Shown: piece by piece, positions 1 through 64,000 of the stretch
How positions within the stretch are numbered: the first letter of the stretch is position 1
Layout of the letters: every line of letters begins with the position of its first letter
IMG/VR virus record: IMGVR_UViG_3300027857_000017
Origin: a virus
Direction: 5' to 3' (one strand)
Length of the DNA: 64,000 nt
Notes under the pieces: generated by a model
The model's input: the letters and a program-made list of their open reading frames with translations, nothing else
The model's database searches: none
Told to the model about the DNA's origin: nothing
Program-made: the position numbers and the translations under genes

Positions 1-73
1 CGCCGTAGATGACGGCAAACCACTCCATAGCACAATGGCGCTCAAGCGTAGAAAGTAACCATACTACTCGCTT

Positions 74-481
74 GTGATGAGGACATTCCTGGTTCTGGTA
101 ATCAATGTAGGGAGCAAGAGAGGAATACAGTCTGGAAATATCAAAACTGGCATTATAGATGATCACCGCCTTGCCTTCGATGAGATCCCATATCTTCTGT
201 GCTATCAGATCAAACGTTGGTGCATCAAGGAGCATTTCATCAGTGATACCGTGAATTGCTCTTGCCCCTTCACTGATTGGCTCGGTTGGTTTGACATACC
301 CAGTGCCCAACACCTGACCAGTGTGATCACAGACCGCCCACTGGATAATTTGACCATCCAGACTGGTTGTTTCGGTATCGAAGGTGACATAGTTCCCGCG
401 AGATACCACTTGGCTCACTTCATACAGCGTATTCCAACGATCCTCCTCTCTACTCATCCTTCGCACTCCTTGAGCATCTGA
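74..481 (+). CDS. hypothetical protein, weak call
   Basis: 135-aa ORF with no recognisable motifs; may be spurious. Confidence 0.2.
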   Translation: MMRTFLVLVINVGSKRGIQSGNIKTGIIDDHRLAFDEIPYLLCYQIKRWCIKEHFISDTVNCSCPFTDWLGWFDIPSAQHLTSVITDRPLDNLTIQTGCFGIEGDIVPARYHLAHFIQRIPTILLSTHPSHSLSI

Positions 482-678
482 ATGGCTAATGCCAGGACAG
501 CCATATCTTCAGCAGTAGTATCATCATGAGAGGTATGACGCCCTTTGGCCTGCCTATACTGGAGATAAGAGAGGTCACGACCAACTTTCCGCCATAAGCG
601 TGCAATTACCTGATTCTTGCTCTGATATCCCAGTTTATGAGCTTCTTCCACTAATTCATAGAGGTCCACGTCTGCCAT
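454..678 (-). CDS. small hypothetical protein; second gene of a tight 2-gene pair
   Basis: 74-aa ORF starting 2 nt after the stop of 681-920; the spacing is typical of toxin-antitoxin pairs but no family is recognised. Confidence 0.3.
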   Translation of the reverse strand: MADVDLYELVEEAHKLGYQSKNQVIARLWRKVGRDLSYLQYRQAKGRHTSHDDTTAEDMAVLALAIQMLKECEG

Positions 679-680
679 AG

Positions 681-920
681 CTATCCCTTCCCTTCTCTTT
701 CTCCCTCTTCAAATTCAATCCACTCAATAATATAACCTCTGGTCATATATGGACCTAACTCTTGCGCTGGCATGGTCTTCTCTTCCCTATCCGGGTATCC
801 AACCATCGTGACGGTGATCTGCGTATCAAGCGGTAGAGTGTGTTTGCCATCCTCTGTGTCCGTCACCTCCATCGTCTGATCTTGCCAATCAATCACGATG
901 CTCCGAACTCTCAGTTTCAT
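681..920 (-). CDS. small hypothetical protein; first gene of the pair
   Basis: 79-aa ORF translationally coupled to 454-678. Confidence 0.3.
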   Translation of the reverse strand: MKLRVRSIVIDWQDQTMEVTDTEDGKHTLPLDTQITVTMVGYPDREEKTMPAQELGPYMTRGYIIEWIEFEEGEREGKG

Positions 921-1253
921 ACTTTTCTCCTCTTCAAAGTCTGAAAGGTAATTTTACATTGTACAAAAAAGCTACTCAAGTATGAGATGTATAACATAAG
1001 AAAAGTGTATTTGTCAAGAGACAAAGAAAAAGACCCTGGAATTCCAGGGTCTCAAGGATATCAAAGAGTTGGTAGATCTTCGATAGAAACTCACGTCTTA
1101 CTCTCACTTCGGCAATACTTTCATTGGGGTCTGCCAGATGAGGTTGTACGTCGAGTACCCCTCTAATTTGCCTGATGGCATTGACCGTTGCTTCAGCATC
1201 GTCATCACGGATATCTTTCTCTAGTACCACGATGAATGCATTGTATCGATCCG

Positions 1254-1721
1254 TCACTGTTTGTGTGCCTCTTTTCTTGTATAGATTTCTACGCGCTCAT
1301 GGATTGCCTGCAGTTTTGCTGCGAGCGGTGATGTCACTAGACCCCTTGATTTTGCCTCTTGAATGGGATCGATACGCAGATCAAGCACACGAATAAACAC
1401 GCAGTTATACCAACGATGGACTTCTCCATCCACATCCTCAATATACCAGTACGTTTCACTGGGTCGTGGCCCGTTTATCTCTTCATCCTCTTCACTCCAG
1501 TCATCGATGGGTTCCTTGACCACCTTTATGAGACGCCCAAAACGAGACCAGTTATCCTCTTGACGGGAAGATATCTCAAGAACGAGGTCACCAGGCTGCG
1601 GGTTACTGAGCACGTGGTACATCGCCTCAGTCGAGGCCGACCGGCCTCCATCGAGCGTCCTTGCCCACAGTTCTAGCGCACTTACCATGAGCAAGGAAAG
1701 CACCTGTTCTCTCTCAAACAT
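1254..1721 (-). CDS. hypothetical protein
   Basis: 155-aa acidic ORF in the leftward operon. Confidence 0.35.
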   Translation of the reverse strand: MFEREQVLSLLMVSALELWARTLDGGRSASTEAMYHVLSNPQPGDLVLEISSRQEDNWSRFGRLIKVVKEPIDDWSEEDEEINGPRPSETYWYIEDVDGEVHRWYNCVFIRVLDLRIDPIQEAKSRGLVTSPLAAKLQAIHERVEIYTRKEAHKQ

Positions 1722-1727
1722 CTTCCG

Positions 1728-2033
1728 TCAACTCCTTAAAAATGGTTCTAGTATAGCCATCGCTATACGCCTCCACCAGACTCGACGCAGGCGAAACTTC
1801 GTTATCGTTGGATGCAGCCCATGCTCATATCGGCATTCGTCCACCAATCCGGTATCCCACAGTGCATTGAGTGTGTCTATCATTACACTCATATCAGCAT
1901 CGAGGAGCGTATAGAGCGTGGCTTTGCCTGTACGTGTCTGATCTATGACCCACGTCTCATTCTCAATCTGGAGTTGTTTCATGACCATCGTAGCGGTAAT
2001 TCCCCACCCAGCAGTGATTCGTAACACTCCCAC
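1728..2033 (-). CDS. hypothetical protein
   Basis: 101-aa ORF immediately downstream of the integrase. Confidence 0.3.
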   Translation of the reverse strand: MGVLRITAGWGITATMVMKQLQIENETWVIDQTRTGKATLYTLLDADMSVMIDTLNALWDTGLVDECRYEHGLHPTITKFRLRRVWWRRIAMAILEPFLRS

Positions 2034-2052
2034 TCATTTATTCTCTTTCACT

Positions 2053-3096
2053 CTAGTAATCAAGATGTACTCCACTGTTTGCTATCTTATTCCGCTCAAC
2101 ATAACGACTATACGGCACTGTGATACCAGACCACCCACCGGCATCAGCCAGATCAACAATATTCGTCCCACCATTTTTTGCGGACGTTGCCCAGGTGTGG
2201 CGTCCATCATGGGCAGAGAGATTATCTATCCCTATTCTCTTGCCAAGCGCATTCACACGAGCTGTGATAGCCCGTTTTGACATACAGCCCTGGAGGCGGG
2301 TTCCCCCTTTCCCCCTCTGACTTCCCATTAAGAGCAGGTCATTCAGTGAGAGATTAGTATACTGGAAGTAGTTCATCAAAGCCAGTATCGTATCGCCAGT
2401 TAATTTGTGGTTTTGATGTTTCCCCACCTTCTCCCGATAAAAGGCGATTTGCCCAGCACTCATGTCGATATGGGATCTTTTCAGTTGCGCCAGCTCACCA
2501 CACCGCAATCCGTGATCAAAGAAGAGACAAATGAGCACACGATCACGCCAACCTTGTGGTGTATCAGGCTGATCCTTCAGTTGAGCAACCTGCTCCTTAG
2601 AGAGGACAATGGCATCAGGCTTTTTGCCTCCAATACGCACTACCTCTCTATTGCGGTCTACATTGCGCCCCTCTTTGTGACTATACCCTTTGACCATCTT
2701 GATAAGTGCTAATTCTGCTACCGGAAGATGTCCCGCAGAAGTGGCAAGTTGGCAGAGCGTTTTAATCACCGAGAGTCTCACGCCAATAGAACCGATGGTA
2801 TATCCCTTTTGTAACTGCCAACGAACAAAGCCATTGATGATTCCATGCGTCATATGTTGCCACGCACTCAAATCTACATCGGCTTCTTGCCAATGTGCCA
2901 GATCAAGGATGATGCCAGAACAGGCTATTCCTGCTTCTTTGAGGTAGATACCAAACACATTGAGTCCGTTGGCAAAACTACGAATAGTTTCAGGTGATCT
3001 TCGCTCCAGGTAGTGACGCACGATATTCTGGCGGGTCACCTCATCAGCGACCCGTCCAGCAACTTCTAGGGAGGAGTAGGGGATGAGGTCAGTCAT
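2053..3096 (-). CDS. int: tyrosine-type site-specific recombinase / phage integrase
   Basis: 347 aa; LRCGEL (box I Arg), HDGRHTWAT (H-x-x-R-H box II) and C-terminal catalytic Tyr in VPYSRY, all typical of the Xer/lambda integrase family. Confidence 0.85.
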   Translation of the reverse strand: MTDLIPYSSLEVAGRVADEVTRQNIVRHYLERRSPETIRSFANGLNVFGIYLKEAGIACSGIILDLAHWQEADVDLSAWQHMTHGIINGFVRWQLQKGYTIGSIGVRLSVIKTLCQLATSAGHLPVAELALIKMVKGYSHKEGRNVDRNREVVRIGGKKPDAIVLSKEQVAQLKDQPDTPQGWRDRVLICLFFDHGLRCGELAQLKRSHIDMSAGQIAFYREKVGKHQNHKLTGDTILALMNYFQYTNLSLNDLLLMGSQRGKGGTRLQGCMSKRAITARVNALGKRIGIDNLSAHDGRHTWATSAKNGGTNIVDLADAGGWSGITVPYSRYVERNKIANSGVHLDY

Positions 3097-3569
3097 ATGG
3101 TGACACCCTCCTCTTGAGGCGTTCCCACAATTCCTGTTTTACTTTTTCGCACTGCATCGGCATAGTTGTACGCCTCCATAAATTTCTCATGGAGTGTATT
3201 TGCCATTTCATAGTTTCCTTCACGCTTTGCCGCATAGCAGGCAGAAAGAGCTTCTTGTTTTACTTTCTCAGCAGCATCAATGCGTTCCTGTCTTTCCTTG
3301 CGTTTCACCTCGCGCTTTTCCTGTTGGATTTGCCTACGTTTCTCTGGGGATGGGGTGTAATGCGGATCATCTTCTGGTAATGAATAGTAAAATGACAGAG
3401 GGGCATCACTACCACCACGTTTTGCACCATGCGCCATGCCTCCACACCGACAATGGCAGGACTCTTCACGAGCCTCCTCACACCTTTTGGCTTGATGCTC
3501 AGTTAACTTTTTCATCATCTCTTCTTTCCTTCTGCCCTTGCGCGTAGAAGTATGAGACAATTTGACCAT
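3093..3569 (-). CDS. basic, coiled-coil, Cys/His-containing hypothetical protein
   Basis: 158 aa; stop overlaps the integrase start by 4 nt (coupled). This is the position usually held by an excisionase or accessory factor, but no HTH is recognisable. Confidence 0.4.
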   Translation of the reverse strand: MVKLSHTSTRKGRRKEEMMKKLTEHQAKRCEEAREESCHCRCGGMAHGAKRGGSDAPLSFYYSLPEDDPHYTPSPEKRRQIQQEKREVKRKERQERIDAAEKVKQEALSACYAAKREGNYEMANTLHEKFMEAYNYADAVRKSKTGIVGTPQEEGVTI

Positions 3570-3768
3570 CTTTCTCCGCTTGCTCTAACCTGGCTACAGT
3601 AAAGCCGAGATATTCAGATGTCAGTTCGGCATGGTAGATCGTGAAAAAGTTGCTAATCTCTCCCGTTTGGAGATGAACATGAGGAAGTTCAGGTATACCG
3701 GCAAGATTATATCTCGTCACAATCTCTAGCGTGTAGGTATTTTGTCGTCCCATTTTTCGCCTTTCCAT
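3499..3768 (-). CDS. hypothetical protein
   Basis: 89-aa ORF; sigma70-like promoter (TTGATT-17-TATACT on the minus strand) about 80 nt upstream. Confidence 0.35.
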   Translation of the reverse strand: MERRKMGRQNTYTLEIVTRYNLAGIPELPHVHLQTGEISNFFTIYHAELTSEYLGFTVARLEQAEKDGQIVSYFYAQGQKERRDDEKVN

Positions 3769-3845
3769 TGACTATCGCTATGCGTTTTTTGGCCCTTTTG
3801 TTTTGCCTACCGATTTGGTTTGCTAATCGGTATCTATTTCTTTCA

Positions 3846-3874
3846 AGTATACGCTATCGATGAAGAGAAATCAA
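3846..3874 (-). promoter_or_regulatory. sigma70-like promoter, leftward
   Basis: minus strand TTGATT, 17-nt spacer, TATACT. Confidence 0.45.
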
Positions 3875-4032
3875 CTGTTTTGGAAGATACGTCAGGAAAT
3901 TGGTGAATAATTTATAATAAAGCGTGCTACTGCTGATTTGGTGGAAGAAACGGAGAGGTATGCAGGACGACGGTGATGAAAGAGGAGGAAGTCTCCCCTC
4001 CTCTTTCATCACCGTCTCTGGATAGGGGGTGA

Positions 4033-4344
4033 TCACCAACCCCATCGACCACAAATTTCTTCCCACTTCCAGTAGCGTTCATCCCATTCCCAGTGGTCGG
4101 GATCGTCGTAGACCGTCGTGTCTTCATTTTTCACTGGCACCCATTCAGGATCGACGATATGAATGCAGATGGCTTCAAGATTTTTGCCATCTTTCGCGGT
4201 GAGTCCGGTATCACCACCGCTGTCGATGTCAGTTCCGCTATACTCTTCAGCCAATGTATCGAGGAGTTCCAGGTCTAGTTTGTTGCGGTCATAGAGCGTG
4301 ATGATGGTATGCTGAAATGTGCTATAGGCTGCATTATTTCCCAC
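4033..4344 (-). CDS. hypothetical acidic protein
   Basis: 103-aa ORF. Confidence 0.3.
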   Translation of the reverse strand: MGNNAAYSTFQHTIITLYDRNKLDLELLDTLAEEYSGTDIDSGGDTGLTAKDGKNLEAICIHIVDPEWVPVKNEDTTVYDDPDHWEWDERYWKWEEICGRWGW

Positions 4345-4853
4345 GATTCATTCTCCTATTGGAGCCAACGTCAGACGAACACTACAATCACCCTGCCCAT
4401 ACTGGGATTGGTGGTCAATACAATGGACCGTGACCTGAATACTCCCATCAGGTTGTGGCTCAGGTTCACTTGTCTCTTCTTCTCGCATGAGCAGTTCGAG
4501 AATACGCTGCATGAATGCTTGTGGCGTCGTGGGTCCATCAAGATTGGGCATCTGAATGCTCCTCTCCAACCAGATTCTTGGTCCGCTGCCTCAACTCAGT
4601 CCACCGATGCTCAAATGCCGTATACTCACCAGCCACAATGGTTTCGTGATCCTCTGCCAGTCTCTCCCAATCCAGGGCGAGTTGTTGCAACGGCGTGATG
4701 TAGTCTCTGGTGATTAACGACGCCAATCGGGTCACGTCACACCTCATTTTATCGTCCATCTCTTCCCATGTAGTTGCCTCTTCCTTTGATGCAACTACCA
4801 ATGCCAGATCGCTCAATGCTTTGCCTGTTAGTTTCATAGGTGTGTCCTCCTAT

Positions 4854-5216
4854 TCAATTGGATGTACGTTTGCGAGACTTTGCAGCTTTTGCGAAGGGCA
4901 GATCCCAGTTATCGTGGACCCTCTGCCAGTTGATCTCTTCCGGTTTTGCGTCTGCCCGCCCGGTCTGCATAAGCTTCGCAAACTGTTGCTGCACCCGTGG
5001 ATCGAGGAGCATCTGCTTGCCTGTCGGGTTCATTTCCATAAGTATGGAAAGTTGTGATCTATTCTTCATGAAGTCAGTCACAGCACAATCAGGGCACCAG
5101 CCGCTGATCTCTGGATTGGTCGCATGTCTGAGGAGCCTCGCCTCTTCATTGGCTGTCTCTGCCAACCTGAGTGCCACTCCACAACGACTACAATTGACGA
5201 TACGAATGTCTAACAT
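4854..5216 (-). CDS. zinc-ribbon hypothetical protein
   Basis: CSRCG ... CPDC pair of CxxC motifs. Confidence 0.4.
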   Translation of the reverse strand: MLDIRIVNCSRCGVALRLAETANEEARLLRHATNPEISGWCPDCAVTDFMKNRSQLSILMEMNPTGKQMLLDPRVQQQFAKLMQTGRADAKPEEINWQRVHDNWDLPFAKAAKSRKRTSN

Positions 5217-5710
5217 GATAGATCCTCTTGCCTTTCTAAAACAAATCGCGCTACGGCTTCACCTATACGGCGATCAACCTCTTTATCAGGTTCGCTCAAT
5301 CCATCCCATTCAACCAACCATGAGGGTTTCGGGTCTGACTGCTCTTTTGCCCAGGCAATCCAGACGGAGCGGACCAGTTGTCCCAATATCTCTCGGTCAA
5401 GGTCTCCTTCAGTGCGTTGCTCTCTTGGTGCCTTATACCCGTATGCTTTCTTGACCAGATCTGCACGCTCTTCCCAGGTGATTTCTTTGGCACCGAGTCG
5501 GACCGCTTGACGGCGCTTATTCGGAGTTAAGTCGTAGTGGTGCATGGCGACGTTCTTGTGATGACACTGGAACCAGGATCTCTTGAGTCCAAGCTTCTCC
5601 GCGAATGCATGCAGTTCTTCAGTTGTATCAGCGGTCATGTGACAAGCTTGACTGTACGGCCACTTATCCGACTTGGCACAGTTGAAGAGAGGATCAACGT
5701 ATATTGGCAT
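5210..5710 (-). CDS. DUF4031-domain protein
   Basis: N-terminus MPIYVDP...ELHAFAEKLGLKRSWFQ...HHYDL matches the conserved DUF4031 pattern found in phages and Actinobacteria. Confidence 0.55.
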   Translation of the reverse strand: MPIYVDPLFNCAKSDKWPYSQACHMTADTTEELHAFAEKLGLKRSWFQCHHKNVAMHHYDLTPNKRRQAVRLGAKEITWEERADLVKKAYGYKAPREQRTEGDLDREILGQLVRSVWIAWAKEQSDPKPSWLVEWDGLSEPDKEVDRRIGEAVARFVLERQEDLSC

Positions 5711-5881
5711 CGTTCGCCTTGCCTTCCATTGATAGAGGTACTCTCTCCCATGTCCGCCTCGTTGCCACTATGGCTTCATCTCGTTCGTGACCTCGACAAA
5801 AACGCATGTCTTTCGTCTTCGTGCCAAACATCTGAAGGAGTAGGGCAACCTCTAGTTGGCAATGATAACATCGGCACACCT

Positions 5882-6697
5882 TTATGGCGTTATCCCTTCC
5901 AGAACTGACATCGATACAGGGAAGAGTTTCAATTGTCCTTTATATGGTATAGGCTCAATAGGTTGCGCATTCTCCAACACAAACCCATACTTCCCGAAAA
6001 ACCAGGGGCTTTCGCTCTCGGTTACCACATTTACGAGATCCGCACGCCCCACGATTGCACTTATTGGATACCCTGCCTTCGTATAAGGAACATATCCATC
6101 AAGTCCAAATTTGTCCAGATAGATCTGGGAGATGTACTCATTCCCTTTGCAAAACCAAGCAGGATCATACTTTGCACCTGCGTGAATGAGAAGTGGTCCA
6201 CGATACGCTGTCGTCCACTCTCTATTCTCGATGTCCTTGAACTTGTTGACAATGAGATAGGACCAGGGTTGCATAATAGACAAACAGGGAATGGTGTCTG
6301 GTGTAGCAGCGGAATCAGGTGAAACTATCTCTATCCATGGCAGCGATTGTTTTAGAGCATCGAGAATAGTATAACGATGACAACCTGTGTGAGCACACTG
6401 ACACAAGAGAATGAGATCGTACCCCTCCTGCAGATACATCATCAGTCCCTTGACGCCCTTCTCAATGTCCACAATTTTGAGAGGTCCACCTTTGAAGTTG
6501 AGGTTCCCAAGACAGTAACCTGCTTGCCGGTATCTTGCGCCATATTTCTTCCTGAGCGCCGCCTCAGTCCATTCAGGTCGCCATGAGTGAGGTTTGAGGC
6601 GGGTATCGATTAACAATACCCGCTCATCTCTCATCAGATGCTCAACCTGGCCAGCGGCACCATAGGCACTGTAGCCATAATGATGGACTCGCATCAT
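5882..6697 (-). CDS. DUF488-ASCH fusion protein
   Basis: N-terminal half has the DUF488 signature LLCQCAHTGCHR. C-terminal half has the ASCH beta-barrel signature MQPWSYLIVNKFKDIENREW (a putative RNA/DNA-binding domain). Confidence 0.55.
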   Translation of the reverse strand: MMRVHHYGYSAYGAAGQVEHLMRDERVLLIDTRLKPHSWRPEWTEAALRKKYGARYRQAGYCLGNLNFKGGPLKIVDIEKGVKGLMMYLQEGYDLILLCQCAHTGCHRYTILDALKQSLPWIEIVSPDSAATPDTIPCLSIMQPWSYLIVNKFKDIENREWTTAYRGPLLIHAGAKYDPAWFCKGNEYISQIYLDKFGLDGYVPYTKAGYPISAIVGRADLVNVVTESESPWFFGKYGFVLENAQPIEPIPYKGQLKLFPVSMSVLEGITP

Positions 6698-6708
6698 CGC
6701 ACATCCCC

Positions 6709-7695
6709 CTACATATCATGAAACGAGTTGAAATTGCGAATCTCATCATCACTCACCATCCCGTGATTGAGCCTCTCCATGAACGGCAAAAACACTGGCA
6801 GAGTCTGACACCTCTCGCAAAGAGCGTTGTAGGATATGTCATTTTGACGGTAAACAATCTGCTTCTGTTCAAACCAGCCTTTGCAATGAGCACACCGCGT
6901 CGTGCTACGCATAGGAAACTGCCGCCACATCTGCCCATCTAATTCTTCATGCTGCCCAGACCGGAATGCTGACCCCTGTTTGTAGAAAAAGCTAACCTCT
7001 TGAGTAAGACATCGGTCTCGTAGGTCACGCGCCCAGTCAAGATCCATCGGGCGATACCCTTTACCGCTCTCTCCACCCACTATGACCCAGTGGATACCTT
7101 CAAGGTTGAGTGATGGGAGTGGTCCCAAGAGTGGCTCACAGGATAAGAAGCGTACTGCTACAGGGACTTCGCGTAGGGCATCAGCTCGTGGTGTGAGATC
7201 GTCGGTCTCGATGGAGACCCCCATCCAGACATTAGCAGGCCAGTTGAGTTGTGGACCCAACCGACGCAGGCGACCAACACGCTTTGTCAGGATCTGGAAG
7301 ATATGCCAGTCAGCTCGTCGCATCACATCTAGGCAGGCGCGAATATACTCATCTGGCACCTGGCTATGGAACAGGTCAGACATACTATTGACGAAGAAAC
7401 GTTGAGGCTTCTTAATGTGGAGAGGATCTTCTAACCTCTGAGGGAGTAGTTGAATCTCAGAGAAGGGTTTATGGTACTGCACAGGCATGGCATGACCAGC
7501 GTTATAAGCAGCATGTCGCATATCATGAAGCGCAAAAGCATAGCAATTTTGACATCCAGAGGTAACGCGCGTACATCCGGTGACAGGGTTCCAGCTTTTG
7601 TCTGTCCATGCAATAGAGGTATTTCCGCTCACTTCGTGTTCTCCTTCTCTTGTACTATGAGGTTTTGTTTGGCTTTTTTCGTTGTTGCTCAACAT
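6709..7695 (-). CDS. phage Gp37/Gp68 family protein (DUF5131)
   Basis: IAWTDKSWNPVTGCTRVTSGCQNCYA N-terminal motif is diagnostic of PF07505. Confidence 0.7.
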   Translation of the reverse strand: MLSNNEKSQTKPHSTREGEHEVSGNTSIAWTDKSWNPVTGCTRVTSGCQNCYAFALHDMRHAAYNAGHAMPVQYHKPFSEIQLLPQRLEDPLHIKKPQRFFVNSMSDLFHSQVPDEYIRACLDVMRRADWHIFQILTKRVGRLRRLGPQLNWPANVWMGVSIETDDLTPRADALREVPVAVRFLSCEPLLGPLPSLNLEGIHWVIVGGESGKGYRPMDLDWARDLRDRCLTQEVSFFYKQGSAFRSGQHEELDGQMWRQFPMRSTTRCAHCKGWFEQKQIVYRQNDISYNALCERCQTLPVFLPFMERLNHGMVSDDEIRNFNSFHDM

Positions 7696-7997
7696 CTCCG
7701 TTGATTTTCGTCAGATGGGAAGCCTTAAGATCAGGATCAGCAATGGGTGTGCCGAGAAGGTGAACCAGATACTTCGGCCAGCGATCCGCTATCTGGGCAT
7801 CAGCAATGTGATAGGCATTCGCCCACGCAGATTTTGCCTTATCAACATCAGATGGAGATGATTCCACGGGGCTATCCACGATACGATGCTCCTCCTGCAA
7901 TTCTGGAGCAAACTGAGTCCCATAGCCTAATGCTGCCAATGCTCGCCCTATACTTCCAGTTTCTGAGCTTTCCAGTCATACATGAATTGCCCTCTTT

Positions 7998-8369
7998 CTA
8001 GCTTTCTGCCTGGATGATCAGTTCACCTGGTTGAAACGTGCATTCAATAGCACCGTGTTCACCCCATGCATCATCAACAATCCGGCGCACATGCACACCC
8101 AAGCTCGTTACAGAGAGCACCTTACCGGTCCAGAGTGGGTCATTTCTCTGGGTGACAGTCGTACCTGGCTGAATCCACTGGTACTCTTCGAGTTCAAAAC
8201 ACGTCTCGCAGTAGCGCAGATGGTTGTATTCGTTGCGCCAGACGTGCCCATTGGCTCGGCACTGTGCATCTCGTTTCATTTGCGCAGCTTCCATCTTGGT
8301 CCGACGTATACTCTCTTTCGTTGTTCTAGGCATAATTGGACTCATGACTTCCTTGAACCAGCAGAACAT
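7998..8369 (-). CDS. hypothetical protein
   Basis: 123-aa ORF. Confidence 0.3.
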   Translation of the reverse strand: MFCWFKEVMSPIMPRTTKESIRRTKMEAAQMKRDAQCRANGHVWRNEYNHLRYCETCFELEEYQWIQPGTTVTQRNDPLWTGKVLSVTSLGVHVRRIVDDAWGEHGAIECTFQPGELIIQAES

Positions 8370-8818
8370 GAGACAAAAGTAAGTTCATACGATTTCATCG
8401 TCTCTTCATCCAGGTACGTAGGCACAGCTATATACGTGTGGTATCCTGTCTGATACCTCTCAGATGGCATAAACACAGCATCGGGTATCCTCGCCCATGC
8501 TGCACTCATGGGGCGGCACGCTGACCCGTAGACGAGGTAAGATGCCATTTCCAGACCAAGTAACTCACCATACTGGACAAGAAGTGCAAGCATTGCTGGG
8601 GAGTGGACTTGACGTTGTTCTACTGCTTCTTGAAACTGGTGAGGAGAGACAAACTGAGCATCTTCTCCGTACCTTGCTTGCATTCGCGTCTTCAAGTCAT
8701 TCAGATCCTCGAAACCGCCATCACTTCGCTCAAGAGGAGCACTGTTCTCTGGTGTGAGAATGAGGGCACGTAAGTATCCCTCTGCGTTTCTGGTTGCAGT
8801 GAAAATCGTCTTCATCAT
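8342..8818 (-). CDS. hypothetical protein
   Basis: 158-aa ORF. Confidence 0.35.
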   Translation of the reverse strand: MMKTIFTATRNAEGYLRALILTPENSAPLERSDGGFEDLNDLKTRMQARYGEDAQFVSPHQFQEAVEQRQVHSPAMLALLVQYGELLGLEMASYLVYGSACRPMSAAWARIPDAVFMPSERYQTGYHTYIAVPTYLDEETMKSYELTFVSCSAGSRKS

Positions 8819-9048
8819 CTTTCCCCTTCTTCTCGGTTTTGTAGGTAGGCGTGAGTGACTTGAGCAGGAGTAAGGAGGACCTCAACCTCTTCATCATAGT
8901 TACGCTGCATCCTTACGCCGGAGCGGAAGACAACAAAATGCTGTCGCGTCCCTTCTGGTCTCATTTTGTATCCAACACTCCCATCAGACAGGCGGACGAT
9001 GCTATAATTTTCTACGTGGATGAGGAAACTCATTGTCTTCTCCATCAT
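8815..9048 (-). CDS. hypothetical protein
   Basis: 77-aa ORF, coupled with the neighbouring genes. Confidence 0.3.
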   Translation of the reverse strand: MMEKTMSFLIHVENYSIVRLSDGSVGYKMRPEGTRQHFVVFRSGVRMQRNYDEEVEVLLTPAQVTHAYLQNREEGER

Positions 9049-9072
9049 TTCATTCCTTTCTCTTCATTCGTA

Positions 9073-9531
9073 CTATGAATACATTTTCTGACAACATCCG
9101 CCGCACATTTCGTGCTCATGTCCTGCTTTCACAAGGTGTCCACACTCATGGGAGTAGGCTGGCTCAATACGAGGATCGCCAACCATCTCATAGACATTGC
9201 GAATGGTTGCCAACTTTTGCATATTGCGCTCTTCTGCAACAGCAGCAATCTCATCAGGGGTCATAACCAATTCTTGATACGCTGGAAGGTTTGCACTAAG
9301 AACTGCTGCGACATGATAACAATGCCCAGTATAGGAATGACCAGCACATTCTTTTCCATGAGGCTTTTTGCTGCGGCAAGAGGTCTTCCCATTGGGAGCG
9401 ATAACTACGAAATACACTTCTTCTTGGTCATTGGTCACTTTGGCGCAGATCATACCCGATGGCTTGATCATGCCGCTGATCTCAAGTTTACGATTCTTTT
9501 TATGCCCATCCTTGACTAGTGTGCTGACCAT
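9073..9531 (-). CDS. Cys/His-rich putative zinc-binding protein (SWIM-like)
   Basis: several C/H clusters (SCRSKKPHGKEC..HCYH, HECGH, CGGCC); first gene of the leftward operon. Confidence 0.4.
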   Translation of the reverse strand: MVSTLVKDGHKKNRKLEISGMIKPSGMICAKVTNDQEEVYFVVIAPNGKTSCRSKKPHGKECAGHSYTGHCYHVAAVLSANLPAYQELVMTPDEIAAVAEERNMQKLATIRNVYEMVGDPRIEPAYSHECGHLVKAGHEHEMCGGCCQKMYS

Positions 9532-9623
9532 TGGTACACTTCCTTTGCTACTCGCTTCCCTTTCCTGTGTCTTGACGGTCCAGGCGGTGAAGCGTTTTTC
9601 TTTCTCTCTACTCTTTAATTATA

Positions 9624-9696
9624 ATATGACTTAGGTCATAAGTCAAGCTTTTTCATAGGTATTTTGTGGGGTTGACAAAATTACCTAAGTCATATT
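9624..9696. promoter_or_regulatory. divergent promoter/operator region with inverted repeats
   Basis: ATATGACTTAGGT at 9624-9636 is the reverse complement of ACCTAAGTCATAT at 9684-9696. The first copy is itself a near-palindrome (TATGAC-4-GTCATA). A TTGACA box lies between them at 9672-9677. Genes diverge on both sides. Confidence 0.5.
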
Positions 9697-9701
9697 AAAC
9701 T

Positions 9702-10016
9702 TTGGAGAAAGGGAAGGAGCGCATTGAGTCTATGCCACCAGCTACGTTTACTGCAAAAGAGATCGATCTCTTATCTGAATTACAGCACAAAGAGTGGGGA
9801 TCAGCGAAAGAAGTTCGACTCATTCTCAGGAAAGTCAATAATCGAGAGATTAATGAGAAATCACTGGGAGATCTCCATAAGAGAAACAAATTAAGGCGAG
9901 AGCCATTCGACGAGAGGACATACCGGTACTATCTCCCTGACGCATGGAACCTGCGCATTAACGAAGATCCTCGACGGGGCAATCGCACCAACCACCACCC
10001 AAAGAGCAGAAAGTAA
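9702..10016 (+). CDS. hypothetical protein, first rightward gene
   Basis: 104-aa ORF with a GGAG-type ribosome-binding site. Confidence 0.35.
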   Translation: MEKGKERIESMPPATFTAKEIDLLSELQHKEWGSAKEVRLILRKVNNREINEKSLGDLHKRNKLRREPFDERTYRYYLPDAWNLRINEDPRRGNRTNHHPKSRK

Positions 10017-10063
10017 CTGTTCTTTTCTCCTCCTCCCTTTTACCTTCTTGTTTCATTCACACC

Positions 10064-10672
10064 ATGAATGTTATACTGGTGCCATTCAATCTACAGGGAA
10101 AGAGTGACGTGGAGATGGACTTATGGGAAAACATGCTGTATGGCGGGATCATCCTCTGTATCATCGGTACTTTCGCTATCCTCCACCTCCATCCAGATCC
10201 CTGCGAGGAGCGCAATACCATTCACAACCAACCCTTCCTCACTTGGCGTCGTTGCCTTTTCTGCGGACGCTACGAGCACACAGAAGCACTGTACTGCGAA
10301 CGTCACCCGCTCCCATCATCCTTGCTCCCCATCAGTCAAGAGCAGAGGACACGCGTGATGATTTTTCTGCTCAACACCTGTGTTCGTGAGTGGTTCCCTG
10401 ACCCTGAGTCTGCTGATGAGATTGGGAAGTACTTCTTGTGGCTGGAGGAGAAAACAGAACGTGAGTGGGACGACGCGAGCTCGGTCATCGTAGCCTATGC
10501 CTCTGGGATACGAAATGAAGATGCACTAGAGCCATTCAAGATATTCATTGCTGCGTATGAGGACACTATTGAACAGGAAATAGAGATGAAGCCTGCTCTC
10601 ATGCTTTATCAGGCACAACAGACGTTTCCCTATAGCAATGGCGAAATGGAAGACATCTCGCTTGAGGACTAG
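10064..10672 (+). CDS. hypothetical protein
   Basis: 202-aa ORF with an N-terminal hydrophobic segment. Confidence 0.4.
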   Translation: MNVILVPFNLQGKSDVEMDLWENMLYGGIILCIIGTFAILHLHPDPCEERNTIHNQPFLTWRRCLFCGRYEHTEALYCERHPLPSSLLPISQEQRTRVMIFLLNTCVREWFPDPESADEIGKYFLWLEEKTEREWDDASSVIVAYASGIRNEDALEPFKIFIAAYEDTIEQEIEMKPALMLYQAQQTFPYSNGEMEDISLED

Positions 10673-10678
10673 TCTTGC

Positions 10679-11656
10679 TCATTCCCGCTCCATCCAAGAT
10701 CGCTCACGTATGGAAGGAATATGACCACGATAGGCAAGAACCGCCTCTTCAGCATTGCCGAGCGAGAAATAGCGATCAGGATCGTGGCGAAGCATTTCCA
10801 GAATAGGGCGTTGCTGCGAGACATTTGGCACTGGGGAGAGGTCAAGTAAGGAATACATCTCACAGGATGGAATGGCATGCACCACCAGTTCGGCATAGGC
10901 ATGCAAGAGGGCGATGCGCTCTGGCGTGAAGAATCCTTCACGGATACTCGAAATAGTGAGTGCGCCTCCTATTCCACCACCCTGGATACGCAGAGGCGTT
11001 ACAAAGACACTCATCAAAGGACCTTCAAGAAATAAGGATCTGAGACGCTTATTCACCTGATGTCCCTCGTAGAGCAGGTCACGCTCTCGCAGAACACATT
11101 GACCAGACATGGAGTTGCTGCCAATGAAAATTAACTCCGTCTGCCGTTCCAGGCATTCTACCGTACCAAGAGAGCTGGCATGATAGAGCGTACGAACGCG
11201 TCCATCTTCCCCTGGGGGAGAACACCTCAAAAAAGAGATTAAACACCCTTCAGCGAGTGGGTCCAGGATGTGTCTCATTTGTGTTTGTGCCAGGAAAGAG
11301 ACCGTTTCAAATCGGAGGGCAGGCTCCTGATTGGTGCATGCCTCAACAATGTCCTGATAGTATGCAGAGGGGATATGGTCGTGGGTCAGGGACCGCTGGA
11401 TCTGCTCTGCGATAATCGCGTAGCGTGGTGTCATCTGGCGCAGCCCCTCGATAAACGTGAGGAGTCTCGTTCGAGGCAACACTCGTCCCAGCTCAAGAGC
11501 ATGGTCAGGATGAGGAACACTCTCTCCTCGTATCCATCGCTGGAGCGTGTTTCTCTGAATCCCAAGTTCTCTTAGCAGGGAACTTCGTTCCTCTGTTTCG
11601 AGATTTCTGAGGGCATCATTCCATTTCCTCTCTTCCGAGCGGCGATTGTTGGGCAA
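10679..11656 (-). CDS. transcriptional regulator, XRE-like HTH plus GAF-like sensor domain
   Basis: N-terminal LRELGIQRNTLQRWIRGESVP helix-turn-helix. C-terminal region has GAF-like signatures (VFVTPLRIQGGGIGGALTISS). Confidence 0.55.
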   Translation of the reverse strand: MPNNRRSEERKWNDALRNLETEERSSLLRELGIQRNTLQRWIRGESVPHPDHALELGRVLPRTRLLTFIEGLRQMTPRYAIIAEQIQRSLTHDHIPSAYYQDIVEACTNQEPALRFETVSFLAQTQMRHILDPLAEGCLISFLRCSPPGEDGRVRTLYHASSLGTVECLERQTELIFIGSNSMSGQCVLRERDLLYEGHQVNKRLRSLFLEGPLMSVFVTPLRIQGGGIGGALTISSIREGFFTPERIALLHAYAELVVHAIPSCEMYSLLDLSPVPNVSQQRPILEMLRHDPDRYFSLGNAEEAVLAYRGHIPSIRERSWMERE

Positions 11657-11711
11657 GTGAGTCCGCTCTTTCTGCCACAGGTACCGTGGCTATGGGCATC
11701 TCGTCACAATG

Positions 11712-11742
11712 AATGTAACATTTCCTTGCAAAATGTTACATT
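11712..11742. promoter_or_regulatory. perfect 12-bp-arm palindromic operator
   Basis: AATGTAACATTT-ccttgca-AAATGTTACATT between the divergent regulator gene and 12049-12486. Confidence 0.5.
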
Positions 11743-12048
11743 CCGTGGTATTATCCCGTGGTACATATATATTACGAATGATTGCGTTCGTGAGACGAGT
11801 GGAAAAACGAGAAAACAGCATGCTGTCATCTCGTTTTTATGTGTACCACGCCTTCTCGCCCTTAAATCTATCAGGGACCAAAGGGTGAGAGAGGAATCGA
11901 AAATTCACACAATGAATAGTTTGGGTACAGAAGCAGTGTACTAAAAAAGATGGCGAACGTCAATGATCTCTTGTTGTCCGTTCTACTACACAAGATGACA
12001 GAGAGTCTATGAGTCCATACACGGGTTCCGACCCCCAGGAGAGCAAAA

Positions 12049-12486
12049 ATGGAAACGATCTACGGCATAAACGTGCAAAGGATCATGCGTGATAACCGAT
12101 TGTCATACGTGCAAAGGAATTTTATCATCTTTCTCTTATATCTTTGCAATGAGGGAGATTGGCGTGGGAGAGAACGACCGATGACCTGTGAGTTCTTGAA
12201 TGAGCAAACAGGCATTTCCATAGGAGAGATCAGTGATGATATCAAGATATTAAGAGAAATGGGCTACATTCGCGCTACCCTCAAAAAGCAACTCATCAAC
12301 GGACGTCCGCGAGGACATGAAATGTGGCATATTGCTCTCAATGAGGATGGGCAACCTGCGCCTCTTCAATCCTACGGAAACGTGATTCACTTCCCTCCAC
12401 AGCAACCAGGACAAGCTATCCAGTTGGAGATCAATGGTATTCCCATCCATATCTCCATTCCCACATCCACAGCGCAAGAGGCATGA
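12049..12486 (+). CDS. putative winged-helix DNA-binding protein
   Basis: 145 aa; weak HTH around LNEQTGISIGEISDDIKILREMGYI. Confidence 0.4.
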   Translation: METIYGINVQRIMRDNRLSYVQRNFIIFLLYLCNEGDWRGRERPMTCEFLNEQTGISIGEISDDIKILREMGYIRATLKKQLINGRPRGHEMWHIALNEDGQPAPLQSYGNVIHFPPQQPGQAIQLEINGIPIHISIPTSTAQEA

Positions 12487-12517
12487 GAGACAGACTTCTC
12501 CCCTGCCTCCTTTTTCC

Positions 12518-12558
12518 GATAGGGATCGTTCACGGTATGGACGATCCCTATCTTTTTC
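12518..12558 (+). terminator. Rho-independent terminator
   Basis: 12-bp perfect stem GATAGGGATCGT/ACGATCCCTATC, 11-nt loop, then TTTTTC. Confidence 0.6.
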
Positions 12559-12628
12559 TCAATGCTCGTGCTATACTTCCCGCATTATCATTTTCGCGTA
12601 GGAGTGTTTATACAAGAAGTGTAGTGAG

Positions 12629-13159
12629 TTGAAGTGGAGTTGTTTTATGGCAACCATTGTAGGACCCAATCAAGATAATGCGCGTTGGAAAATCCTCGTT
12701 ATTGAACCCTATCATGACCTGCGTGTCTTCTGGACGTGTGCCCTTGAAGCGTTTGGGTATACGGTCCAGTCCTTCCCTACGGTACCAGCCCATCCTGGGC
12801 AAACCTTCCCTCTTGATGAGTTCAACCTCATCTTAATTGAGCCAGGCATCCTCTCACGAGGGTTGTTGCAACGCTTGGTCCACCGCCCCATCATTGTCCT
12901 CACAGAACATGAATCGGTGTTTCGTATCTGTAAAGAACTGTGCATCCCCTGTCATGATAAACACATGAAGCGTGCTGTCCATCTGCTGCCTGATATCTGG
13001 AAGATGTTCGCAGAGCAAGATGAGGAGAACCGCATTCCTTCACAGTTCTTGGCGATGAAAAAGCCACCAGAGCAGGCGATACAGGAAGATGTCCCACACC
13101 TGCTTCCCTCTTCCTCTCCGCTTGCACGACGCAGCAAACACTTTCTGACGATCCAATAG
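12629..13159 (+). CDS. receiver-domain-like (degenerate CheY-like) protein
   Basis: KILVIEP ... FNLILIEP pattern resembles a response-regulator receiver, but the acceptor Asp is not conserved. Confidence 0.3.
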   Translation: MKWSCFMATIVGPNQDNARWKILVIEPYHDLRVFWTCALEAFGYTVQSFPTVPAHPGQTFPLDEFNLILIEPGILSRGLLQRLVHRPIIVLTEHESVFRICKELCIPCHDKHMKRAVHLLPDIWKMFAEQDEENRIPSQFLAMKKPPEQAIQEDVPHLLPSSSPLARRSKHFLTIQ

Positions 13160-13180
13160 GGAAACCATCATGATCACGGG

Positions 13181-13486
13181 ATGATGGAAGGGGGAAGAGA
13201 AACAATGACGTCTATCAAACACCCAGTACTGAGAGCAGTCAAATTAGTGCCATTCGATCCTTTAGAAATCTTGCGCGAGGATTATCCTGAGTGGCTGGCC
13301 TCGGCCCCTCATCGATCCACGCTGCAGGACCTCATCGCCGACCTGCAAACCGTCCAAATGCCAGCTATTGTGCCTGCTGCTCTCCAGATGTTTGATCTCC
13401 ACAAACTAGAGCAGATGCTGGTACAGTCGTCACAACCAGGCAGGAAACGCCTTTTATCTGGATGGAGACGTGCGTCTGTGCAATAG
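13181..13486 (+). CDS. hypothetical protein
   Basis: 101-aa ORF. Confidence 0.3.
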   Translation: MMEGGRETMTSIKHPVLRAVKLVPFDPLEILREDYPEWLASAPHRSTLQDLIADLQTVQMPAIVPAALQMFDLHKLEQMLVQSSQPGRKRLLSGWRRASVQ

Positions 13487-14172
13487 CCTATCGAACCAAT
13501 TGAGGAAGCGAAGCAGCAACTCCATGAGACGAAAATGCCGCCCTGGTATCAGAAGTGCTTCATGGTCTACCTGTTCCGCTTTCTCTTGTTCCGCATAGAG
13601 CGCTACTGCTCGCTGGATAGCAATATCGCTGGCAACAGGTTCTTCAGGAAGTGGGTAAAAGGCCACGATAGAGCGATCACCTTCTTGCCGTGTTTTGAGG
13701 GAAAGCCTGGGAGGGATCAGCAAACGTGGTTCAGTGCTTTTTCTGGGTTCATCCTCAAAGTGATAGCAGGTTGACATAGCAATCCTCTTTCCACATATCG
13801 CATCAATAGTATTCATAGTGTGAGTCAATTTGGCAATGGAGGCATTGTACCTATGGGATGTGAACATGTCAATGGATGTATGAATATTCACTACATGAAT
13901 GAAGAGAGCCATATAAGGAGTAGGCTTATATGGCTCTCTTCGGGATGGACCGTAGAGGATGAGGGATAGGTATTATTCAGTGATAATCCGTTTAATACAC
14001 AGCCATCCTAGCATCCAAGATAGCGTATGTCAATACACCTATTCTTGTGTAAAGGACCATTGTACTGCTCTTTACCTTCTTGTATAATTCACAACGCGAA
14101 TATCTCTCTAGACAACTATGCTATGATAATGCTCACTAATCTTAATTTGATAGAAGGAGACTATTCCATTTT

Positions 14173-14904
14173 ATGAGCCATCTCAGTCAGGTTGTGGCAG
14201 TAGAGAAGGACACAAAGGAAAAAGCATCACAGAGACTCTCTCAAGCAAGAGGCGTCTTCGGCAATCGTGGTCTCTTCACCGGTCTGGCTCGTGCCTATAC
14301 ACCCAAAGATGAAGAAGGTGAGCAACTCCCACCTGAGTCCACACGAGTCCAGTACACTGTTAAGCAGGTGCTCAAAGATGCACAGGAAAGCCTGGTAGCA
14401 CTTTTTGATGTAACAGCTACCAAAGATTATACCAACTGCGTAGCAAAAGCCAACATTGAGGTTGATGGCAATGTCCTGCTCAAGGATGTGCCTGCCACGT
14501 ATATCCTGTTCTTGGAGAAACAACTTGCGGAACTGCTCAACTTCGTAAAGACCATTCCAACCCTGGATATGGCAGAGGAATGGCGCTACGACACCACGCA
14601 GGACGCATGGGCTACTCCACCTGTTGAAACGATCAGGTCCAAGAAGGTGATGCGTAACCATGTAATGGCAGAGGCAACGCCGCATCACCCTGCTCAAGTC
14701 CAGGTGTACGCTGAAGATATCCCTGCTGGTCGCTGGAGGACCGTGAAGTACTCCGGTGCCATGCAAGTCACTGACCACAACGCTATGATTGGGCGTATTG
14801 AGCGACTCCAAAAGGCAGTGAAGCATGCCCGTGAGGACGCCAACCGTCAGGAAGTCCTTCAACAGCATGTGGGTGAGACACTCTTGCACTATATCTTCGG
14901 GTAG
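14173..14904 (+). CDS. hypothetical protein (unknown family) upstream of the Y RNA locus
   Basis: 243-aa ORF preceded by AAGGAG; no recognisable motif. Confidence 0.45.
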   Translation: MSHLSQVVAVEKDTKEKASQRLSQARGVFGNRGLFTGLARAYTPKDEEGEQLPPESTRVQYTVKQVLKDAQESLVALFDVTATKDYTNCVAKANIEVDGNVLLKDVPATYILFLEKQLAELLNFVKTIPTLDMAEEWRYDTTQDAWATPPVETIRSKKVMRNHVMAEATPHHPAQVQVYAEDIPAGRWRTVKYSGAMQVTDHNAMIGRIERLQKAVKHAREDANRQEVLQQHVGETLLHYIFG

Positions 14905-14909
14905 CAACG

Positions 14910-15353
14910 ATGGCGCATGCATACTATCACGCAAAAAGTAGTGCCAGACAGTTTGGAGGGACATATGAAGACTATATGCCCCTCCATCAGTTCATGGACC
15001 ACACAAAAGGACATATCGGTGATAACAGACATCGCCTCTTGCTTCACAACACGTGGGGCATTTTCCTGGTGGAACGGATCTTTGGCGCACTCTGGACACG
15101 CCCCTCTGACGGCAAGCAGATTCCCACACGAACCATTCTAGAGCAGCATGTCCTGGAAGACTTACGATGCATCCCAACATTAGAGCAGTGCTTTGCGCAC
15201 GTCCCAGTGGAACCGTGGCAATTTCGCAAGGCACGATCACTCTCAAAAGAGGAGGAGAACGATGACCACAATGCAGACCCCATTGACCCGACAACAACTG
15301 ACGCAACTAACCCAGGAGTACCAAACACTGGAGGAGTGGACGACCATCCGTGA
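14910..15353 (+). CDS. hypothetical protein
   Basis: 147-aa ORF; the C-terminal tail overlaps the next gene and may be shorter in reality. Confidence 0.35.
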   Translation: MAHAYYHAKSSARQFGGTYEDYMPLHQFMDHTKGHIGDNRHRLLLHNTWGIFLVERIFGALWTRPSDGKQIPTRTILEQHVLEDLRCIPTLEQCFAHVPVEPWQFRKARSLSKEEENDDHNADPIDPTTTDATNPGVPNTGGVDDHP

Positions 15354-15765
15354 TTTTGCAAGCCAGGTCTACGGACCTGAGAGAGCTGCTAAGGTTGAAG
15401 TTGAGACCTATGGCGAGTACAACGATGAGGGCGGGACAAACTACAGTGTCAGCGCCGTAACTGCTTACGATGCTAATGGAGAGGGAATAGAATTTGATCT
15501 GACACTACCGTTCTGGACTCAATCCTATTTTGCAGAGACCTTTCAAGGGAAAACGGATGTTGAAGAGGCACTGGAGGCAGCACTTGATGCACTGAAAGAG
15601 TATTATCCTTACAAACCAGAGGGAAAGGCGCTTCTGGAACAGCAGAGATGGGTCCAATGGGAGGATCTACCCGTAGATGAGCATAACGGTGGTGACAAGA
15701 CCTATGATCTCACCATGCAGCCCTCTATCAGTTTCCCTGTGGTCTTTGCTGGGGTTGCTAGTTGA
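15262..15765 (+). CDS. hypothetical protein
   Basis: strong Shine-Dalgarno GAGGAGGA 6 nt before ATG 15262 (internal start of track ORF 15193-15765). Confidence 0.45.
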   Translation: MTTMQTPLTRQQLTQLTQEYQTLEEWTTIRDFASQVYGPERAAKVEVETYGEYNDEGGTNYSVSAVTAYDANGEGIEFDLTLPFWTQSYFAETFQGKTDVEEALEAALDALKEYYPYKPEGKALLEQQRWVQWEDLPVDEHNGGDKTYDLTMQPSISFPVVFAGVAS

Positions 15766-15790
15766 CAGGACTCCCTGTCCCATGTATCAT
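15762..15790 (+). promoter_or_regulatory. strong sigma70-like promoter for the Y RNA candidate
   Basis: TTGACA (15762-15767), 17-nt spacer, TATCAT (15785-15790). Confidence 0.6.
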
Positions 15791-16073
15791 GGCGACGAAG
15801 CACAGATTGAGTAGTAACTTGAGTCTTAATCATAATTTCAGATTCTTGCTTCAGACTCAGTATGCTTCGTTGCCAAACATGCGGAGAGCAGGCATTTTTC
15901 GCTACTGGTCGCGGGTTCGATCCCCGCTCGCGCATTTCGCTGCGCGATAACTCAGTGGCTAGAGTGGGTAGCTGTAACCGAGATGCATCCAAACCCGCGT
16001 GAATGGATGAGAACGAAACTCTTTTGCTAAGAGAAAAGACAAGCCAGGATAGGGCATTTCCTGGCTTGTCGCC
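15791..16073 (+). ncRNA. Y RNA candidate (YrlA-like) with a circularly permuted tRNA-like domain
   Basis: Element order is T-arm GCGGG-TTCGATC-CCCGC (15911-15927), 3' acceptor strand TCGCGCA, a 6-nt loop, complementary 5' acceptor strand TGCGCGA (15941-15947), U8/A9, then a canonical D-arm ACTC-AGTGGCTA-GAGT (15950-15965). The flanking GCTAC (15901) and GTAGC (15968) pair where the anticodon stem would be. The 5' end GGCGAC pairs with GTCGCC at 16068-16073. It lies convergent to and abutting rsr. Confidence 0.5.
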
Positions 16074-16093
16074 TTATTGAGTGACTATTTCAA

Positions 16094-16177
16094 GGGTGAG
16101 TATCCAAGTGGACAAAGGAAACTGTCTGTAAAACAGCGGGCATCATGCCTTCAGAGGTTCGAATCCTCTCTCACCCA
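16094..16177 (+). tRNA. tRNA-Tyr (anticodon GUA), type II with long variable arm
   Basis: Acceptor GGGTGAG/CTCACCC, TA at positions 8-9, D-arm TCC-AAGTGGACAAA-GGA, anticodon loop CTGTAAA with U33-GUA-A37, variable hairpin GGCAT-C-ATGCC, T-arm AGAGG-TTCGAAT-CCTCT, discriminator A. D-arm and anticodon arm resemble bacterial tRNA-Tyr. Confidence 0.6.
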
Positions 16178-16185
16178 CCCTCTCT

Positions 16186-17805
16186 CTAGAATTCGCCTTT
16201 AATGAAGGAATTCATAAGCAAAGGAGTGACGGTATCTAGTCCTACACAATCCATCGCCCTGCGGTCGTCTGGCGCATTGTTCGTCACATGAGTGGCGGTC
16301 ATCTGCACATTGATGATCTTGGCATTTGGGTTGACCTGAGCACGATACATTTCCAGTAATTGTGCAGGGTGTCCACCGCGCCCGGACCACGTTTCACTAT
16401 CTGTCAGGATCACAAAGGCGTCCACAGGCATTTTGTCGTACAACGCATACCTCATCGGCAGTGACAAATCAGTCCCACCTCCGCCAATTCCCTTAAGCGT
16501 TCTCACTACATCATCCAACCTCTGTGAAGGAGAGATGGTCAACTTCTGCACACCCGTATCTATGCCAATGAGATGGTAGTTCGGCTCAGTTCTCGCCATC
16601 ACCAACGCCATAGCGCCAGCAGCCGTATGCACATCCATACCAGGGATGCCATTGACCTGCCCATAGTGCATCGATCCACTGGTGTCCACTGCCAGCAAGA
16701 TGTGCTTTCCAGTGGGTTCTACTGCTTCAAATGACAGATAGAAGGCATCATTGAGTGCATCGATAATTTCACGTACTGGCTCCCAGGTATGATTCCCTCG
16801 CACGCCTTTCCCGCTGGCATACGTGGTCAATGCCGCAAGGATCTTAATTGGGTGAAGCTTCGCATTGTGAATCCTTTCGCGGTCCCGAAGACGCGACGTA
16901 ATCACTTTTGTCATCTCACCCATTGGCTTGATCACACCCTCCCTGGTCATCGTTGCCAGATTGCGCGTCATTGCCTCAAGCGGCATATCCTCTAGCAATG
17001 CCTCCCAGACCCGTATAGAATGCAAATGCTGAGTAGGAACTGCTTCGCGTGGTAGTTTGTAGGTCTTGATCAGAGAAGCCACTTCACGATCATCCTGAGC
17101 ACGTTTGGCTCGCTCGTATGCCCAGATGATCTTGAGCGCATCATCAGGATGCGGCTCATCACCAACAGACTCCCACCCGCCTTTGACAATCCAGTGATAG
17201 AGGGTGTTATACGTTGAAGTCTCTGCCTTTGGATGTGCCAGGCGGAGCAGATCGCGCTGACTGTAGCCATCCCTCTGCTGATACTTGAGCACCTGATACG
17301 CCAGATTGTGTTCTTTCCTATCATTGAACCAGGAGGCAACGGCACGACGATAGGCACGTCCCCAGCCTCTAAACTGTTTGGCATAGGCGACGAAGTGCAG
17401 GAGGTGCGTGCCGGTCCTGGCTACTTGTGGCAACACAGAGAGCGCATACTGGCGAATCTTCTCATCATCGGCAGCAGCACACCTTGCCAGCGCAAACAGA
17501 GCAGGGTCGTTGGAAGCAGCTCGTCCAGCCTTTGACACTTCTACGATGGAGGTCACTATATCACGCCCATTGCCCTCTTTAAGCATACGCTCCACGGTCT
17601 CTAAATTTTGTTTGGTCAATTCACGCTGCCCGACATAGAGTGTGTTGCTATTGCTCCCCAATATTAAGAACCTTAAGAGGCGCGTAGGATCATCAACAGA
17701 CCAACTAAACCCACCAGCGTTATTGAGAACTTGACTTGACCCAGGAATAGGCTCGGTTTGTGGCGTCTGCTGTGAAAAACGTCCAAAGTTGAGATAGTTC
17801 TTCAT
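16186..17805 (-). CDS. rsr: Ro60 ortholog Rsr (TROVE domain + von Willebrand A domain)
   Basis: About 540 aa; TROVE-like N-terminal region and C-terminal vWA with the MIDAS motif LLAVDTSGSM. Start taken at MKNYLNF (17805), which follows a GGAGGAAGGGGG Shine-Dalgarno. The track ORF extends to 17826. Confidence 0.8.
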   Translation of the reverse strand: MKNYLNFGRFSQQTPQTEPIPGSSQVLNNAGGFSWSVDDPTRLLRFLILGSNSNTLYVGQRELTKQNLETVERMLKEGNGRDIVTSIVEVSKAGRAASNDPALFALARCAAADDEKIRQYALSVLPQVARTGTHLLHFVAYAKQFRGWGRAYRRAVASWFNDRKEHNLAYQVLKYQQRDGYSQRDLLRLAHPKAETSTYNTLYHWIVKGGWESVGDEPHPDDALKIIWAYERAKRAQDDREVASLIKTYKLPREAVPTQHLHSIRVWEALLEDMPLEAMTRNLATMTREGVIKPMGEMTKVITSRLRDRERIHNAKLHPIKILAALTTYASGKGVRGNHTWEPVREIIDALNDAFYLSFEAVEPTGKHILLAVDTSGSMHYGQVNGIPGMDVHTAAGAMALVMARTEPNYHLIGIDTGVQKLTISPSQRLDDVVRTLKGIGGGGTDLSLPMRYALYDKMPVDAFVILTDSETWSGRGGHPAQLLEMYRAQVNPNAKIINVQMTATHVTNNAPDDRRAMDCVGLDTVTPLLMNSFIKGEF

Positions 17806-18036
17806 CGTCCCCCTTCCTCCACTCATAAAATGACACGGGCGAGAAAACGCTCATAGGTACCAAAAGCAGCGATAACCTACGAACTGCGGCCCGTGTCGAT
17901 AAGTCCTGTACTGAGCAAGTGAACTGGGGCGGGAATGTCAGCGATCCCAAAAGAAGCTAATAACCCGCCCATCTCGGCTCAGTACCATGATTGCGTGTCC
18001 TGGATAAAAAGCGATACTGGGTATCTTAAAGTCAAT

Positions 18037-18125
18037 CGCTTTCGACCACTCAGCCACAACAACCTTACGGTCATTGGTGGGATTCGAACCCACGGACATT
18101 TGATAATAACCCAAAATCCGCGACC
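18037..18125 (-). ncRNA. permuted tRNA-like module 2 (Y RNA candidate), minus strand
   Basis: On the minus strand: T-arm GTGGG-TTCGAAT-CCCAC (plus 18077-18093), acceptor-like stem CAATGACC/GGTTGTTG closed by a GUAA tetraloop (18057-18076), D-like hairpin with AGTGG (18037-18056), flanked by complementary CTGGGT/ACCCAG stem strands. Confidence 0.4.
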
Positions 18126-18311
18126 CAGGACAATTGATAAGTCCATGTGTCAGGCAAAAGGCGATAGAGGAAAGCCTGAGAGAACCCAGGTGCCCTACCA
18201 CTAGGCAAAGTCCCCAGCGGAGACTGAAAGAATCGAACTTTCGAGAACCTCCACCAAACGGCCCGACACCATAAGTGCGTGAGATAGACAAAAGGCGACA
18301 TCGGGGTAGGC

Positions 18312-18405
18312 GCTTATGCCACAAGCTCGACAGGTTTCCCTGCGTCGGGATTCGAACCCGCACTCCCTCTTCCAAAAGAGAACCAATGCCAAACGGCCCA
18401 TCTCG
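18312..18405 (-). ncRNA. permuted tRNA-like module 3 (Y RNA candidate), minus strand
   Basis: On the minus strand: T-arm GCGGG-TTCGAAT-CCCGA (plus 18345-18361), acceptor-like stem GCAGG/CCTGT closed by a GAAA tetraloop (18330-18343), D-like hairpin GCTT-GTGGCAT-AAGC (18312-18326). Sits directly downstream of the strong minus-strand promoter. Confidence 0.4.
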
Positions 18406-18411
18406 CTGTTT

Positions 18412-18439
18412 AGTATACTCGCTGTTTGCGATTTGTCAA
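18412..18439 (-). promoter_or_regulatory. strong sigma70-like promoter on the minus strand
   Basis: TTGACA (plus 18434-18439), 16-nt spacer, TATACT (plus 18412-18417); fires toward module 3, module 2 and rsr. Confidence 0.55.
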
Positions 18440-18623
18440 GAAGTTCCAACGAACACGCCTCATCCTCTGCCACATGGTCCAGCCAGATCCGATCAGCACG
18501 ACCAGGGTTGTCAGCGCGTAGCAACCACTAGCAACTTCAAATGCAATCAAGTTCAATTCAATCCCTTTCAACGTATCCCTTGTCCTAGCTAAGTAATACA
18601 CAAAAGGGACCATCATCTCAAAA

Positions 18624-19763
18624 TTAGGAATATTTGGTGATGGAAAACTGTAGTTTCCCCGCCTCGATGCTGAGTGATAGATTTCGCATTTCATGCTGCC
18701 AAATGATCTTCACGATATAGCCCTTACTCTCAATATAAGCAATACGTTTGGCATCATGTTCACGAATAGATTCGGCTGATCTGATACCCTGACCTCTTGA
18801 CTTCCTGATGCCTTGGGTGTGACCACATTGCAAACAGGCATGCCACCAGCAGCCATAAATCTCCACAACTTGGTTACTTTTGATAAGGTAGAAGTCTACG
18901 AGGCAAGACCTAATACGAAATTGCTTTTTGTAGTCAATGTTTTCTTGCCATCCTAATGCATTTAGTTTCTTTTCGAACGCGATCTCCGGTTTTGTGTCCT
19001 TGAGAACACGCTTTTTGCTATTTAGTGCTGCCTCAATCGATGGCATGAGCATATCTGTTCTTTCTTCCTTAGTGAACTGCTCCCAATAGGTTGATTTTGC
19101 TTTTGAGTGCCTCTTTTTTGCCTCATCAGTGTGTTTCTTCCCCAGAGCTGCGGTAGAACTCTTCTGCCTCCTTATTTCAGACTGCTTCTTTCCCTTCTTT
19201 GCTGCCGATATTTTTCTTCGCGTCTCTTCAGAGACTGGCGTATCTTTTTTGGATTCAAACCTTTTCTGAATGTGTTCGGGTGACTGCTTCCGTCCTTTCA
19301 TCGCACCAATCTTACCGTACATTGGGTTGCCTTCGCCTTTGACTCTCTGCGACATTTTTGCCTTGTTCTCTGGTGACATGTTCCATTCATGAACCTCCCA
19401 ATCAATATCTTGCAAGAAAAGCGGATTCATGCCCTGCTCTTCCCTAATTGAATTCAATGTAGCAAGAACATAGGAAGCGGGTTTTATGCGAATAGATTTG
19501 TTTTGTTCATAATAGCAAACTGTGGATACTGGTAGGGAGGTTCGTTTTGCAAACTCCTTTTGCGTAAGCCCTAATTGCATCCTCGCTTCACGCAAAGTTA
19601 ATTTGACAGGTTCTTTGTGGTCAGTTTGATGTTCCAAAAAGGGATCATCGAAGGGTAACGATTGTTGTCTATAGTTCTGCGGTGATAAACTATCCATCGT
19701 GTATAGCCTCCTCCATAGGTTATGCACACGTCTTAGAGGTGTTACAGCACCTCTAAGACGCAA
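18624..19763 (-). CDS. XRE-family HTH + NUMOD3 repeats + Vsr/DUF559-like endonuclease domain protein
   Basis: N-terminal HTH LTQKEFAKRTSLPVSTVCYYEQNK; repeated NUMOD3-like basic motifs (GEGNPMYGK, KISAAKKGK, GKKHTDEAKKRHS); C-terminal VDFYLI..EIYGCWWHAC...GYIVKIIWQHEM resembling the very-short-patch-repair endonuclease fold. Confidence 0.55.
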   Translation of the reverse strand: MRLRGAVTPLRRVHNLWRRLYTMDSLSPQNYRQQSLPFDDPFLEHQTDHKEPVKLTLREARMQLGLTQKEFAKRTSLPVSTVCYYEQNKSIRIKPASYVLATLNSIREEQGMNPLFLQDIDWEVHEWNMSPENKAKMSQRVKGEGNPMYGKIGAMKGRKQSPEHIQKRFESKKDTPVSEETRRKISAAKKGKKQSEIRRQKSSTAALGKKHTDEAKKRHSKAKSTYWEQFTKEERTDMLMPSIEAALNSKKRVLKDTKPEIAFEKKLNALGWQENIDYKKQFRIRSCLVDFYLIKSNQVVEIYGCWWHACLQCGHTQGIRKSRGQGIRSAESIREHDAKRIAYIESKGYIVKIIWQHEMRNLSLSIEAGKLQFSITKYS

Positions 19764-19810
19764 AAATTTTCATATGTCTATTATACCATGAACAAGCTTC
19801 TAGAACAAGT

Positions 19811-21178
19811 TTATTGGCCGTTTACACCTTTTCTTGCCCATTTTTGCCAGCGGGCTTCTTTGCGTCTTATCAGCAACCAGATTGACATGATCAAGGCGTA
19901 AAATTCTACGAAGGTGAGTATATAAAACAGGCACCACGCGATAGGGGACAGTACAAGAAACTCATATCCATACTCCGTTCTCTTTTCCCAAAACTGGACA
20001 AGAAACATGACAAACACGATGATCACGCCACTCAAGAAGGCACTAAAATCTCCGCTGAAGAAGCTAAAGAGGTATAATGCCAACAAAAAGGACGGTTCAA
20101 AGCCTATTTGCACGTCCTGGAATACTGCGAGCGGAAGTATGAGCCAACTGAGCACCTTATTGTGATGAGGTTGCAGCGAAAAGAAGAGATCCCTGTGTTT
20201 CCAGAAAGTCTGCAACCTCCCGCGTTTCCACCGTAGCCGTTGTTTCATGAGTCCGTTGAGAGTGTTAGCGCCCTCGGTGTAGATCAAAGCGTCTGGGCAA
20301 TAGGTTATCTTCATTCCCGCCTTTTGAATACGTGTACTCAGTTCAATGTCTTCCGTGATGTTTTTACAATCATACCCACCCAATTGCTCAAATACTTTTT
20401 TTCTGAACGCTCCTGCTGCCCCTCCAACAATATAGATGCTATTAAGCAAACTGTCTGCTCGCTTAAATCCGAAACCTAAGATGTACTCTAAATATTGCAA
20501 GGTTCCAATTAACCCCTTTGTATTCGCAATACGAACGTTGCCAACCGCTGCCTGTGTTCGAGGGTCTCTAAACGTCTCTACAAAGTGCTCTACTGCCCTT
20601 TCATGCACAATACAGTCAGCATCGATACTGATGAGGATATCGCCGCGAGCAATTGAGATAGCCGTATTGAGCGCTGCCCCCTTACCAGCATTCGTCTGAT
20701 ATCGATAGACAATCTCTATCCGCTCTGAGCGAGGGATGCCCGCCATTTCTCTCTCATAGTCTGCCAGAAACTTGTGCATTTTGAAGTCAGAGTCATCCGT
20801 ACTACCATCATTGACCACCACCAATTCAAGGTGTTTGTAGGTTGAGGCAAGGAGCGTCTTGATCGTGGCAGTAAGTCCAACAGATTCATTCCAGGCAGGG
20901 ATCATCACGCTGACCAGCGGCTGATAATCATGCACGAAGTGATCAAGTAACGCTTTTTCTCGCTTCGCTATGACGCTATACCAGGGACTCAAGAACATAT
21001 ACACGGTGTAGCGAGTCAGCAGCACTGAGGCAAAACACACAATAATCACACGGAGAATGCTTAGAAGTGGGCTATCGAATGGATGTGGCTTCAGTAGGAC
21101 CGATGATGCCATGATAGCCATTGTGATGAGATAGAGCAGGAAATAGACAAGCGGTTTTAACAGTCGGTGCATCTTCAA
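19811..21178 (-). CDS. family 2 glycosyltransferase, multi-pass membrane, processive type
   Basis: DGSTDDS, DAD and QRLRWKRG (QxxRW) motifs with flanking transmembrane segments; the true start may be internal. Confidence 0.8.
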   Translation of the reverse strand: MKMHRLLKPLVYFLLYLITMAIMASSVLLKPHPFDSPLLSILRVIIVCFASVLLTRYTVYMFLSPWYSVIAKREKALLDHFVHDYQPLVSVMIPAWNESVGLTATIKTLLASTYKHLELVVVNDGSTDDSDFKMHKFLADYEREMAGIPRSERIEIVYRYQTNAGKGAALNTAISIARGDILISIDADCIVHERAVEHFVETFRDPRTQAAVGNVRIANTKGLIGTLQYLEYILGFGFKRADSLLNSIYIVGGAAGAFRKKVFEQLGGYDCKNITEDIELSTRIQKAGMKITYCPDALIYTEGANTLNGLMKQRLRWKRGRLQTFWKHRDLFFSLQPHHNKVLSWLILPLAVFQDVQIGFEPSFLLALYLFSFFSGDFSAFLSGVIIVFVMFLVQFWEKRTEYGYEFLVLSPIAWCLFYILTFVEFYALIMSIWLLIRRKEARWQKWARKGVNGQ

Positions 21179-21707
21179 GAAACTCTTTCTTCAATGATCT
21201 CAAATACATATTGGTATCCTGAGTGAGCGCAGGGTGATCGGCAATAGAATACGACACACTTTTTCTCTGCTCTTGCTCATACATCTTCACGGCTTTGACG
21301 CTCATCGTATCCCTGAGATGAATTGCCTTCTGGCGTACCTTTTCTCGTGCAGGCGGGAGTGCTGTCCATGATGCTACATTTGCCCACAGGATCGCCAACA
21401 CGACCCATGTGACAACTCTGTAAATGGGTTGTGACGCTAAAAGCCAATACGCCATATACGCCATCTCAAGCGCAATGACGAGGTACAATGCCTCCGTTAC
21501 CCAGAGCCAGATGCTCACTTTGGAACGAACAGGTGGGAGTGGAAGCACTGTCACTGGCATAGGGATAGTTTCATAGGAGAGAGGCTCGTTATAAACGGGT
21601 TGTCGCATAGGCAGTGTCAGGTAGGGTGATATGCAGGTTGTTTTTGTTTGCGAATAATTCAATGGATTAGTCCTCTTCTTCCACGTAGTCTTGTTGAGAT
21701 ATACCAC
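21072..21707 (-). CDS. integral membrane protein co-encoded with the GT2
   Basis: 211 aa with several hydrophobic helices; overlaps the annotated GT2 start. Confidence 0.4.
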   Translation of the reverse strand: MVYLNKTTWKKRTNPLNYSQTKTTCISPYLTLPMRQPVYNEPLSYETIPMPVTVLPLPPVRSKVSIWLWVTEALYLVIALEMAYMAYWLLASQPIYRVVTWVVLAILWANVASWTALPPAREKVRQKAIHLRDTMSVKAVKMYEQEQRKSVSYSIADHPALTQDTNMYLRSLKKEFLEDAPTVKTACLFPALSHHNGYHGIIGPTEATSIR

Positions 21708-21835
21708 TCATACAACGAATGAATTGACCTATCAGAAACACTCTACTGTTCACAGCATGAATTCTCTCTTGCATTTTCCCTGATGGTGCCGTACTATGCC
21801 ACTTGAATCAGGTGAGATTGAAGGTATTTTGAACT

Positions 21836-22417
21836 ATGCACTATTACATAGACACGGAATTCATCGATGACGGGAAGACGATAGATTTGATCTCCATAGG
21901 GATTGTGTCTGGCGACGGCAGAGAATATTACGCTCAATCGACCGAGTTCACCATTGATAAGGCGTCACCGTGGGTACGAGAACACGTGCTCATGCATTTG
22001 AAATTATGCCCATCCATCAGCACGCCTTCAGTGTACTCTTTGGGAACAGTCTACGGAGCGCAATCACGTCATAAGCAGGGTCAATGTGTTGATCAGTGGC
22101 GTGAACGTATCCACAACTGCCCGTGGCGAACACGGGAACAAATAGCTCATGAGGTGAAGTCGTTCATTGGCGATGATATCCCTGAGTTCCACGCCTGGTG
22201 CGCAGGCTATGACTGGGTTGTCCTCTGCCAGCTTTTCGGCACCATGATGGATCTCCCATCTGGTTGGCCGCACTACATCCGTGATCTGCAGTACGTACTA
22301 GACGAGCGAGGCATCACCGATGAGATGCTCCCACCACAGGAAGAACAATCTCACAACGCCCTAGCTGATGCCCGATACATTCAAAAGATCTGGCAGGTAC
22401 TCGATGGAAAGAGATGA
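21836..22417 (+). CDS. DEDDh 3'-5' exonuclease (DnaQ-like)
   Basis: YIDTEF (Exo I) ... HNALADARY (Exo III with His). Confidence 0.6.
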   Translation: MHYYIDTEFIDDGKTIDLISIGIVSGDGREYYAQSTEFTIDKASPWVREHVLMHLKLCPSISTPSVYSLGTVYGAQSRHKQGQCVDQWRERIHNCPWRTREQIAHEVKSFIGDDIPEFHAWCAGYDWVVLCQLFGTMMDLPSGWPHYIRDLQYVLDERGITDEMLPPQEEQSHNALADARYIQKIWQVLDGKR

Positions 22418-22788
22418 GGGAGGAACTGGTGATACTCTACAATCTACAGAAAACGTGTGAAGCAAGTCCCGCTCAATGGCGTGCTGTCAATGAACTGGGT
22501 GAGCAAGTCTATATCCGGTTTCGCTTTGACACACTGACTGTTCACTGCCCATTTGACCCTGAGTGCGAGGATTATCCTGCATTTATGGCGACACAAATCC
22601 TCAAGATTGAGCATGTCAGAGGAGAAGAGTATGCCGGGAGTATGGATGAGGATGAAATGCTTCAATTGACGGGCTACACGCTTGGAGAACGGGTTTTCGT
22701 GGAGGCTAACGTAGAAGAGGCTATGGAAGCCTTCAGGAAATCAGAACTTCGCTATAGAAATCTGTACACAAGATTAGCAGAGATGTAG
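22414..22788 (+). CDS. hypothetical protein
   Basis: 124-aa ORF. Confidence 0.35.
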   Translation: MREELVILYNLQKTCEASPAQWRAVNELGEQVYIRFRFDTLTVHCPFDPECEDYPAFMATQILKIEHVRGEEYAGSMDEDEMLQLTGYTLGERVFVEANVEEAMEAFRKSELRYRNLYTRLAEM

Positions 22789-22803
22789 GCAGGAGGAGGG
22801 AAA

Positions 22804-23157
22804 ATGACAGCCAAGCGACGTACCGATGCTGAGATTGACTATCTCATGGAACTCATCAGAAACGCACCACCACTTCCACCGCGAGCGAAGGCATTACAAC
22901 AACAAATGGCACAAGTCAATCGTGAGAAGCAGACTGATGCTCAACCACGCCTGTTCAAAGATGGCGATCAAGTGCGCAATATCAACCCACGGAGCCAGTA
23001 CTACCAACTTATAGGCACCTTCAAACGCTACTTCTCGGCATGGACCTTTTGCCACGGACCTGGCTGCGATGTAGCCTACCCTGGTCACACTGGGCCATAT
23101 GGATATTTCTACGTGGCGCAATCAGCGCGTGATCTGGAACAGATTCATGACACATAA
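22804..23157 (+). CDS. hypothetical protein
   Basis: 117-aa ORF with a GGAGG ribosome-binding site. Confidence 0.35.
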   Translation: MTAKRRTDAEIDYLMELIRNAPPLPPRAKALQQQMAQVNREKQTDAQPRLFKDGDQVRNINPRSQYYQLIGTFKRYFSAWTFCHGPGCDVAYPGHTGPYGYFYVAQSARDLEQIHDT

Positions 23158-23258
23158 GGAGTGGTTTCTGCTCTGGCTGGTCCTCTGGCTCATCCTTTCC
23201 ATCTTTCTTTGCACAGTCAACCAATTCGATCTCTTTCAGATAACATGCGGAGGCACCA

Positions 23259-23900
23259 TTGCAGGGTTGTGTCTTTTCGCTACCATCTACAATTATGGAC
23301 AATGGCGCAGATCAGTCATGGACAAAAAGGATGAGGAAAAGGGTGGAGAGTGACGGAGAGGGACTCAGGCGGTGCAAATCGTGCGAAGACAAGGGACTCA
23401 ACACCTGGCACCCACTTACCGACTTCCATCGAGACAAAAACGGAAAGGATGGACTCTCATTCTACTGCCGGTCTTGTTATGCTGAGCGAAAACGCAAGTA
23501 TCGGCGTCCCACCAAACCTGCCATCGTGCTCACGCCAGAACAACAGGAGCAGCAGAGGATGGCAAAGAGAGAGAAAGCCAAACAGGTATCGAGAGACTAC
23601 TACTATCAGCATAGAGAAGAGATCCGACAAAAGACCCGTGGGCGCAATGCAGCATACTACACCAACAACAAGGACCGGTTACGTGCCTACAAGCGGATGT
23701 ACACCAACCGACGCTACCACAATGACCCGGTGTACCGAGAACGGTTACTGACCTGGCAGAAGAATGCCCAGCAAGAACGTCGTATTTTGACACGTCTGAT
23801 TGCCTGGTGTTTGCGCGGGCCTCATCGTCTCCATTTGTTCCCGTGCCTGAATAAGGCTTTTGAGCATCTCTTTATCTATGGAAGAAAGAAGAAACAATGA
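23259..23900 (+). CDS. basic zinc-ribbon protein
   Basis: CKSCEDK...CRSCYAERKRKY; the real start is probably MDNGADQ (23295). Confidence 0.4.
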   Translation: MQGCVFSLPSTIMDNGADQSWTKRMRKRVESDGEGLRRCKSCEDKGLNTWHPLTDFHRDKNGKDGLSFYCRSCYAERKRKYRRPTKPAIVLTPEQQEQQRMAKREKAKQVSRDYYYQHREEIRQKTRGRNAAYYTNNKDRLRAYKRMYTNRRYHNDPVYRERLLTWQKNAQQERRILTRLIAWCLRGPHRLHLFPCLNKAFEHLFIYGRKKKQ

Positions 23901-24188
23901 GAAGATTCATGGTCAAGTACTGCCAGGAGGAATATGAGTGTGTGCTCTTCTCTGATGGGGAGGTGTACATCCATAACTCATCTATTGTCCCTCCCGAATT
24001 TCCCAATTTACAGGCATTTCAACAGTTTCTCGGTAAGAACGATACAGAAGCGTGTACGGTGTTCAGGTGGATTGATGGCACTTCTATCACCTGGACGGGT
24101 ATCTTGCCGGCAGGGAGCGCTATGACCCTTGATGGGGACCAGGAGCGGCAAGAAGACAACGTTGTCACCGATGAGGAGGTAGACCAGG

Positions 24189-24617
24189 ATGAGTGGTGAG
24201 GTCATCAAGTGGGCGGCACTCCTGCCAGATCAACGGGATGCGTTGGTGCATGAAAAAGTAATGGGACACAAGGAGAGGGCGATTTGCCGTAGCGAGCAGC
24301 GCTATGGGTATGACGACGGTGATTGGGAGTGTGGCGAATGTGGTGCAACTGGACAATGGAACAATGCAATGGTTGGTGATCACTATCAGCCAATTCCACA
24401 TTATACACAAAGTCTGGATGCAGCATGGTTGGTGATGGAACATTTCGATGAACTTGTGCTCGTAGTACACGTCAAGCCACGATGGCACTGCACACTTCAC
24501 AAAGACGAGGCTCCATCGGGAAATGCAACCATGAAGACACCACAGGAGGCTATTTGTGTGGCGGCGCTCAGGGCAGCGGGCATCACTGTAGATGAGAGCG
24601 AGAAAACAGATGGGTGA
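24189..24617 (+). CDS. phage ABA-sandwich-domain-like protein
   Basis: IPHYTQSLDAAWLVMEHF resembles the conserved core of the phage ABA sandwich domain. Confidence 0.45.
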   Translation: MSGEVIKWAALLPDQRDALVHEKVMGHKERAICRSEQRYGYDDGDWECGECGATGQWNNAMVGDHYQPIPHYTQSLDAAWLVMEHFDELVLVVHVKPRWHCTLHKDEAPSGNATMKTPQEAICVAALRAAGITVDESEKTDG

Positions 24618-25056
24618 AGCACGTAATGACTACCCACGTCTCTGCTGGGGATGCTTAGGGATCATCGAAGCATGGGAGGAGGATTTTGCCTTGACTGATT
24701 TCGGTGGCACGTGTCCCGCATGCCATAGCTCACAAATTGGTGAGATGCCAGGACTCAGGAATATCCTGAATGGATACACAGAGCGGATGAATAGCGTTGT
24801 TGAGCAAGGCGAACTGACGATGGCTGTGATCGAGAAGGCGTTGGCGGGATCAGAAGAACAGCGAGAACGGATAATTGGTTGGTATAGCCTGAAGAATGTT
24901 GAGGCTATCAGAGCAGCAAAACAGTTTATCGGTGCTATGGAAAGACTTCAGACACTTGGTCCCATTGATTCCACCGCTTTGGAGGAAATACAAGCACAGT
25001 TACTCATGGTGGGTGAGCCACAAGAACCTCTCAAGAGCGAGAAGGGAGCGTTTTGA
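24592..25056 (+). CDS. hypothetical protein
   Basis: 154-aa ORF. Confidence 0.35.
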   Translation: MRARKQMGEARNDYPRLCWGCLGIIEAWEEDFALTDFGGTCPACHSSQIGEMPGLRNILNGYTERMNSVVEQGELTMAVIEKALAGSEEQRERIIGWYSLKNVEAIRAAKQFIGAMERLQTLGPIDSTALEEIQAQLLMVGEPQEPLKSEKGAF

Positions 25057-25433
25057 AGCAGCACATTACCCAGACTCAATTTGATGAGCTGACACCAGAG
25101 CAGCATGAGAGATGGTTGACCTGGACCTTCTCGAAGGACAAGGAAATCGACCAGGATCGGGTACGCCTGGAGACGATGATATCGTATATGGGGCAGCCTT
25201 CCTTTCGCTCTATCGGACATCTCATCTGGTTCCTCAATGATTATATGAGTCAACAAGATGGTTGGTGGGCAATCAACAAATCGAGTTATCCGAGCGTGTG
25301 GTCCATCCATAGCAAATATGATGTCGGATTTGGCGAAGAGGTAGGGAGTCCCGAACTCATCGATGTCCTCTGGGAGACCGTGAAAGCCGTGCTGAGCATG
25401 AATGATAGTGAACAAGAAGAAGGGAAAAGGTGA
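25053..25433 (+). CDS. hypothetical protein
   Basis: 126-aa ORF. Confidence 0.35.
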   Translation: MKQHITQTQFDELTPEQHERWLTWTFSKDKEIDQDRVRLETMISYMGQPSFRSIGHLIWFLNDYMSQQDGWWAINKSSYPSVWSIHSKYDVGFGEEVGSPELIDVLWETVKAVLSMNDSEQEEGKR

Positions 25434-25804
25434 GCCATATATCTGTAGACATCTTGACCCGCATTGCCGAGGGATTCGAAGAACAGAACCAGATCAACAG
25501 AGAATGGATTGAGATGCAGAAGGCATGGCGAAAGGCGGATGTCAGTGCATACGAAGCCAGACAGTCACAAGATGCTGCGTATCTCAAAGTGATTGAGCAC
25601 CGGCATCAACATGAATCTCTCCTTTTCGGGTTGGCACGAGCAAATCATGTCATTCTTCTTACTCGATGTCAGGGTCTTCTCGCACACTATCGAAAGATGT
25701 GCCCTCCATCTGAAGATGAGGCAGTAAGCCAAGCACTCAAGGACATTGAGAGCGCATTGAGCCAGTTCCAGTTGATGGATTTGTTGGAGAAAGCAAGTAA
25801 GTAG
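25430..25804 (+). CDS. hypothetical protein
   Basis: 124-aa ORF. Confidence 0.35.
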   Translation: MSHISVDILTRIAEGFEEQNQINREWIEMQKAWRKADVSAYEARQSQDAAYLKVIEHRHQHESLLFGLARANHVILLTRCQGLLAHYRKMCPPSEDEAVSQALKDIESALSQFQLMDLLEKASK

Positions 25805-25866
25805 TTTACGCGAAATTTTAGTTCCGTGAATAGTAGTAAAAGCACCATCGAAAGGAAGATAGAGCC

Positions 25867-26226
25867 ATGCATGGAAAGTGTATTATTTGTTGGGAAGAGA
25901 AGGGCGACTCTGAGATCGCAGATGGCATCCAGGTTGGCGAGAAAATGGTTTGTCGAGAATGCGACCTCATCATCACTGACCGAAGACTCGCTTATCAAAT
26001 AGCCGAGAAGCATCTTGAAAAGTTGGTTCGCCTGATGCGCATTGAAATGGCGACACAGGGGGTTCAGATCTACTTACGCGAAGCCTACCATAATCAAGAC
26101 TCTCCATTCATGAAGTTTAACATTGGTCAGGCATTTGGTCTTCTCGCAAAGGCGTTGAATGGAGAGGATCTTCAGGGACCTCATTATATGGAACCTGATG
26201 CATTGCCACCATTCGAGGATGAATAA
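25867..26226 (+). CDS. zinc-ribbon hypothetical protein
   Basis: CIICW...CREC. Confidence 0.35.
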   Translation: MHGKCIICWEEKGDSEIADGIQVGEKMVCRECDLIITDRRLAYQIAEKHLEKLVRLMRIEMATQGVQIYLREAYHNQDSPFMKFNIGQAFGLLAKALNGEDLQGPHYMEPDALPPFEDE

Positions 26227-26235
26227 GCACATACA

Positions 26236-26643
26236 ATGAGAACAATCAAGTTTAGAGCCTGGAACAAAGCAGAGCAGAAGATGTACTACGATGTGGGGAT
26301 CAACCCTTACGCTCAAGACTTCTTTATTTTTCACAAAGACGGAGCGATTCAGGATGTCTATGGTTCATCACCAGAACTGATGCAGTTTACAGGACTCAAG
26401 GATGAGAGAGGCAAGGACATCTACGAAGGCGATATTGTACGAATACATCATCCTCAAGACCTCACAGGTGATTTTACCAATGCAGTTGGAGATGTATTCT
26501 GGTGGGATGAAGAAGGTGGATGGTATCACGGGAATAATCATGGGAGACCCCCTAAGCGAATGTGGGACTATGTAGAAATCATTGGCAACATCTGGGAACA
26601 TAAAGATATGTTCCTCAACGCTGAGAGAGATTCTGAGCCATGA
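26236..26643 (+). CDS. YopX family phage protein
   Basis: MRTIKFRAW...KMYYD...GLKDERGKDIYEGDIV...IGNIWEH matches YopX. Confidence 0.65.
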   Translation: MRTIKFRAWNKAEQKMYYDVGINPYAQDFFIFHKDGAIQDVYGSSPELMQFTGLKDERGKDIYEGDIVRIHHPQDLTGDFTNAVGDVFWWDEEGGWYHGNNHGRPPKRMWDYVEIIGNIWEHKDMFLNAERDSEP

Positions 26644-26843
26644 GCATTGATGAGACAGGAGAACCATCATGACCCAACCCAAAGTCACCAAACGTCCCAT
26701 ATGGTTCCATGTCATTGCCGTTCTCATCTTGCTCATTGCCACTTTGATCAGTTCCCATATGGCGGCGCTGTACGTCTATATCCTCGTTATTCTAGGGATG
26801 AGCCTGATGGTTATAGCCTGGACTATAGCCGTAAAAGAGCGTA

Positions 26844-27188
26844 ATGCCATCCAACGTTGGATGGAGGAGCACCACGATGACTGATATTTGGGTAACGGAA
26901 CATGACCTGTGCGAGAACTGCGGTGCCTTGCTTGACGACTTATTTGGCATCTGTCCTCGTTGTGGCTATGATGGCTACGACTATGACGAGGACGAAGATG
27001 AGTATTACGATGACCTTGGCGATTATGACGAGCGTGCGTACCATCAAGGTGACTACGATGAAGAGGCAGAGTGGGAAGTTATCACGAGCAAACCACATGT
27101 GATAGATGTCTTGTGCGCTATGGCAGATGAGGCACTACGACAACGCGATGCAGGAGAAACAGAAGAAGGTGGCTTTGATTGCGAGTGA
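26844..27188 (+). CDS. acidic zinc-ribbon protein
   Basis: CENCG...CPRCG followed by a D/E/Y-rich tail. Confidence 0.4.
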   Translation: MPSNVGWRSTTMTDIWVTEHDLCENCGALLDDLFGICPRCGYDGYDYDEDEDEYYDDLGDYDERAYHQGDYDEEAEWEVITSKPHVIDVLCAMADEALRQRDAGETEEGGFDCE

Positions 27189-28032
27189 GCACGAATAGTG
27201 TTTTTAGCATGGCGGCAACGCCAAAAAAACGGCTTCGGCAAGTCAGACCTATCAATTATCGTCTTGCCTTCGGAAGAGGCAAATTTGCGCGACATACAGA
27301 CCGCTGATGGCATGATGGAAGGAAGGGCATGGAGTGAGGCCAGGAAAATGCGAATGTGCCGGTTGCTTGTTGGTGTTTACATCGATCTCAGCATTTGATA
27401 TGCATCGGGTAGGTGGATATGGAGAACCGATCTACAAGAGACTAGCGAGTGGCAAGCAAAACGAGATTATAGGCTACACCCAACCAACGAGGGGATGCGC
27501 TACCATTCCAGAGATGATCACCCGTGGTATGGTCCAGACGAGCAAGGGATGGTGGGCCACTGGGCAGTTCCATTATGAGCGAGAGGAGAAAGTGAGCACC
27601 TGATCTATGGTATACTCCCATTGAGGACCAACCACTTGCTGCCACGTAACCAGAATGGGAGGTGTGCCATGTGATAAACCTGGAGGAGAGACCTTACGCT
27701 AAGATAATGGCGGAACAACTGGTTTGATCTTCTCAAGCACCGTCTTGAACTGACCCACGGTCAACTTCTGCTCAGGAAAGAGCACAGCATATAACTCATC
27801 AAGCATGTCTGACTTCCATTGGTCCTCTGGTTGTGGCGCTTTGATCTCCTTCTCGCTGACAATGCCCTTGATTCCTCTGAACGCCTTCGCTGTAATATTC
27901 ATAAGACAGGCATTCCACCACCATTCGCCATCCATCGGTGTCTCTGGTGATTGACGACTCGCCCACTCATAGATGGCGAGCCACTCTTCTAACGGATCTC
28001 TTCCCAATGCTTGTTTCTTCTTCCTTTGCGAT

Positions 28033-28368
28033 TCACATATCCCGGCGTGACCACTTGCCCTTCATGGCGTCAATTTGCAAGGCAGTACTGGACGCACTCC
28101 TCTGTCCATATGGGTAAATGGACATTCGCTCTATCCAGATCCTGCCCGTTTTGAGGGCATGGATGGTAGACAAAAAGCGGGTGCCCTTCGTGAGATTCCC
28201 TGATAACTCCAGGAATTGCCCCAACTTGTTCCATCCCTCGATATCCACCAGCAAAATGGTCTCAGATGTGAAAGTAGCGATGATGCCCATTCGCTCAGGA
28301 TATGCGCCATAGGAACGTTTGAAGACCTTTGCTGCTGTTTGGATGAAGGTGTGGATACTATCTCCCAT
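28033..28368 (-). CDS. hypothetical protein
   Basis: 111-aa ORF. Confidence 0.3.
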   Translation of the reverse strand: MGDSIHTFIQTAAKVFKRSYGAYPERMGIIATFTSETILLVDIEGWNKLGQFLELSGNLTKGTRFLSTIHALKTGRIWIERMSIYPYGQRSASSTALQIDAMKGKWSRRDM

Positions 28369-28373
28369 TCCCT

Positions 28374-28801
28374 CTAGGTTTCTTCCTGCTCATCAACAAC
28401 CCCGTCATGGATATTCAGATGGTAGACGCTATCACCACCCTCCCAGATGACGAGCGCATTGAGCGTCCCATTGAACTGCTTGAACAGTGGCAGGAGGATA
28501 TCACTATAGAGATGACCTGAACCGTCCCCTGTCCAACCCTCAAAATCAGTGAGGACCAGGCTATCACCGTTTGCAGCACACCTGAGAGAGTGGGTCCAGC
28601 ACACGCCAGCTTCCAGGTCTGAGACGCAAAATCAACGAGAAGCTTGCTCTCTTCGTCTTCCATGCACCAACGCTTGCCCACATTCTCATAGCCCTTCTCA
28701 TCTCGGTCTGGCTGCATGTGGAGCCACTGCCTGAAGTCGAAAATGAGTGGTAATGTGAGGTTGATGGTACGGACCTTCCATTCGGTGATGTTATAGCTCA
28801 T
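28374..28801 (-). pseudogene. frameshifted paralog of gene 46521-46961
   Basis: N-terminal part (ORF 28415-28801, MSYNITEWK..GYENVGKRWCMED) and C-terminal part (ORF 28374-28604, ..TDFEGWTGDGSGHLYSDILLPLF..VIWEGGDSVYHLNIHDGVV) lie in different frames. Each aligns collinearly to the intact 146-aa protein at 46521-46961. Frame change is near 28580-28600 with no slippery motif. Confidence 0.55.
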
Positions 28802-29034
28802 TCGCTTACCACCTCTATCACTCTCGAGAGAGCTACCTTTGCCTGAGCCATCTTGCCTACATATTCCTGGTAATAGTCATCACGATACTCGTCGAATTCA
28901 TCAAAGCGATGATAGTCTGACTTGGCACTTCTCAGTTGCTCTTGAACATCCTCTAGCATCTTCTCCAGGTCATTGAGAAAGCGCCATCGTTCTTGGTTGA
29001 GATCACGCCCTTTCATCTTTTCTCCTGATCCTTC

Positions 29035-29412
29035 TCAGTCCATGTATCCAAGAATGTACCAGCTTGGTGTATACTTGGATGAGTCAATCCCTAACTCCTG
29101 AAGAAACGCCGCAATGTTTCGAGTATATTCTTCCGTGTTCGTAAGGGCGGAAGCCTCAATGACTGCAATATTCATATTCTTGCTACTGGCTTCCGCTGAA
29201 AATGCGGCGAGGATATCGACATCACTATACCCAACCGAAGACAATGAAATGTGGTGCTTCTTCTGGAGTTCCCGATGAAGCTCTTCAAATGCGTATTCTC
29301 CTCCCTCATCATCATCGTTGGCTTTCTCTGTGATTGCCTCGAACAACTCTTCTGTGTCCCTGTTATGGACAAATCCATTTTGCATACACTCCCATGAGAA
29401 CCACTCCTTCAC
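29035..29412 (-). CDS. hypothetical acidic protein
   Basis: 125-aa ORF. Confidence 0.35.
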   Translation of the reverse strand: MKEWFSWECMQNGFVHNRDTEELFEAITEKANDDDEGGEYAFEELHRELQKKHHISLSSVGYSDVDILAAFSAEASSKNMNIAVIEASALTNTEEYTRNIAAFLQELGIDSSKYTPSWYILGYMD

Positions 29413-29654
29413 TCTTCGTTCTTCTTGACGACATTCTTTCTCATTGCGTCCCGCAGCGCGATAACCAACTTTCGATGCGCCTCATTTGGCGCAATATCAA
29501 GTAACTCATCCATCTTCTGCACGAATTGCTGCCGTGACGCTTCTGCCTGCCTGTTGAGCCTGACGAATGCTCGCCATAGGTACACAAGGAGACCTGTGCC
29601 AGCCATAGTGATGGCGGTAAGTAATGCAATGTAGACCCATACCCATGTGCTCAT
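29409..29654 (-). CDS. small single-pass membrane protein
   Basis: 81 aa with an N-terminal transmembrane helix. Confidence 0.4.
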   Translation of the reverse strand: MSTWVWVYIALLTAITMAGTGLLVYLWRAFVRLNRQAEASRQQFVQKMDELLDIAPNEAHRKLVIALRDAMRKNVVKKNEE

Positions 29655-29882
29655 AGCAGACCTCTCAGTTCCGTCCGTCCAATCTCAATTGTCGTTCCCT
29701 CGCAGCGTACCTGCTTATCTGTGGATACAATCTGCTCACCACGTCCTTGATAATGCGAATCTCATCCATTGAGCCGGGGACTTCTAACCGCTCGCTTAAA
29801 TGTCGGAGATAGAAGTTGACTGCTTTCATGATACATAGGGTCTCATCGCTGTCCATTTCCACCGTCACACGGTCCTCTGCCA

Positions 29883-30473
29883 TCATCTCTCCTCTTCATC
29901 TGCTTTGTTGTTCTTGATGATACGATCTATATACACCTGCGTATCCTCATTTTTTGCCCGGACGTAGAGGGTGACGGTGTATACAGCAGATCCTTCATGA
30001 AAAGGTGCAGATCCCATCCCTTCCTCAATCTCTTCCACATTGTAGCCTTCATAGGCCACGTCTTCCACCAGGAAGTAGGCGGTATTGAAGGTGATAGGAC
30101 TGGCTGGATTGAGTCTCCACTCACTTCCACCCTTTGCTCCAAGTGACATACGCAAGTAGACCGTTTCTCCGATGCGAGGAACAACTGGGCAGAGCATATG
30201 CCCAACGGGATACGTTTCACCGTGCTCATCACGCACATCAAGATGGATATCCATTCTTGTGTTTTCTCCTCTCAATCCCACCGATCCTCCTGCTTGCTCA
30301 GGATGCTCTCTACCCGATCCTCTGCCTGGTCCACCCGTTTGCCCATCTTCACGACTTTTCTCCACTGGTAGATGACCACCACCGCAACAATGATAGCAAC
30401 GACGGCAAGGACCAGCAAAATCCCACCGATCAGGTTCATGGTAGATTATCCCTTCTTGGGAAGTAGGGTCCAC
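29883..30473 (-). CDS. hypothetical protein (probable real start MDIHLDV, about 30252)
   Basis: The N-terminal third of the track ORF overlaps a better small transmembrane ORF in another frame. Confidence 0.3.
   Translation of the reverse strand: MDPTSQEGIIYHEPDRWDFAGPCRRCYHCCGGGHLPVEKSREDGQTGGPGRGSGREHPEQAGGSVGLRGENTRMDIHLDVRDEHGETYPVGHMLCPVVPRIGETVYLRMSLGAKGGSEWRLNPASPITFNTAYFLVEDVAYEGYNVEEIEEGMGSAPFHEGSAVYTVTLYVRAKNEDTQVYIDRIIKNNKADEEER
30273..30440 (-). CDS. small membrane protein (55 aa), holin/antiholin-like candidate
   Basis: MNLIGGILLVLAVVAIIVAVVVIYQW.. has one clear transmembrane helix; below the size cut-off of the ORF track. Confidence 0.3.
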
Positions 30474-30661
30474 AACCTGATGACAATGTACAGCGCCAGC
30501 CCAATGGTGACACCCGTTGTCAGGTTGCTAGGAACCGTGTTGGATAGCCACGTTGCCAGTTCAATCACCGCGATCCCGATACACGCAACGTGGAGATCAA
30601 TGATCCTTCGATTGGACATCCTCATCATCTCACTTGATCCCCATGCCACTGGCAACCACAA
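30446..30661 (-). CDS. small two-helix membrane protein, holin-like candidate
   Basis: 71 aa with two hydrophobic segments. Confidence 0.3.
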   Translation of the reverse strand: MWLPVAWGSSEMMRMSNRRIIDLHVACIGIAVIELATWLSNTVPSNLTTGVTIGLALYIVIRLWTLLPKKG

Positions 30662-31067
30662 TCACATCTTTCACCTTCCGCAATGCGTCCCGAAGTTGGT
30701 CTACATCCTCTGGCGTCTCACAAACAAAACGCAGAAGTTGCACCCCATGCACAAATGACTCTGGAGGCTCGCTTTGCTTCTTGGTATCAACCATATATTC
30801 CACCCAGAAACCCTGATCCTTTGCTTCTTGCCACTCTGTGCTCATCCTCATTCCTCGCTGCTATCCGTCACGGATCGTAGCATCTCACCAGCATCATCTC
30901 CCAGTGCCACTCGCGCTTGCCTGAGTGCTGCCCTGAATGCTTCAAGTTGCGTGACGGTCGGAGCCTCCTCGCTTCCCTCCATCACCTTTGCCAGTGAGAG
31001 GTGGTAGAACGCTGCTGCTCCTGTGGCGATGACAGAGAGCGATGTGGATGAGATGAGTAATGGACGG

Positions 31068-31889
31068 TCAGACATGCGATTCCTCCTTTGGCGGACCTAT
31101 ACGTTCGATAGCAGCAAGATTCCCACGTTCAACCTCGCGGTGATGAATACTGAAGTCACCGTTGCGCATCTTTCCTCGAAAGCGTTTCCCGATAATGTAC
31201 TGAGGCAGGAACGCATCGATCTCAGCAGGAACATGGTTGGTAGAGTAGACGGATGAAGAAATCCCTCTTGGCAAATCATCTGTCCCTAGTATCACCCAAT
31301 GATCGACATCCACGTGATCAGAGAGCGATGGAACGCGCCCTGTGTGACAATCCAGGGCAGGGAGCATGAAAACATCAGGGTTCATCGGATGGTACCACAT
31401 GAGGAGTGGTGCAGCTTCCTCTGCCTGCTGATTATCGAAGCAACACAGGGCGACCGCGTACCCAGGATAGCAACGTGCATAGAAGTCAAAGAGTGGTTGG
31501 TTGACTGCAATACGCTTATGAGCAGGAACGAGAGGAAGTGCATTTGGAATGAGTGAGGCATCGGTAGCGAGCACAACAGTGTAGATATCATACTCGAATA
31601 CCTGCACGTGTCCCTTGCTCATACCCCCAAAGGAGTGGCTCCTCGTCTGAGGCATGAGGGACGTCACCATATCTCGCAGGATATGGCGACAACTTCTGGT
31701 ATCGAGGAAGTTCTGCTGGGTCATTCCAACGGCAGGGAGGTGAAGCAACATAGCGTTGGGACCAGATGCAAGGTTTTGCGCCGTATTCTGATAGCCTAGC
31801 ACGAAAACCCATCCATGCTGAGGGTGATATTTCTTTCCCAGGAACAGCGTCGTCCCTGTAAATTGTGCAGGTGCGGTAGAGACACACAT
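31068..31889 (-). CDS. hypothetical protein (273 aa)
   Basis: Conserved-looking His/Asp-rich sequence; no family recognised. Confidence 0.4.
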   Translation of the reverse strand: MCVSTAPAQFTGTTLFLGKKYHPQHGWVFVLGYQNTAQNLASGPNAMLLHLPAVGMTQQNFLDTRSCRHILRDMVTSLMPQTRSHSFGGMSKGHVQVFEYDIYTVVLATDASLIPNALPLVPAHKRIAVNQPLFDFYARCYPGYAVALCCFDNQQAEEAAPLLMWYHPMNPDVFMLPALDCHTGRVPSLSDHVDVDHWVILGTDDLPRGISSSVYSTNHVPAEIDAFLPQYIIGKRFRGKMRNGDFSIHHREVERGNLAAIERIGPPKEESHV

Positions 31890-31893
31890 GGGT

Positions 31894-32694
31894 TCATTCT
31901 CCCTTTTTACTATCTATTCGATCATACACCGTCACCCAATCATGAATCGCTTCCCACTGGATTGGGCGATGTGACGCCACCTCTTCCCAATCCTTCTCCA
32001 GTGCAGCAAAGAAGTTATCATCAGCATTGCACCCACCTTGACCCTCGCCAATGTAGATCAGTCTATCCCCTTTGTAGTGCTCAAGGCATTCTGTCGCCAT
32101 TGATCCGCCATAAGGAGGCCAGCACAAGAACAAGGTGCGGTCGGGGTACCGAGCCAACACTTCAGGGGTTCCCTGATACACGACATTCCAAATCTTCGAG
32201 AGGATGTGAGGCTGTTTGCCAGCCAATAACTCATCACGAACTTCCCGCAATACTTGAGGATCTTGAATAGACACACAGGGAGGCGCATGGAAGCGATTGA
32301 ACACCTTGTCAGGTGGCGCGATATCATACGGGGTCACGTGTATACCGAGTTGCTCAAGCTGCCAACTCCAGTACCCTGTTCCAGATCCCATCTCGACCAC
32401 AGGACCATGAGCATGTTCTGCTACAAATTGGAGTGTGGCTGGATCAGGGATAGCCCAGGCGTACTGACGGACAAGGCGCTCACGCTGCTCATCGACACCC
32501 TCACGATTGAAGAAGAGACGTTTGGGTTCCCAGTGTCCCTGCCAATCCTTCTCACCAGACAGTTCTTTCACGCTCTCCCAATACGGGTTCTCCGTTGGCG
32601 ATGTGAGCATGATCGGGTCGGTGCAGACTTGTGTGTATGTCGCGTAGTATCCATTGATCACACTTGAGATATATTCATTGTCCGGTACAGCCAT
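31894..32694 (-). CDS. SAM-dependent methyltransferase-fold protein
   Basis: VVEMGSGTGYWS (motif I, GxGxG) followed by LCWPPYGG, a (D/N/S)PPY-like amino-methyltransferase motif. Confidence 0.5.
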   Translation of the reverse strand: MAVPDNEYISSVINGYYATYTQVCTDPIMLTSPTENPYWESVKELSGEKDWQGHWEPKRLFFNREGVDEQRERLVRQYAWAIPDPATLQFVAEHAHGPVVEMGSGTGYWSWQLEQLGIHVTPYDIAPPDKVFNRFHAPPCVSIQDPQVLREVRDELLAGKQPHILSKIWNVVYQGTPEVLARYPDRTLFLCWPPYGGSMATECLEHYKGDRLIYIGEGQGGCNADDNFFAALEKDWEEVASHRPIQWEAIHDWVTVYDRIDSKKGE

Positions 32695-32707
32695 ATCATC
32701 CCTTCTC

Positions 32708-33046
32708 TCACTTTCCTTTGACGTGTGTCGTTCCCTGTGCCTTGAGCACCTTCAACTGGTTGAGTTGCTGATCCAATGCCAGTTTCTCCCTCTCCAATCG
32801 CTCTTTGTTCCCCTGATGGCTCTTGAGTCGTCCGTTCTTCGCCCCGTGCTGTGCAGCGCGTACCAACTTGCCGACAGTGCCACCTCCATGCATATGGACA
32901 CTCTGTGAATAGTGAGCGCGAATGTTTGCCATTTCACTTTTGACCTGGCGCAGTTGCAGGCGTTTCTGCTCAATCTCCTGCTTGACGCGAGCGATTTCCA
33001 GATCGATTGGGACAAGTGGCATGGTTCCCTCCTTACTGACGATCAA
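32708..33046 (-). CDS. coiled-coil hypothetical protein
   Basis: 112-aa ORF. Confidence 0.35.
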   Translation of the reverse strand: MIVSKEGTMPLVPIDLEIARVKQEIEQKRLQLRQVKSEMANIRAHYSQSVHMHGGGTVGKLVRAAQHGAKNGRLKSHQGNKERLEREKLALDQQLNQLKVLKAQGTTHVKGK

Positions 33047-33130
33047 CGTTCATATGCCGATGATACCTGAAGTTGCATCACTTGTCAGCAAGGAGGCGTC
33101 TGTACATACTTTCCTATTTTTCCCTAGATT

Positions 33131-33337
33131 CTACGGAATCTCTTTGTCTGGTTCTGGTGGTTTTCCTCTCGTTTGATCTTCTTTGTATCGCTCAATATCC
33201 TCTCGATTAAAGCGCCATACGTCACCAACACGCCAACCAGAAATCTCATTGCGTTCAACCAAACGAATCACAGTTCGGGAAGTGACGCCCAAAATCTTTG
33301 CGGCTTCACTTGTGCTAATCGGGGTCTTTTCCATCAA
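33131..33337 (-). CDS. excisionase-family HTH_17 DNA-binding protein
   Basis: TSEAAKILGVTSRTVIRLVERNEISGWRVGDVWRF is the MerR-like HTH_17 / excisionase signature. Confidence 0.55.
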   Translation of the reverse strand: MMEKTPISTSEAAKILGVTSRTVIRLVERNEISGWRVGDVWRFNREDIERYKEDQTRGKPPEPDKEIP

Positions 33338-33403
33338 GTACAGTCCTCCTTATAGGTCTTCATGGAAATTTTAACACAGTAAAGAGAGTACGTCAAATAA
33401 GTC

Positions 33404-33432
33404 TTGACAGACATAAGACAATTAGGTATACT
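33404..33432 (+). promoter_or_regulatory. consensus sigma70 promoter
   Basis: TTGACA, 17-nt spacer, TATACT. Confidence 0.55.
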
Positions 33433-33593
33433 GATACCGAAGAGACGCATCATTCTTATAGGTCTTCATCATCAACTTAGGAAGATGTGACTTTTTAGTA
33501 AGTCTCTAGAGGCTCCTTTTGTCTGAGTAGTATTTCGATTCTGTAGCGCCACTTTCTTATCTAACAGAACTAGCAAGAAAGGCAGCAGATTGC

Positions 33594-34001
33594 ATGCTCA
33601 CCACCATTGAATCCACTCCCACTTCCATTCCCGTTGAGGACCTTGTGCAACCTTCTCACTCTGCCGATGACATTGAAGATTACGGCGACTATGACTCAGA
33701 GATAGACCCACCACCTTGTTGCCGCCTCTTCGTTGGTCGAGATGCCTGGACGGTGCCAGGTCAGATAGCCAAAGATGGCTACTATGCTGGTCGGAAGGTC
33801 TTTCGTCAGTCATCAGACCATCTTTTTGAGTTGCCCATTCGCCTGGGAGGGTTGCCAGAATTGCCCACTGGAGACACCTTCGCTCATTACGCCCGTTGTT
33901 ATCGCCCACAGGAACTGGATAGGGATGAGGCAAGGTTGTGGCAGTCATTTTTCATCATGGGATACTTCAGCAAGGTACTGGATATCGACAAGAAACGATA
34001 G
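33594..34001 (+). CDS. hypothetical protein
   Basis: 135-aa ORF downstream of the consensus promoter. Confidence 0.4.
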   Translation: MLTTIESTPTSIPVEDLVQPSHSADDIEDYGDYDSEIDPPPCCRLFVGRDAWTVPGQIAKDGYYAGRKVFRQSSDHLFELPIRLGGLPELPTGDTFAHYARCYRPQELDRDEARLWQSFFIMGYFSKVLDIDKKR

Positions 34002-34577
34002 ACCGCATAGACGTTTATCGCTTGCACTAGGGTTGCCCTGTAATGTTATCATTCAGGATACGAACCATTTTAACCGGGAGGATGACGTGATGAGGATGTT
34101 ACGAGACAAAGAAATAGGCTACTAGACTGTTTGTATTCTTGGCGGAACTTCAGTCTAGTAGCCTCAAACAACCACTCTTTGCAGAGATGGCCCAATATGT
34201 TTACCCGCACGCGCCTGCGCACTTTCCTCTATCCTATCTGATGGTAGAGGTGTTGTCAAGTAGTTCAAAGTATTCGTCGGCGGTGCATGTGGAGGCGATT
34301 AAGGTGATATTTGACTCTCTTTTAACCCAGAGATATCTTCACACGGTGAATGGACTTATAGATTCTCATCAAGATAGACCTGTGAACCAGAAACAGGGAG
34401 TAGTGGGACTTTTTGGTATCTCTCCAAGCAGATCAGGCAGAAACCTCTTGACAGGTGGAGTGAAACGTAGTAATGTGCAGCGAAACGTTGCAAGTCGCTG
34501 CAAACACATAGAAGCCTTGCAAAATATTACTGACTATGCTATGATAGGGAGAGATACCCAAGAGAAGGGACAGGGCC

Positions 34578-34775
34578 ATGATAGAAATGAAAGAAAAGTA
34601 CCTCACCCCAGATCAACTTGCAGAGGCTGCGCAAGTTTCATCCGACACCATCTTACGCCTGTTGAGGAGCAAAGAACTCAAAGGATTCAAGATTGGTGGA
34701 CAGTGGCGCATTGCCGAGAGCGCCTGGGAGAAGTACATCAAAGAACAGCAGCAAGACACGGAAGAAGAAAAATAA
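34578..34775 (+). CDS. excisionase-family HTH_17 DNA-binding protein
   Basis: LTPDQLAEAAQVSSDTILRLLRSKELKGFKIGGQWRI; lies inside the longer, probably spurious ORF 34139-34861. Confidence 0.55.
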   Translation: MIEMKEKYLTPDQLAEAAQVSSDTILRLLRSKELKGFKIGGQWRIAESAWEKYIKEQQQDTEEEK

Positions 34776-34964
34776 AAGCCGCCAAAAGGCGGCAATTGAA
34801 AAACTTTGTAGCCTACCACGCTCAAGATGTTTCCAGCAGCCAAGAGCAGTGGTCTAGTTAAAGCTACCCTAGTTCATAGTATACCACATGTCTAACCGTA
34901 ACACAAGACGTTAGCATGGTTGCTTACTATGGATTCGGGTGGCGCAATGAAAGGATAGCGCCAA

Positions 34965-35495
34965 ATGACCTCATATCCTTTGAGCACTCAGGAGAGTGTC
35001 ACACAAGCCATTATCACGGCATTACTCAAACTGCAGTCTCCTCAGACCGTTGAAGAGGAACTCTCCCTGACGGGACTGTATCCGACCATTCTCGATGGCA
35101 TTGGCGAGTCCTGGTTCCAGTGCCACTTCACCGGATGCGATGAGAGAGCATTCTTTCCCGTTCCACCAGATAACGGTGGGATCTGCCACTCCAGTGAATG
35201 CGCCTATGCCATCGCCACGAGGATTGCCAACCTGCAGGGTGAACCAAACTTCTTCGACCAGCTCGCGCTCAAGTCCCTGTTGCATCAAGTGGCGAATATT
35301 GAGCGATATCCTCAGAAGAGGCATCCTGAGAAACCGGATACATGGATACCCTTTTGTCCATTCTGCTCTGTGCTCCAACAGGTGACACAACAAAAGCGTC
35401 AGGATGGCTACACCACCATCACCTACATGATGCCACATACACCAGAATGTATCGTGACGCGGGCTATGGCATTGGAGAACGGAGGCGCAAGATGA
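34965..35495 (+). CDS. hypothetical Cys-rich protein
   Basis: 176-aa ORF. Confidence 0.35.
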   Translation: MTSYPLSTQESVTQAIITALLKLQSPQTVEEELSLTGLYPTILDGIGESWFQCHFTGCDERAFFPVPPDNGGICHSSECAYAIATRIANLQGEPNFFDQLALKSLLHQVANIERYPQKRHPEKPDTWIPFCPFCSVLQQVTQQKRQDGYTTITYMMPHTPECIVTRAMALENGGAR

Positions 35496-36005
35496 CCTCC
35501 AAGACTTTAGGCACCATAGAGGGTGCGACTTACCAGGTATCCCCAGACCGGCGAGTGTATTATCGCTGGACACCCCGTGGTGGCTATTGCCGTGACCAGA
35601 TGCTTGCAGCTCGTGCCATCTCCCGAACAGCGAAGCGCATCCGTATTGCTGTCTTCAACCTCACAACACAGCAGATGGAATATAAGTCTGTTGAACCAGG
35701 ACGGATCTCACCCCGAACAGAATATGTGCCTGAGATCGATGATGCGGTGATTGAGCAGCAGGGAGGTGCAAGATGACCACCGAACTCTCACCTCAAGACA
35801 CGCTGCTCCGACTGGGTGGTCGGTGTGACGAATCCACCAGACGCTACTACGACCACCTGCTCAGATGGTGCCCGAATTGCTGTCACGGACGGCAATGTAA
35901 GGTTGCCGAGATGCTAGCACGAGAGTCCTACCAGGCTTTTCTGGACTGGGACCAATTGGATACGCAGTTGATGGATGAACAGATGCGAGAAAATGAGGGT
36001 GTGAG

Positions 36006-36488
36006 ATGAACGAGCAAGAAGTCACTACCTTCTGGAATGTCATGCCTGACTTTGCTGGTCTTTGGAAAGAGGATGCTGATAGCAATACAAGCATCAACAT
36101 TGAAGGGATCTATGCCACCATCACCTCATACACAATCAAACGGAACGGGAAGACCTATCTTCACTATCTGGCGATGATCCAACTCGCATGGGGAAATGGA
36201 TGGAACCTCCCATACGTGCTGCAGCACGATGTAACTTCCTACACCGAGGCAAGGCGATGGAGCGAGTCCTGGTTGCGTCACTTCTACAAAATGGTCCAAC
36301 TTGAGAAGCAAGTGGAGTATTATCGCCAGATGGACAGGCACTTCGAGGAACTACGACAGATGGTCTCCAACATGCCAGGCATTGATACCACCTTCTCTAT
36401 GAACATGCTCTGGGTAGAGAAGCGTAATGCCCTACTGATGAAGATCGATGAGCAGTTGCGAGGAAATGAGGGTGAGAAAAATGCGTAG
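36006..36488 (+). CDS. hypothetical protein
   Basis: 160-aa ORF. Confidence 0.35.
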   Translation: MNEQEVTTFWNVMPDFAGLWKEDADSNTSINIEGIYATITSYTIKRNGKTYLHYLAMIQLAWGNGWNLPYVLQHDVTSYTEARRWSESWLRHFYKMVQLEKQVEYYRQMDRHFEELRQMVSNMPGIDTTFSMNMLWVEKRNALLMKIDEQLRGNEGEKNA

Positions 36489-36551
36489 TGTTTTCATCGT
36501 GCCAATTGCTATAGGAAATACGTATTGGTCTGGAAGAAGTGAGGATGGAAG

Positions 36552-38342
36552 ATGAGTCGGCAACATAGTATCGTCAAGCACCCATCAAATTACTTTTATG
36601 TCTCGCTTGAGGATGATTATCTCTTTCTGTATGACATCCTGGCAAAGCAGCTCGATCCTCTCAAGGTTGAACAAGGACAACCAAAGAGTGCTTCAAGTGA
36701 TTGCAAAGCCATGATTGCCGCTGTCCTAGAAGGATGGATGAATAGCAAACGTCCCAATGCGAAGAATGAGAGCGATCTCTATGTCCACTTCACCATTGAC
36801 GAATGGATACAACAATTACGCTATCGCTACAAACGCTCTGTCGTTATCCAGTGTCTTCATGAAATGGAAGAAGAGGGAACCTCTACTGATCCCCAAACTG
36901 GTAAGACGATAAAGGGAACCATCAAGAAGCGTCTCTTTGTTCAGAATACCTTTAGCTATCTTCTCAACCTTCCCGTTGTCCAGTCACTGCTTGACGATCT
37001 CCCTGAGCAGTCACCCTATGATATGAGACCCCGACCTGCACTGGGCAGACCGAAAATAAACGGTCTAAAAATGGACGGTATTTCTGAGGAAGAAAGCAGT
37101 CTAAAAAAAGACGGTATTAAAATAAACGGTTTAAAAAAAGACAGTATTCCCGAAAAGCAGTCTAAAAAAAGACCGATTAATGCCAAAAGCAGTCTAAAAA
37201 AAGACGCTCCGTTCTATACACAGAACTCGGTAATTACACAGAACTCAAATAACACAAAAGAGAGTGATTCCCGCGCATCATCGCAACCCACCATTTCGCA
37301 TCCGCCTACCGGCGATGCGACTCACTCACCTGTTGTTTCTCTGAGCAATGAGGACTTACTTGCAGAACTAGCACGACGAGGGATACTTCCTCAATCACCC
37401 TCATCCACATCGGGAGCAGAGTTATCCACTCGTAGCGTGAAGAATGTGGATAACCAAATAAGCAGAGATCTATCTACTGCCACGATAGTCGGTGAGGGTG
37501 ATGCACGTACCCTTGGTGGGGATGTGCAATCGCTTCTGCTCGAAGGATATCGACAGGTTGGCAAGAATGGCATTACCTCACTCACCTTTGAGGATCTCGT
37601 TACTGCACAGAATGCCGCTCTTTCCACGCACAACAACGACCTGAGTGACATTCACGCTATGAACGATGGAGCAACTACGCCATCACCCGCTCTCCCAGAA
37701 TCGCCTCTCAACACAAAAGAGGGACAGGACAATGAGACAGTTACACAAGGGAATGTGCAGGCAAGCGAGCAAGTTTCTTGTAGCCAGAGGGTGGCTATAC
37801 ACACAGAACTTCCAGATATGCCTCTACCAAATGAGAAAAACAAAAATAAGAAACCAAAGAATGTCGTGGACTTCCCTGCAGGACCTCCCCTCATGCCACC
37901 TCCAGATGCAAAGTGGGACGAGGAAACCGCAGTTCAAATCATGGAGTCCAAGAAGGGTCGGCACTATAGTGATACGACCCGTAGCCAGGAAAAGGGGGCG
38001 GCTAAGAAGGTGTTGAAGATGATCTATGATGATGGTCCGATCACGCGTGAGCAGTTTGAGGCGGCTACTGATGACATGATAGCGTGGCCCTTCTGGAAGG
38101 AGCATACGACTGTCAAGCCAATGATTAAAACCCTTCAGAAAGACGACAAAATTATTGCCATTCTGGATGACCTGAAGAAAAAACCAGTAAAGCGTCCAGG
38201 GAATGGATCATCTGCTGGGGTGGCTCAACAGAAAAATATCTATACCGAGATGTCTCTGGACAAAGATCTCATGGCGAAACGAATGGAACAGCGTCAAGCC
38301 ATTATTGACGCAAGAAAACAAGCTCAAGCAGTAGCGAGATAA
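36552..38342 (+). CDS. putative replication initiator / replisome organiser with internal iterons
   Basis: 596 aa, directly upstream of the DnaC-like and DnaB genes. The DNA inside the gene carries 5 iterons, analogous to lambda O/ori. Confidence 0.5.
   Translation: MSRQHSIVKHPSNYFYVSLEDDYLFLYDILAKQLDPLKVEQGQPKSASSDCKAMIAAVLEGWMNSKRPNAKNESDLYVHFTIDEWIQQLRYRYKRSVVIQCLHEMEEEGTSTDPQTGKTIKGTIKKRLFVQNTFSYLLNLPVVQSLLDDLPEQSPYDMRPRPALGRPKINGLKMDGISEEESSLKKDGIKINGLKKDSIPEKQSKKRPINAKSSLKKDAPFYTQNSVITQNSNNTKESDSRASSQPTISHPPTGDATHSPVVSLSNEDLLAELARRGILPQSPSSTSGAELSTRSVKNVDNQISRDLSTATIVGEGDARTLGGDVQSLLLEGYRQVGKNGITSLTFEDLVTAQNAALSTHNNDLSDIHAMNDGATTPSPALPESPLNTKEGQDNETVTQGNVQASEQVSCSQRVAIHTELPDMPLPNEKNKNKKPKNVVDFPAGPPLMPPPDAKWDEETAVQIMESKKGRHYSDTTRSQEKGAAKKVLKMIYDDGPITREQFEAATDDMIAWPFWKEHTTVKPMIKTLQKDDKIIAILDDLKKKPVKRPGNGSSAGVAQQKNIYTEMSLDKDLMAKRMEQRQAIIDARKQAQAVAR
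37060..37210 (+). repeat. iteron array (about 5 copies of GTCTAAAAAAAGAC-like units), candidate origin of replication
   Basis: Direct repeats of AGCAGTCTAAAAAAAGAC / AACGGTCTAAAAATGGAC / AACGGTTTAAAAAAAGAC within the initiator CDS. Confidence 0.5.
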
Positions 38343-38358
38343 AGAAAGGGAAAACACC

Positions 38359-38976
38359 ATGAACGACGAGGAAACCTTAGCACAGAGAAAAGCAGCAGAG
38401 CATCGCTGGTGGATGATGCAAAACATGAGACCGGCCTTTCAATGGCTTGGTGGTCACTGGACTTCTGAAGATCTACGAGGATCACGCTTCGAGAACTTTG
38501 ATGCAACCAGGCAGCAGACAGCGTACAATGCTGCACGGATGTTTGTTGAGATGCCACTGGGAACATTCATCCTCTATGGTCCATACGGAACAGGGAAAAC
38601 CCATTTGTTGGCCGCGATCTGTAATGCCCTGCTCGAAAGACATATTGCCTGCAGGTTCGCCACTGCTCCCAACCTGTTTGGTGCTATTGGCGGCTATGTC
38701 AACCACCGTGAGGATTACAGCACCCTGATCGCGCAAGCGATTGCAACTCCACTGCTGGTCATTGATGACGTAGACAAGGCGCGATGGTCAGAGTTCCGAG
38801 AGGAGATCTACTTTGACATTCTTGACGGACGAGCAAAACGGAAGTTGCCCACTGCTCTTTCGACGAACCGCCTTGAGGAGTTGGATACTTTTGTTGGCGG
38901 TGCCTGTCAATCCCGTCTGTCTATTGGGCAGATTGCCATTGAGATGAGCGGTAAGGACTATCGCCCAGAGTTGTAA
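38359..38976 (+). CDS. DnaC/IstB-like AAA+ helicase loader
   Basis: Walker A GPYGTGKTHL and Walker B LLVIDDVD. Confidence 0.75.
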   Translation: MNDEETLAQRKAAEHRWWMMQNMRPAFQWLGGHWTSEDLRGSRFENFDATRQQTAYNAARMFVEMPLGTFILYGPYGTGKTHLLAAICNALLERHIACRFATAPNLFGAIGGYVNHREDYSTLIAQAIATPLLVIDDVDKARWSEFREEIYFDILDGRAKRKLPTALSTNRLEELDTFVGGACQSRLSIGQIAIEMSGKDYRPEL

Positions 38977-38989
38977 AGGAGAAACACAC

Positions 38990-40405
38990 ATGGTTCAACA
39001 GGGGGAGCAGCGGAGACAGGCGCGAGCGGCAACAGAAAGGTTGCTTTCCAATATAGAGGCAGAGCAGGGTGTGCTGGCAGGGTTACTCAATAATCCAAAG
39101 GCATTGCGCAAGATTGCAGATCGCCTTCAACCAGACCACTTCTGGAATGAGGGGCATAGAATAGCCTATACGGCAATGCTTACCCTCCATCGAGAGGGCT
39201 ATCGCACGACGGTTGACAACCTTGTGGAGGAGCTTTCCAGGGTTGATGGATTGTCGCGGGTGTGCAATCCCCGCGACAATGAGACACAAGGGTGGTTCTA
39301 TCTGGTAGAACTGGAAAGCAGTCTGACGACACTTGATCCTCTCTACGAATATGTTGAGACCGTGATCAAAAAGTCCACGTTCCGCCAACTCTACTATGCC
39401 GCCGCTGAGATTGCTGCATTGGCCCAAAGGGAAGAAGGGGACGCCGTGAGCCAGTCCGTGAAGTTAATCAACGACATCGCGCTGGGGACAAGTCGGCACA
39501 GTGTCACTCCCTTTGGAGAGGCCATTGACGCCTATCTCGCGGATCTTCGCCAGCGAAAAGCCGATATGGACGAGGGGATTGCGCGTGGTATTCCAACCGG
39601 CTTTTCTGACCTGGATAAGATGATTGGTGGGTTACAGCCTGGTGATCTCATCGCGGTTGGTGCCTTGACCGGATACGGGAAAAGCTCATTTGCGCTCAAC
39701 ATCGCGCTCAACATCGCGCTTCATGCCAAACATGTGCTGTTCTTCAGTCTAGAAATGGGCGTCGGTGAAATTGTTCAGCGTGCCTTATCGGTCTATACCG
39801 CCCTGTGTCATACGGAGGTGAAGAACTCCAATCTGCGTGATGCCACTCTTTCAGAGGGCGAATTGCGCATGATCGAGCAATATGGGCAGGAACTGAAAGC
39901 GTGTTGTGATATCAAGTTGGATGATAGCGCCTTTACCATCGAGGAGATCCTGGCAAAGTCAAAAGAGGTCCACAGTAAAAAACCGCTCAATTTGATTGTC
40001 GTTGATTACGTGCAATTGATGGCAATGACGAACCGCAATAAAAATGGGAATCAGGCTCAGGATCTTGAGGAGATTAGTCAGGCATTAAAGCGTCTGACCC
40101 TAGAATTGCAGGTGACGGTGATGGCTCTGGTACAGCTCAACCGAAAAGTAGAGGAGAGGTCATCCCCTGAGCCGATGCTTGCAGATATCAATGCGTCAGG
40201 CGGCATTTCGCGGAGCGCTGATGCTGTCGTGTTTCTCTACCCTGATAAAGAGGCGATGGAGCAGCGAAATGCGGGTCAACCCTTTCCTATGTGGTTTAAG
40301 GTCGCCAAAGCACGTGATGGAGAAATGGGACAGGCACCACTACAATTCAGTCCTAGTACAGTGTCCTTTAGCGAGATAGGGACGCCCAATGGAGATGCTG
40401 AATAA
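38990..40405 (+). CDS. dnaB: replicative DNA helicase DnaB
   Basis: 471 aa; RecA-like core GALTGYGKSSFALNIA, IVVDYVQLM, and a DnaB-like N-terminal domain. Confidence 0.85.
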   Translation: MVQQGEQRRQARAATERLLSNIEAEQGVLAGLLNNPKALRKIADRLQPDHFWNEGHRIAYTAMLTLHREGYRTTVDNLVEELSRVDGLSRVCNPRDNETQGWFYLVELESSLTTLDPLYEYVETVIKKSTFRQLYYAAAEIAALAQREEGDAVSQSVKLINDIALGTSRHSVTPFGEAIDAYLADLRQRKADMDEGIARGIPTGFSDLDKMIGGLQPGDLIAVGALTGYGKSSFALNIALNIALHAKHVLFFSLEMGVGEIVQRALSVYTALCHTEVKNSNLRDATLSEGELRMIEQYGQELKACCDIKLDDSAFTIEEILAKSKEVHSKKPLNLIVVDYVQLMAMTNRNKNGNQAQDLEEISQALKRLTLELQVTVMALVQLNRKVEERSSPEPMLADINASGGISRSADAVVFLYPDKEAMEQRNAGQPFPMWFKVAKARDGEMGQAPLQFSPSTVSFSEIGTPNGDAE

Positions 40406-40742
40406 GGATGAAGAATACCGTTGTAGGCGATGTGGCAAGAATGAGCAGGAGAATGGGGGTGAACTCCACTCCCTGGCTGACTTGTATTGGTGTGAGGACC
40501 ATAGGCATCTTGGGGAGTTGCTGCTCTGGGCGGGAAACCATCAGTTTCCCGCCATCAAGATTGTGGGCATTGACCAGAACTACGCTATAGGGGCACCGAA
40601 TGGACCTGACAATGCGTACCTTTGGGAGAGAGGTGTATTCCAGGGAAGCGAGGATATGGTCTGGTCTACCCTTTCAACGGTGATGTCTTTGAGCGAAAAT
40701 AAGGATGAAGAGTCAGCGTAATGTCTAGACGTAATCAAGAAC

Positions 40743-41519
40743 ATGAATACAAGGAAGGATAGACACATGGAGAATCAACCACTGATGAGACTACGAACGA
40801 TGCCCTATGAGGAGTATCTGCAAACGCCAGAATGGATAGAGAAGCGAGAGCAGACATTAGAGCGAGATGGGCACCGCTGCCGCGTTTGTAATAGCCGTGA
40901 AAAACTGCATGTCCACCATCGTACCTATGCTCGACGCGGAAACGAAGATCTCAATGACCTCACCACCCTATGTGAGACCTGCCATGAAGAGTTTCATCAG
41001 AGAATAAGCCAGGCCGAGGTCATCGCAAGAACCGCAGGGAATTTGACGCCTCGTGTGCCCAAAGAAGTGGTGGACCAAAGGTGGGAAGACCATTTGATCG
41101 GGATTTTAATACAGCACCCGAATGTACGCCCGCACGTGGTTGGCATTGTGTATGAACATGACTTTGCTGGGACGGAGACACGTGCGTTGTACCACTTACT
41201 CCTTTCCCTCTCTGGGTCAGACCAGACCTTTGAACAAGTGATACCCCAATCACTCCTCCCTGCCTTCCAGAGAGCCATCCAAGCCATCCAGAAGGGCGCA
41301 CTCAGTGACGAGAGCGCGCTGATAAAAGAAGCCATGCAAGTGATTATTCATTTGAGACGCCAATACCTCTACCGCTTAAACTTGGACCTCAAAACCCATA
41401 TGCAAGAGTCTGCCACATCTGGTGACCATGCTGCTTTAAAACAAGCCCAGCAGCAAGTACAAGAGATTCGCCAACAACTGCGGGTACTAAACTCTACTAG
41501 AAGCAGATCGCGTGGATGA
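40743..41519 (+). CDS. HNH endonuclease domain protein
   Basis: CRVCNS..LHVHHRTYARRGNEDLNDLTTLCETCHEEFH is the HNH motif. Confidence 0.55.
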   Translation: MNTRKDRHMENQPLMRLRTMPYEEYLQTPEWIEKREQTLERDGHRCRVCNSREKLHVHHRTYARRGNEDLNDLTTLCETCHEEFHQRISQAEVIARTAGNLTPRVPKEVVDQRWEDHLIGILIQHPNVRPHVVGIVYEHDFAGTETRALYHLLLSLSGSDQTFEQVIPQSLLPAFQRAIQAIQKGALSDESALIKEAMQVIIHLRRQYLYRLNLDLKTHMQESATSGDHAALKQAQQQVQEIRQQLRVLNSTRSRSRG

Positions 41520-42106
41520 ATAACGAGATAAGGAGGATCTCTCATATGACAACAGAGTGGTATACCCAACCCCAATACATCGAAGCGGCACGGCGTGTGA
41601 TGGGACATATCGACTTGGACCCGGCCTCCTGCGCGGCAGCAAACCTGATTGTGCGTGCATCCAGGTACTATACCAAAGAGGACAATGGACTGACGCAGTC
41701 GTGGCAATCTGAAAGTGTATGGCTCAATCCACCGTACGGCAAGATCAACGGGCGGAGACTCACAGGGTTCTTCATTTCCAAACTGGTAGAGGAGTACCAG
41801 GCAGGTCATGTCGAGCAGGCAATCCTGCTGACCATGACCGATACGTCAACGAAGTGGTTTCAACTGATTAGAGACTACCCAATATGCTTTGTGAACCACA
41901 AGGTTCACTTTTACACCACTCGACCACTGAAGTCCAATCCAACTGCCTCGCATAAGTATGGTGTGCTTTTCGTGTATCTTGGACCATATGAGGATCGCTT
42001 TATTCAGGAGTTCAGTAGGTTTGGCGATATCTGGCGAAGGATCAGTGCAGACCAGAGAGCGTGTCAACCGTGTTTGTGGGTAGTGGGAAGTGAGGCAGTA
42101 TCATGA
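41516..42106 (+). CDS. phage-type DNA N6-adenine methyltransferase (Dam-like)
   Basis: IDLDPAS ... NPPYG motifs of the phage N-6-adenine methyltransferase family. Confidence 0.7.
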   Translation: MNNEIRRISHMTTEWYTQPQYIEAARRVMGHIDLDPASCAAANLIVRASRYYTKEDNGLTQSWQSESVWLNPPYGKINGRRLTGFFISKLVEEYQAGHVEQAILLTMTDTSTKWFQLIRDYPICFVNHKVHFYTTRPLKSNPTASHKYGVLFVYLGPYEDRFIQEFSRFGDIWRRISADQRACQPCLWVVGSEAVS

Positions 42107-42630
42107 CTACAGCAACCAGACACGTCATCCCAGTCTCAGGGAAAGATAGTCTCGCAACTGCTATCATCCAGATGAGAAGAGAACCTGACTTGCCTTACGA
42201 ATTGCTCTATAATCCAACAGGAATGGAATTGCCTGAGGTCGAGGCGTGGCTTGCTCTTGTAGAGCAGTACCTGGGTAAGCCGATTGTGCGTGTTGGCGAT
42301 GACCTTGGTGAGATTATCCGAGAACAACAGATCTTGCCTGCACATAAGCAGCGTTTTTGCACCAGGCTCGCCAAGATCATCCCGATGGAGGAATGGTTAG
42401 GAACAGACCCTGCAAGAGTCTATTATGGCATTCGTGCTGACGAGCAGAGGGTGGGCTATCAATCTATGAGCGGACACAACATCACGCCAGTCTACCCGCT
42501 CAAAGAAGAAGGGTATACGCTTCCAATGGTGTGGCAATTGGTGATGGACCTGGACCTCTTGCCACCACAATTCTTCTGGCAGTCCCTGTATGAGATGGTC
42601 GTGAAAAGGTTGGGCATAGCCCGTGAGTAA
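42103..42630 (+). CDS. PAPS reductase-like (ATP-PPase fold) protein, N-terminal segment
   Basis: PVSGKDS PP-loop motif and PAPS_reduct-like core; terminates at a TAA located in a hairpin loop (see findings). Confidence 0.6.
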   Translation: MTTATRHVIPVSGKDSLATAIIQMRREPDLPYELLYNPTGMELPEVEAWLALVEQYLGKPIVRVGDDLGEIIREQQILPAHKQRFCTRLAKIIPMEEWLGTDPARVYYGIRADEQRVGYQSMSGHNITPVYPLKEEGYTLPMVWQLVMDLDLLPPQFFWQSLYEMVVKRLGIARE

Positions 42631-42646
42631 CTCACGGGCTATGCCC
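42612..42646. repeat. perfect 35-bp palindrome (16-bp arms) with the in-frame TAA as its 3-nt centre
   Basis: GGGCATAGCCCGTGAG-TAA-CTCACGGGCTATGCCC. Confidence 0.8.
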
Positions 42647-42660
42647 CCTGGCAGTTCAAC

Positions 42661-43017
42661 ATGCTTTTTGCATGGCGTACCCGCCCAAATTGTCATATGT
42701 GCTTTTATCAGAGATTGTACGAATTGGTAGGGTTGTTAGAATATCATCCAGATCTCTTCTGGCAAGATGTAGCGCTAGAGGAGGAGATAGGGATGGCAGA
42801 TAAGCGAGTGAAGATGTTCAGCCTCAAGCGGGACTGGCCGCTACGCAAGATTGCGGAACACGCGGAAATCATTAAACGAAAACGATGTAGCGCGATCTGC
42901 AAAACGATCATTAAGCAAGCGAAGATAGAATTGAACTTTGATTTTGAGGATGAGGAACTGGATGATGAGCCAGATATGCTGCAGGTGGTCCCGTGTGGAT
43001 TATTCTGTGGAAAGTGA
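42661..43017 (+). CDS. C-terminal segment in the same frame as 42103-42630
   Basis: Same reading frame as the upstream ORF; only one stop codon (TAA 42628-42630) separates them. Confidence 0.4.
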   Translation: MLFAWRTRPNCHMCFYQRLYELVGLLEYHPDLFWQDVALEEEIGMADKRVKMFSLKRDWPLRKIAEHAEIIKRKRCSAICKTIIKQAKIELNFDFEDEELDDEPDMLQVVPCGLFCGK

Positions 43018-43513
43018 GAGGTCATAATGGGTAGTCTAACAATGAAGGATGTAGAGGCGTTCATGAAGCGTACAGGTCAGGTTTTGCCACCCACTCCCAT
43101 TGCTCCATCCAAGAAGAGGGTGAAGCGTGAGCATCCACTGGTGGCACGTCTCAACGCTCTCCTGGCACCCTATGGTTGGCAGTGTGACCTCTATCGCTGG
43201 CCCTGTGAGGATGAGCGATCACCGCGAAACACTGCTGCCACCTGTGCCACCATGAATGCCATTGTGGCATGGCGGGTAGGACAGATACGGCATGTGGGAT
43301 GGTTGTGGGAGATTGAGGCAATGAGTGATGAGGCTATTGTGGCTCAGGTAGTTGGCAAGAGAGAGGTTGCGTGATGTTTTGTGTTTGCCAATCCATTCAC
43401 AGTATGAAGAGTGGAGGATGAGAGATGGATAAGTTGGTTAATGGTGCCCTCTGGCTTCTGGCAAGCTCCATTGCGCTCCTGACTTGGCTGTTCATCATTG
43501 CTGATATTCTCAT

Positions 43514-44209
43514 ATGGCTGGAATGGAGAGACGAAGAAAGGCGGACAAGGCGATGAAACCGATGGTACTTGATGTATATTGTGGTGCCGGTGGCTGTACA
43601 AAGGGATATCAACGTGCTGGCTTTTATGTGGTAGGAGTCGATATCCACCCGCAGATTCATTATTGTGGGGATGAGTTCATTCAGGATGATGCACTTCATT
43701 TTCTTGATACTGCTGACCTTTCTCGTTTTGCCGTGTTTCATGCGAGTCCACCTTGTCAGCATTTTACTCATATGCTTAATCATGGGATGACAGATAGAGG
43801 GAAGCATCCTGACCTTATCGATGCAACACGCCAACGTTTCAATGCTACAAGGAAACCCTATGTGCTTGAGAATGTTCCAGGCGCTCGCAGAAAACTGGTT
43901 CATCCCCTTCTTCTTTGCGGGAATATGTTTGGTTTACGTGTCTATCGGCATCGCCTCTTCGAGATATCATCTAAAACGTTTGTATTCGGGCATCCTCACG
44001 TAAAGCATCGAGAAAAAATAGTCCATGCAGGTATCGCACCACGGCAGAATGAGTTTTACTGTCCTGTAGGACATTTGGCGGATCAGGCTGGTTCCCAAAG
44101 AGCTATGGGCATTGATTGGATGCAAGGTCAATATGAGATAGCACAAGCTATTCCTCCTGCTTATACTGAGTGGATAGGTCGCCAACTGTTTCGAGAGGTA
44201 CAAGGATGA
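43514..44209 (+). CDS. short DNA (cytosine-5)-methyltransferase
   Basis: Motif I LDVYCGAGGCTKG, motif IV PPCQ, motif VI ENV; about 230 aa, a compact phage-type Dcm. Confidence 0.65.
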   Translation: MAGMERRRKADKAMKPMVLDVYCGAGGCTKGYQRAGFYVVGVDIHPQIHYCGDEFIQDDALHFLDTADLSRFAVFHASPPCQHFTHMLNHGMTDRGKHPDLIDATRQRFNATRKPYVLENVPGARRKLVHPLLLCGNMFGLRVYRHRLFEISSKTFVFGHPHVKHREKIVHAGIAPRQNEFYCPVGHLADQAGSQRAMGIDWMQGQYEIAQAIPPAYTEWIGRQLFREVQG

Positions 44210-44496
44210 AACCACGACGACATGATGGCAATGTCATTGACCTCTTCACGCCAGAACCAGCCCAGCCTCCCGTCTATGGCACCTGTTGCCGATGTAAGAA
44301 GCAGCCCGCTACGGTCAAGTCTCCCAGTGGCAAAGAGCAGGAGATCTATTGTGCTCCCTGCAGCAAGAGCAAGCGATGCGTCCACACTATCTTGGATTTC
44401 GTCTATAGTGAGCAGAATAGAGGATGGGTTGATCCCTGTGTGGTGGCAAACGATCATCGACATGAGATGACACAACAGAGGTTGATGGAGGGCTAG
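44206..44496 (+). CDS. zinc-ribbon hypothetical protein
   Basis: CCRCKKQ...CAPCSKSKRC; start taken at MKPRRHDG after AAGGATG. Confidence 0.35.
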   Translation: MKPRRHDGNVIDLFTPEPAQPPVYGTCCRCKKQPATVKSPSGKEQEIYCAPCSKSKRCVHTILDFVYSEQNRGWVDPCVVANDHRHEMTQQRLMEG

Positions 44497-45687
44497 ATGG
44501 TGAAAAGTGAAAAGATCGATGATATCAGAGAAGATGTTCACCAAGCGATACTCAATGAGCGCGAATGCCAGGGATATCAGGTCTCCGTTGATCTAGTGCG
44601 TCCTGTCCACACGGTCCTGGGCGTACACCTTCCAAAGACGTTGGAGGTGGCGTATATTGCCACGACTGTCTGTACGAGAGAACATGGCGATGAAAAAGCC
44701 TGTGCATGGTGTGACTATGCCTTTTTCCTCAATGGCAAGTGGCGGGTCATGTTGGAAAATGACCTTCGTGGTGGGAGTGGTTCAGTGGAAGAGAATGTCA
44801 AACAGATTCTGAGAAAACTTAGTCAAGAACAGGTGGAAGGGTGAGCGAGTGGCTGTGATAGCAGTTAGTCAGCGTGCAACAACGTTCGTCAAACCTGTAC
44901 AATACCTTCCAGATCGTCCCTGCCAGGTTCAGGGATGTCAGGCGCAAGGGATGCTTCACCTGACAGGCAATATGTGTTTTTGTTGCCAGCACTGGAGAAG
45001 GTATCTCGTAGTACGCCTGGCAGAATATCTCTTCCTGTTGCCATCCTATCTCTATCGCGTCCAGATGCGTAAGAGAGGCTCCGATGAGGTGATGCTGTGT
45101 CGTTGGAGGCAATGGGCATGTGATGCGTGTGAGAGCGATGTGGCGTTGTTGCTGGTGGCGTATAGTGGGATGCTCACCACGGGCAATGTGGTGGCGTTGG
45201 TCGATGAGATAGATAGACGTGATATAGAAGAGGTTGTACAGGAGGTACTACGATGACTAGTGAAGAAGAAGTTGAGACGCCGTTTTCGTATACACCGAGA
45301 GGGTCCATTGGCTGCGTGACGTTAGGGACGCTCAATGCAGATCCTCCTAATGATGGAGGTCACTGTTACCCTCATCTGAGCATAAGCCAGTTGTCAGAGT
45401 TGCGTATCCAGGTGCCGGATGGTCCCGTTGTGCCTGTGAGCAAAGCCAGTGATGAGCAGTTTTTGGCCTATATCGAGGGATTGTTGGAGGAGCACGTGAG
45501 AAGCGGTATGCGCGAGCGGGTCAGGATGCAGGTCATGGATGGAATTGCGCCAAGTGAGCCACTAGATGAGGTGGCACGATTTTATATCTTGGACAATCTT
45601 TCGTCTATTAAGTATGTAAGATCAAAATTGTTCATTGTGTGAACGAAGTGAGAGGACTGTTTGGCTGGCAGCCCTCTCTCAGTCTTG

Positions 45688-45981
45688 TCACATGTCGTTG
45701 TCTTCTTCCTCGTCCTCATCATCCCAATCGTCCTGCTCATCTTCTTCGTGCATCTGAAGATCGCCATAGTCAGCACAGAGTTTGAGCACTTCTCCATAGC
45801 TATGGCTGGACATGGCGCGGCTGGTGAACTCTTTTGCAACATCAACATGACCCGCCCGTTTGAGTGCTGTTGAAACCTGGGACATCAGTGCAAAGGCGTT
45901 GCCATCCCGACCGAAGTCAGGGACGATAGGTTTCTTAAAGTTTTCTTTTGTGTCAACTAACCAATTGGTCTGTATTGTCAT
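45688..45981 (-). CDS. hypothetical protein with a poly-acidic tail
   Basis: 97-aa ORF ending in a D/E-rich tail. Confidence 0.35.
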   Translation of the reverse strand: MTIQTNWLVDTKENFKKPIVPDFGRDGNAFALMSQVSTALKRAGHVDVAKEFTSRAMSSHSYGEVLKLCADYGDLQMHEEDEQDDWDDEDEEEDNDM

Positions 45982-46011
45982 TGTCTGCTTGCTCCTTCTC
46001 TATCGGTTTAA

Positions 46012-46518
46012 TTAGTAGTTGTAGATCCCTGCATGTTCGCAGTTTTCTAGAGACCATCTCACCCACCATTCTAGCCAGACTCGTCTGGCTAGAATGGCAT
46101 CATAGCCAACATCTGGCTCCTCTCTTTCCCAAGAGAACTTCTCAAAGCCAGGAGTAGCATCGGGATGAGATGATCGCCAAGTATCGAGTGCGGTATGAAT
46201 GATGACCCAGTGTTCCCGTGTGAGTTGAGCGTGTCCAGGGTGCTCACGCATCAACCCATCGAAGTCATCGAAGAAGAGCCCATACAATCCCGTGTCCCTA
46301 CAAAATTCACCCCATGCGCTATAGGCGGGATGCCGACCATTGCTGTTCCCGGTCATCTCATCATTCGGGAATGTCGGTGCATCTGGTCGCCTTATCTCTT
46401 CAATGATTGGCTCAAAGTACTGGAGAGATCCATTCATGATGCGGGTATAGTCGGTGGTGTACTCATTGTCCTCTACGGGGCGCATCTTCGTGTTGCCAAT
46501 GTATATGCTATAACTCAC
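46012..46518 (-). CDS. hypothetical protein
   Basis: 168-aa ORF coupled to 46521-46961. Confidence 0.4.
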   Translation of the reverse strand: MSYSIYIGNTKMRPVEDNEYTTDYTRIMNGSLQYFEPIIEEIRRPDAPTFPNDEMTGNSNGRHPAYSAWGEFCRDTGLYGLFFDDFDGLMREHPGHAQLTREHWVIIHTALDTWRSSHPDATPGFEKFSWEREEPDVGYDAILARRVWLEWWVRWSLENCEHAGIYNY

Positions 46519-46520
46519 GG

Positions 46521-46961
46521 TTATTTTATCTCCATTTCGCTCACTACCCCATTATGGATACTCAGACGATAGATGCTATCACCCCCTTCCCAGACAACCA
46601 TTGCCTCTAAATTGCCATTGAATGCGCGAAACAGCGGGAGGAGGATATCGCTATAGAGATGTCCAGATCCTTCCCCACGCCAATCAATATCTGTCACGAG
46701 CAGTTCATTGTTTTCTATGGTCCCTGAGAGACTCTGGGTGGTAAAGTCCAACTCCCAGGTCTTTTGTGCAAGGTTTGCGTTAACGGCAGTGGGAGAACGG
46801 TCTTCTAAGCACCAACGCTTTCCCACGTTTTCATATCCACGTTGATCACGATCTGGCAGCGTGCGAACCCACTCCATAAAATCAAACGTGAGTGGCAGGT
46901 TTAGGCTGATTGATGATTGTTTGAATGCGGTGATGTTATAACTCATAGAAACTCCTTGCAA
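46521..46961 (-). CDS. intact member of the MSYNIT...GYENVGKRWC...GSGHLYSDILLPLF family (unknown function)
   Basis: 146 aa; paralog of the frameshifted copy at 28374-28801. Confidence 0.45.
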   Translation of the reverse strand: MQGVSMSYNITAFKQSSISLNLPLTFDFMEWVRTLPDRDQRGYENVGKRWCLEDRSPTAVNANLAQKTWELDFTTQSLSGTIENNELLVTDIDWRGEGSGHLYSDILLPLFRAFNGNLEAMVVWEGGDSIYRLSIHNGVVSEMEIK

Positions 46962-47109
46962 GAGAACTATTCCTGCTTACATAAGTAAGTATACTTGATA
47001 AATTCGTGAATGTCAAGGATATTATGGTGAAAATAGATAATATGGAAATATTGACAATTCAAGATAGATATGATATGCTCTCTGTAAGAACTTTGAAAGG
47101 CAGTTACCC

Positions 47110-47391
47110 TTGATTAAAATCACTGAACTGCGTATGACATCAGACCTTCCCATGAAGGAGTTTGCCAAGACCATAGGGCTATCACCTTCTACGCTTGCCC
47201 GTATTGAGGCAGCGGAACGCGATGGAAGGAAACATCCGGTATCGTATCGTGTCCTGTTTCATCTTCAGAAGGCGCTTAGTAAGAAGATGAAACGAGAGGT
47301 CACGTTAGAAGATCTGGAAGGTGTGATGATTGCGCCGCCACGTCCAGGTCGACCAAAGGGATTGAAGACAAAGAAAGAAGAGGAACTATGA
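47110..47391 (+). CDS. XRE-family HTH regulator (Cro/CI-like)
   Basis: MKEFAKTIGLSPSTLARIEAAER HTH; TTG start; AT-rich promoter region upstream. Confidence 0.55.
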   Translation: MIKITELRMTSDLPMKEFAKTIGLSPSTLARIEAAERDGRKHPVSYRVLFHLQKALSKKMKREVTLEDLEGVMIAPPRPGRPKGLKTKKEEEL

Positions 47392-48787
47392 GCTATCTCT
47401 ATCATGTCAATCAAGACCAATCGGGCTACTACGTAGAACGCCTCTATGTAGATCGGTGGTTGCCAGTCATGCCCCATAATTTTCGGCATGATGTGGTAGA
47501 GACTGCCATTGATGCCATTATGGAACTGACGGCAGATGATGAGAACCCACCATCACGTGCTGATATCCAGGTTGTACAGAAAAGTGAGGCATCATCATGA
47601 GTCCACTTGCATGGCGTATCCTGGCACTGTTTATCGCTCATGTCGAGCGGGTCTACAAAGGCGAGTTTGGACATGGCTACATCGCCTCCTGGACACTGGG
47701 CAAGATGCTCGGTGGTGACGCCTCAACCATCAATGGCGCTGATGTCAAGATACACCCGCAGAACGAGTATCAGCAAGCCTTGCGTGAGTTGGTTGATCTG
47801 GGAATTGTACGAGAGAAACCAGACCTGCCAGAACGGTTTGAGTTGGTGGTAAAGGAGGTGAGCCATAAGTAATCCGCTCTATTGGCAAACCCTGCCTCAA
47901 GGGGTTACCCTCTATACCGATGAACGCAACACCTACATCAAAGTGAACGGTGCCCATATCATGACTGAGGCAACGGGCAAGCGCAAAAGTTTTCGTGGGA
48001 CAGATGAATCTGCGCAGATCCGGGCTAAGAAATGGGTCTGGCAGTACCTCGATGGGCAACATCGTGAGTATAGATTGGAGAGGGAGGGCGAGCATGCTTG
48101 GTGAGTAGATATCTCTGGACGAACGAGAGCAGCCAACCTTGCAGGACTTGAGGAAGCGGAAGTTTAAGACCATCAAAGCCTTTGCTGCAGCCTGTGGCTT
48201 TTCGAGCAGCAAAGCATCGATGCTTTTGCAGGGTCGCTATCACATGACGCTCTCACGCAAGGAGGTACAGCAGTTCTCCAACGTGTTTGGAGTGACTTTC
48301 GATGAGTGCGTATCAGCCGCGAATGGTTCATGGGATGAATGGTGCTTGAAAGAGAAGCGGCACGGTCCATCAAAAGACTATTGGGACTTGCGTACACGGT
48401 GGACAAGGGAAGACCAATGGGAGGAGGAAGTTCGGCAGTGGAAAGCACGAGGAGGCAAGGACAGAATACTCTTTGCGCTGGAGTCCTGTCCAGCATTTGT
48501 TTCCTTTGGACTCCCTCCCACAGCCACAAAAGAGGATGTGATGCGAGCATTCCGTGAAAAAGTCAAAGCGATGGCTGATGGACAAGGTGGTTTTATAGGA
48601 GACATGGATGCGCTGGTGCAAGCCAAAGAGAAGGCACTCGCGTTTATCACCTCAACAATAAGTAGTGTTTAGCGTCTGGGAGGTTTCGTAGACCTCCCAG
48701 ACGACCAGGCAGAAAGGACGTTACCCTCAATGTCGGCAGTATGTAGTATAACGCATGGATCTTTGGTCATCTCAACTGAGGTGACTC

Positions 48788-49234
48788 ATGGCTGAAAAAT
48801 ATCTCTACTATACCCTCTCTGACCTGTTACCTCCTGGGAGTCATCTAGCGGTCAACACGGGCGTTGGAATGTCTCGTGGTGGAATACTTACAGTGATCAC
48901 TGAGGATGGCAAGATTACGGGGCAAGAGAGCGTGACTGATCAGGAACTTTCCCTGCTCCTGGCTCTCCTCGAAGACTATCCCTACCATTGCCCGTATGAG
49001 CATTTGCTCGCGGCTATGTGGAATGAAAACGTTGATGTGGTACGCACCAGGCTCAATCGGGCTGCAGATCATGGAACCTGGGATCTGGAGATTCGCTCTA
49101 TTCGTAACACCATGAATCGCCTGCGCAAGAAAACGAACTTGCTTGGGATTGATCATGTCGCCATCATCGAAACTGGCTACATGTTAGTCAAATTGGGAGA
49201 GGGACGCTTGAGTCTTGGGCACGCACGACGCTAA
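48788..49234 (+). CDS. hypothetical protein
   Basis: 148-aa ORF. Confidence 0.35.
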   Translation: MAEKYLYYTLSDLLPPGSHLAVNTGVGMSRGGILTVITEDGKITGQESVTDQELSLLLALLEDYPYHCPYEHLLAAMWNENVDVVRTRLNRAADHGTWDLEIRSIRNTMNRLRKKTNLLGIDHVAIIETGYMLVKLGEGRLSLGHARR

Positions 49235-49329
49235 AGGCGTGGATGTGGAAGCCACCATGGTCTCTTGTGCTATGCTATGCTTCCAGCATGCCCTGTCCAC
49301 TCTCGAACAGTGCGGGCAGATAAAAATGA

Positions 49330-50136
49330 CTATCCTGGAAAAGGAATAACCTTCTTCTCCTTCTTTGGTTTGCTGACCTTCACCTTCTGCTCTCTCATGC
49401 CTGCTACAGCGGACATAGCGCCTGCGATGTGCAGTAAGTCTCCAGCATGTCCAGCAAGTCTCTCAGCCTCACTATACGTCCGTGTAGTGGTATCGTAGCG
49501 TCTAATCTCTAGATGGTGATGTTCCTGCAGGTCGTACTTTATCACTTCAATGGTCCCACGCCTGGACTTCCACGCTTTGAGCACTTCTCTCTTCCTCCCA
49601 ATGAAAGGATGTTCTCTTGCCCAATGCTTGAGTGGACCCTGGATTTCTGGTAGTTCCCACAGTGGAATGTAGAGTTCGGGTGGTCGTGCCTCTTCTCCTC
49701 GCCTTTTATTTCCCTTCTGTGCCTCTGTGTACATACTGTAGTCAGGGTTAATGGCACGTATCAGCCAGGCGGGAGGATGCGCAAAGACCAATCCCTCGAA
49801 GGGGTTGCGCCACGGGAGGATGCGAGCCGCTGCCTTCTCACCAATGGAGCTGATAGCATCAGGATAATAATGGACACCCCAGGAGTCGATCTTGCATCTA
49901 ACTGAGACGGTGATGCCATCAAGCGTGAAGGTGTACATGTCCTCAAAAATGGCTTTGAATGAGGGATCGTTGCGAATGGCGTCCAGGTTCATGGCTGAAT
50001 CTCCCCTTTTTGAGCGTAGTGTGGCGGAAAAAGCGAAAAATGGGAAGAGAGACGGTACTTTTGTGAGGATATGCCTCTTTTGTCTGGTCTGACCTGTAAA
50101 GAAGAAAAAAGTGAATCTATACCATATCTGTTTCAC
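49330..50136 (-). CDS. putative plasmid-type replication protein (unknown family)
   Basis: Gene lies between the iteron/centromere-like repeats and parAB; probable start MNLDAIRND (about 49988). Confidence 0.3.
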   Translation of the reverse strand: MKQIWYRFTFFFFTGQTRQKRHILTKVPSLFPFFAFSATLRSKRGDSAMNLDAIRNDPSFKAIFEDMYTFTLDGITVSVRCKIDSWGVHYYPDAISSIGEKAAARILPWRNPFEGLVFAHPPAWLIRAINPDYSMYTEAQKGNKRRGEEARPPELYIPLWELPEIQGPLKHWAREHPFIGRKREVLKAWKSRRGTIEVIKYDLQEHHHLEIRRYDTTTRTYSEAERLAGHAGDLLHIAGAMSAVAGMREQKVKVSKPKKEKKVIPFPG

Positions 50137-50174
50137 GTCATAGACATTTCCTCTTTTCTTGATGATCTTTAGCT

Positions 50175-50194
50175 AACCTGCTACTTAGCAGGTT
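50175..50194. promoter_or_regulatory. parS-like palindrome AACCTGCTA-ct-TAGCAGGTT
   Basis: Perfect 9-bp arms; related copies at 50285-50300 and 51974-51990 flank parAB. Confidence 0.5.
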
Positions 50195-50329
50195 AGCAGG
50201 AGAAGATGAAGTCTTCATAATAAATAGAGAAACATCTCTCAGTATTTTAAGCCTATTTTTGAATATATTTTATAACCTAATCATAACCTGCTACCTAGCA
50301 TCTTCTTAAATTGTAAGAAGGTTCATATA

Positions 50330-50560
50330 TCGCTCTTATGAGATGGATAGAAGAGAGTTATGCTCATTTCATAAGATGGAAAGGAAGTAGTTATGAGATA
50401 TTCCTTATCAGATGCTGAAGAGAACAGAAGATACTTATGAAAATGACCTGCTGATAAGGATCTTATGAACTCATACTAAGATGTTTATGACGTGCTAAGA
50501 AGGTGCTTCTATGATAGTTCTGATGAGAGGAGATCATGAGCAGATGAGAAGGATATCTTC
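50330..50560. repeat. array of 8 or more TTATGA-containing direct/inverted repeats (iteron-like)
   Basis: CTTATGAGATGG, TCATAAGATGG, GTTATGAGATA, CTTATCAGATG, CTTATGAAAATG, CTTATGAACTC, TTTATGACGTG, CTATGATAG in an AT-rich non-coding stretch. Confidence 0.5.
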
Positions 50561-50583
50561 ATCTGCTCATCTGCCACTTGTGT

Positions 50584-51042
50584 TTACTTCGGGAGATCCT
50601 CCCAGGTGAATGGGCGATCAAGGAGATTCGGGTCTAATGGATATCCTGCTTCTAGTAACACCCTGAGCAGGGTCCTATTGAACGCATCGACTTTACTTTG
50701 CCCAGCTCGCTCCATGAGGTCGTAGAATGCTGGGAGCATACGCTTGTCCACCATCACGTTCTCCTTCTTGTACCTCTGCTCAAAAGGAACTTTGCTGCGA
50801 CGGTCATGGGAAGAGGGTTGCCCCATACCTTTCCAGGTGCTGATGTTTGGCAATGAGATGGGAGCAGGGAGTAGCGGTGACTCTGGGACTTGCGTTGACA
50901 CTGGAGACGATGATGGTGTCTCTCCAGTGACTGGAGACGATTGTAGAGGTGCTTCCCCCACTTTGCGTTCTACTTGGCTCCTCATCCTGAGTAATCGTTC
51001 TGTAGCACTTTCCTGTGGTGGATCAGGCGTGTTCTGTTGCAT
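50584..51042 (-). CDS. putative centromere-binding partition protein (ParB/ParG-like)
   Basis: Small basic gene overlapping parA; C-terminal VPFEQRYKKENVMVDKRMLPAFYDLMERAG is ribbon-helix-helix-like. Confidence 0.4.
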   Translation of the reverse strand: MQQNTPDPPQESATERLLRMRSQVERKVGEAPLQSSPVTGETPSSSPVSTQVPESPLLPAPISLPNISTWKGMGQPSSHDRRSKVPFEQRYKKENVMVDKRMLPAFYDLMERAGQSKVDAFNRTLLRVLLEAGYPLDPNLLDRPFTWEDLPK

Positions 51043-51973
51043 ATGCCTCGCCTCTTTCGTCGGTCAGTTTGACGAGCTGTCGGTAACATTCTCGCATGGC
51101 TAACACGTTTTTCATTTTTTCTGTATCCTTCAATGTGTAGGTGAAGATGGATCGTCCTGCTTTGTAAGCTTCCTGAAAAACAACCTTCTTTGGGATGTTG
51201 AAATCGGTCATCTTCTCAGGGAGAATGGCTCGAAAATCGCGCAGAATGTCGTTCGCTAATCCACTCGACTGCACGAGGTTGGGGATGAGTGTCAGGATAT
51301 TCACTTTGAACTTCAACTCGGCCTCAACCACTTGAATTTGATTAAGAAGTAATTCGAATGCGCGAATAGATGTTTGTTCTGCCTGAATGGGAATGATCAA
51401 GCCTGATCGAAGCAAATCATGAGACTCTTTGGTAAGATCGCCAGCCCCTTCCCGATCAAGCAGTAATTCGCCCTTGGCGTTTACTGGGATACCTACAGCG
51501 CGAATGATATTATCTGTGAGGTTTCCAAAGTAAGAAGGCGAATCAATCACGATGACATCAAAGGCATGTTTGAATGCCTGTAAGAGATCGAGGAGACGCG
51601 TCTCCCTGCTTCTTTCTCTATTGAGGTCTTTATCCAGTTCCATCATCTGAAAGTTACTTGGAATGGCAAAGAACTTCTCACCAGGCACCTCCTGGATAAG
51701 ATCTTGAGGATTGATCTTCTGGGGATTGATCAGTGCATCGTGGAGAGTCGGAATATCCATTCGTATCCAGAAGTCTTTGAGTCCTATTCCCTCCGTTCCA
51801 TGTCCTTGTGGGTCAAGATCGATAAATAAGACGTTTTTGCTGCCGTCTTCTGCTTCAGCAGCAGCTTCGTCAAAACCCACCGTACTCTTGCCTACGCCAC
51901 CTTTTTGGTTAATTACAGCTTTTACGCGTGCCATAGGTGAACTCTTCTCCTCTTCGCAAAATAACTTGCTCAT
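51023..51973 (-). CDS. parA: ParA/Soj-family partition ATPase
   Basis: Deviant Walker A KGGVGKST at the N-terminus. Confidence 0.85.
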   Translation of the reverse strand: MSKLFCEEEKSSPMARVKAVINQKGGVGKSTVGFDEAAAEAEDGSKNVLFIDLDPQGHGTEGIGLKDFWIRMDIPTLHDALINPQKINPQDLIQEVPGEKFFAIPSNFQMMELDKDLNRERSRETRLLDLLQAFKHAFDVIVIDSPSYFGNLTDNIIRAVGIPVNAKGELLLDREGAGDLTKESHDLLRSGLIIPIQAEQTSIRAFELLLNQIQVVEAELKFKVNILTLIPNLVQSSGLANDILRDFRAILPEKMTDFNIPKKVVFQEAYKAGRSIFTYTLKDTEKMKNVLAMRECYRQLVKLTDERGEAYATEHA

Positions 51974-52267
51974 AACCTGCTACGTAGCGGCTATAGAGCA
52001 TCTCTTGCCAGTATGGCATTACAGGAGGAAAAGAGTCAACGAACATGTGTTCTGAGAGGTTTCTCTGAGAGATATGAGAAGAATCTCTCTTGTTTGATGC
52101 AGGTCAATCTGCTATACTGCTCCCATGACGGGTCTGGTATTCCTCCCGCTTGCGGGTTTGCAACATGTTCCAGTTCTTGAACGCGTTCTGACCCGTTCCC
52201 GTCTGGGGTTGAAACCACGTCAACTTAAACTGCGGTTTATTCCCAACCCCTCCCGTTAGGGATTGCT

Positions 52268-52300
52268 CGGCCAAATAAAAACACCGCACCTCTCTGGTGC
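52268..52300. terminator. bidirectional Rho-independent terminator
   Basis: AACACCGCACC-tctct-GGTGCGGTGTT followed by TTTTGG on the plus strand and TTTTTATTT on the minus strand. Confidence 0.55.
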
Positions 52301-53601
52301 GGTGTTTTGGTTCAGTCTTTAATATCCTTGGTCATAGAGGATAGAGTGCAGGGCCTCGTTGACGATCTGATTGAGGCGGTAACTAGGATGATCCTTGAGG
52401 CAGATTTGCAATCGTTCCATGACACCGAGTTGGATACATGCCTCTAGTTTGGTGTTGAATGGCTCAGTGCGATGTCGGCGTTTCAACTCAGTTTCCTCTG
52501 CGATATATGCGGGATCATCAGGGTCAAAGTTCAGATCTTCTTCGCTCATTCGCCTCTCCTCGCTGTATAGCGGAACGTCCATTCCTGTTTCGTTTCACTG
52601 TACTTATAAGAAATTTTGCCACCGATACCGCTTTTATCGAGAGCTTCCTGAAACGCATCAGACTCATGAATGCGTTCGCCTAGCATTTCACCATCCACAA
52701 TGATCACCCACCGTCCAGGATTCTTTGCCTTCCAGAATTTCAGATCTTTGTTGGCAGATGCAAAAAGTTCTCGCATCTTTGCCTGCATCGCTGCCTCTCC
52801 AGTCAGTTTCATCATCGTTGTCCTTCCTCTGTGCTGAAGAGCATTCCCAGATGGAAAAGCGCGAGCTTCTCTTCTGGCGTTTGCGGCGGATAAGGTTGAG
52901 CATCGCTCACCAGCCAGAGGCTCGACGCTGTACCAATGGTTCCATAGTGAGCACATACCTTCTCAGTACTCAGCATCTCAAGAAGTTCGCTGTCTGTCGA
53001 GAATGAGTGGTTCCCTGCAATGTACTGGCTTGTCTGAAGATAAGCGACGACATCAGCATCTGACCATTGCCGTACCTCAATGATTCTCCCTAGATGTGCT
53101 TCAACCACCTGTTGTACCAACTCCTCTGGTATCTCATCTTTGGGGAGCCATGCACTTCCATCTGGTTCAGTACCATCGTTGTCATATGCTGATCTATAGG
53201 GACCTAGCATTTTGAATGCTGAGGAAACGCTGTCAGGGCGCAATTCCAATACGTTCATAGTACCCTCTCTCAGTTACGTCCTCTCAGTTACGTCGCTCCC
53301 ATTCTTCTCCGTCATTCAGCCACATTTCAATCCCTTCCTCCAGTCCATCTACATCGGCCCAGGTTGCGTCTGCGCCCCAGGAAATGCCCATCCTCTTCCA
53401 CTCTGGATCATAGAGTCCCTCGGCCCGCTCTGCAAACTCTTTTCCTGCGCTGTCCAAAATGCGAATTATCAGTCCCACTGTCTTTTCAGAGCATCCAGCC
53501 AAATCTTTTCGGAGGGAGGTGGACCCTATTATTTCTTCTAGGTCCACCTCCTCGTAGGTGAAAGAGCGCTTTTCGTCCTCTTTCTTTTGCTTGATTTCTT
53601 C

Positions 53602-53623
53602 GGGTATTCGGCTTTTAATGTGT
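53602..53623. repeat. solo copy of the ISL3-type terminal inverted repeat
   Basis: GGTATTCGGCTTTTAATGTGT versus IRL GGCTATTCGGCTTTTAATGTGT, 100 bp left of the IS. Confidence 0.5.
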
Positions 53624-53969
53624 TTACCCACATTTTGACCATTACTCTTTTTCATTGTTTGCGTGACGGGGATGAGCCGGGATAACAACACTACAATCTT
53701 GGGCTATTCGGCTTTTAATGTGTAATCACCCACTCGCTATCAATTCCTACATTTTTCTAAAATTCGGCATTTGTTGTTGACAAGTAGGAAGTTATCGAGT
53801 ATACTACACAATAGAAGCCGAATTTTAGAAAAATGTAGAAGGGCGGTTGTGTCGGGATTTCGCCCCCTGTATAACCCGATCAGAGATGCTTACTGTACGC
53901 AGTAACGACGGCTGATAACCTTGAGGGAGCCACCTCAACAAAGAGTATAGCAGAAAGGAAAAATGAGAA

Positions 53970-54473
53970 ATGAGAGGCAAAGCGCGGCTTTTCTCACCCC
54001 TGCAAGGGTTTACCTACTGGTTTCCAGAACGTTCAAGGATCGCACTCTCATCAGTCCAGAGCGATCTAGGGAAAACAATTATCTTGCGGAAACGGGCTAC
54101 CTGCCGCATGTGTGGCAAACGGATGCAACCAGGAGAACAGGCCATTATAGACGCGAGTGATTTCGATGATATTGGACATGTAGACGGATTCATACACGCT
54201 GCAAAGTGCATCCCTCTCGTTGAATTGGTTATGGGGAACCAAACCGAGCAAGGATTTGAAGAGCGTGAGCGCATACGCTCGGATGGGTACTACCATGAAG
54301 AAGCAATGAAGTCTTACTCATTAGAGTACGCCCAACAGGATGAAGCAAGGTACTTTCTTGACTCCTATTGGAGCGGGATCTTTCAAGTCTGCTATGTAGA
54401 GGTTGATGGCATACGTCATCCTGAGCCGATCTACTCAGAGTGGTATAAGAAAACGGAAGTAGCAAGGACATAG
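53970..54473 (+). CDS. passenger ORF inside the IS (zinc-ribbon hypothetical protein)
   Basis: 167-aa ORF with CRMCGK; transcribed from the internal promoter. Confidence 0.35.
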   Translation: MRGKARLFSPLQGFTYWFPERSRIALSSVQSDLGKTIILRKRATCRMCGKRMQPGEQAIIDASDFDDIGHVDGFIHAAKCIPLVELVMGNQTEQGFEERERIRSDGYYHEEAMKSYSLEYAQQDEARYFLDSYWSGIFQVCYVEVDGIRHPEPIYSEWYKKTEVART

Positions 54474-54726
54474 ACATGAGCACTATCAATTGGACAAAAA
54501 ACGCCGATGGGTCGCTCACGGCTTCAATCAAAGAAGGAATAACAGCGACAATCCGCCAACGGCTCATTGATGCTAAATGGAAAGGCTATATACTCATCGA
54601 TGGGCAAGAGTTACCCTTTCGAGAGCAGGCGCAATACACCGGGATGCAAACAGCAAAGGAGTGGATCAAACGTCAGGTTCTTACCAATCAGATTTAATGC
54701 GTCAACCAGTAGGATAATGGAATATA

Positions 54727-56055
54727 ATGAGTGTGTTTACACAAGAAACCCTAACAGACAGGCAGCGTAACCTGTTGAACCTTCTCAATCTCCAAGGATG
54801 GAGCATCGCGAAGATTGACGAAGATGAGGATGACTATGCTATTACAGCAAGTCCATCCTCTATCCCCCACTCGTGCCCTATCTGCCAGCACACTCACCTC
54901 TTCAAGCATGGCTCTGATGCCCAGGGCATCCACGATACCCCGATCCACGGCAAACGCGTTGTCATCAAGGTAGACAGGCAACGCTATCGCTGTACGAACT
55001 GTGGCAAAGCCTTCTTCCAATCGTTGCCAGATGTGGATGAGAAGCGTTTCTGTACGAAGCGCCTCATTGCCTACATTCAGCGTCGATCCATGAGCAGAAC
55101 CTTCCTCTCGCTGGCAGAGGAAGTAGGTCTACATGAGCGCACGGTGAGGCGTATCTTCCATGATTATGTAGAGGCGTTAGAACAATCCACTCACTTTGCC
55201 ACGCCCCGCGTCATGGGTCTGGACGAGCTGCATGTCATCCACCAGGCGCGAGGCATCATTACCAACATTGAGGCAGGCACGATTGTCGAATTTCTCCATG
55301 ATCGTAAGAAGCAAACCATCATGCGCTACCTCTCGCACCTCGAAAAGAAGGATCAGGTTGAAATAGCCTGTATCGACATGTGGCAACCCTACAGAGAGGC
55401 CATCAGGGAAGTCTTGCCCCAGGCCAGGATCGTGGTTGACAAATTTCACGCTGTTAAGCTCGCCAATGAGGCCCTTGAACAAGTGCGTAAAGAGGTGAGA
55501 GCAGGTCTATCCGACAAACAGAGGCGCGCCCTTATGCATGATCGGTTTTTGCTCCTCAAGCGGCGAAGCGATTTGAAGGACAAAGAGAAGCTGATCTTAG
55601 AAACCTGGACGGAGAACTTCCCAGCACTTGGCAAGGCATATGCCATGAAGGAGAGCTTCTTTGAGATTTGGAATGCGAAGACGGTGGATGAGGCAAATGA
55701 CCTCTACTATGCGTGGATCTGCCAGATTACGCCGGAGATCGCCGACGCCTTTGTCCCGATCACGCTGACGATGGAGGAATGGGGCGATGAGATCTTCGCC
55801 TACTTCGATCACAGATATACCAATGCCTACACTGAAAGTCTAAATGGGTTGGCGAGGGTTGCGGCCAGACTTGGAAGAGGGTACTCCTTTGATGTGCTGA
55901 GAGCACGATTGCTCTACGGGATTGGGCAGCACCCGAACCGAAAGAAGAAAGAGAAGAGTGTGGAATCACTCCTAGCAGGCGTTAATATTTCCACACTCGT
56001 CGAATCCGCTCAGGCAGAGCTTGAAACAGAGGAACCCACATTAAAAGCCGAATAG
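54727..56055 (+). CDS. ISL3-family transposase
   Basis: N-terminal zinc-finger CPICQ..CTNCGK (zf-ISL3) and DDE core; 442 aa. Confidence 0.8.
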   Translation: MSVFTQETLTDRQRNLLNLLNLQGWSIAKIDEDEDDYAITASPSSIPHSCPICQHTHLFKHGSDAQGIHDTPIHGKRVVIKVDRQRYRCTNCGKAFFQSLPDVDEKRFCTKRLIAYIQRRSMSRTFLSLAEEVGLHERTVRRIFHDYVEALEQSTHFATPRVMGLDELHVIHQARGIITNIEAGTIVEFLHDRKKQTIMRYLSHLEKKDQVEIACIDMWQPYREAIREVLPQARIVVDKFHAVKLANEALEQVRKEVRAGLSDKQRRALMHDRFLLLKRRSDLKDKEKLILETWTENFPALGKAYAMKESFFEIWNAKTVDEANDLYYAWICQITPEIADAFVPITLTMEEWGDEIFAYFDHRYTNAYTESLNGLARVAARLGRGYSFDVLRARLLYGIGQHPNRKKKEKSVESLLAGVNISTLVESAQAELETEEPTLKAE

Positions 56056-56691
56056 CCCATATCTGGCCCGGTATTCTTTGGGGTCGTCGGTCAAGTCTTC
56101 GTTTTGCTCAAGAGCGAGATCAACGAGGCTATTTGCATGGGTCTCCAACTCCTTGCCAGTGAGAGCATCACCGAGGTAAATCATACGTGTATCTTCCCAG
56201 GCATCGTTTGCAGCTTTTTGGTCGAGGTTGGCACGTGCCGACATGCTGGTTTCTAGCGCGTAGGTGTAGGACATTTCTTCTCCCCTTTCTTCAATTTGTT
56301 GACGATATCTCTCGCCAACTTGTCTGATAAACTCAGTAACGCCAATTTCCTCTGTACGTTGTTCCAGCGAGACTTTTAACGCGATCCAGCGGTCATTGCG
56401 AAGCAATTCTGGCGCAAACACTTCGGCATGGTTTGCCAGTGCCTGCCAGTTGCTGACCATGAAACGAAGTTGATCTGCCAGTGGCGACGGTCCAATATGT
56501 TCTTGAATGCCAGCGAGCGCATACTCTTTGGCTTCTTTTATACAAGCCTTTTCAGATGCTTCCTCGCTCCTCCCTCTGAGGATCTTTTCGATAGCTGGGA
56601 GGACATCAGCAGGGAGATACAGGCTAATAGTTTTGCCTGTAATCTCCTTAGCAGCATAGGTGTTCTTCTCCGGTGCCCCTTTTTCTGCCAT
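56041..56691 (-). CDS. hypothetical protein whose 3' end is altered by the IS right end
   Basis: 216-aa ORF; its last codons lie inside IRR. Confidence 0.35.
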   Translation of the reverse strand: MAEKGAPEKNTYAAKEITGKTISLYLPADVLPAIEKILRGRSEEASEKACIKEAKEYALAGIQEHIGPSPLADQLRFMVSNWQALANHAEVFAPELLRNDRWIALKVSLEQRTEEIGVTEFIRQVGERYRQQIEERGEEMSYTYALETSMSARANLDQKAANDAWEDTRMIYLGDALTGKELETHANSLVDLALEQNEDLTDDPKEYRARYGLFGF

Positions 56692-57119
56692 TATTCCTCG
56701 CCCCCGTCCTCATCCGTCTCATAGCCCAGACCATTGATCACATGAACGGATGCGCCCACGTATCCCGTATCAACATAGACATATTCAGGTTGCTCATCTG
56801 ATGTGTCAATACCATGAATATTGCCTCTGCGCTCATCTGGATCAAAGCCAATTCCTGCTTGTCGCAGCGATGCGTACACGGCTTGCATATCGACGGGAGT
56901 ATTCCATTGCTGACGGTGGATATCGATTTCGTACAGTGCCATCGTTCTTTCTCCTTCATTCTCTGATCGCTCATCGGCATATTAGTATTCTAATATGAAA
57001 CTAATAGTCTGTCAATACTTTTCCCTTCCAATTTCCTCCCCTCTCAAAAACTCGTCTCTCGCCCAACAAAAAAGAGGCTCTGGACATACCAGAGTCTCTT
57101 GAGCGAATGTGGATTTCTG

Positions 57120-58169
57120 CTATAGCTCACCCATCAACCGCTGTACCACCCTCACATCTTCTCCTGCCTCCTCGCTCATTGGTGGTTCTACCACACTGCG
57201 GTCAAGGTAGTGGAGAACACGGTTATACTGCAGGTGAGAAGGGTCTTCCTTGCTGGTAGACTCGATCATGAAGACGGTTGTCCCATCAGGACAATGAGGT
57301 GGAACAATCGGTCGTCCTCCATCGGCGACTGAGAGGATGATGCGATCCTTGCCACACGTGACCTGGAATGCATGTCTGACTTGCTGCTCACGTGAGCCAT
57401 CACTTCGGACATATTCCAGGTTGGGATCACCACCAATGCGATAGCGCCCAGTGTTTGGGTGTCTATGCCATCCCGTAGGTTCAGGTTGTTCAACCGGATT
57501 CCACTCCGTGAAAGCCTGGATAGCTGCATTCAGTGATGGGAAGTCCCAGGTGTCAGCATAGACGCCAATTGTGTGCATCGGTGGGAGCATCCCAATGCCG
57601 AGTCTGGCATGTCCTCCAATGAGTGGCTCGATGGCAAGGAGTCGCTCATCAGGAAGATGTTTCTTGAGCATGAATCCTTGCTCATCTACTGATGGGCTTG
57701 TCGTTGGACCTTTCCCGCAACCAGCCTCACATCCGTCGTGACACGGGAGTCCCTGAGCCATGCGGAGAACCATTGGCTCATCTGGAATTGGGAGACCGTA
57801 TATGTCGCAGATTCTCTTCAAGATCGGAGCGCCATACTGTGCGTAGTTCGTACTCTCCTCCGCAAATTGTTGTGTTTCCTCATCACCCAGGAGCCAGAGC
57901 CACGCTCCCATCTTCTCAACACTTCTCATCGCGCTGATGCCACGATGGTCCATGACCTTCTCCCAGGAAAATTCCATGTACTCTCGCATGGTCGCTATGA
58001 CGGACTCACGGGTGAGAGGTTTCTGCTGCCAGTCTGAGAGATCAGCATCCTCTTTGAGAAGTGGCCTTACCTTTTCAGGAGAGAGAAACGGCAGGATGGC
58101 TTCTCCAACAAACCCAAGCATGTCATCGCTTTGCTGATAGTAGGCAAGTATTTCGTCTTCTGTCTTCAT
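57120..58169 (-). CDS. hypothetical protein (349 aa)
   Basis: Cys cluster CHDGCEAGCGKG; no family recognised. Confidence 0.4.
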   Translation of the reverse strand: MKTEDEILAYYQQSDDMLGFVGEAILPFLSPEKVRPLLKEDADLSDWQQKPLTRESVIATMREYMEFSWEKVMDHRGISAMRSVEKMGAWLWLLGDEETQQFAEESTNYAQYGAPILKRICDIYGLPIPDEPMVLRMAQGLPCHDGCEAGCGKGPTTSPSVDEQGFMLKKHLPDERLLAIEPLIGGHARLGIGMLPPMHTIGVYADTWDFPSLNAAIQAFTEWNPVEQPEPTGWHRHPNTGRYRIGGDPNLEYVRSDGSREQQVRHAFQVTCGKDRIILSVADGGRPIVPPHCPDGTTVFMIESTSKEDPSHLQYNRVLHYLDRSVVEPPMSEEAGEDVRVVQRLMGEL

Positions 58170-58172
58170 GCT

Positions 58173-59087
58173 TCACTTCCCTGTGGTGAACGGCGCGAGT
58201 ACTGGGTTACTTTGTCCATTGGTGGAGAGATAGTTTGGCAAATGACCATCCCATTTTTGCGCGATGAGGTACTGAATGTACTCAGGTGACTTCGCCAACT
58301 GTGCATTGATGATCGCAATACTCTGTGCATCTCCCTGAGCCTTTGCTACTGCTGCATCTGCTTCATATTGCGCTTGCTGCTTGAGGTAGGCGCTCTTCTG
58401 TGCATCATTTCGAGCATTGAGGACTGCCTGGATCGTGGCATCAGGTTTTCTTTCATTGAGGAAGACCTGTGTGACGAGAATGCCGTTTGGCGTCAGGTCT
58501 CGCTGGAGTGCATTCATAACATCAGCCTTGAACTGGTCCGTCTTAGCTGGTCCTGTCCCATCTCCTAGTAAGTCCTGCCATCCGTAGCGCGTGCAGGCAT
58601 CTAAGACATCGCTTCTTACGGCACCATAGACAAGCGTGGTATTGATATCGTTGTTCAGACTACTCACCAGCGGCACTCCCGGTTTCTTGAGATAGAGTAT
58701 TTCGGGATGTTCGCTATTGACCTGCCAATTGACTGTTAACCCAATGTTGAGGATACCTCCACCTGACATCTGGCAGGCAATGGTGGAGTCGCCTTGTAGT
58801 TCGCCTTCCTCGCTCTTGGATGAAAGGACGAGCTGCTGCTGGGCGATGGGATACTCCACAATTTGCTCACCTGAGAAGGGTGGAATGAAGGCATATTGTC
58901 CCGTAGCGAGTGTGTGGATGACGGGTTTCCCTGCACTTGCACCTGCAGCGAAGTCAATGAGGATACCTGCGTTTCCTGGGTCTATGCGCTTATAGCTGGT
59001 GGCGATGGTGATAACGACGATGATGGCAACGATGCCAATAATGGCGCTAATCGTACAGCCTTTGGGATGCTCTTCGATAAAATCCAT
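58173..59087 (-). CDS. SPFH/band-7 (stomatin/HflC-like) domain protein
   Basis: N-terminal transmembrane helix, then an SPFH core and a coiled-coil AQKSAYLKQQAQYEADAAVAKAQGDAQ. Confidence 0.7.
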   Translation of the reverse strand: MDFIEEHPKGCTISAIIGIVAIIVVITIATSYKRIDPGNAGILIDFAAGASAGKPVIHTLATGQYAFIPPFSGEQIVEYPIAQQQLVLSSKSEEGELQGDSTIACQMSGGGILNIGLTVNWQVNSEHPEILYLKKPGVPLVSSLNNDINTTLVYGAVRSDVLDACTRYGWQDLLGDGTGPAKTDQFKADVMNALQRDLTPNGILVTQVFLNERKPDATIQAVLNARNDAQKSAYLKQQAQYEADAAVAKAQGDAQSIAIINAQLAKSPEYIQYLIAQKWDGHLPNYLSTNGQSNPVLAPFTTGK

Positions 59088-59088
59088 A

Positions 59089-59271
59089 CTAATTATGTTT
59101 CTCCTCTTCTTCCATTTGTCCTTGATGATATTCTTGGATGATGTCTTTTTGTGTCTGCGTAAAGTGTTTCTTGATTTGTCCGACGAGGTAAGCGAGTGGT
59201 CTCAGTGAAAAGTAGATGACAATACCCACGATGGTGACAGAGAGTAGGGCTTGTCCCAACTCATACCACAT
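59089..59271 (-). CDS. small membrane protein partnered with the SPFH protein
   Basis: 60 aa with one transmembrane helix, immediately upstream and coupled. Confidence 0.4.
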   Translation of the reverse strand: MWYELGQALLSVTIVGIVIYFSLRPLAYLVGQIKKHFTQTQKDIIQEYHQGQMEEEEKHN

Positions 59272-60104
59272 AGCATCTTCCTCCCTTCTACTTCTCTAAA
59301 CGTAGCGTTTTATTCCTCATCCAATCTCTTCTTGAGAATATGCAACTCTCCTGCTTGGTACAGCCTATCGCAAAAATCAGCACGCTCTACCGGACTCCAC
59401 GGTGTCTCTTCCCCCTGGATCTCAATACGCGTCTTTGCCCACTCGCTGAATTGCTGATCTGTTGCCTCACCTGCGTGAATGGAGACCCAATGACCTTCCT
59501 CATCTTGTGCTCTGATATAGACAAGATCCAGTTCTGTGGGTGTGATGGGATCGGGCATATCGGGCGGGAAGATGAGTAGTTCCATCGTAGTGCTGCAATG
59601 GTGTGGAAGCACCTCTACCTGCACGGCTTGCGCCTTGAGTTGTTTGAGTTGCTCTATCCAATCGAGATCTGCCTGAGAGATATATCCACGTACTTGGCAG
59701 GTTGAGCAGATGAGGACAGCACGAGAGTTTTTTTGTCGGGTCACATGCATTATGTTTATACCTTCCCCTCTTGGATGCAGAGTGCCATCAGCTCTCCTGC
59801 GTGTCTCTCGCAAAAATAGACATACCCGTTTGGTAATGGTGATGATGTTGGCAGCTTCAGGTACGCTGGTTCTGTGCAGTCCTTCTCTTCAGTTTGCTTA
59901 CCATTTTCATCTGTGGCGGTTTGCATGAGTCCGCATCGCTGTTCATCGCTCATTTCATTCCTGCTTTCCCATCTGTCTGCTGCTCTGATGCTTTGCGTAT
60001 TTCCCTGATACGCTGGAGGTTAGAGTGATGACGTTTACTTTCTAAGTAGAGGATGGCTCCTACTACAAAACACAGGAGACCCGCGAGTGTCCAATTTAAT
60101 ATGA

Positions 60105-60452
60105 TCACCTCTTGTTTCCCTCTCGTGGTCTGCGCATGGTGAATCGCTCTTCTCTGTAGACTCGTTTTCGTTTGGCGATACAGATGAAGCAGTACTGTGC
60201 CCCATTGTTCCGCCTGGTCTCATTGCCACAATCAAGACAGATGCGAGGCGTTTCCGGTGGCAATGGGTGCCTTCTTCGCGCTCGTGGGTGTGGTGCATCT
60301 GCTTCGGCATGTTCTTCGATGAGCTTTTTGGGTGGACGAGAACGACCCTCCCGCCTTTGCGTTTCCCGACACTCAAAACAATAGTGTGCGTGGGCGTTAC
60401 GCCTGGTTGGTAGTCCACAGGTAATGCATATCCCTGGCTCTCGCTCTGTCAT
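60105..60452 (-). CDS. double zinc-ribbon basic protein
   Basis: CITCG...CFECR and CLDCG...CFIC. Confidence 0.35.
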   Translation of the reverse strand: MTEREPGICITCGLPTRRNAHAHYCFECRETQRREGRSRPPKKLIEEHAEADAPHPRARRRHPLPPETPRICLDCGNETRRNNGAQYCFICIAKRKRVYREERFTMRRPREGNKR

Positions 60453-60955
60453 CGTGCCGATCCCATCTGCGCATCCTGTAGTTGTTGGCGTAGAGTCTGT
60501 ACCTGTTCTTCCAACTGTTTTTGATACGCTTCAGCAAGGACGCTGACTCTCCCATTTTCCGCTAGAACACGCACCAGGCCATCTGGAGTCTGAATGTCCC
60601 AGATGCGAAACTGGGCGCTGATTTCCCGCAATGATTGCAACCCTATCGTCAGATGATGAGTCTCTAGAAAGGTGAAAACCGATGAGATGACATCCTGGAT
60701 GAGCTGAACCTCATTCTCTTGTGCCTGTGTGTGTATCAGTTGGGAAGTCGGTTCGAGAACCGACTTCCCAACTGATACACGTCCCTGTGCAAATTCATCA
60801 ATCTGCTCTTGTGAAATGCCAAGAAAGAGACCTGCGTTATCTCTCACGCATTTGATACGTCCAAGTGTCGTGTACTGCCGGATGGTAGCTACTGCTAGAT
60901 TGAATTGTGCTGCTACCTCTTCCATTGTGTATAATCGGTTACTTGTTGTTGTCAT
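60449..60955 (-). CDS. HTH_17-like N-terminal DNA-binding protein containing a 50-bp palindrome
   Basis: YTMEEVAAQFNLAVATIRQYTTLGRI HTH; the perfect palindrome at 60731-60780 encodes VSVGKSVLEPTSQLIH. Confidence 0.45.
   Translation of the reverse strand: MTTTSNRLYTMEEVAAQFNLAVATIRQYTTLGRIKCVRDNAGLFLGISQEQIDEFAQGRVSVGKSVLEPTSQLIHTQAQENEVQLIQDVISSVFTFLETHHLTIGLQSLREISAQFRIWDIQTPDGLVRVLAENGRVSVLAEAYQKQLEEQVQTLRQQLQDAQMGSAR
60731..60780. repeat. perfect 24-bp-arm inverted repeat (2-bp spacer) inside a CDS
   Basis: GTGTATCAGTTGGGAAGTCGGTTC-ga-GAACCGACTTCCCAACTGATACAC. Confidence 0.8.
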
Positions 60956-61049
60956 ATATTCTCTCCTTCCCTGGATGCGGTTGTATTGGTTGATGCCGTA
61001 GCGTCAATATGTTTTCTGTGCATGCTTTTGATGGGAGAGCATCACTTGC

Positions 61050-62219
61050 TTATTGTCCCGTTGCTTTCAATTGCGCAGCCGCCTCTGCCATGAGCGTGCC
61101 TATGTCTGCCATGATGGACGAGAGTGGACGTGGAGACGGGAGTGGTTCTGTCTGACCTCCTGATGACGGAGTAGGTTGAGGTGGAGGGGGACTAAACCAC
61201 GGATTGCCTCCCAATGACCAGACGGAAATGTTGGAGAGTCCCTGACTCAAAATCGCTTGCATTCTCATATCCATTGTGGTTGAGTCAGCATAAGAGTAAG
61301 ATATCCCGCTTTGTGACCACATCATCTCTCCAGATGCCGGGTCCCGTACGGCAGTAGAGAAGCCTGGAAGACTTGATGCTTGCCTACTAGGAAACTTCTT
61401 GACGTGATAGGTCCCTGTGGCTCCCGAATAGGCATAAGAAGGTATGCCTATCACGATCCTGTTGACATCGGTGATTTTACTTTTCGTCCACTGGCAGCAG
61501 GCAGTGAGTGTCAAAAGTGGCGCAATAGGTGTGCCCGCTCCATTATCCGATTGCAGATCATAACACATGGCGGTGATGTAATCTGCTGGCAGTGGTTCCA
61601 GATCTTCATACTTGAAGGGATAATAGCCTTGATATTTGGCGTTAAAAATCACCGGCCCGTCAATCATTAACTGGTAGTTCTGAGCATGCAAGGCATTGCC
61701 AAGTTGTTTGATAAATGCCAGGTAACCTTGATACTGCTGCTCGCTCCACTTACTAAACCCCTCGAAATCCAACTCAATCCCGGTGAATTGTGCTGTCTTC
61801 AGAAACTCTACTGTGGTGGTGATAAAGTCTTGCGTCAGGAGAGGAGAAGATGTGAGCGCAACCATTCCTGCCGTTTGTCCTGAGATGGTGACGAATTGCC
61901 TCTCGCTAGCTGCTTTGATAGATGCCACATTCTCAGGGCTGTAGCCAAGGCATCTTGCGCTTGTCACGGTGTCCTGCACAAGAGTGCCAGTATCTTGTAA
62001 GGTGTAGTACTGAGGTTTCAGTACTGTAATCTGTTTGGTGATATATTCAGTTTGGACATCACACGATAAATCTGGATAGAGCCAGGCCATCGTTGTCACT
62101 TCCATCTTCTTCCCCTCTGGTATAACTGTCTTCTTGGGAATTGGCGCAGGCGTCGTTCCGCAAGAGATGAGAATGAACGTGATGAGAATACTTATGAGAA
62201 TAAGCACACGCTTGTTCAT
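61050..62219 (-). CDS. lipoprotein with a glycoside hydrolase family 18 (chitinase-like) domain
   Basis: Signal peptide plus lipobox LISCG; GH18 catalytic motif GIELDFEGF (DxDxE); Pro-rich C-terminus. Confidence 0.6.
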   Translation of the reverse strand: MNKRVLILISILITFILISCGTTPAPIPKKTVIPEGKKMEVTTMAWLYPDLSCDVQTEYITKQITVLKPQYYTLQDTGTLVQDTVTSARCLGYSPENVASIKAASERQFVTISGQTAGMVALTSSPLLTQDFITTTVEFLKTAQFTGIELDFEGFSKWSEQQYQGYLAFIKQLGNALHAQNYQLMIDGPVIFNAKYQGYYPFKYEDLEPLPADYITAMCYDLQSDNGAGTPIAPLLTLTACCQWTKSKITDVNRIVIGIPSYAYSGATGTYHVKKFPSRQASSLPGFSTAVRDPASGEMMWSQSGISYSYADSTTMDMRMQAILSQGLSNISVWSLGGNPWFSPPPPQPTPSSGGQTEPLPSPRPLSSIMADIGTLMAEAAAQLKATGQ

Positions 62220-62440
62220 CAGCGGTGGTGAGGTGTCCCACTCCCACTGAGCAGTTTCTCTACGGTCTCTTGACGCACACGATACGACTCACGCTTGTTG
62301 AGATGAGGCAACCGCACTGCTTCCAGGAGACCGTTCTTGATCCATCTTCTCACGGTTGTGTCATCCACGCGAAGAATTGCGGCCACCTCGTGGACGGTGA
62401 GCAGTTTCGTCTCTTTCTCTTCCAGTGTTTTCAATGTCAT
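62219..62440 (-). CDS. excisionase-family HTH_17 DNA-binding protein
   Basis: LTVHEVAAILRVDDTTVRRWIKNGLLEAVRL. Confidence 0.55.
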   Translation of the reverse strand: MTLKTLEEKETKLLTVHEVAAILRVDDTTVRRWIKNGLLEAVRLPHLNKRESYRVRQETVEKLLSGSGTPHHR

Positions 62441-63030
62441 ACTGTTCGTTCCTCTCTCTATTTATTCATGATGCGAATAATTCTACCACTTCTGTCAACT
62501 ATTCTGCATACACTTTCTTGTGTATATTTCTACTTGTTTCGTGCTGACTGCTCACTATCATCAGGCTTGTAGACTGCTTCTCTGGTATCTATTGACTTCG
62601 CTTGGATTCTTCACAGTACGAGTGTTATACTGTATATACGCTCAGGTGGTGGGCGCTGAGAGAGCGTATCCTTTCGCGGTGTTGGTGTGGTGATTGAATG
62701 ATTTGACAAGCAGGCGTGTCTAGTTAGCAATGGCTGGATAACGCCTGTTTTTTGTTGCAGTAAATGAAAGTAGAAAAGGCATGAGTAGCATTCGAACATT
62801 TTCAGATGCACAGTACAGCATTTTAGTATTGCAAACATTAAAAAGGTTGTTAAGAAGGTCAGACTATTATCTAGCTGTTCTGCCGCCAAGAGACATTTTG
62901 AGCAAGGATGAAGCTTCTGCATCCGATGTATCATCAGCATTGGACTTTGCCATTGAGTCTATTAGAGGACAGTTCGAAGCTCAAGAAGTGGCAAAACCAC
63001 CGAGAGAAGAGAGGAAGTTGTACTGATATT

Positions 63031-63663
63031 CTATGGTGTTGGCGATAGTACTGGCACTGTGAGGGTGGGAACCGATGTTGGTGGAAGCGTTGGAGCTATT
63101 GGCATGGTTGCCGTTGGTGGTATAGGCGTCGGTACTACTGTTGGAATAGGCACAGGCGTTGGAACCGGCGTGGCAGTAGGTGATGGTGCAGCTGTCGATA
63201 TGGGTATTACAGTGGGCAACGCTGTTGGGTGAGGCGTCGGTACTGGCACTTTTGTTGGTACGGGTGTCGGCATTATATGCGGCTTAGGTGTGGGTATTAC
63301 TAATGGCGTCGGAATAGCCGTAGGATGAACAAGAGAAGGCGTAGGGATAGTTTCAGTACTCTGTAATGGTGCTACGAGCGCAGGAGCCGTAGGCGTGATT
63401 GTAGCGCGAATGGCTACGGTAGGTGAGAGTTGCAACGGTGCCATGATGGGCGTAGGTATGGTTGTGGTAATCACCTCCTGGTGAACAGGCTTGCCGTGAA
63501 TGGCTGGTGCTAGAGGTGGTGTTGAGTGTGCAGACAGGGTGAGAGCAATGACGCCAGTCGTGGTGATGACCAATGCACAGAAGGCGATGAGGGTTCGCTG
63601 TAAGGGTCGCCAATCTTTGGGAGGTGGAGGAGGCGGGACAGCATACGGGTTACTGTTGTACAA
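63031..63663 (-). CDS. membrane-anchored Pro/Thr-rich low-complexity protein
   Basis: N-terminal transmembrane helix then PTP/VPTP repeats. Confidence 0.4.
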   Translation of the reverse strand: MYNSNPYAVPPPPPPKDWRPLQRTLIAFCALVITTTGVIALTLSAHSTPPLAPAIHGKPVHQEVITTTIPTPIMAPLQLSPTVAIRATITPTAPALVAPLQSTETIPTPSLVHPTAIPTPLVIPTPKPHIMPTPVPTKVPVPTPHPTALPTVIPISTAAPSPTATPVPTPVPIPTVVPTPIPPTATMPIAPTLPPTSVPTLTVPVLSPTP

Positions 63664-63768
63664 TGTGTGCTTGCTTCCCTTCCAACCTGATTTTGTTCAC
63701 ATCATGAATAACGCCCTCTATGATAACGTATATATCTGCTGTATGGTATCATTGCGTTGAAGGAGGGA

Positions 63769-64000
63769 ATGGCACCCATGAACAGAGCTGAACAGCTTCG
63801 AGTCACTACAACCTATCAAGAAGCCTTCTCTGCGTGGTTTGGCCGCTTTTACCGAGAATGGCAGCGACAACGGGAAACATCTCTTGCAGACCCTGGAGAT
63901 CCACACGCCTTTGTGGCGCAACTGCGTGAGTACTATCAACAAGAATTGGAGCCAGAGCAGGCGTTTCTAGAGTGGAGACAATCGATGATGGAATGGGAAG
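63769..64000 (+). CDS. hypothetical protein, 3'-truncated by the window end
   Basis: ORF MAPMNRAEQLRV... runs off the window. Confidence 0.3.
   Translation, partial: MAPMNRAEQLRVTTTYQEAFSAWFGRFYREWQRQRETSLADPGDPHAFVAQLREYYQQELEPEQAFLEWRQSMMEWE

Follow-up and report, generated by a model that had tools for sequence, protein, structure and literature searches.

Does an RNA with a tRNA-like domain that is encoded beside a Ro60 gene act as a partner of Ro60? This question is raised by a 64,000-nt stretch of viral DNA (hereafter, the window), in which a non-coding region on the plus strand was originally predicted to encode a Y RNA that is fused to a tRNA-Tyr and convergent on rsr, the Ro60 orthologue. 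YrlAs (Y RNA-like A) are bacterial and phage Y RNAs that are bound by Rsr/Ro60 (PMC4201824; doi 10.1101/312249). Our analysis of the candidate points to a different partner. On the basis of sequence comparisons, it is most likely a phage tRNA-mimic RNA that works with DUF7873, and we put at roughly 75% the probability that it belongs to a conserved family of phage non-coding RNAs that carry one or two permuted tRNA-like domains on stacked helices and are encoded directly downstream of a DUF7873 gene on the same strand.

The predicted surroundings of the candidate were borne out. The rsr gene (16186–17826, minus strand) encodes a TROVE domain (E = 5e-38) and a Ro60 vWA domain (vWA_Ro60; E = 3e-42), and it is convergent with the tRNA-Tyr gene, its stop codon lying 7 nt from the tRNA end. 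The integrase, DnaB-like helicase, HNH, ParA-like and tail-like genes in the window make a mobile-element setting plausible, and the closest relatives of the window's rsr sit on contigs classed as viral. Exact-peptide searches of genomes returned no rsr relatives, megablast against phages gave no match, and no viral relatives were found for a 167-aa upstream ORF. The consensus promoter of the original prediction was also recovered: a sigma-70-type promoter (15762–15790, plus strand) with TTGACA at 15762–15767, a 17-nt spacer and TATCAT at 15785–15790 matches 11 of 12 consensus positions. The transcript start had been placed at 15791, but promoter spacing in six homologues puts it probably near 15797; the distance from the −10 box to helix H1 is identical in all six subclade members.

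The permuted tRNA-like core spans 15907–15966 (plus strand), and all of the sequence elements previously listed for this region were found. A variable loop, GGUC, forms the 5′ edge of the core, before the T arm (GCGGG-TTCGATC-CCCGC, 15911–15927). Next comes a closed 7-bp acceptor hairpin (15928–15947), made up of the 3′ strand TCGCGCA (15928–15934), the 6-nt loop TTTCGC and the 5′ strand TGCGCGA (15941–15947). U8 and A9 (TA, 15948–15949) then lead to the D arm, ACTC-AGTGGCTA-GAGT (15950–15965), and to G26. All 16 pairs are intact, and the arrangement is beyond chance: a strict scan for permuted order with 5/5 pairs in the T arm, 7/7 in the acceptor and 4/4 in the D stem found two perfect modules in the window, compared with a mean of 0.0 in 200 Markov resamples. 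The positions that make tertiary interactions are canonical (U8, A14, G18–G19, the T-loop and G15:C48), and the acceptor carries C3:G70. The exact DNA pattern of the module had no match in viral contigs. The flanks GCTAC and GTAGC do pair, as had been proposed, and the register backed by homologues is CUACU (15902–15906) with GGUAG (15967–15971), which forms P4, the equivalent of the anticodon stem. Together with a match of the Rfam YrlA model to 15889–15992, these data support the view that the region is a non-coding unit that folds and includes a circularly permuted, YrlA-type tRNA-like domain.

The relatives of the candidate link it to another gene. The window encodes a DUF7873 protein of 243 aa (14173–14904, plus strand; Pfam PF25283, E = 6.5e-98), and the candidate lies downstream of this gene on the same strand. 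In nhmmer searches, full-length homology to the candidate, over up to 261 nt, was confined to RNAs downstream of DUF7873 in other loci (L253, E = 2e-12; L342, E = 3e-12; L252, E = 1e-9; L341, E = 1.5e-8). The homology extends past the tRNA-like core into a 5′ hairpin, helices P2–P4 and a terminator hairpin, and loci that lack rsr have full-length homologues after their DUF7873 genes. Of 71 non-redundant viral DUF7873 loci, 65 have at least one same-strand module in the 700 nt that follow the gene (median distance, 104 nt), and each linked RNA contains one or two modules. Matches to R1, a model built from the YrlAs of this rsr clade, occurred in 62 of 80 DUF7873 loci, and all 93 of these matches were on the plus strand. 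Across 69 loci, no gene other than DUF7873 is conserved within about 2.5 kb. Several observations count against our reading: two extra ORFs separate DUF7873 from the RNA in the window, leaving them about 890 nt apart compared with 40–411 nt in other loci; DUF7873 is near neutral (median pI 6.4); and its AlphaFold2 model (pLDDT 89) gave no significant fold match and no recognisable RNA-binding fold. We found no account in the literature of DUF7873, or of YrlA-like RNAs tied to another protein.

Structure in this family is conserved across distant phages. Among 38 distant members, 95.5% of cells were paired, compared with 58.9% after shuffling and around 45% after sliding, and double changes occurred in 24 of 25 pairs. 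About half of the modules encode N-CCA immediately 3′ of the acceptor 3′ strand (1.6% by chance), and the motifs AUCGA and UUAAACG flank the outer helix of the scaffold. The pairing of DUF7873 with the RNA recurs in five cultured phages that are independent of the model, namely Arthrobacter phage Mimi (108 bits), Rhizobium phage RHph_Y65 (54), Pseudanabaena phage PA-SR01 (53), Klebsiella phage KpLz-2_45 (44) and Vibrio phage D497 (32); the RNA of Gordonia phage GodonK scores 100 bits but is not independent, because it was among the sequences used to build the scoring model. In all six phages, the region has no RNA annotation. The linked RNA is spread across phages of Actinobacteria, Chloroflexota, Cyanobacteria and Proteobacteria. 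DUF7873 is carried by phages named for Klebsiella, Serratia, Rhizobium, Arthrobacter, Pseudanabaena and Ralstonia, and no rsr-bearing phage records were found under these six names. As judged from sequence, the DUF7873-linked RNAs form a family that lacks annotation and goes with a single protein gene in phages whose hosts span many bacterial groups.

In the window, the 5′ hairpin domain (15797–15875, plus strand; fold z-score −5.8) contains H1, in which GAAGCA (15797–15802) pairs with UGCUUC (15847–15852), a second UGCUUC copy at 15863–15868 and the conserved motifs AGCACAGA and CAGAUUCUUGCUUC. A spacing of exactly 50 nt between the two strands of H1 is shared by all six homologues, with pairs of the types A-U, G-C and U-A, and nhmmer searches with the 5′ part alone found DUF7873-linked RNAs and nothing else (E = 1.5e-5 to 8e-3). 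The stacked helices that bear the tRNA-like domain (15878–16001, plus strand) comprise P2 (15878–15884 with 15995–16001) and P3 (15892–15898 with 15980–15986), both of which are in the minimum-energy fold, and P4. Compensatory changes were seen across the six homologues in P3 and P4, as well as in H1 and the T, acceptor and D helices of the subclade, and the equivalent outer helix covaries in the 38 distant members, in which nine of nine pairs show double changes. Farther downstream, a small hairpin (CUCUU-UUGCU-AAGAG, 16019–16033, plus strand), kept in L253 as CUCUUUUGUUAAGAG, stands at the site of an embedded tRNA in relatives. It is followed by a terminator-like element (16038–16079, plus strand) that consists of a hairpin (16038–16070) with a 12-bp stem and the loop AUAGGGCAU, then GCCUUAUUG. 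This hairpin is in the minimum-energy fold; its loop has related versions in five relatives (AUGGGCAUUU in the two closest, and AUGGGCAUC, AUGGGUAUUUU and UUAGGGUAAAG in the others), with U tracts 3′ of the homologous hairpins. A terminal stem around the whole RNA (GGCGAC/GUCGCC) was considered and rejected, because it conflicts with the promoter geometry.

The tRNA-Tyr(GUA) gene (16094–16179, plus strand) is the sole tRNA gene in the window. It is canonical, as predicted (ARAGORN; Rfam tRNA, 52.8 bits against a threshold of 29), and part of the candidate's unit, but it does not immediately adjoin the module: about 128 nt separate the two, with the terminator-like hairpin in between. In relatives, the unit that includes the DUF7873-linked RNA contains one embedded tRNA, whose identity varies, and the tRNA-Tyr is probably made by read-through of the 16038–16070 hairpin.

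Could the candidate nevertheless be a sixth, divergent YrlA-type Y RNA, bound by Rsr through a non-canonical site and given its 3′ end by RNase P at the tRNA-Tyr? We consider this unlikely. Five canonical Y RNA genes already lie upstream of the window's rsr, on the same strand as rsr (18404–17832, minus strand). The core of the candidate does follow the YrlA order, and the Rfam YrlA model matches it (32.4 bits, E = 5.5e-5), although below the gathering score of 69, a cut-off that is a weak test here because it also misses three canonical minus-strand YrlAs. R1 scores the candidate at 30.4 bits but aligns model positions 46–100 only (the T arm, acceptor hairpin and D arm), such that the tRNA-like core of the Y RNA reading holds and its Ro60-binding terminal helix does not; a stem formed by the RNA ends had been proposed to bind Ro60, and no 9-bp terminal helix was found. 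R2, a model built from distant DUF7873-linked members only, gives 33.2 bits both for the candidate (positions 18–118) and for a minus-strand YrlA core, and because these scores are equal, R1 and R2 alone cannot separate YrlA cores from DUF7873-linked ones; only the flanks do so. The Ro-binding consensus of the clade (5′ NNNNNGGGCCG, 3′ CUUUUGCCNNNNN; nine covarying pairs), in which the terminal-stem Ro60 site is GGGCCG with CUUUUGCC, was not found in the candidate. GACGAAG at 15794–15800 is a literal match to the YrlA Ro60-binding motif GNCGAAN0-1G (PMC4201824), but we rejected it as a Ro motif: L341 and L342 have GACGGAG instead, and its position is at or upstream of the predicted start. Published YrlAs almost always share a strand with rsr (PMC4201824). 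The candidate, although within 4 kb of rsr, is encoded on the other strand, and a strict scan of 165 rsr loci yielded 44 same-strand upstream modules, compared with the candidate as the single convincing opposite-strand downstream one. No homologues of the candidate were found in 251 rsr loci, and its homologues occur in phage groups without rsr records. The DUF7873 RNA and rsr/Y RNA cassettes are side by side in a second locus, L104, as they are in the window, which makes some link to Rsr possible; even so, the candidate is probably not the Y RNA partner of the adjacent rsr.

More doubtful still is a role purely in cis, in which the RNA would be a 3′ element of the DUF7873 mRNA or of a tRNA operon, its tRNA-like folds serving as RNase P/RNase Z processing or stabilising signals with no function in trans. 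Consistent with such a role, the RNA is always 3′ of DUF7873 on the same strand, a sigma-70 promoter is recognisable at the DUF7873–RNA junction in only 9 of 71 loci, and the cassettes often lie within same-strand tRNA arrays (116 of 116 nearby tRNAs). By contrast, two ORFs stand between DUF7873 and the RNA of the window, which has its own near-consensus promoter, and the conserved, covarying scaffold, with its 5′ hairpin motifs, outer helix and terminator loops, exceeds the needs of a processing signal. It is very improbable that the candidate is a decayed tRNA or what remains of an att site, or that it is a genuine permuted tRNA-Tyr gene whose halves are joined again into a functional tRNA. 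The 3′-half-then-5′-half order would fit, as would the resemblance of CUGUAAC after P4 to a Tyr anticodon loop and a 19-nt copy of the tRNA-Tyr 3′ end at 11883–11901 (minus strand). However, this copy is inverted rather than a direct repeat, and ARAGORN reports neither a permuted tRNA nor a tmRNA. The loop after P4 varies (CUGUAAC, CCGUAAC, CGUCAGC, UAUGAGA, CAUGAGC and CACAAGC); GUAAC is kept only in the window and L253, and the Tyr anticodon reading was rejected. Decay into an att remnant, which the original prediction had named as a possible refutation, is contradicted by a structure that is kept, with compensatory changes, across distant phages.

The DUF7873-linked RNA shares features with several known systems and differs from each in others. 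With YrlA (Rfam RF02553), the candidate shares the order of T arm, closed acceptor stem-loop and D arm on a helix that replaces the anticodon stem, as well as the conserved tertiary-interaction nucleotides and an occurrence in phages near tRNA genes. Its 7-bp acceptor could also be an RNase P substrate, as in Mycobacterium smegmatis, in which RNase P nicks the acceptor hairpin of YrlA (PMC4201824; doi 10.1101/312249). Unlike YrlA, the candidate lacks a stem formed by the RNA ends and a Ro60-binding motif, and its family has a 5′ hairpin domain, often with a second tRNA-like module inside it, AUCGA/UUAAACG flanks on the outer helix, its own terminator, an often-encoded N-CCA and a tie to DUF7873 rather than to rsr. 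Two-piece tmRNA has the same gene order of T arm, acceptor 3′ strand, CCA, spacer and acceptor 5′ strand, and likewise a dedicated small protein partner gene (SmpB for tmRNA), but the candidate has a real D arm with G18–G19 and no G3:U70 alanine identity pair; no tag reading frame was found in it, ARAGORN detects no tmRNA, and the match to Rfam tmRNA is confined to the T arm. In red algae and archaea, circularly permuted tRNA genes likewise have the 3′ half first, joined to the 5′ half by a linker that bridges the acceptor ends; the candidate, by contrast, has no conserved anticodon loop to rejoin, no bulge-helix-bulge motif was noticed in it, and its ends run into a large conserved scaffold.

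We propose that the candidate would be transcribed from its own promoter, from about 15797, the promoter spacing being kept in six homologues. The RNA would fold into the 5′ hairpin domain and P2–P4, displaying an L-shaped tRNA mimic; the helices rest on covariation, and the L shape is suggested by the canonical tertiary positions. Most transcripts would stop at the 16038–16070 hairpin, and read-through would yield a pre-tRNA-Tyr from which RNase P could release the tRNA. A nick by RNase P in the 7-bp acceptor hairpin, at 15940/15941, is also possible, by analogy with the M. smegmatis YrlA; N-CCA is encoded at this place in about half of the family's modules. Given the strict linkage between gene and RNA, the RNA and the DUF7873 protein would probably form a ribonucleoprotein, which might, more speculatively, engage, or serve as a decoy for, a factor with affinity for the tRNA elbow or acceptor.

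YrlA-type tRNA mimics have until now been defined through Ro60. Here, the same permuted mimic is found on a different, strongly covarying scaffold and coupled to a different protein family, a caution that a tRNA-like module beside rsr is not automatically a Y RNA. Cultured carriers, among them phages of Arthrobacter, Gordonia, Klebsiella, Vibrio and Rhizobium, offer a tractable protein–RNA pair for questions about phage tRNA mimics. A bolder and more tentative idea is that DUF7873 and its RNA constitute an undescribed, widespread phage ribonucleoprotein, in which a protein of novel fold holds one or two processed, CCA-ended tRNA mimics and possibly acts as a decoy or adaptor. If this were true, its targets could be host factors that recognise tRNA, such as anticodon nucleases, RNase P, CCA-adding or modification enzymes and users of aminoacyl-tRNAs, and DUF7873 might be an effector of the kind long sought, one that recognises the conserved T/D elbow of YrlA-type mimics.

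The element that we had read as a YrlA-type Y RNA proved to have all the parts assigned to it by the original prediction. On the plus strand, a promoter matching 11 of 12 consensus positions (TTGACA at 15762-15767, a 17-nt spacer, TATCAT at 15785-15790) precedes a T arm (15911-15927; our reading of 15600-16400), a closed 7-bp acceptor hairpin with the loop UUUCGC (15928-15947), U8 and A9, and a D arm (15950-15965), and complementary strands flank this tRNA-like core. Perfect permuted modules of this kind (T arm, closed acceptor hairpin, D arm) occurred twice in the window in a strict scan, versus none in 200 Markov resamples. The proposed neighbours were borne out as well: ARAGORN and Rfam both call tRNA-Tyr(GTA) at 16094-16179 (plus strand), and the minus-strand ORF at 16186-17826 is a Ro60 orthologue (rsr) with TROVE and vWA_Ro60 domains. 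A 19-nt copy of the tRNA-Tyr 3' end, with one mismatch, lies inverted about 4.2 kb away (11883-11901, minus strand); it is not a direct repeat and may be a scar left by recombination or integration.

This rsr gene has Y RNAs of its own. Directly upstream of it, a near-consensus minus-strand promoter (TTGACA, 16 nt, TATACT; 18439-18412) precedes a tandem array of five Y RNA genes. Three are of YrlA type (18404-18281, 18269-18147 and 18131-17997), and two are short and lack the tRNA-like domain (17985-17908 and 17897-17832); the final gene of the array also scores 34.1 bits against RF01656, the model for nematode stem-bulge (Y-like) RNA. An Rfam YrlA search of the window missed all three YrlAs. 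Close rsr relatives show the same arrangement, with YrlAs upstream on the rsr strand; the closest (about 70-77% identity) come from Ktedonobacteria-like sources, many on contigs classed as viral. In an alignment of 17 YrlAs from this clade, a common 9-bp terminal helix pairs 5' NNNNNGGGCCG with CUUUUGCCNNNNN 3' and covaries at all nine positions; this is the site at which Ro60 canonically binds (Chen et al. 2014, PMC4201824; Wang et al. 2018, doi 10.1101/312249). In clade YrlAs, the hairpin that separates the T arm from the Ro-binding stem has a loop of 7 nt resembling an anticodon loop in shape (CUGAAAA, L084 ~4800-4815; CUGUUAA, L082 ~4565-4580; CUUUGGA, L081 ~4415-4430; CUUGUAA, L083 ~4645-4660), so that these RNAs look like complete permuted tRNAs. 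Across the 251 rsr loci, the gene often sits within tRNA arrays of its own strand (389 tRNAs upstream and 149 downstream, versus 8 on the other strand). On one phage-like contig (L081), RlaP and a CCA-adding enzyme gene adjoin rsr, and 11117-11300 matches a group I intron (44 bits; gathering score 50).

The candidate shares the permuted tRNA-like core with these YrlAs, but a Ro60-binding site is recognizable only in the YrlAs. A covariance model built from the clade alignment (R1) scored 83-88 bits on the three minus-strand YrlAs, all members of its training set, and matched the candidate only locally, over the T arm, acceptor hairpin and D arm (model positions 46-100; 30.4 bits); no 9-bp terminal helix was found around the candidate. 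The proposed YrlA-like tRNA mimic therefore stands, whereas the proposed Ro60-binding stem is not supported. The suggested check against the Rfam YrlA model gave a sub-threshold 32.4 bits (gathering score 69), a result of little weight, as the true YrlAs of this window escape Rfam too. YrlAs are nearly always encoded on the rsr strand (Chen et al. 2014, PMC4201824); in a strict scan of 165 rsr loci, 44 modules lay upstream on that strand, and the sole convincing downstream module on the opposite strand was the candidate itself. Given that it has no recognizable Ro60-binding site, the candidate is unlikely to be one of the Y RNAs of Rsr, and we give binding to Rsr a low probability. A putative Ro motif, GNCGAAG, was discarded because it is not conserved and is located at the predicted start site.

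The relatives of the candidate lie elsewhere. Searching about 340 loci with the window RNA (nhmmer) returned matches, of up to 261 nt, solely to RNAs downstream of DUF7873 genes (E values: L253, 2e-12; L342, 3e-12; L252, 1e-9; L341, 1.5e-8). The 5' part beyond the core matched only these same loci, and the 251 rsr loci gave no match. The window has its own DUF7873 gene (14173-14904, plus strand); in this lineage only, two ORFs (14910-15765) separate it from the RNA, encoding a DUF6915 protein that belongs to PHROG 8143, a family with no assigned function, and an orphan of 167 aa. Six subclade members have a -10 box followed after 6-7 nt by a 5' hairpin helix (H1), the strands of which are spaced by exactly 50 nt in all six, and show compensatory changes in the T, D and acceptor stems and in the helices stacked beneath the core (P3 and P4). 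Their RNA units contain a small hairpin or else an embedded tRNA, the identity of which differs between members (Lys, Ile or Met; two, L341 4968-5043 and L262 3471-3545, have unusual 8-nt anticodon loops and are labelled tRNA-??? by ARAGORN; L253 has none). Terminator-hairpin loops are also related, with AUAGGGCAU in the window (16050-16058), AUGGGCAUUU in the two closest relatives (L341 and L342), and AUGGGCAUC, AUGGGUAUUUU and UUAGGGUAAAG in L252, L262 and L253, respectively. We assign the candidate to this DUF7873-linked RNA family with a probability of about 0.9. The case that had been set against a folded unit, a decayed tRNA or att-site remnant, is excluded by the covarying helices. Membership of the tmRNAs or permuted tRNAs fails on the defining features of each, and a Tyr anticodon loop after P4 was dropped because the loop is not conserved.

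Some features of the subclade stand apart. Related terminator loops are unusual for a plain intrinsic terminator. GGCGAC (15791-15796), lying after the -10 box and ahead of the predicted start, complements both GUUGCC (15869-15874) and GUCGCC (16068-16073); the same complementarity exists in L341 and L342, and L253 preserves it through compensatory changes (GGGAAC/GUUCUC). A transcription start at 15797 would leave this unexplained. The H1 3' strand occurs twice, 16 nt apart, in the window (15847-15852 and 15863-15868) and in L253 (3852 and 3868), making two alternative 5' hairpins possible.

Across the family, the RNA is strictly linked to DUF7873. At least one module lies within 700 nt downstream on the same strand (median 104 nt) in 65 of 71 non-redundant viral loci, with exactly two modules in 40 and three in 3; R1 matches 62 of 80 loci with 93 hits, every one of them on the gene strand. 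Within about 2.5 kb, no gene but DUF7873 is conserved. The two-module form begins with a 5' hairpin motif (GAGCACAAGCUGAA ... CAGAUUCUCGCUCC) bearing module 1 at its tip; AUCGA comes next, then an outer helix of 8-9 bp, a closing stem and module 2, and UUAAACG follows the outer-helix 3' strand. In a 38-member alignment, double compensatory changes occur in 24 of the 25 pairs, the paired fraction of cells is 95.5% (58.9% when shuffled, about 45% with slid partners) and the covariation score is 0.97 (0.24 and 0.19 in the respective controls). About half of modules encode N-CCA right after the acceptor 3' strand, versus 1.6% by chance, the usual form being ACCA for module 1 and UCCA for module 2; in the window copy, UUUCGC takes its place. 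Genuine tRNA genes occur within 2 kb of 37 of the 71 loci, all 116 on the same strand. Over the RNAs of this family, Rfam returned just sub-threshold YrlA matches on module 2 (28-45 bits) and no other family. This is a widespread and apparently undescribed phage RNA family.

The family also extends to cultured phages. A total of 75 GenBank phage records encode DUF7873, annotated in every case as a hypothetical protein (Vibrio 29, Gordonia 12, Rhizobium 12, Klebsiella 7, Serratia 6, Arthrobacter 3, Pseudanabaena 2, Ralstonia 2, Rhodococcus 1 and Microcoleus 1). Of the 356 records that encode Rsr (Mycobacterium 212, Streptomyces 115, Gordonia 11, Microbacterium 10, plus a small number of others), one is named for Vibrio and none for Klebsiella, Serratia, Rhizobium, Arthrobacter, Pseudanabaena or Ralstonia. 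These record names indicate that most DUF7873 phages have no phage-encoded rsr, although their hosts may encode Rsr. In six cultured phages, the 300-700 nt 3' of DUF7873, with no annotated RNA and occasional small hypothetical ORFs, match a model of distant family members (R2): Arthrobacter phage Mimi (108 bits), Gordonia phage GodonK (100 bits; part of the training set), Rhizobium phage RHph_Y65 (54), Pseudanabaena phage PA-SR01 (53), Klebsiella phage KpLz-2_45 (44) and Vibrio phage D497 (32). A 42-aa hypothetical protein annotated on the opposite strand, where it overlaps the GodonK RNA (NC_048176; L343 3503-3631), is probably a mis-annotation. Viral contigs encoding DUF7873 homologues, in a survey of their 4-kb flanks, all bore permuted modules straight after the gene, on its strand, and no rsr; one more locus, L104, has the two cassettes arranged serially on a single strand (DUF7873, two-module RNA, tRNA-Met, three Y RNAs with Ro helices, rsr). 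The window neighbourhood thus recurs, and this adjacency may reflect just the tendency of both cassettes towards phage tRNA regions.

DUF7873 has more than 2,300 homologues, none named, and our literature search found no paper mentioning it. Searches against PHROGs, PADLOC, NCBIfam and PDB sequences gave no matches; the confident AlphaFold2 model (pLDDT 89) shows long helices and a long beta-hairpin sheet, and the pI is about 6.4. We propose that transcription would start near 15797 and terminate at 16038-16070, with read-through yielding tRNA-Tyr, its likely source because the tRNA sits just past the hairpin with no space for its own promoter. In Mycobacterium smegmatis YrlA, RNase P cuts at the 7-bp acceptor and CCA is added; tRNA-processing enzymes may likewise recognize this conserved, covarying RNA with its canonical tRNA-like core. 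The RNA is predicted to form a complex with DUF7873 and work with it as a ribonucleoprotein, for which we see an even chance, and could act as a decoy or adaptor towards tRNA-recognizing factors.

What the first reader, a model, noticed from the sequence alone, without database searches (positions are those of the whole stretch)
16186..17805. Ro60/Rsr (TROVE + vWA) gene carried on a phage/plasmid-like element
The protein has a TROVE module and a C-terminal vWA domain with the MIDAS motif LLAVDTSGSM, as in Rsr of Deinococcus, Salmonella and mycobacteria. Rsr works as an RNP with Y RNAs, partnering with 3'-5' exoribonuclease PNPase in rRNA maturation and RNA quality control. Here it sits in a mobile element surrounded by integrase, Gp37/Gp68, YopX and excisionase genes, so it looks like a mobile RNA-surveillance module that could act in phage-host conflict or stress survival. 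A 3'-5' exonuclease gene (21836-22417) and a putative RNA-acting ASCH fusion are also nearby.
Basis: partly seen in the sequence, partly recalled or inferred. Interest (0 to 1): 0.65.

Follow-up and report, generated by a model that had tools for sequence, protein, structure and literature searches.

The report
Phage-borne Ro60 gene with Y-RNA array

Summary
A 539-aa ORF on the minus strand (16186-17805) has TROVE (E=5e-38) and Ro60-type vWA (E=3e-42) domains with an intact MIDAS motif, and it aligns end to end with solved Ro60/Rsr structures (E~1e-106 to 1e-109).

A near-consensus promoter (18439-18412) precedes five tandem Y RNA genes: Y1-Y3 with YrlA-type tRNA-like modules, and short Y4-Y5. 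They end 27 nt before the rsr start codon. A covariance model built from these units hits only rsr-upstream, same-strand positions. Pairing is supported by compensatory changes (27/28 pairs), and the arrays recur in about half of 160 other rsr loci.

The mobile context is supported: integrase, phage-type replication genes and ParA in the window, an endolysin just beyond it, and closest relatives on viral contigs.

Phage Ro-like proteins (371 deposited phage genomes) and rsr-adjacent Y RNAs in bacteria and phages are already published, so this is a new member of a known kind. The "3'-5' exonuclease" is an Rv2179c-like exoribonuclease. No ASCH domain was found.

By-product: a GGUUAUC loop motif, 13 nt after the bulged C, matches human Y1 and nematode sbRNAs.

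The parts
16186..17805 (-). rsr: Ro60/Rsr orthologue, 539 aa (TROVE HEAT-repeat ring + Ro60-type vWA domain with MIDAS DTSGS)
   Evidence: ORF. Pfam TROVE 5e-38 and vWA_Ro60 3e-42. Full-length match to PDB 1yvp/9nen/2nvo at E about 1e-106 to 1e-109. phrog_850 E=4e-68. Identical protein P0001 in the public collection.
17815..17820 (-). Shine-Dalgarno GGAGGA, 9 nt upstream of the rsr ATG (17805)
   Evidence: Read directly from the sequence.
17832..17897 (-). Y5: short Y RNA (66 nt). 9-bp closing helix, bulged C-G, second helix, GGUUAUC at the start of the loop. It ends 27 nt before the rsr start codon.
   Evidence: MFE -31.9 kcal/mol, z=-4.7, 0/200 shuffles as stable. Rfam nematode sbRNA RF01656 34.1 bits (gathering score 38), E=9e-6. 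R1 27.6 bits on this strand vs 8.0 on the opposite strand. 36 nt are 92% identical to the rsr-proximal unit of Ktedonobacter L001. Member of the 22-sequence short-class alignment, 11/15 pairs compensatory.
17908..17985 (-). Y4: short Y RNA (78 nt). GUACUGAGC-C-GA...GGGUUAUU...CUUGCUCAGUAC.
   Evidence: Fold with a perfect 9-bp closing helix. R1 25.5 bits, E=6.5e-5 with filters off, vs 2.7 bits on the opposite strand. Aligns with the short class.
17996..18132 (-). Y3: YrlA-type Y RNA (137 nt) with T-arm (GUGGGUUCGAAUCCCAC), GUAA-capped acceptor-like hairpin and D-arm (GCUGAGUGGUCGAAAGC)
   Evidence: sequence and fold. R1 104 bits. Member of alignment A1.
18147..18269 (-). Y2: YrlA-type Y RNA (123 nt)
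   Evidence: MFE -54.1 kcal/mol, z=-3.7. Descriptor hit. R1 85.8 bits.
18281..18404 (-). Y1: YrlA-type Y RNA (124 nt) with V hairpin, T-arm, GAAA-capped acceptor-like hairpin and D-arm
   Evidence: R1 90.5 bits.
18412..18439 (-). Sigma-70-type promoter TTGACA-16 nt-TATACT (11/12). The -10 hexamer ends 7 nt before the first paired base of Y1.
   Evidence: This is a consensus match only; the positional fit to the 5' end of Y1 is my inference.
15878..16000 (+). Candidate sixth, divergent YrlA-like RNA on the opposite strand (T-arm, 7-bp acceptor-like hairpin, D-arm). It lacks the GNCG-bulge stem and the UUAUC motif.
   Evidence: Rfam YrlA RF02553 32.4 bits (gathering score 69), E=2e-4 at 15889-15992. 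R1 partial hit at 15911-15958, 22.6 bits. Fold z=-1.6 only. The core resembles YrlA cores of L085/L013/L022. Found only in this phage's own contigs. An 11/12 promoter-like site lies at 15762-15790.
16094..16179 (+). tRNA-Tyr (GTA), convergent with rsr, ending 7 nt from the rsr stop codon
   Evidence: Rfam tRNA 52.8 bits. ARAGORN.
21836..22417 (+). Rv2179c-like 3'-5' exoribonuclease (193 aa), a possible nuclease partner. Linkage is suggestive only.
   Evidence: Pfam PF16473 E=4.8e-15. phrog_2259 E=1.4e-45. A 55% identical orthologue sits two genes upstream of the Y array in L004.

Best explanation
The locus is a complete Ro60/Rsr-Y RNA ribonucleoprotein operon carried by a temperate phage or phage-plasmid-like element of about 93 kb, probably of a Ktedonobacteria-type (Chloroflexota) host.

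SHOWN. A promoter-like site is followed by five tandem structured RNA units and then rsr, with no intervening terminator-like site. All units share a closing stem of one design: a 9-bp helix with a conserved GGGC/GYCY core, a bulged C followed by G, a U-rich 3' internal loop ending in CUUG, and a 7-8 bp second helix followed by GGUUAUC. Three units carry a tRNA-like insert (optional V hairpin, T-arm, 7-bp acceptor-like hairpin, D-arm), which is the published YrlA architecture. The helices covary, and the arrays are conserved in position and strand in many other rsr loci.

INFERRED from characterised systems (D. radiodurans, S. Typhimurium, M. smegmatis, Thermus phage phiLo). The array is transcribed with rsr as a polycistronic precursor and cut into individual Y RNAs. 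Each closing stem docks on the outer surface of the Rsr ring. The effector modules (the tRNA-like domains of Y1-Y3, the loops of Y4-Y5) tether Rsr to a 3'-5' exoribonuclease, either host PNPase as in RYPER complexes or possibly the element's own Rv2179c-like enzyme. Structured or damaged RNAs threaded through the ring are then trimmed or degraded. On a phage this would reshape or protect the RNA pool during infection or lysogeny.
For: Protein identity.

Five units with one stem design. All five are scored by the model with boundaries identical to the manual ones, and they are strand-specific.

Specificity: 10/11 strict descriptor hits lie upstream of rsr on its strand, vs 1-6 scattered hits in shuffles. 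29/30 model hits in 187 kb x 2 strands are rsr-upstream on the same strand.

Covariation: 22/28 pairs compensatory on a MAFFT alignment. On the model-fitted alignment 97.6% of cells pair, vs 66% shuffled and about 42% with slid partners, with 27/28 pairs changed on both sides.

Generality: 95/109 hits in 80 genome loci and 49/52 hits in 80 viral loci are upstream on the same strand, with 1-5 units per locus. The same model hits three deposited actinophage Ro loci.

The architecture matches the published YrlA description, and polycistronic Y-rsr transcription is published (PMC4201824). A phage Ro60 binds upstream Y-like RNAs and host PNPase (PMC12135203).

Mobile context. Relatives on viral contigs. 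Tree.
Against: There is no expression, processing or binding data, so everything beyond sequence and structure conservation is inference.

The Y units do not reach Rfam's YrlA gathering score. Y1-Y3 are not even listed at E<=10.

The published GNCGAA motif is only partly kept: GNCG yes, AA no.

Single-sequence fold z-scores for Y1, Y3 and Y4 are modest (-1.4 to -1.9; Y3 and Y4 were 5'-truncated in that call).

The covariation count is on an alignment fitted to the model.

No terminase, portal or capsid gene was identified inside the 64-kb window, and the 596-aa ORF has no hit. 'Phage' therefore rests on accessory genes, the parent contig and relatives.

The nuclease partner is unknown, and no PNPase gene was seen in the element.
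Confidence: 0.85

Rival explanations
1. Same RNP, but its job is RNA repair or counter-defence rather than degradation. The tRNA-like Y RNAs and Rsr would act with phage RNA-repair enzymes (RlaP nucleotidyltransferase, CCA-adding enzyme, RNA ligases) and phage tRNAs to detect, protect or restore tRNAs cut by host anticodon nucleases or other RNA-targeting defences.
For: In two close relatives rsr is adjacent or near to RlaP plus a CCA-adding enzyme (L002; L005). L004 keeps a CCA-enzyme fragment beside its Y array. A tRNA-Tyr abuts rsr here, and one lies about 450 nt upstream of Ro in Mycobacterium phage Farewell. L004 has a four-tRNA cluster. The acceptor-like stem is 7 bp (helix 4), the feature that makes M. 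smegmatis YrlA an RNase P and CCA-addition substrate (PMC4201824). The jumbo-phage review places phage ROT/TROVE proteins among RNA-repair toolkits with RlaP and CCA enzymes (PMC7824862).
Against: The window itself has no RlaP, CCA-adding enzyme or recognisable RNA ligase (tblastn; Pfam). The linkage is variable among relatives. No defence system or nuclease target is identified. All of this is guilt by association.
Confidence: 0.25
2. The upstream units, at least the rsr-proximal Y5, are cis-acting leader structures of the rsr mRNA (for example for autoregulation by Rsr binding, or for processing and stability) rather than stable trans-acting Y RNAs.
For: A short unit ends 20-30 nt before the start codon in the window and in L001, L003, L004 and L007, next to the Shine-Dalgarno sequence. 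There is no terminator-like site between Y5 and rsr.
Against: In M. smegmatis and D. radiodurans, equally placed upstream RNAs are processed from a polycistronic precursor and accumulate as Rsr-bound RNAs (PMC4201824). The units are discrete, with 10-14 nt spacers and self-contained closing stems. Some loci carry the same units downstream of rsr or on the opposite strand (L078, L076, L053), which a leader role does not explain.
Confidence: 0.1
3. The rsr locus is an ordinary chromosomal gene of a Ktedonobacteria genome, and the surrounding phage-like genes are coincidental neighbours.
For: A 72%-identical Rsr lies on a 3.25-Mb Ktedonobacter contig. More distant relatives (about 50% identity) lie on multi-Mb chromosomes. 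Y arrays are equally typical of chromosomal loci.
Against: The window is densely phage-like on both sides of rsr. The parent 93-kb contig is permuted relative to the window and continues into an endolysin. Relatives at 70-76% identity sit beside terminase/portal or ParAB/replication genes, and several are IMG/VR viral contigs of 70-110 kb. The Ktedonobacter copy is flanked by transposases and an integrase fragment. In the NJ tree the sub-clade groups with actinophage Ro proteins.
Confidence: 0.05

Closest known systems
YrlA/YrlB Y RNAs with Rsr in Mycobacterium smegmatis and mycobacteriophages (Chen et al. 2014, PMC4201824)
   Same: Y RNAs lie upstream of rsr on the same strand. A long unit has V-T-AS-D tRNA-like architecture with a 7-bp acceptor-like stem, followed by a short hairpin-type unit. 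My model built from this window's family hits Farewell, PurduePete and BearBQ at 45-65 bits, and each is followed by a short unit with CCG-N11-UUAUC.
   Different: There are five tandem units here (three long, two short) rather than two, plus a convergent sixth candidate. Both strands of the Ro-binding helix are recognisable (GGGCCG / CUUGCCC), whereas the paper says only the 5' strand is recognisable in M. smegmatis and Salmonella. The GNCGAA motif is reduced to GNCG. The host lineage is Chloroflexota (Ktedonobacteria-like). Rsr is only about 41-42% identical.
Thermus phage phiLo Ro60 with Yrl1/Yrl2 (PMC12135203; PDB 9KOP, 9L5Y)
   Same: A phage-encoded Ro60 with Y-like RNAs directly upstream. 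Binding to the RNAs and assembly with host PNPase were shown there. It is the best experimental precedent for the mechanism proposed here.
   Different: It is a very distant protein (E=1.3e-9, against about 1e-106 to 1e-109 for Xenopus, human and Deinococcus Ro60/Rsr). It has two RNAs, not five, and no tRNA-like modules were described.
Deinococcus radiodurans Rsr with Yrn1/Yrn2 and RNAs a, b, d (RYPER complex with PNPase)
   Same: Several small RNAs upstream of rsr, transcribed polycistronically. Both strands of the Ro-binding helix are retained. There is a tRNA-like element in one Y RNA (PMC4201824). The protein matches full-length (2nvo, E=2e-106).
   Different: It is chromosomal and UV-induced. 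According to the paper, the order of the tRNA-like arms differs from the YrlA type, and the window's units are of the YrlA type.
Salmonella rsr-yrlBA-rtcBA RNA repair operon / Rfam YrlA RF02553
   Same: Rsr with a tRNA-like YrlA and a second Y RNA, and a link to RNA repair enzymes.
   Different: No RtcB, RtcA or RtcR was found here. The Y RNAs are upstream rather than downstream of rsr. Y1-Y3 do not register with RF02553 even at E<=10, and only the plus-strand element scores, at 32 bits against a gathering score of 69.
Metazoan Y RNAs / nematode stem-bulge RNAs (Rfam RF01656)
   Same: For the short units Y4 and Y5: a lower helix with a bulged C (GGGC-C-G vs GGUC-C-GA), a 3' CUUG, an upper helix, and UUAUC at the 5' end of the loop. 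The spacing is 13 nt from the bulged C, as in human Y1 and the sbRNA consensus.
   Different: The score is below the Rfam gathering score (34.1 vs 38). The units are bacterial or phage, promoter-driven and polycistronic, not pol III genes. There is no evidence for any DNA-replication role.

Membership tests
Ro60/Rsr protein (TROVE + Ro60-type vWA) | N-terminal TROVE (HEAT-repeat ring) domain | tested here: met
   PF05731 E=5.1e-38, 131.8 bits vs cut-off 23.
Ro60/Rsr protein (TROVE + Ro60-type vWA) | C-terminal Ro60-type vWA domain with MIDAS DxSxS | tested here: met
   PF25045 E=2.9e-42 over 164 of 165 profile positions. DTSGS is present, and its D, S, S are invariant in 24 homologues. It aligns with DVSAS of Xenopus and human Ro60.
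Ro60/Rsr protein (TROVE + Ro60-type vWA) | Full-length colinearity with experimentally solved Ro60/Rsr | tested here: met
   1yvp: query aa 15-526 align to chain aa 6-525, E=4e-109. 2nvo: query aa 13-538 align to chain aa 15-533, E=2e-106.
Ro60/Rsr protein (TROVE + Ro60-type vWA) | Binds Y RNA and misfolded RNA | not testable with these tools
   Requires biochemistry. The conserved KYxQRxGxSxRDLLRLxH segment shared with Xenopus and human Ro60 is visible, but its role is my inference.
YrlA-class bacterial Y RNA (Chen et al. 2014; Rfam RF02553) | Encoded within 4 kb of the Ro60 gene | tested here: met
   Y1-Y5 lie 27-599 nt upstream of the rsr start codon. The plus-strand candidate lies 186-308 nt beyond the stop codon.
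YrlA-class bacterial Y RNA (Chen et al. 2014; Rfam RF02553) | tRNA-like T and D stem-loops with an acceptor-like (AS) stem-loop between them, and an optional V stem-loop before T | tested here: met
   Y1-Y3 have GGUUCGAAUCC-type T-arms, GNRA-capped 7-bp AS hairpins and GCUxAGUGGU-type D-arms. The T and AS helices are 99% paired, with 4/5 and 7/7 pairs covarying. The D-arm was not included in the tested structure.
YrlA-class bacterial Y RNA (Chen et al. 2014; Rfam RF02553) | 5' GNCGAA(N)G motif resembling the metazoan GGUCCGA | tested here: inconclusive
   GNCG is kept in all five (GCCGU, GCCGU, GUCGC, GCCGA, GCCGC), but the AA is not conserved. C and G are invariant in alignments A1 and A4.
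YrlA-class bacterial Y RNA (Chen et al. 2014; Rfam RF02553) | Reaches the Rfam gathering score (69 bits) | tested here: not met
   No YrlA hit at gathering score in the window or in 7 close loci. Only the plus-strand element scores, at 32.4 bits. However, my model of this family hits known actinophage YrlA loci at 45-65 bits, so they are related to published YrlA even though the curated model does not reach them.
YrlA-class bacterial Y RNA (Chen et al. 2014; Rfam RF02553) | Stable RNA bound by Rsr, with tRNA-type modifications | not testable with these tools
   Needs Northern blots, immunoprecipitation and modification mapping.
Metazoan Y RNA / nematode sbRNA | Lower stem with bulged C (GGUCCGA / UUGACC) and UUAUC at the 5' end of the loop | tested here: met
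   Short-class consensus GnnnCGGGCCGnAG..GGGUUAUC..CUUGCCCGnGnC. The spacing is 13 nt in 286/379 cases. Base-for-base alignment to the RF01656 consensus. Human Y1 5' sequence.
Metazoan Y RNA / nematode sbRNA | Reaches the Rfam gathering score | tested here: not met
   RF01656 34.1 bits vs 38. RF00019 (Y_RNA) is not listed at E<=10. I therefore do not file these as members, only as resembling.
Temperate tailed phage / phage-plasmid | Integrase, phage-type replication and accessory genes | tested here: met
   Tyrosine integrase 2053-3096, DUF5131/Gp88-like 6709-7695, YopX, Phage_ABA_S, DnaC-like, DnaB, HNH, Dam, ParA.
Temperate tailed phage / phage-plasmid | Virion structural and packaging genes (terminase, portal, capsid, tail) | tested here: inconclusive
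   None was recognised inside the window. The parent contig continues into an Amidase_2 endolysin and a protein of more than 934 aa with no family hit. Relatives with 73-76% identical Rsr carry terminase and portal genes.
RYPER-type complex (Rsr-Y RNA-PNPase) | Y RNA tethers Rsr to PNPase | not testable with these tools
   No PNPase was seen in the element. The Rv2179c-like exoribonuclease is an alternative candidate, based on linkage only.

The most novel reading that the evidence does not exclude
The Y RNAs of this bacterial and phage clade may be true sequence homologues of animal Y RNAs, not just functional analogues. Beyond the bulged-C Ro-binding helix and the 3' CUUG, they keep the loop-proximal GGUUAUC motif at exactly the metazoan spacing: 13 nt from the bulged C, as in human Y1 and nematode sbRNAs. 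In the eukaryotic literature UUAUC is known only as a determinant of DNA-replication activity in vitro. Its near-invariance next to rsr genes in Chloroflexota, Armatimonadota, actinophages and others would mean that it serves an ancient Ro60-RNP function (a contact with Ro60 or a conserved partner). It would also suggest that the protein gene and the RNA gene moved between domains of life together, possibly carried by phages.
Probability: 0.4. Interest if true: 0.6.

Novelty: new member of a known kind. Interest (0 to 1): 0.35.

Why it matters
As a finding about this window it is modest. It adds a Ktedonobacteria-type phage lineage to the many phages already known to carry Ro60, and it shows that the gene comes with a full five-gene Y RNA array that no annotation or Rfam gathering-score search would report.

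There are three practical points:
- Rfam's YrlA model misses this large branch of Y RNAs. The covariance model built here recovers arrays of 1-5 units in about half of 160 other rsr loci.
- Deposited phage genomes and metagenome gene calls place 'hypothetical protein' CDSs over these RNAs.
- The variable company rsr keeps in these phages (Rv2179c-like exoribonuclease, RNase T-like, RlaP, CCA-adding enzyme, tRNAs) gives testable candidates for the nuclease or repair partners of a phage Ro RNP.

The UUAUC observation, if it is unpublished and holds up, bears on the long-standing question of whether bacterial and animal Y RNAs share ancestry.

Tried and rejected
- Single-protein searches for related loci in genome and viral contigs found nothing. 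An alignment query was needed.
- Megablast of 24 kb of the window against deposited phages gave no match.
- Rfam at gathering score gave only tRNAs in the window and in 7 close loci.
- Weak Rfam hits judged irrelevant: CRISPR-DR36 at 18518-18572 (E=0.17, single copy); mir-486 on both strands (it is just the palindromic Y4 closing stem); the tmRNA fragments (15-18 nt T-arm matches inside Y units); sR5 and the plastid 3'UTR family (E>6).
- My first folds of Y3 and Y4 were cut at the wrong 5' end and were redone.
- A relaxed structural descriptor was too noisy to measure UUAUC frequency (2555 hits vs about 1730 per shuffle). A model-free k-mer and spacing test replaced it.
- Look-up of the GH18 protein to see beyond the right edge of the window: not on record.
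- The Annual Review on bacterial Ro60 (PMC10870794) is not held, and the supplementary tables of Chen et al. 2014 are not held. I therefore could not check whether Chloroflexota loci or the UUAUC motif were already listed there.
- Considered and rejected: that the units are tRNA genes or pseudogenes (ARAGORN calls none; the arm order is permuted; closing stems covary); that they are coding (only short overlapping ORFs without family hits); that ATG 17826 is the start codon (homologues and the SD sequence favour 17805).
- An ASCH domain was searched for and not found in about 70 ORFs. The only excisionase-like hit is a weak MerR/HTH_17 match at 60449-60955.
- Structure prediction and the 1.84-billion-protein search were not used, because full-length matches to solved Ro60 structures made them unnecessary.
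Full report
OBSERVATION. The reported gene is real and sits at the stated coordinates, on the minus strand. The ORF listing gives 16186..17826 (546 aa). The biologically supported start is ATG 17805 (539 aa). The identical 539-aa protein is in the public collection (P0001), 24 homologues align from that methionine, and a GGAGGA lies 9 nt upstream. Pfam gives TROVE (E=5.1e-38) and the Ro60-specific vWA domain (E=2.9e-42). The MIDAS peptide LLAVDTSGSM is present, and its D/S/S are invariant among homologues. The protein aligns end to end with solved Xenopus Ro60 (E=4e-109), human RO60 (6e-108) and D. radiodurans Rsr (2e-106). It is only remotely similar to the one structurally characterised phage Ro60, from Thermus phage phiLo (1e-9).

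The 800 nt between rsr and the next gene upstream (a homing-endonuclease-like HTH-NUMOD3-Vsr protein at 18624-19763) contain no credible ORF. A permissive Rfam scan gave sub-threshold hits to a nematode stem-bulge RNA family (sbRNAs are Y RNA homologues) directly upstream of rsr, to bacterial YrlA on the other side of rsr, and several T-arm fragments. Reading and folding the minus strand showed five tandem units separated by 10-14 nt: Y1 18404-18281, Y2 18269-18147, Y3 18132-17996, Y4 17985-17908 and Y5 17897-17832. All share one closing-stem design: a 9-bp helix with a GGGC core, a bulged C followed by G, a U-rich 3' internal loop ending in CUUG, and a second helix of 7-8 bp followed by GGUUAUC/U. 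Y1-Y3 additionally carry the V / T-arm / acceptor-like hairpin / D-arm series that Chen et al. 2014 describe for YrlA (PMC4201824). Y4 and Y5 are minimal hairpin-type Y RNAs. An 11/12 sigma-70-type promoter (TTGACA-16-TATACT, 18439-18412) ends 7 nt before the first paired base of Y1, and no terminator-like site separates Y5 from rsr. The likeliest reading is one promoter driving Y1-Y5 and rsr, as shown experimentally for M. smegmatis and D. radiodurans.

IS IT MORE THAN CHANCE? Yes, on four counts.
(i) A strict structural descriptor of the closing stem found 11 hits in 187 kb x 2 strands (the window plus seven related loci). Ten of them lie in the gap upstream of rsr on the rsr strand, against 1-6 scattered hits in shuffled sequence.
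(ii) A MAFFT alignment of ten long units gave an RNAalifold consensus in which 22 of 28 pairs are kept through changes on both sides.
(iii) A covariance model (R1) found 30 matches in the same 187 kb. Twenty-nine were rsr-upstream on the same strand, in arrays of 2-5, and the 30th was the T-arm region of the plus-strand element. On that alignment 97.6% of cells pair, vs 66% in column shuffles and about 42% with slid partners, and 27/28 pairs covary. The caveat is that this alignment is fitted to the model.
(iv) With filters off the model recovers all five window units with the boundaries I had drawn by hand (104, 90.5, 85.7, 27.6 and 25.5 bits), and it scores the opposite strand at 8 bits or less.
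The short class was examined separately. Twenty-two rsr-proximal short units from different loci align to GnnnCGGGCCGnAG..GGGUUAUC..CUUGCCCGnGnC. The outer five pairs use all four Watson-Crick types, while the core stays fixed.

HOW GENERAL IS IT? Very general. Across 80 species-representative genome loci (Chloroflexota, Armatimonadota, Myxococcota and others) R1 gave 109 hits, 95 of them upstream on the same strand, in 51 loci with 1-5 units each. Across 80 IMG/VR viral loci it gave 52 hits, 49 of them upstream, in 26 loci. It also hits the deposited actinophages Farewell, PurduePete and BearBQ at 45-65 bits, each followed by a short unit. The window's RNAs therefore belong to the YrlA/YrlB class already described for Mycobacterium and its phages, even though Rfam's RF02553 does not reach them. 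Five units is toward the high end but not exceptional: the motif count goes up to 8 per locus.

THE OTHER FLANK. On the plus strand, converging on the rsr stop codon, lie a tRNA-Tyr(GTA) (16094-16179) and, 100 nt before it, a tRNA-like element (about 15878-16000). That element is the window's best match to Rfam YrlA (32.4 bits, gathering score 69). It has a T-arm, a 7-bp acceptor-like hairpin and a D-arm in YrlA order, and its core resembles YrlA cores elsewhere. It lacks the bulged-C stem and UUAUC, folds only marginally better than shuffles (z=-1.6), and has no counterpart in related loci. I list it as a candidate only.

CONTEXT: MOBILE OR NOT? The window carries the following:
- tyrosine integrase, 2053-3096
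- DUF5131/Gp88-like, 6709-7695
- DUF7873 and DUF6915, 14173-15353
- GT2 glycosyltransferase, 19811-21178
- Rv2179c-like 3'-5' exoribonuclease, 21836-22417
- Phage_ABA_S, 24189-24617
- YopX, 26236-26643
- DnaC-like loader, 38359-38976, and DnaB, 38990-40405
- HNH, 40743-41519
- Dam, 41516-42106
- ParA, 51023-51973
- ISL3 transposase, 54727-56055
No terminase, portal or capsid gene was recognised inside the window. The identical rsr and integrase lie on a 93,127-bp ENA contig that is permuted relative to the window (rsr at 6.2 kb, integrase at 20.9 kb). That contig continues beyond the window's left edge into a DNA-polymerase exonuclease subunit, an Amidase_2 endolysin, an HNH gene and a protein of more than 934 aa. 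This fits a circular or terminally redundant genome of about 93 kb, like the 94-95-kb IMG/VR relatives. The closest Rsr homologues sit next to terminase/portal (L002, L003, L004) or ParAB/replication/methylase genes (L005, L006). The Ktedonobacter chromosomal copy is flanked by transposases and an integrase fragment. In an NJ tree of 172 Rsr sequences, the window's 14-member clade consists of such contigs plus one short Dictyobacter MAG contig. The next enclosing clade adds IMG/VR contigs and the three actinophages, and the chromosomal Chloroflexota and Armatimonadota sequences fall outside (no support values).

MECHANISM. The shown parts are the gene, the five covarying RNA units, their conserved position, and a stem design that parallels the Ro60-binding helix. 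The rest is inferred from characterised systems: co-transcription and processing; docking of each closing stem on the Rsr ring; and use of the variable modules to tether a 3'-5' exoribonuclease (host PNPase, as in RYPER and as shown in vitro for phage phiLo, PMC12135203) so that structured or damaged RNAs are trimmed or degraded. A variant of this idea is a repair or counter-defence role. It is encouraged by the RlaP plus CCA-adding genes next to rsr in L002 and L005, the CCA fragment in L004, the 7-bp acceptor-like stems, and the tRNA genes nearby. It is in line with published comparative genomics (PMC7824862). However, the window itself has none of those enzymes. The window's Rv2179c-like exoribonuclease has a 55%-identical orthologue two genes from the Y array in L004. 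This is a lead, not evidence.

COMPARISON AND NOVELTY. Phage Ro-like proteins are routine annotations: 371 phage records, all 42% identical or less to this one, and phrog_850. YrlA RNAs were reported near Ro60 in 254 bacteria and 22 phages in 2014, and a phage Ro60-Y RNA-PNPase assembly was published in 2025. This locus is therefore a new member of a known kind. Its particular features are the host lineage, the five-unit array, retention of both strands of the Ro-binding helix, and invisibility to the curated Rfam model.

BY-PRODUCT WORTH A SECOND LOOK. GGUUAUC directly follows the 5' strand of the second helix in nearly every unit. Without using any model, GGTTATC occurs at 1.60/kb in the 1.2 kb upstream of rsr (same strand) vs 0.070/kb elsewhere. 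That is a 23-fold enrichment, and 115/158 loci have it. The distance from the bulged C to the first U of UUAUC is 13 nt in 286 of 379 cases. The Rfam nematode sbRNA consensus aligns base for base with Y5 through this motif. Human Y RNA1 begins GGCTGGTCCGAAGGTAGTGAGTTATC (PMC3928194), which gives the same 13-nt spacing. From my own knowledge, human Y4 and Y5 show the same spacing, and the Y4 5' string is found in published read tables. Reviews describe UUAUC as conserved in sbRNAs and vertebrate Y RNAs and needed for DNA-replication activity in vitro, and they call bacterial Y RNAs 'not homologous' (PMC4726728, PMC4450293).

VERDICT. The real content of the locus is a complete, unannotated Rsr-Y RNA operon. 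Interest is 0.35.

Noticed in passing
window 17832-18404 (-), and the 1.2 kb upstream of rsr in L001-L167: GGUUAUC sits at the 5' end of the loop domain of nearly every Y unit, 13 nt after the bulged C (286/379 cases). It is 23-fold enriched upstream of rsr and present in 115/158 loci. Human Y1 and the nematode sbRNA consensus have the same motif and spacing, where UUAUC has been tied to DNA-replication activity. I found no published link to bacteria or to Ro60.
   Followed up: partly
L174 1104-1443 (Mycobacterium phage PurduePete gp231/gp232); L172 1328-1465 (Farewell gp35); L002 7889-8032; L169 193-396: Deposited phage genomes and metagenome gene calls annotate short 'hypothetical protein' CDSs over regions where the model and motif place Y RNA units. 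No ncRNA feature is annotated in those regions.
   Followed up: partly
window 16094-16179 (+); L172 944-1028; L004 15496-15836 (-): A tRNA-Tyr(GTA) abuts rsr in the window, and one lies about 450 nt upstream of the Ro gene in Mycobacterium phage Farewell, as the last of four tRNAs. L004 has a Ser-Tyr-Gln-Ser tRNA cluster about 6 kb from rsr, over which a 142-aa gene had been called. This could be a recurrent tRNA-Ro linkage or coincidence.
   Followed up: no
window 18270-18280, 18133-18146, 17898-17907 (-): Three of the four spacers between Y units contain ACUUAU (ACGCACUUAUG, AUGGACUUAUCAAU, AGGACUUAUC). This may be a processing site.
   Followed up: no
window 18624-19763 (-): A 379-aa HTH + NUMOD3 + Vsr/DUF559-like protein (homing-endonuclease type) sits directly upstream of the Y-array promoter. 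A separate HNH endonuclease lies at 40743-41519 between DnaB and Dam.
   Followed up: partly
L002 9639-11773; L005 13122-15250; L004 6966-7361: In close relatives rsr is adjacent or near to an RlaP nucleotidyltransferase plus a CCA-adding enzyme. L004 keeps only a C-terminal CCA-enzyme fragment beside its Y array. The window has neither gene.
   Followed up: partly
L007 7770-7976: The short Y units are duplicated with a 73-nt period at 98-99% identity, which looks like a recent tandem amplification of a Y RNA gene.
   Followed up: no
L001 12279-12482: A 67-aa vWA_Ro60 fragment gene lies 2.7 kb downstream of the intact rsr in the Ktedonobacter chromosome, among transposases. It is probably the remnant of a second rsr copy.
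   Followed up: no
L053 5294-5963 (-); L078 4181-5026 (+); L076 4248-4543 (+): Some loci carry Y arrays downstream of rsr (L078 has units on both sides) or on the opposite strand, convergent with rsr (L053). The array position is therefore not fixed.
   Followed up: no
window 1-64000 vs ENA contig k141_2595643 (L168, L170): The 93,127-bp contig carrying the identical rsr and integrase is permuted relative to the window, which suggests a circular or terminally redundant genome of about 93 kb. The 29 kb not in the window begins with a DNA-polymerase exonuclease subunit, an Amidase_2 endolysin, an HNH gene and a protein of more than 934 aa.
   Followed up: partly
window 19811-21707 (-): A membrane GT2 glycosyltransferase (455 aa) and an overlapping 211-aa ORF with no family hit lie between the homing endonuclease and the early-gene block. 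They look like a lysogenic-conversion-type cargo.
   Followed up: no
window 36552-38342 (+): The largest ORF after rsr (596 aa), just upstream of the DnaC/DnaB pair, has no Pfam or PHROG match.
   Followed up: partly
window 54727-56055 (+): An intact ISL3-family transposase (Pfam E=3e-60; phrog_5749 E=7e-127) is inserted in the element.
   Followed up: no

What the first reader, a model, noticed from the sequence alone, without database searches (positions are those of the whole stretch)
18030..18440. Two more permuted tRNA-like modules on the minus strand upstream of rsr, behind a consensus promoter
On the rsr (minus) strand there are two further T-arm / closed acceptor stem / D-like hairpin units about 290 nt apart. 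Module 2 (plus 18037-18093) has a GUAA tetraloop closing its acceptor-like stem. Module 3 (plus 18312-18361) has a GAAA tetraloop. GNRA loops closing the acceptor stem are exactly what a stable permuted tRNA mimic needs. A TTGACA-16-TATACT promoter at 18439-18412 fires into module 3, then module 2, then rsr. Neither module can be completed into a canonical tRNA because the 5' acceptor partners are missing. With the plus-strand copy, Rsr is flanked by three Y RNA candidates on both strands. That array is unusual: known loci carry 1-2 Y RNAs on one strand. Alternative reading: these are 3' tRNA fragments left as att-site remnants of nested integrations.
Basis: partly seen in the sequence, partly recalled or inferred. 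Interest (0 to 1): 0.8.

Follow-up and report, generated by a model that had tools for sequence, protein, structure and literature searches.

The report
Five tandem Y RNAs before rsr
The two tRNA-like hairpin units are real, but they belong to a row of five small-RNA genes (Y RNAs) directly in front of the gene for their partner protein Rsr/Ro60, which is a known bacterial RNA-protein system seen here as a long, well-conserved array.

Summary
The T-arms, the GUAA/GAAA-closed acceptor-like hairpins, the D-like hairpins and the TTGACA-16-TATACT promoter are all present. It is incomplete, though. The 574-nt gap between promoter and rsr (minus strand 18404-17832) holds five consecutive modules, each closed by its own stem. 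Two are short hairpins (M4, M5) that resemble animal Y/sbRNAs. Linkers are 9-13 nt, and M5 ends 26 nt before the rsr start codon.

Covariance models built from these modules find about 185 further copies in about 75 rsr loci from other genomes. Nearly all lie upstream of rsr on its strand, in arrays of 1-6. Base pairs covary strongly, including the tRNA Levitt pair.

This excludes att-site remnants and chance. The best reading is a Y RNA array (YrlA-like plus YrlB/Yrn2-like) probably co-transcribed with rsr, as in Deinococcus and Salmonella. It is a new member of a known kind. Rfam's YrlA model does not detect it. The claim that known loci carry only 1-2 Y RNAs is not supported. Expression and Rsr binding are untested.

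The parts
18412..18439 (-). Sigma-70-type promoter TTGACA-16-TATACT. The -10 hexamer ends 7 nt before the first paired base of module 1.
   Evidence: 11 of 12 matches. In 13 of 17 related arrays a TANNNT hexamer ends 4-9 nt before the first module.
18281..18404 (-). Module M1, a YrlA-like Y RNA candidate. Closing stem GAGAUGGGC/GUCUAUCUC. V-like hairpin 18380-18367. T-arm 18361-18345. GAAA-closed acceptor-like hairpin about 18346-18329. D-like hairpin 18327-18311. The tRNA-like core is degenerate in this copy.
   Evidence: R2 93.7 bits, E = 4e-17. Coordinates. The tRNA-like fold costs 8 kcal/mol over the MFE. Counterparts L001 2386-2515 and L002 2773-2903 have perfect T/AS/D arms.
18147..18270 (-). 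T-arm GAAAG-UUCGAUU-CUUUC 18242-18226. 7-bp acceptor-like hairpin AGUCUCC-GCU-GGGGACU 18225-18209. D-arm 18207-18191. Extra hairpin 18190-18175.
   Evidence: R2 83.1 bits, E = 7.5e-15. All consensus pairs are canonical. The tRNA-like fold is -52.7 against an MFE of -54.1 kcal/mol. Coordinates.
17996..18132 (-). Module M3, a YrlA-like Y RNA candidate with a class-II-tRNA-like D-arm. V region 18119-18094. T-arm 18093-18077. 8-bp acceptor-like hairpin with GUAA loop 18076-18057. D hairpin 18054-18038.
   Evidence: R2 96.2 bits, E = 1.3e-17. The MFE itself gives the T-arm and the acceptor hairpin. Coordinates.
17908..17985 (-). Module M4, a short Y RNA candidate (YrlB/Yrn2-like hairpin). 5' GUACUGAGCCGAGAUGGGCGGGUUAUU ... 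CCCGCCCCAGUUCACUUGCUCAGUAC 3'.
   Evidence: R1 59 bits, E = 5e-13. Covariation of the family.
17832..17897 (-). Module M5, a short Y RNA candidate with a GGUUAUC motif and a pyrimidine-rich loop. It ends 26 nt before the rsr start codon.
   Evidence: R1 71.8 bits, E = 1.4e-16. Rfam RF01656 (nematode sbRNA, a Y RNA homologue) 34.1 bits, E = 3e-5, just under the gathering score of 38. The counterpart L091 2410-2475 passes at 40.6 bits.
17803..17820 (-). Shine-Dalgarno GGAGG and the ATG of rsr. No terminator separates M5 from rsr.
   Evidence: Sequence. The terminator scan finds nothing between 17832 and 17805.
16186..17805 (-). rsr, encoding the Ro60 orthologue (539 aa).
   Evidence: Pfam TROVE 5e-38 and vWA_Ro60 3e-42. 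72% identical to the Ktedonobacter sp. SOSP1-52 TROVE protein.

Best explanation
The 18404-17832 minus-strand stretch is a tandem array of five Y RNA genes that share a promoter with rsr.

Anatomy. Each module has a roughly 9-bp closing stem formed by its 5' and 3' ends. This stem carries the conserved strands 5'-G(G/A)G(C/U)CG and (C/U)UUUG(C/U)C-3', the counterpart of the Ro60-binding GGUCCGA/UUGAC helix of animal Y RNAs. M1-M3 carry a circularly permuted tRNA-like effector domain in the order V region, T-arm, loop-closed acceptor stem, D-arm. This is the YrlA architecture. M4-M5 are short hairpins with GGGUUAU(C/U) and a small pyrimidine-rich loop, which is the YrlB/Yrn2 and animal-like architecture.

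Inferred mechanism. Transcription starts at the first base of M1 and runs through all five modules into rsr. The precursor is cut in the 9-13-nt A/U-rich linkers (motif A-Y-U-U/C-A-U). Each released RNA is bound and stabilised by the Rsr ring through its closing stem. The variable domain then recruits a partner: a tRNA-binding enzyme for M1-M3, and an exoribonuclease such as PNPase for M4-M5. In this way the RNAs would gate or retarget Rsr.

Status of each step. Shown here: anatomy, conservation, covariation, and position and strand relative to rsr. Inferred from family knowledge: transcription, processing, Rsr binding and partners.
For: - The MFE fold gives five independent closed domains, z = -4.0.
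- rsr is a genuine TROVE + vWA_Ro60 protein.
- Homologous loci carry the same kinds of module in the same place: L001 five, L002 two, L003 three.
- Models R1 and R2 give hits at E <= 0.01 distributed as 185 upstream on the rsr strand, 8 downstream on the same strand, 3 downstream on the opposite strand, and 0 inside rsr or upstream on the opposite strand. Upstream and downstream sequence searched is about equal, and the median distance to rsr is 264 nt. After removing overlaps with real tRNAs the split is 152 against 3.
- tRNA-like set (30 sequences): 94.9% of cells paired against 67% shuffled and about 40% slid. 22 of 25 pairs show double changes. Score 0.864 against 0.296, with 0 of 500 shuffles reaching it.
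- Short set (31 sequences): 93.4% against 67.6%, score 0.733 against 0.223.
- tRNA tertiary positions are kept: U8 27/30, A14 28/28, G19 30/30. The Levitt pair covaries: G15:C48 18 times, A15:U48 6 times.
- Rfam gives sub-threshold YrlA matches for relatives, 31.8 and 40.7 bits at E = 2e-3 and 5e-6.
- Rfam gives sbRNA matches for the short type. Five relatives pass the gathering score.
- The linker motif occurs in 31 of 46 linkers against 5.1 +/- 2.0 in shuffles.
- A -10 hexamer lies just before the first module in 13 of 17 arrays.
- There is no terminator before rsr.
- Gene callers place no ORF in the region.
- Precedents exist. Y RNAs lie on the rsr strand within 4 kb, D. radiodurans makes a polycistronic Yrn2-tRNA-Yrn1 precursor (PMC4201824), and Salmonella has an rsr-yrlBA-rtcBA operon (PMC7790460).
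Against: - There are no expression, end-mapping or Rsr-binding data.
- Rfam YrlA (gathering score 69) gives no match at all to M1-M3, even at E <= 10. RF00019 (Y_RNA) gives none either.
- The published YrlA 5' motif GNCGAAN0-1G is only half present (GNCG, no AA).
- M1's tRNA-like core is degenerate, and its MFE is a different fold.
- The upper anticodon-like stem could not be tested for covariation on my alignment.
- Covariation counts come partly from alignments fitted to the model.
Confidence: 0.85

Rival explanations
1. The stretch is not cut into separate RNAs. It acts in cis as a long structured 5' leader of the rsr mRNA. Rsr binding to the Y-like stems, above all M5 at 26 nt from the start codon, would feed back on rsr translation or stability. 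Alternatively, the leader scaffolds several Rsr rings on one transcript.
For: The last module always ends 19-36 nt before the rsr start, with no terminator between. The promoter lies before module 1 only. The Thermus phage Ro60 forms higher-order complexes with its Y-like RNAs (PMC12135203).
Against: In the characterised species the Y RNAs are released as separate small RNAs from polycistronic precursors (PMC4201824). The short linkers carry a conserved motif that looks like a processing signal. One related array contains a tRNA-like gene that scores above the Rfam tRNA threshold (48.8 bits) between modules and would need processing out, although ARAGORN could not assign its anticodon (L118 1914-1987). 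This rival is not exclusive of the main explanation.
Confidence: 0.08
2. The T-arm segments are 3' fragments of tRNA genes left at att sites by nested integrations of mobile elements.
For: The window looks like a mobile element: integrase, transposase, DnaB, a DnaC-like loader, ParA and HNH. A tRNA-Tyr gene lies 1.8 kb away.
Against: - An att remnant is a T-arm plus a 3' acceptor strand followed by unrelated DNA. Here the 3' acceptor strand is followed by a loop, its complementary 5' strand and a D-arm, in permuted order.
- These stems covary across 30 homologues.
- The units sit inside conserved closing stems at a fixed place upstream of rsr in many phyla.
- Nothing beyond the T-loop is shared with the only tRNA in the window.
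Confidence: 0.01
3. The units are decayed or split tRNA genes (a pseudogene cluster), or a chance cluster of hairpins.
For: M1's tRNA-like core is imperfect. ARAGORN occasionally calls odd 'tRNAs' inside homologous modules, for example L004 2154-2220 and L093 2129-2198.
Against: There is no anticodon arm in the right place. ARAGORN and Rfam tRNA are negative in the window. Purifying selection on the pairs argues against decay: 95% paired with many compensatory changes. The window modules are more like their positional counterparts in other genomes (0.62-0.77 identity) than like each other (0.34-0.61), so they are old, maintained paralogues.
Confidence: 0.02

Closest known systems
YrlA (Y RNA-like A; Rfam RF02553; Salmonella Typhimurium, Mycobacterium smegmatis; Chen et al. 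2014, PMC4201824; structure in Wang et al. 2018, 10.1101/312249)
   Same: - On the rsr strand, close to rsr.
- Closing stem formed by the 5' and 3' ends.
- Effector domain is a permuted tRNA: V region, T-arm, loop-closed acceptor stem, D-arm.
- U8, A14, G18/G19 and a covarying R15:Y48 Levitt pair are kept.
- A YUAY (UUAU/UUAC) motif lies at the start of the V region.
- Long V regions like class II tRNAs.
   Different: - The Rfam model gives no hit to the three window copies. Relatives score 31.8 and 40.7 bits against a gathering score of 69.
- The 5' motif is G(G/A)G(C/U)CG followed by U/C-rich bases, not GNCGAAN0-1G.
- There are three distinct copies in tandem rather than one.
Deinococcus radiodurans Y RNA cluster (Yrn1, Yrn2 and RNAs a, b, d upstream of rsr; PMC4201824)
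   Same: Several small RNAs are encoded upstream of rsr on its strand. They form a polycistronic precursor, which includes a tRNA in D. radiodurans, as in related locus L118. A T-arm-bearing Y RNA is mixed with a long-hairpin Y RNA that has a pyrimidine-rich loop.
   Different: Here all five units have a clear Ro-type closing stem, regular 9-13-nt linkers with a shared motif, and full T/AS/D cores in M2 and M3 (degenerate in M1). D. radiodurans Yrn1 lacks a full D-arm. Its RNAs a, b and d fold poorly as Y RNAs.
YrlB / Yrn2-type hairpin Y RNAs and animal Y RNAs / nematode sbRNAs (Rfam RF01656; Kowalski and Krude 2015, PMC4726728)
   Same: M4 and M5 share these features: a lower stem with GGNCCG...CUUG(A/C)C, an upper stem ending in GGGUUAUC (GUG...CAY in most relatives), a UUAUC motif, and a small pyrimidine-rich loop. 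The RF01656 alignment matches these blocks directly. Five relatives exceed its gathering score.
   Different: M5 scores 34.1 bits, below the gathering score of 38, and M4 is not matched. The large internal loop of sbRNAs is absent. The genes are bacterial, promoter-driven and operonic rather than Pol III genes. The similarity does not show common descent.
Thermus phage phiLo Yrl1/Yrl2 upstream of phage Ro60 (PMC12135203)
   Same: Y-like RNAs lie in the noncoding region directly upstream of a Ro60 gene on a mobile genome.
   Different: That locus has two RNAs identified through a CGAA motif, with no tRNA-like domain reported. Here there are five, and three are tRNA-like.

Membership tests
YrlA-type Y RNA | Encoded within 4 kb of rsr on the same strand | tested here: met
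   M1-M3 lie 190-600 nt upstream of rsr on the minus strand. The family-wide split is 185 hits upstream on the same strand against 3 on the opposite strand.
YrlA-type Y RNA | T stem-loop, acceptor-like stem-loop and D stem-loop in permuted order, enclosed by a stem | tested here: met
   25 pairs, 94.9% paired, 22 with compensatory changes. M2 and M3 fit fully. M1 has a mismatched T stem and a short acceptor stem.
YrlA-type Y RNA | tRNA tertiary nucleotides and a covarying Levitt pair (15:48) | tested here: met
   U8 27/30, A14 28/28, G18 25/30, G19 30/30. Position 15:48 is G:C 18 times, A:U 6 times and other 4 times. M2 and M3 have G15:C48. M1 lacks a normal D loop.
YrlA-type Y RNA | 5' motif GNCGAAN0-1G (proposed Rsr contact) | tested here: not met
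   The window modules read GGGCCGUUUGG, GGGCCGUUUGG and GGGUCGCGG. GNCG is present and AA is absent. M4 has GAGCCGAG, which is closer to the vertebrate GGUCCGAG.
YrlA-type Y RNA | Reaches the Rfam RF02553 gathering score (69 bits) | tested here: not met
   There is no RF02553 match to M1-M3 at E <= 10. Relatives score 31.8 and 40.7 bits. None of 20 related loci reaches the gathering score.
YrlA-type Y RNA | Bound by Rsr; modified by TruB/DusA | not testable with these tools
   Needs RIP/EMSA and modification mapping.
Y RNA in general | 5' and 3' ends pair into a long stem that carries the conserved Ro60-binding strands | tested here: met
   The 9-bp closing stem is 96-98% paired, and 7 of 9 pairs show double changes in both sets. 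The conserved G(G/A)G(C/U)CG and UUUUG(C/U)C/CUUGC strands appear. Binding itself is not tested.
Nematode sbRNA family RF01656 (Y RNA homologues) | Reaches the gathering score (38 bits) | tested here: not met
   M5 scores 34.1 bits, E = 3e-5. M4 is not matched. Five related bacterial modules do pass, at 39.8-52.8 bits. This is a resemblance, not membership.
Canonical tRNA gene | Cloverleaf with an anticodon arm and open acceptor ends | tested here: not met
   ARAGORN and Rfam tRNA find only tRNA-Tyr at 16094-16179 on the plus strand.
att-site tRNA remnant | A copy of the 3' part of an intact tRNA gene, ending at the acceptor 3' strand, with flanking repeat homology | tested here: not met
   The order is permuted, with a complementary 5' acceptor strand and a D-arm downstream. 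The stems covary. The location upstream of rsr is conserved. Only T-loop similarity to other sequence is found. The host genome itself was not available.

The most novel reading that the evidence does not exclude
The array is an old operon with fixed slots, carried on mobile DNA, that encodes functionally distinct Y RNAs. Two claims follow. First, its short members (GGNCCG lower stem, GUG/CAY upper stem, UUAUC motif; some relatives pass the nematode sbRNA threshold) are true homologues of animal Y/sbRNAs. That would unite bacterial and animal Y RNAs in one family. Second, its three different tRNA mimics (class-I-like and class-II-like) serve as adapters or decoys for tRNA-targeting enzymes. 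This would fit the frequent placement of rsr next to large tRNA gene arrays in other phyla.
Probability: 0.2. Interest if true: 0.65.

Novelty: new member of a known kind. Interest (0 to 1): 0.4.

Why it matters
- Standard annotation (Rfam YrlA, Y_RNA) misses a whole clade of Rsr-associated RNAs in Chloroflexota and neighbouring phyla.
- Multi-gene Y RNA arrays of up to 5-6, with regular linkers and a shared linker motif, are common in that clade.
[quoted passage not shown] An operon with three distinct, conserved tRNA mimics beside two animal-like Y RNAs gives a natural comparison set for finding partners.
- Cultured relatives exist (Ktedonobacter sp. SOSP1-52 has a two-module version), so the locus is experimentally tractable.
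- The close match of the short modules to the sbRNA model also bears on whether bacterial and animal Y RNAs share ancestry.

Tried and rejected
- Searching genome and viral collections with the single Rsr protein found nothing. An alignment of Rsr homologues was needed.
- The phage record collection has no similar DNA.
- Rfam at permissive thresholds gives no YrlA or Y_RNA hit for M1-M3.
- The supplementary tables of Chen et al. 2014 and two reviews (PMC10870794, PMC6542706) are not held. The largest Y RNA number per locus already reported could therefore not be checked.
- A fixed-spacing motif pattern for the closing stem was ill-posed and found nothing.
- Covariation of the upper (anticodon-like) stem could not be evaluated, because the model alignment is not structure-aware there.
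- Some R2 hits in distant loci turned out to be pairs of adjacent real tRNAs, and I removed them.
- The plus-strand unit has no conserved counterpart in 163 loci.
- I considered and rejected att remnants, tRNA pseudogenes, coding ORFs (no genes called) and an internal terminator. The one terminator-like hit, at 18190-18175, is a hairpin inside M2, and hit counts equal chance.
Full report
**Observation**

- A T-arm GUGGG-UUCGAAU-CCCAC (18093-18077) is followed by CAAUGACC-GUAA-GGUUGUUG (18076-18057) and a D-like hairpin (18054-18038).
- About 270-290 nt upstream, a T-arm GCGGG-UUCGAAU-CCCGA (18361-18345) is followed by a GAAA-closed hairpin and a D-like hairpin (18327-18311).
- The promoter TTGACA-16-TATACT at 18439-18412 matches 11 of 12 positions.
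- ARAGORN and Rfam tRNA find no tRNA here. The only tRNA in the window is tRNA-Tyr at 16094-16179 on the plus strand.
- The ORF is a true Ro60 orthologue: Pfam TROVE 5e-38 and vWA_Ro60 3e-42.

Folding 18412-17826 gives five independent domains, each closed by its own stem (z = -4.0).

- M1 is 18404-18281, M2 is 18270-18147, M3 is 18132-17996, M4 is 17985-17908 and M5 is 17897-17832.
- They are separated by 9-13-nt linkers. M5 ends 26 nt before the rsr ATG, with a GGAGG Shine-Dalgarno between and no terminator.
- M2 is a third tRNA-like unit: T-arm GAAAG-UUCGAUU-CUUUC, a 7-bp acceptor-like hairpin and a normal D-arm. Its tRNA-like fold is within 1.4 kcal/mol of the MFE.
- M1's tRNA-like core is degenerate: a G.A mismatch in the T stem, a roughly 5-bp acceptor stem and an odd D loop. 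Its tRNA-like fold costs 8 kcal/mol over the MFE.
- M4 and M5 are short hairpins without a tRNA-like part.
- All five begin with N5-G(G/A)G(C/U)CG and end with UUUUG(C/U)C-N5 or CUUGCUC-N5. These strands pair into a 9-bp closing stem.

**Related sequences**

- The closest named Rsr homologue is from Ktedonobacter sp. SOSP1-52 at 72% identity, so the window most likely comes from a Ktedonobacteria-like Chloroflexota genome or a mobile element in one. The context shows an integrase, a transposase, DnaB, a DnaC-like loader, ParA and HNH.
- Three homologous loci carry the same kinds of module in the same noncoding gap upstream of rsr: five in L001, two in L002 (the Ktedonobacter strain) and three in L003. 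Gene callers place no ORF in these gaps.
- I built two covariance models: R2 from nine tRNA-like modules and R1 from six short ones. I searched 98 sources totalling 550 kb, obtained through an Rsr alignment.
- At E <= 0.01 the merged hits fall 185 upstream of rsr on its strand, 8 downstream on the same strand, 3 downstream on the opposite strand, and none inside rsr or upstream on the opposite strand. Upstream and downstream sequence searched is about equal, and the median distance to rsr is 264 nt.
- Fifteen hits overlapped ARAGORN tRNA calls, most of them real tRNAs in tandem. Chen et al. also reported this artefact. After removing them the split is 152 against 3.
- In the 64-kb window the models find only the five modules, plus a local match to the plus-strand unit.

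**Structure support**

- On 30 tRNA-like modules, 94.9% of cells pair, against 67% after shuffling and 38-47% when partners are slid. 22 of 25 pairs show double changes. The covariation score is 0.864 against 0.296, with 0 of 500 shuffles reaching it.
- The acceptor-like stem is the most variable, with five to six pair types per position.
- On 31 short modules, 93.4% pair against 67.6%, with a score of 0.733 against 0.223.
- Positions that make tRNA tertiary contacts are conserved: U8 27/30, A14 28/28, G19 30/30.
- The Levitt pair covaries: G15:C48 18 times and A15:U48 6 times. Chen et al. 2014 and Wang et al. 2018 use this same signature for YrlA.
- GNRA tetraloops close the acceptor-like stem in 14 of 30 modules by the script's count (about 16 after allowing for a register shift in two copies), and UNCG closes one more.
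- Caveat: these alignments were fitted to the models, which favours the structure. The slide control and the independent MAFFT/RNAalifold results on the seed sets point the same way.

**What it is**

- These features match bacterial Y RNAs as defined by Chen et al. 2014 (PMC4201824). Those RNAs lie next to rsr on the same strand, have a closing stem carrying the Ro60-binding strand, and have a tRNA-like T/AS/D domain with a V arm (YrlA).
[quoted passage not shown] M4 and M5 fit that description.
- Rfam's nematode sbRNA model (RF01656) represents animal Y RNA homologues (PMC4726728). It aligns to M5 at 34.1 bits (E = 3e-5, gathering score 38) over the blocks GG-CCG, GGUUAUC, CC-A and CU-G-CCGU.
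- Five related bacterial modules exceed that gathering score, including L091 2410-2475, the positional counterpart of M5.
- Rfam YrlA gives nothing for M1-M3 even at E <= 10. It gives only 31.8 and 40.7 bits for two relatives, and 32.4 bits for the plus-strand unit in the window.
- The published GNCGAAN0-1G motif is only half present.
- I therefore file M1-M3 as divergent YrlA-like RNAs on architecture, not as members of the Rfam family as currently modelled.

**How it probably works (inferred)**

- A TANNNT hexamer ends 4-9 nt before the first module in 13 of 17 close arrays. This puts the transcription start at the first base of module 1.
- With no terminator before rsr, the array and rsr would form one transcript. 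This resembles the Yrn2-tRNA(Asp)-Yrn1 precursor of D. radiodurans (PMC4201824) and the rsr-yrlBA-rtcBA operon of Salmonella (PMC7790460).
- The short linkers carry a recurrent A-Y-U-(U/C)-A-U motif in 31 of 46 cases, against 5.1 +/- 2.0 in shuffles. This is a candidate processing signal.
- One related array (L118) has a tRNA-like gene between modules that scores above the Rfam tRNA threshold, though ARAGORN assigns it no standard anticodon. If it is a functional tRNA, that array must be processed.
- By analogy, each released RNA binds the outer face of the Rsr ring through its closing stem and brings a partner through its variable domain. For the short type the partner would be PNPase, as in RYPER. 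For the tRNA mimics the partner is an unknown tRNA-binding factor.
- Nothing here tests expression, processing or binding.

**Age of the array**

- The window modules resemble their positional counterparts in other genomes more than they resemble each other. Cross-genome identities are M1-L002 0.73, M3-L003 0.72, M5-L091 0.77 and M1 to M4 against L001 0.62-0.67. Identities within the window are 0.34-0.61.
- The five slots are therefore old paralogues, with losses in some lineages.
- Array sizes are lower bounds, because the models come from this clade. The counts are 1 module in 11 loci, 2 in 21, 3 in 12, 4 in 13, 5 in L001 and 6 in L118. By eye, L091 has a fifth module in an 85-nt 'linker'.
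- The window's five is at the upper end but not exceptional.

**Rivals**

- att-site remnants and tRNA pseudogenes are excluded by the permuted order, the covariation and the fixed location next to rsr.
- A purely cis-acting leader is possible and not exclusive. Precedent and the linker motif make it less likely.

**Verdict**

It belongs to a known kind, bacterial Y RNAs with rsr. The added points of interest are:

- the array length;
- the three distinct tRNA mimics;
- the animal-like short modules;
- the fact that current Rfam models miss M1-M3 and their tRNA-like relatives in this clade.

Noticed in passing
window 15762-16179 (+): Convergent with rsr, a second 11-of-12 promoter (TTGACA-17-TATCAT, 15762-15790) points into three elements. 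The first is a long hairpin (15791-15874). The second is a tRNA-like T/AS/D unit (15889-15992) that scores Rfam YrlA 32.4 bits (gathering score 69) and gives a local R2 hit only. The third is tRNA-Tyr (16094-16179). The hairpin begins GGCGACGAAGCA, which fits the published GNCGAAN0-1G Rsr motif. It starts right after the -10 hexamer, however, so a normal start site would fall inside the stem. No conserved counterpart exists in 163 loci. Opposite-strand placement is atypical: only 3 of 196 family hits are on the opposite strand.
   Followed up: partly
L005, L009, L025, L027, L032, L035, L037, L040, L117, L135 (loci around rsr in Chloroflexia, Abditibacteriaceae, Ardenticatenaceae, Caldilineaceae, Sericytochromatia and others): In 10 of 60 rsr loci scanned, 8-18 tRNA genes lie in tandem on the rsr strand within 2.5 kb of rsr. 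L040, for example, has 18 tRNAs, then Y-like modules, then rsr. This is far above genomic tRNA density. A link between rsr/Y RNAs and tRNA gene arrays did not turn up in my literature searches.
   Followed up: partly
L001 4639-6773: In the closest five-module relative, rsr is followed on the same strand by an RlaP nucleotidyltransferase (PF10127) and a CCA-adding/poly(A) polymerase-like protein with an HD domain. That neighbourhood has an RNA-repair or tRNA-end-repair flavour. The window lacks these genes downstream of rsr.
   Followed up: no
L001, L003, L085, L086, L091, L092: 20-30 nt upstream of the first module: In six related arrays a perfect TTGACA (or TTTACA) sits only 7-8 nt from the -10-like hexamer. 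In the window and four others the spacing is the usual 16-17 nt. The short-spacing arrangement is conserved and unexplained.
   Followed up: no
window 18624-19763 (-) and 21836-22417 (+): Directly upstream of the array lies an ORF combining an HTH, NUMOD3 motifs and a Vsr/DUF559-like endonuclease domain, which looks like a homing endonuclease. A 3'-5' exoribonuclease of the Rv2179c family is encoded 3.4 kb away.
   Followed up: no
window 58173-59087 (-): A Band_7/SPFH-domain protein is encoded here. Band-7 proteins have been linked to a tRNA-like RNA (b7a-tRNA) and RtcB in the literature (10.1101/312249). This one is 40 kb from rsr, and no tRNA-like RNA was seen next to it.
   Followed up: no
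L004 2154-2220, L093 2129-2198, L100 1393-1464, L009 1985-2057: ARAGORN calls short, odd 'tRNAs' inside Y RNA modules of related loci. Genome annotations of these clades may therefore carry spurious tRNA genes that are really Y RNA domains.
   Followed up: partly
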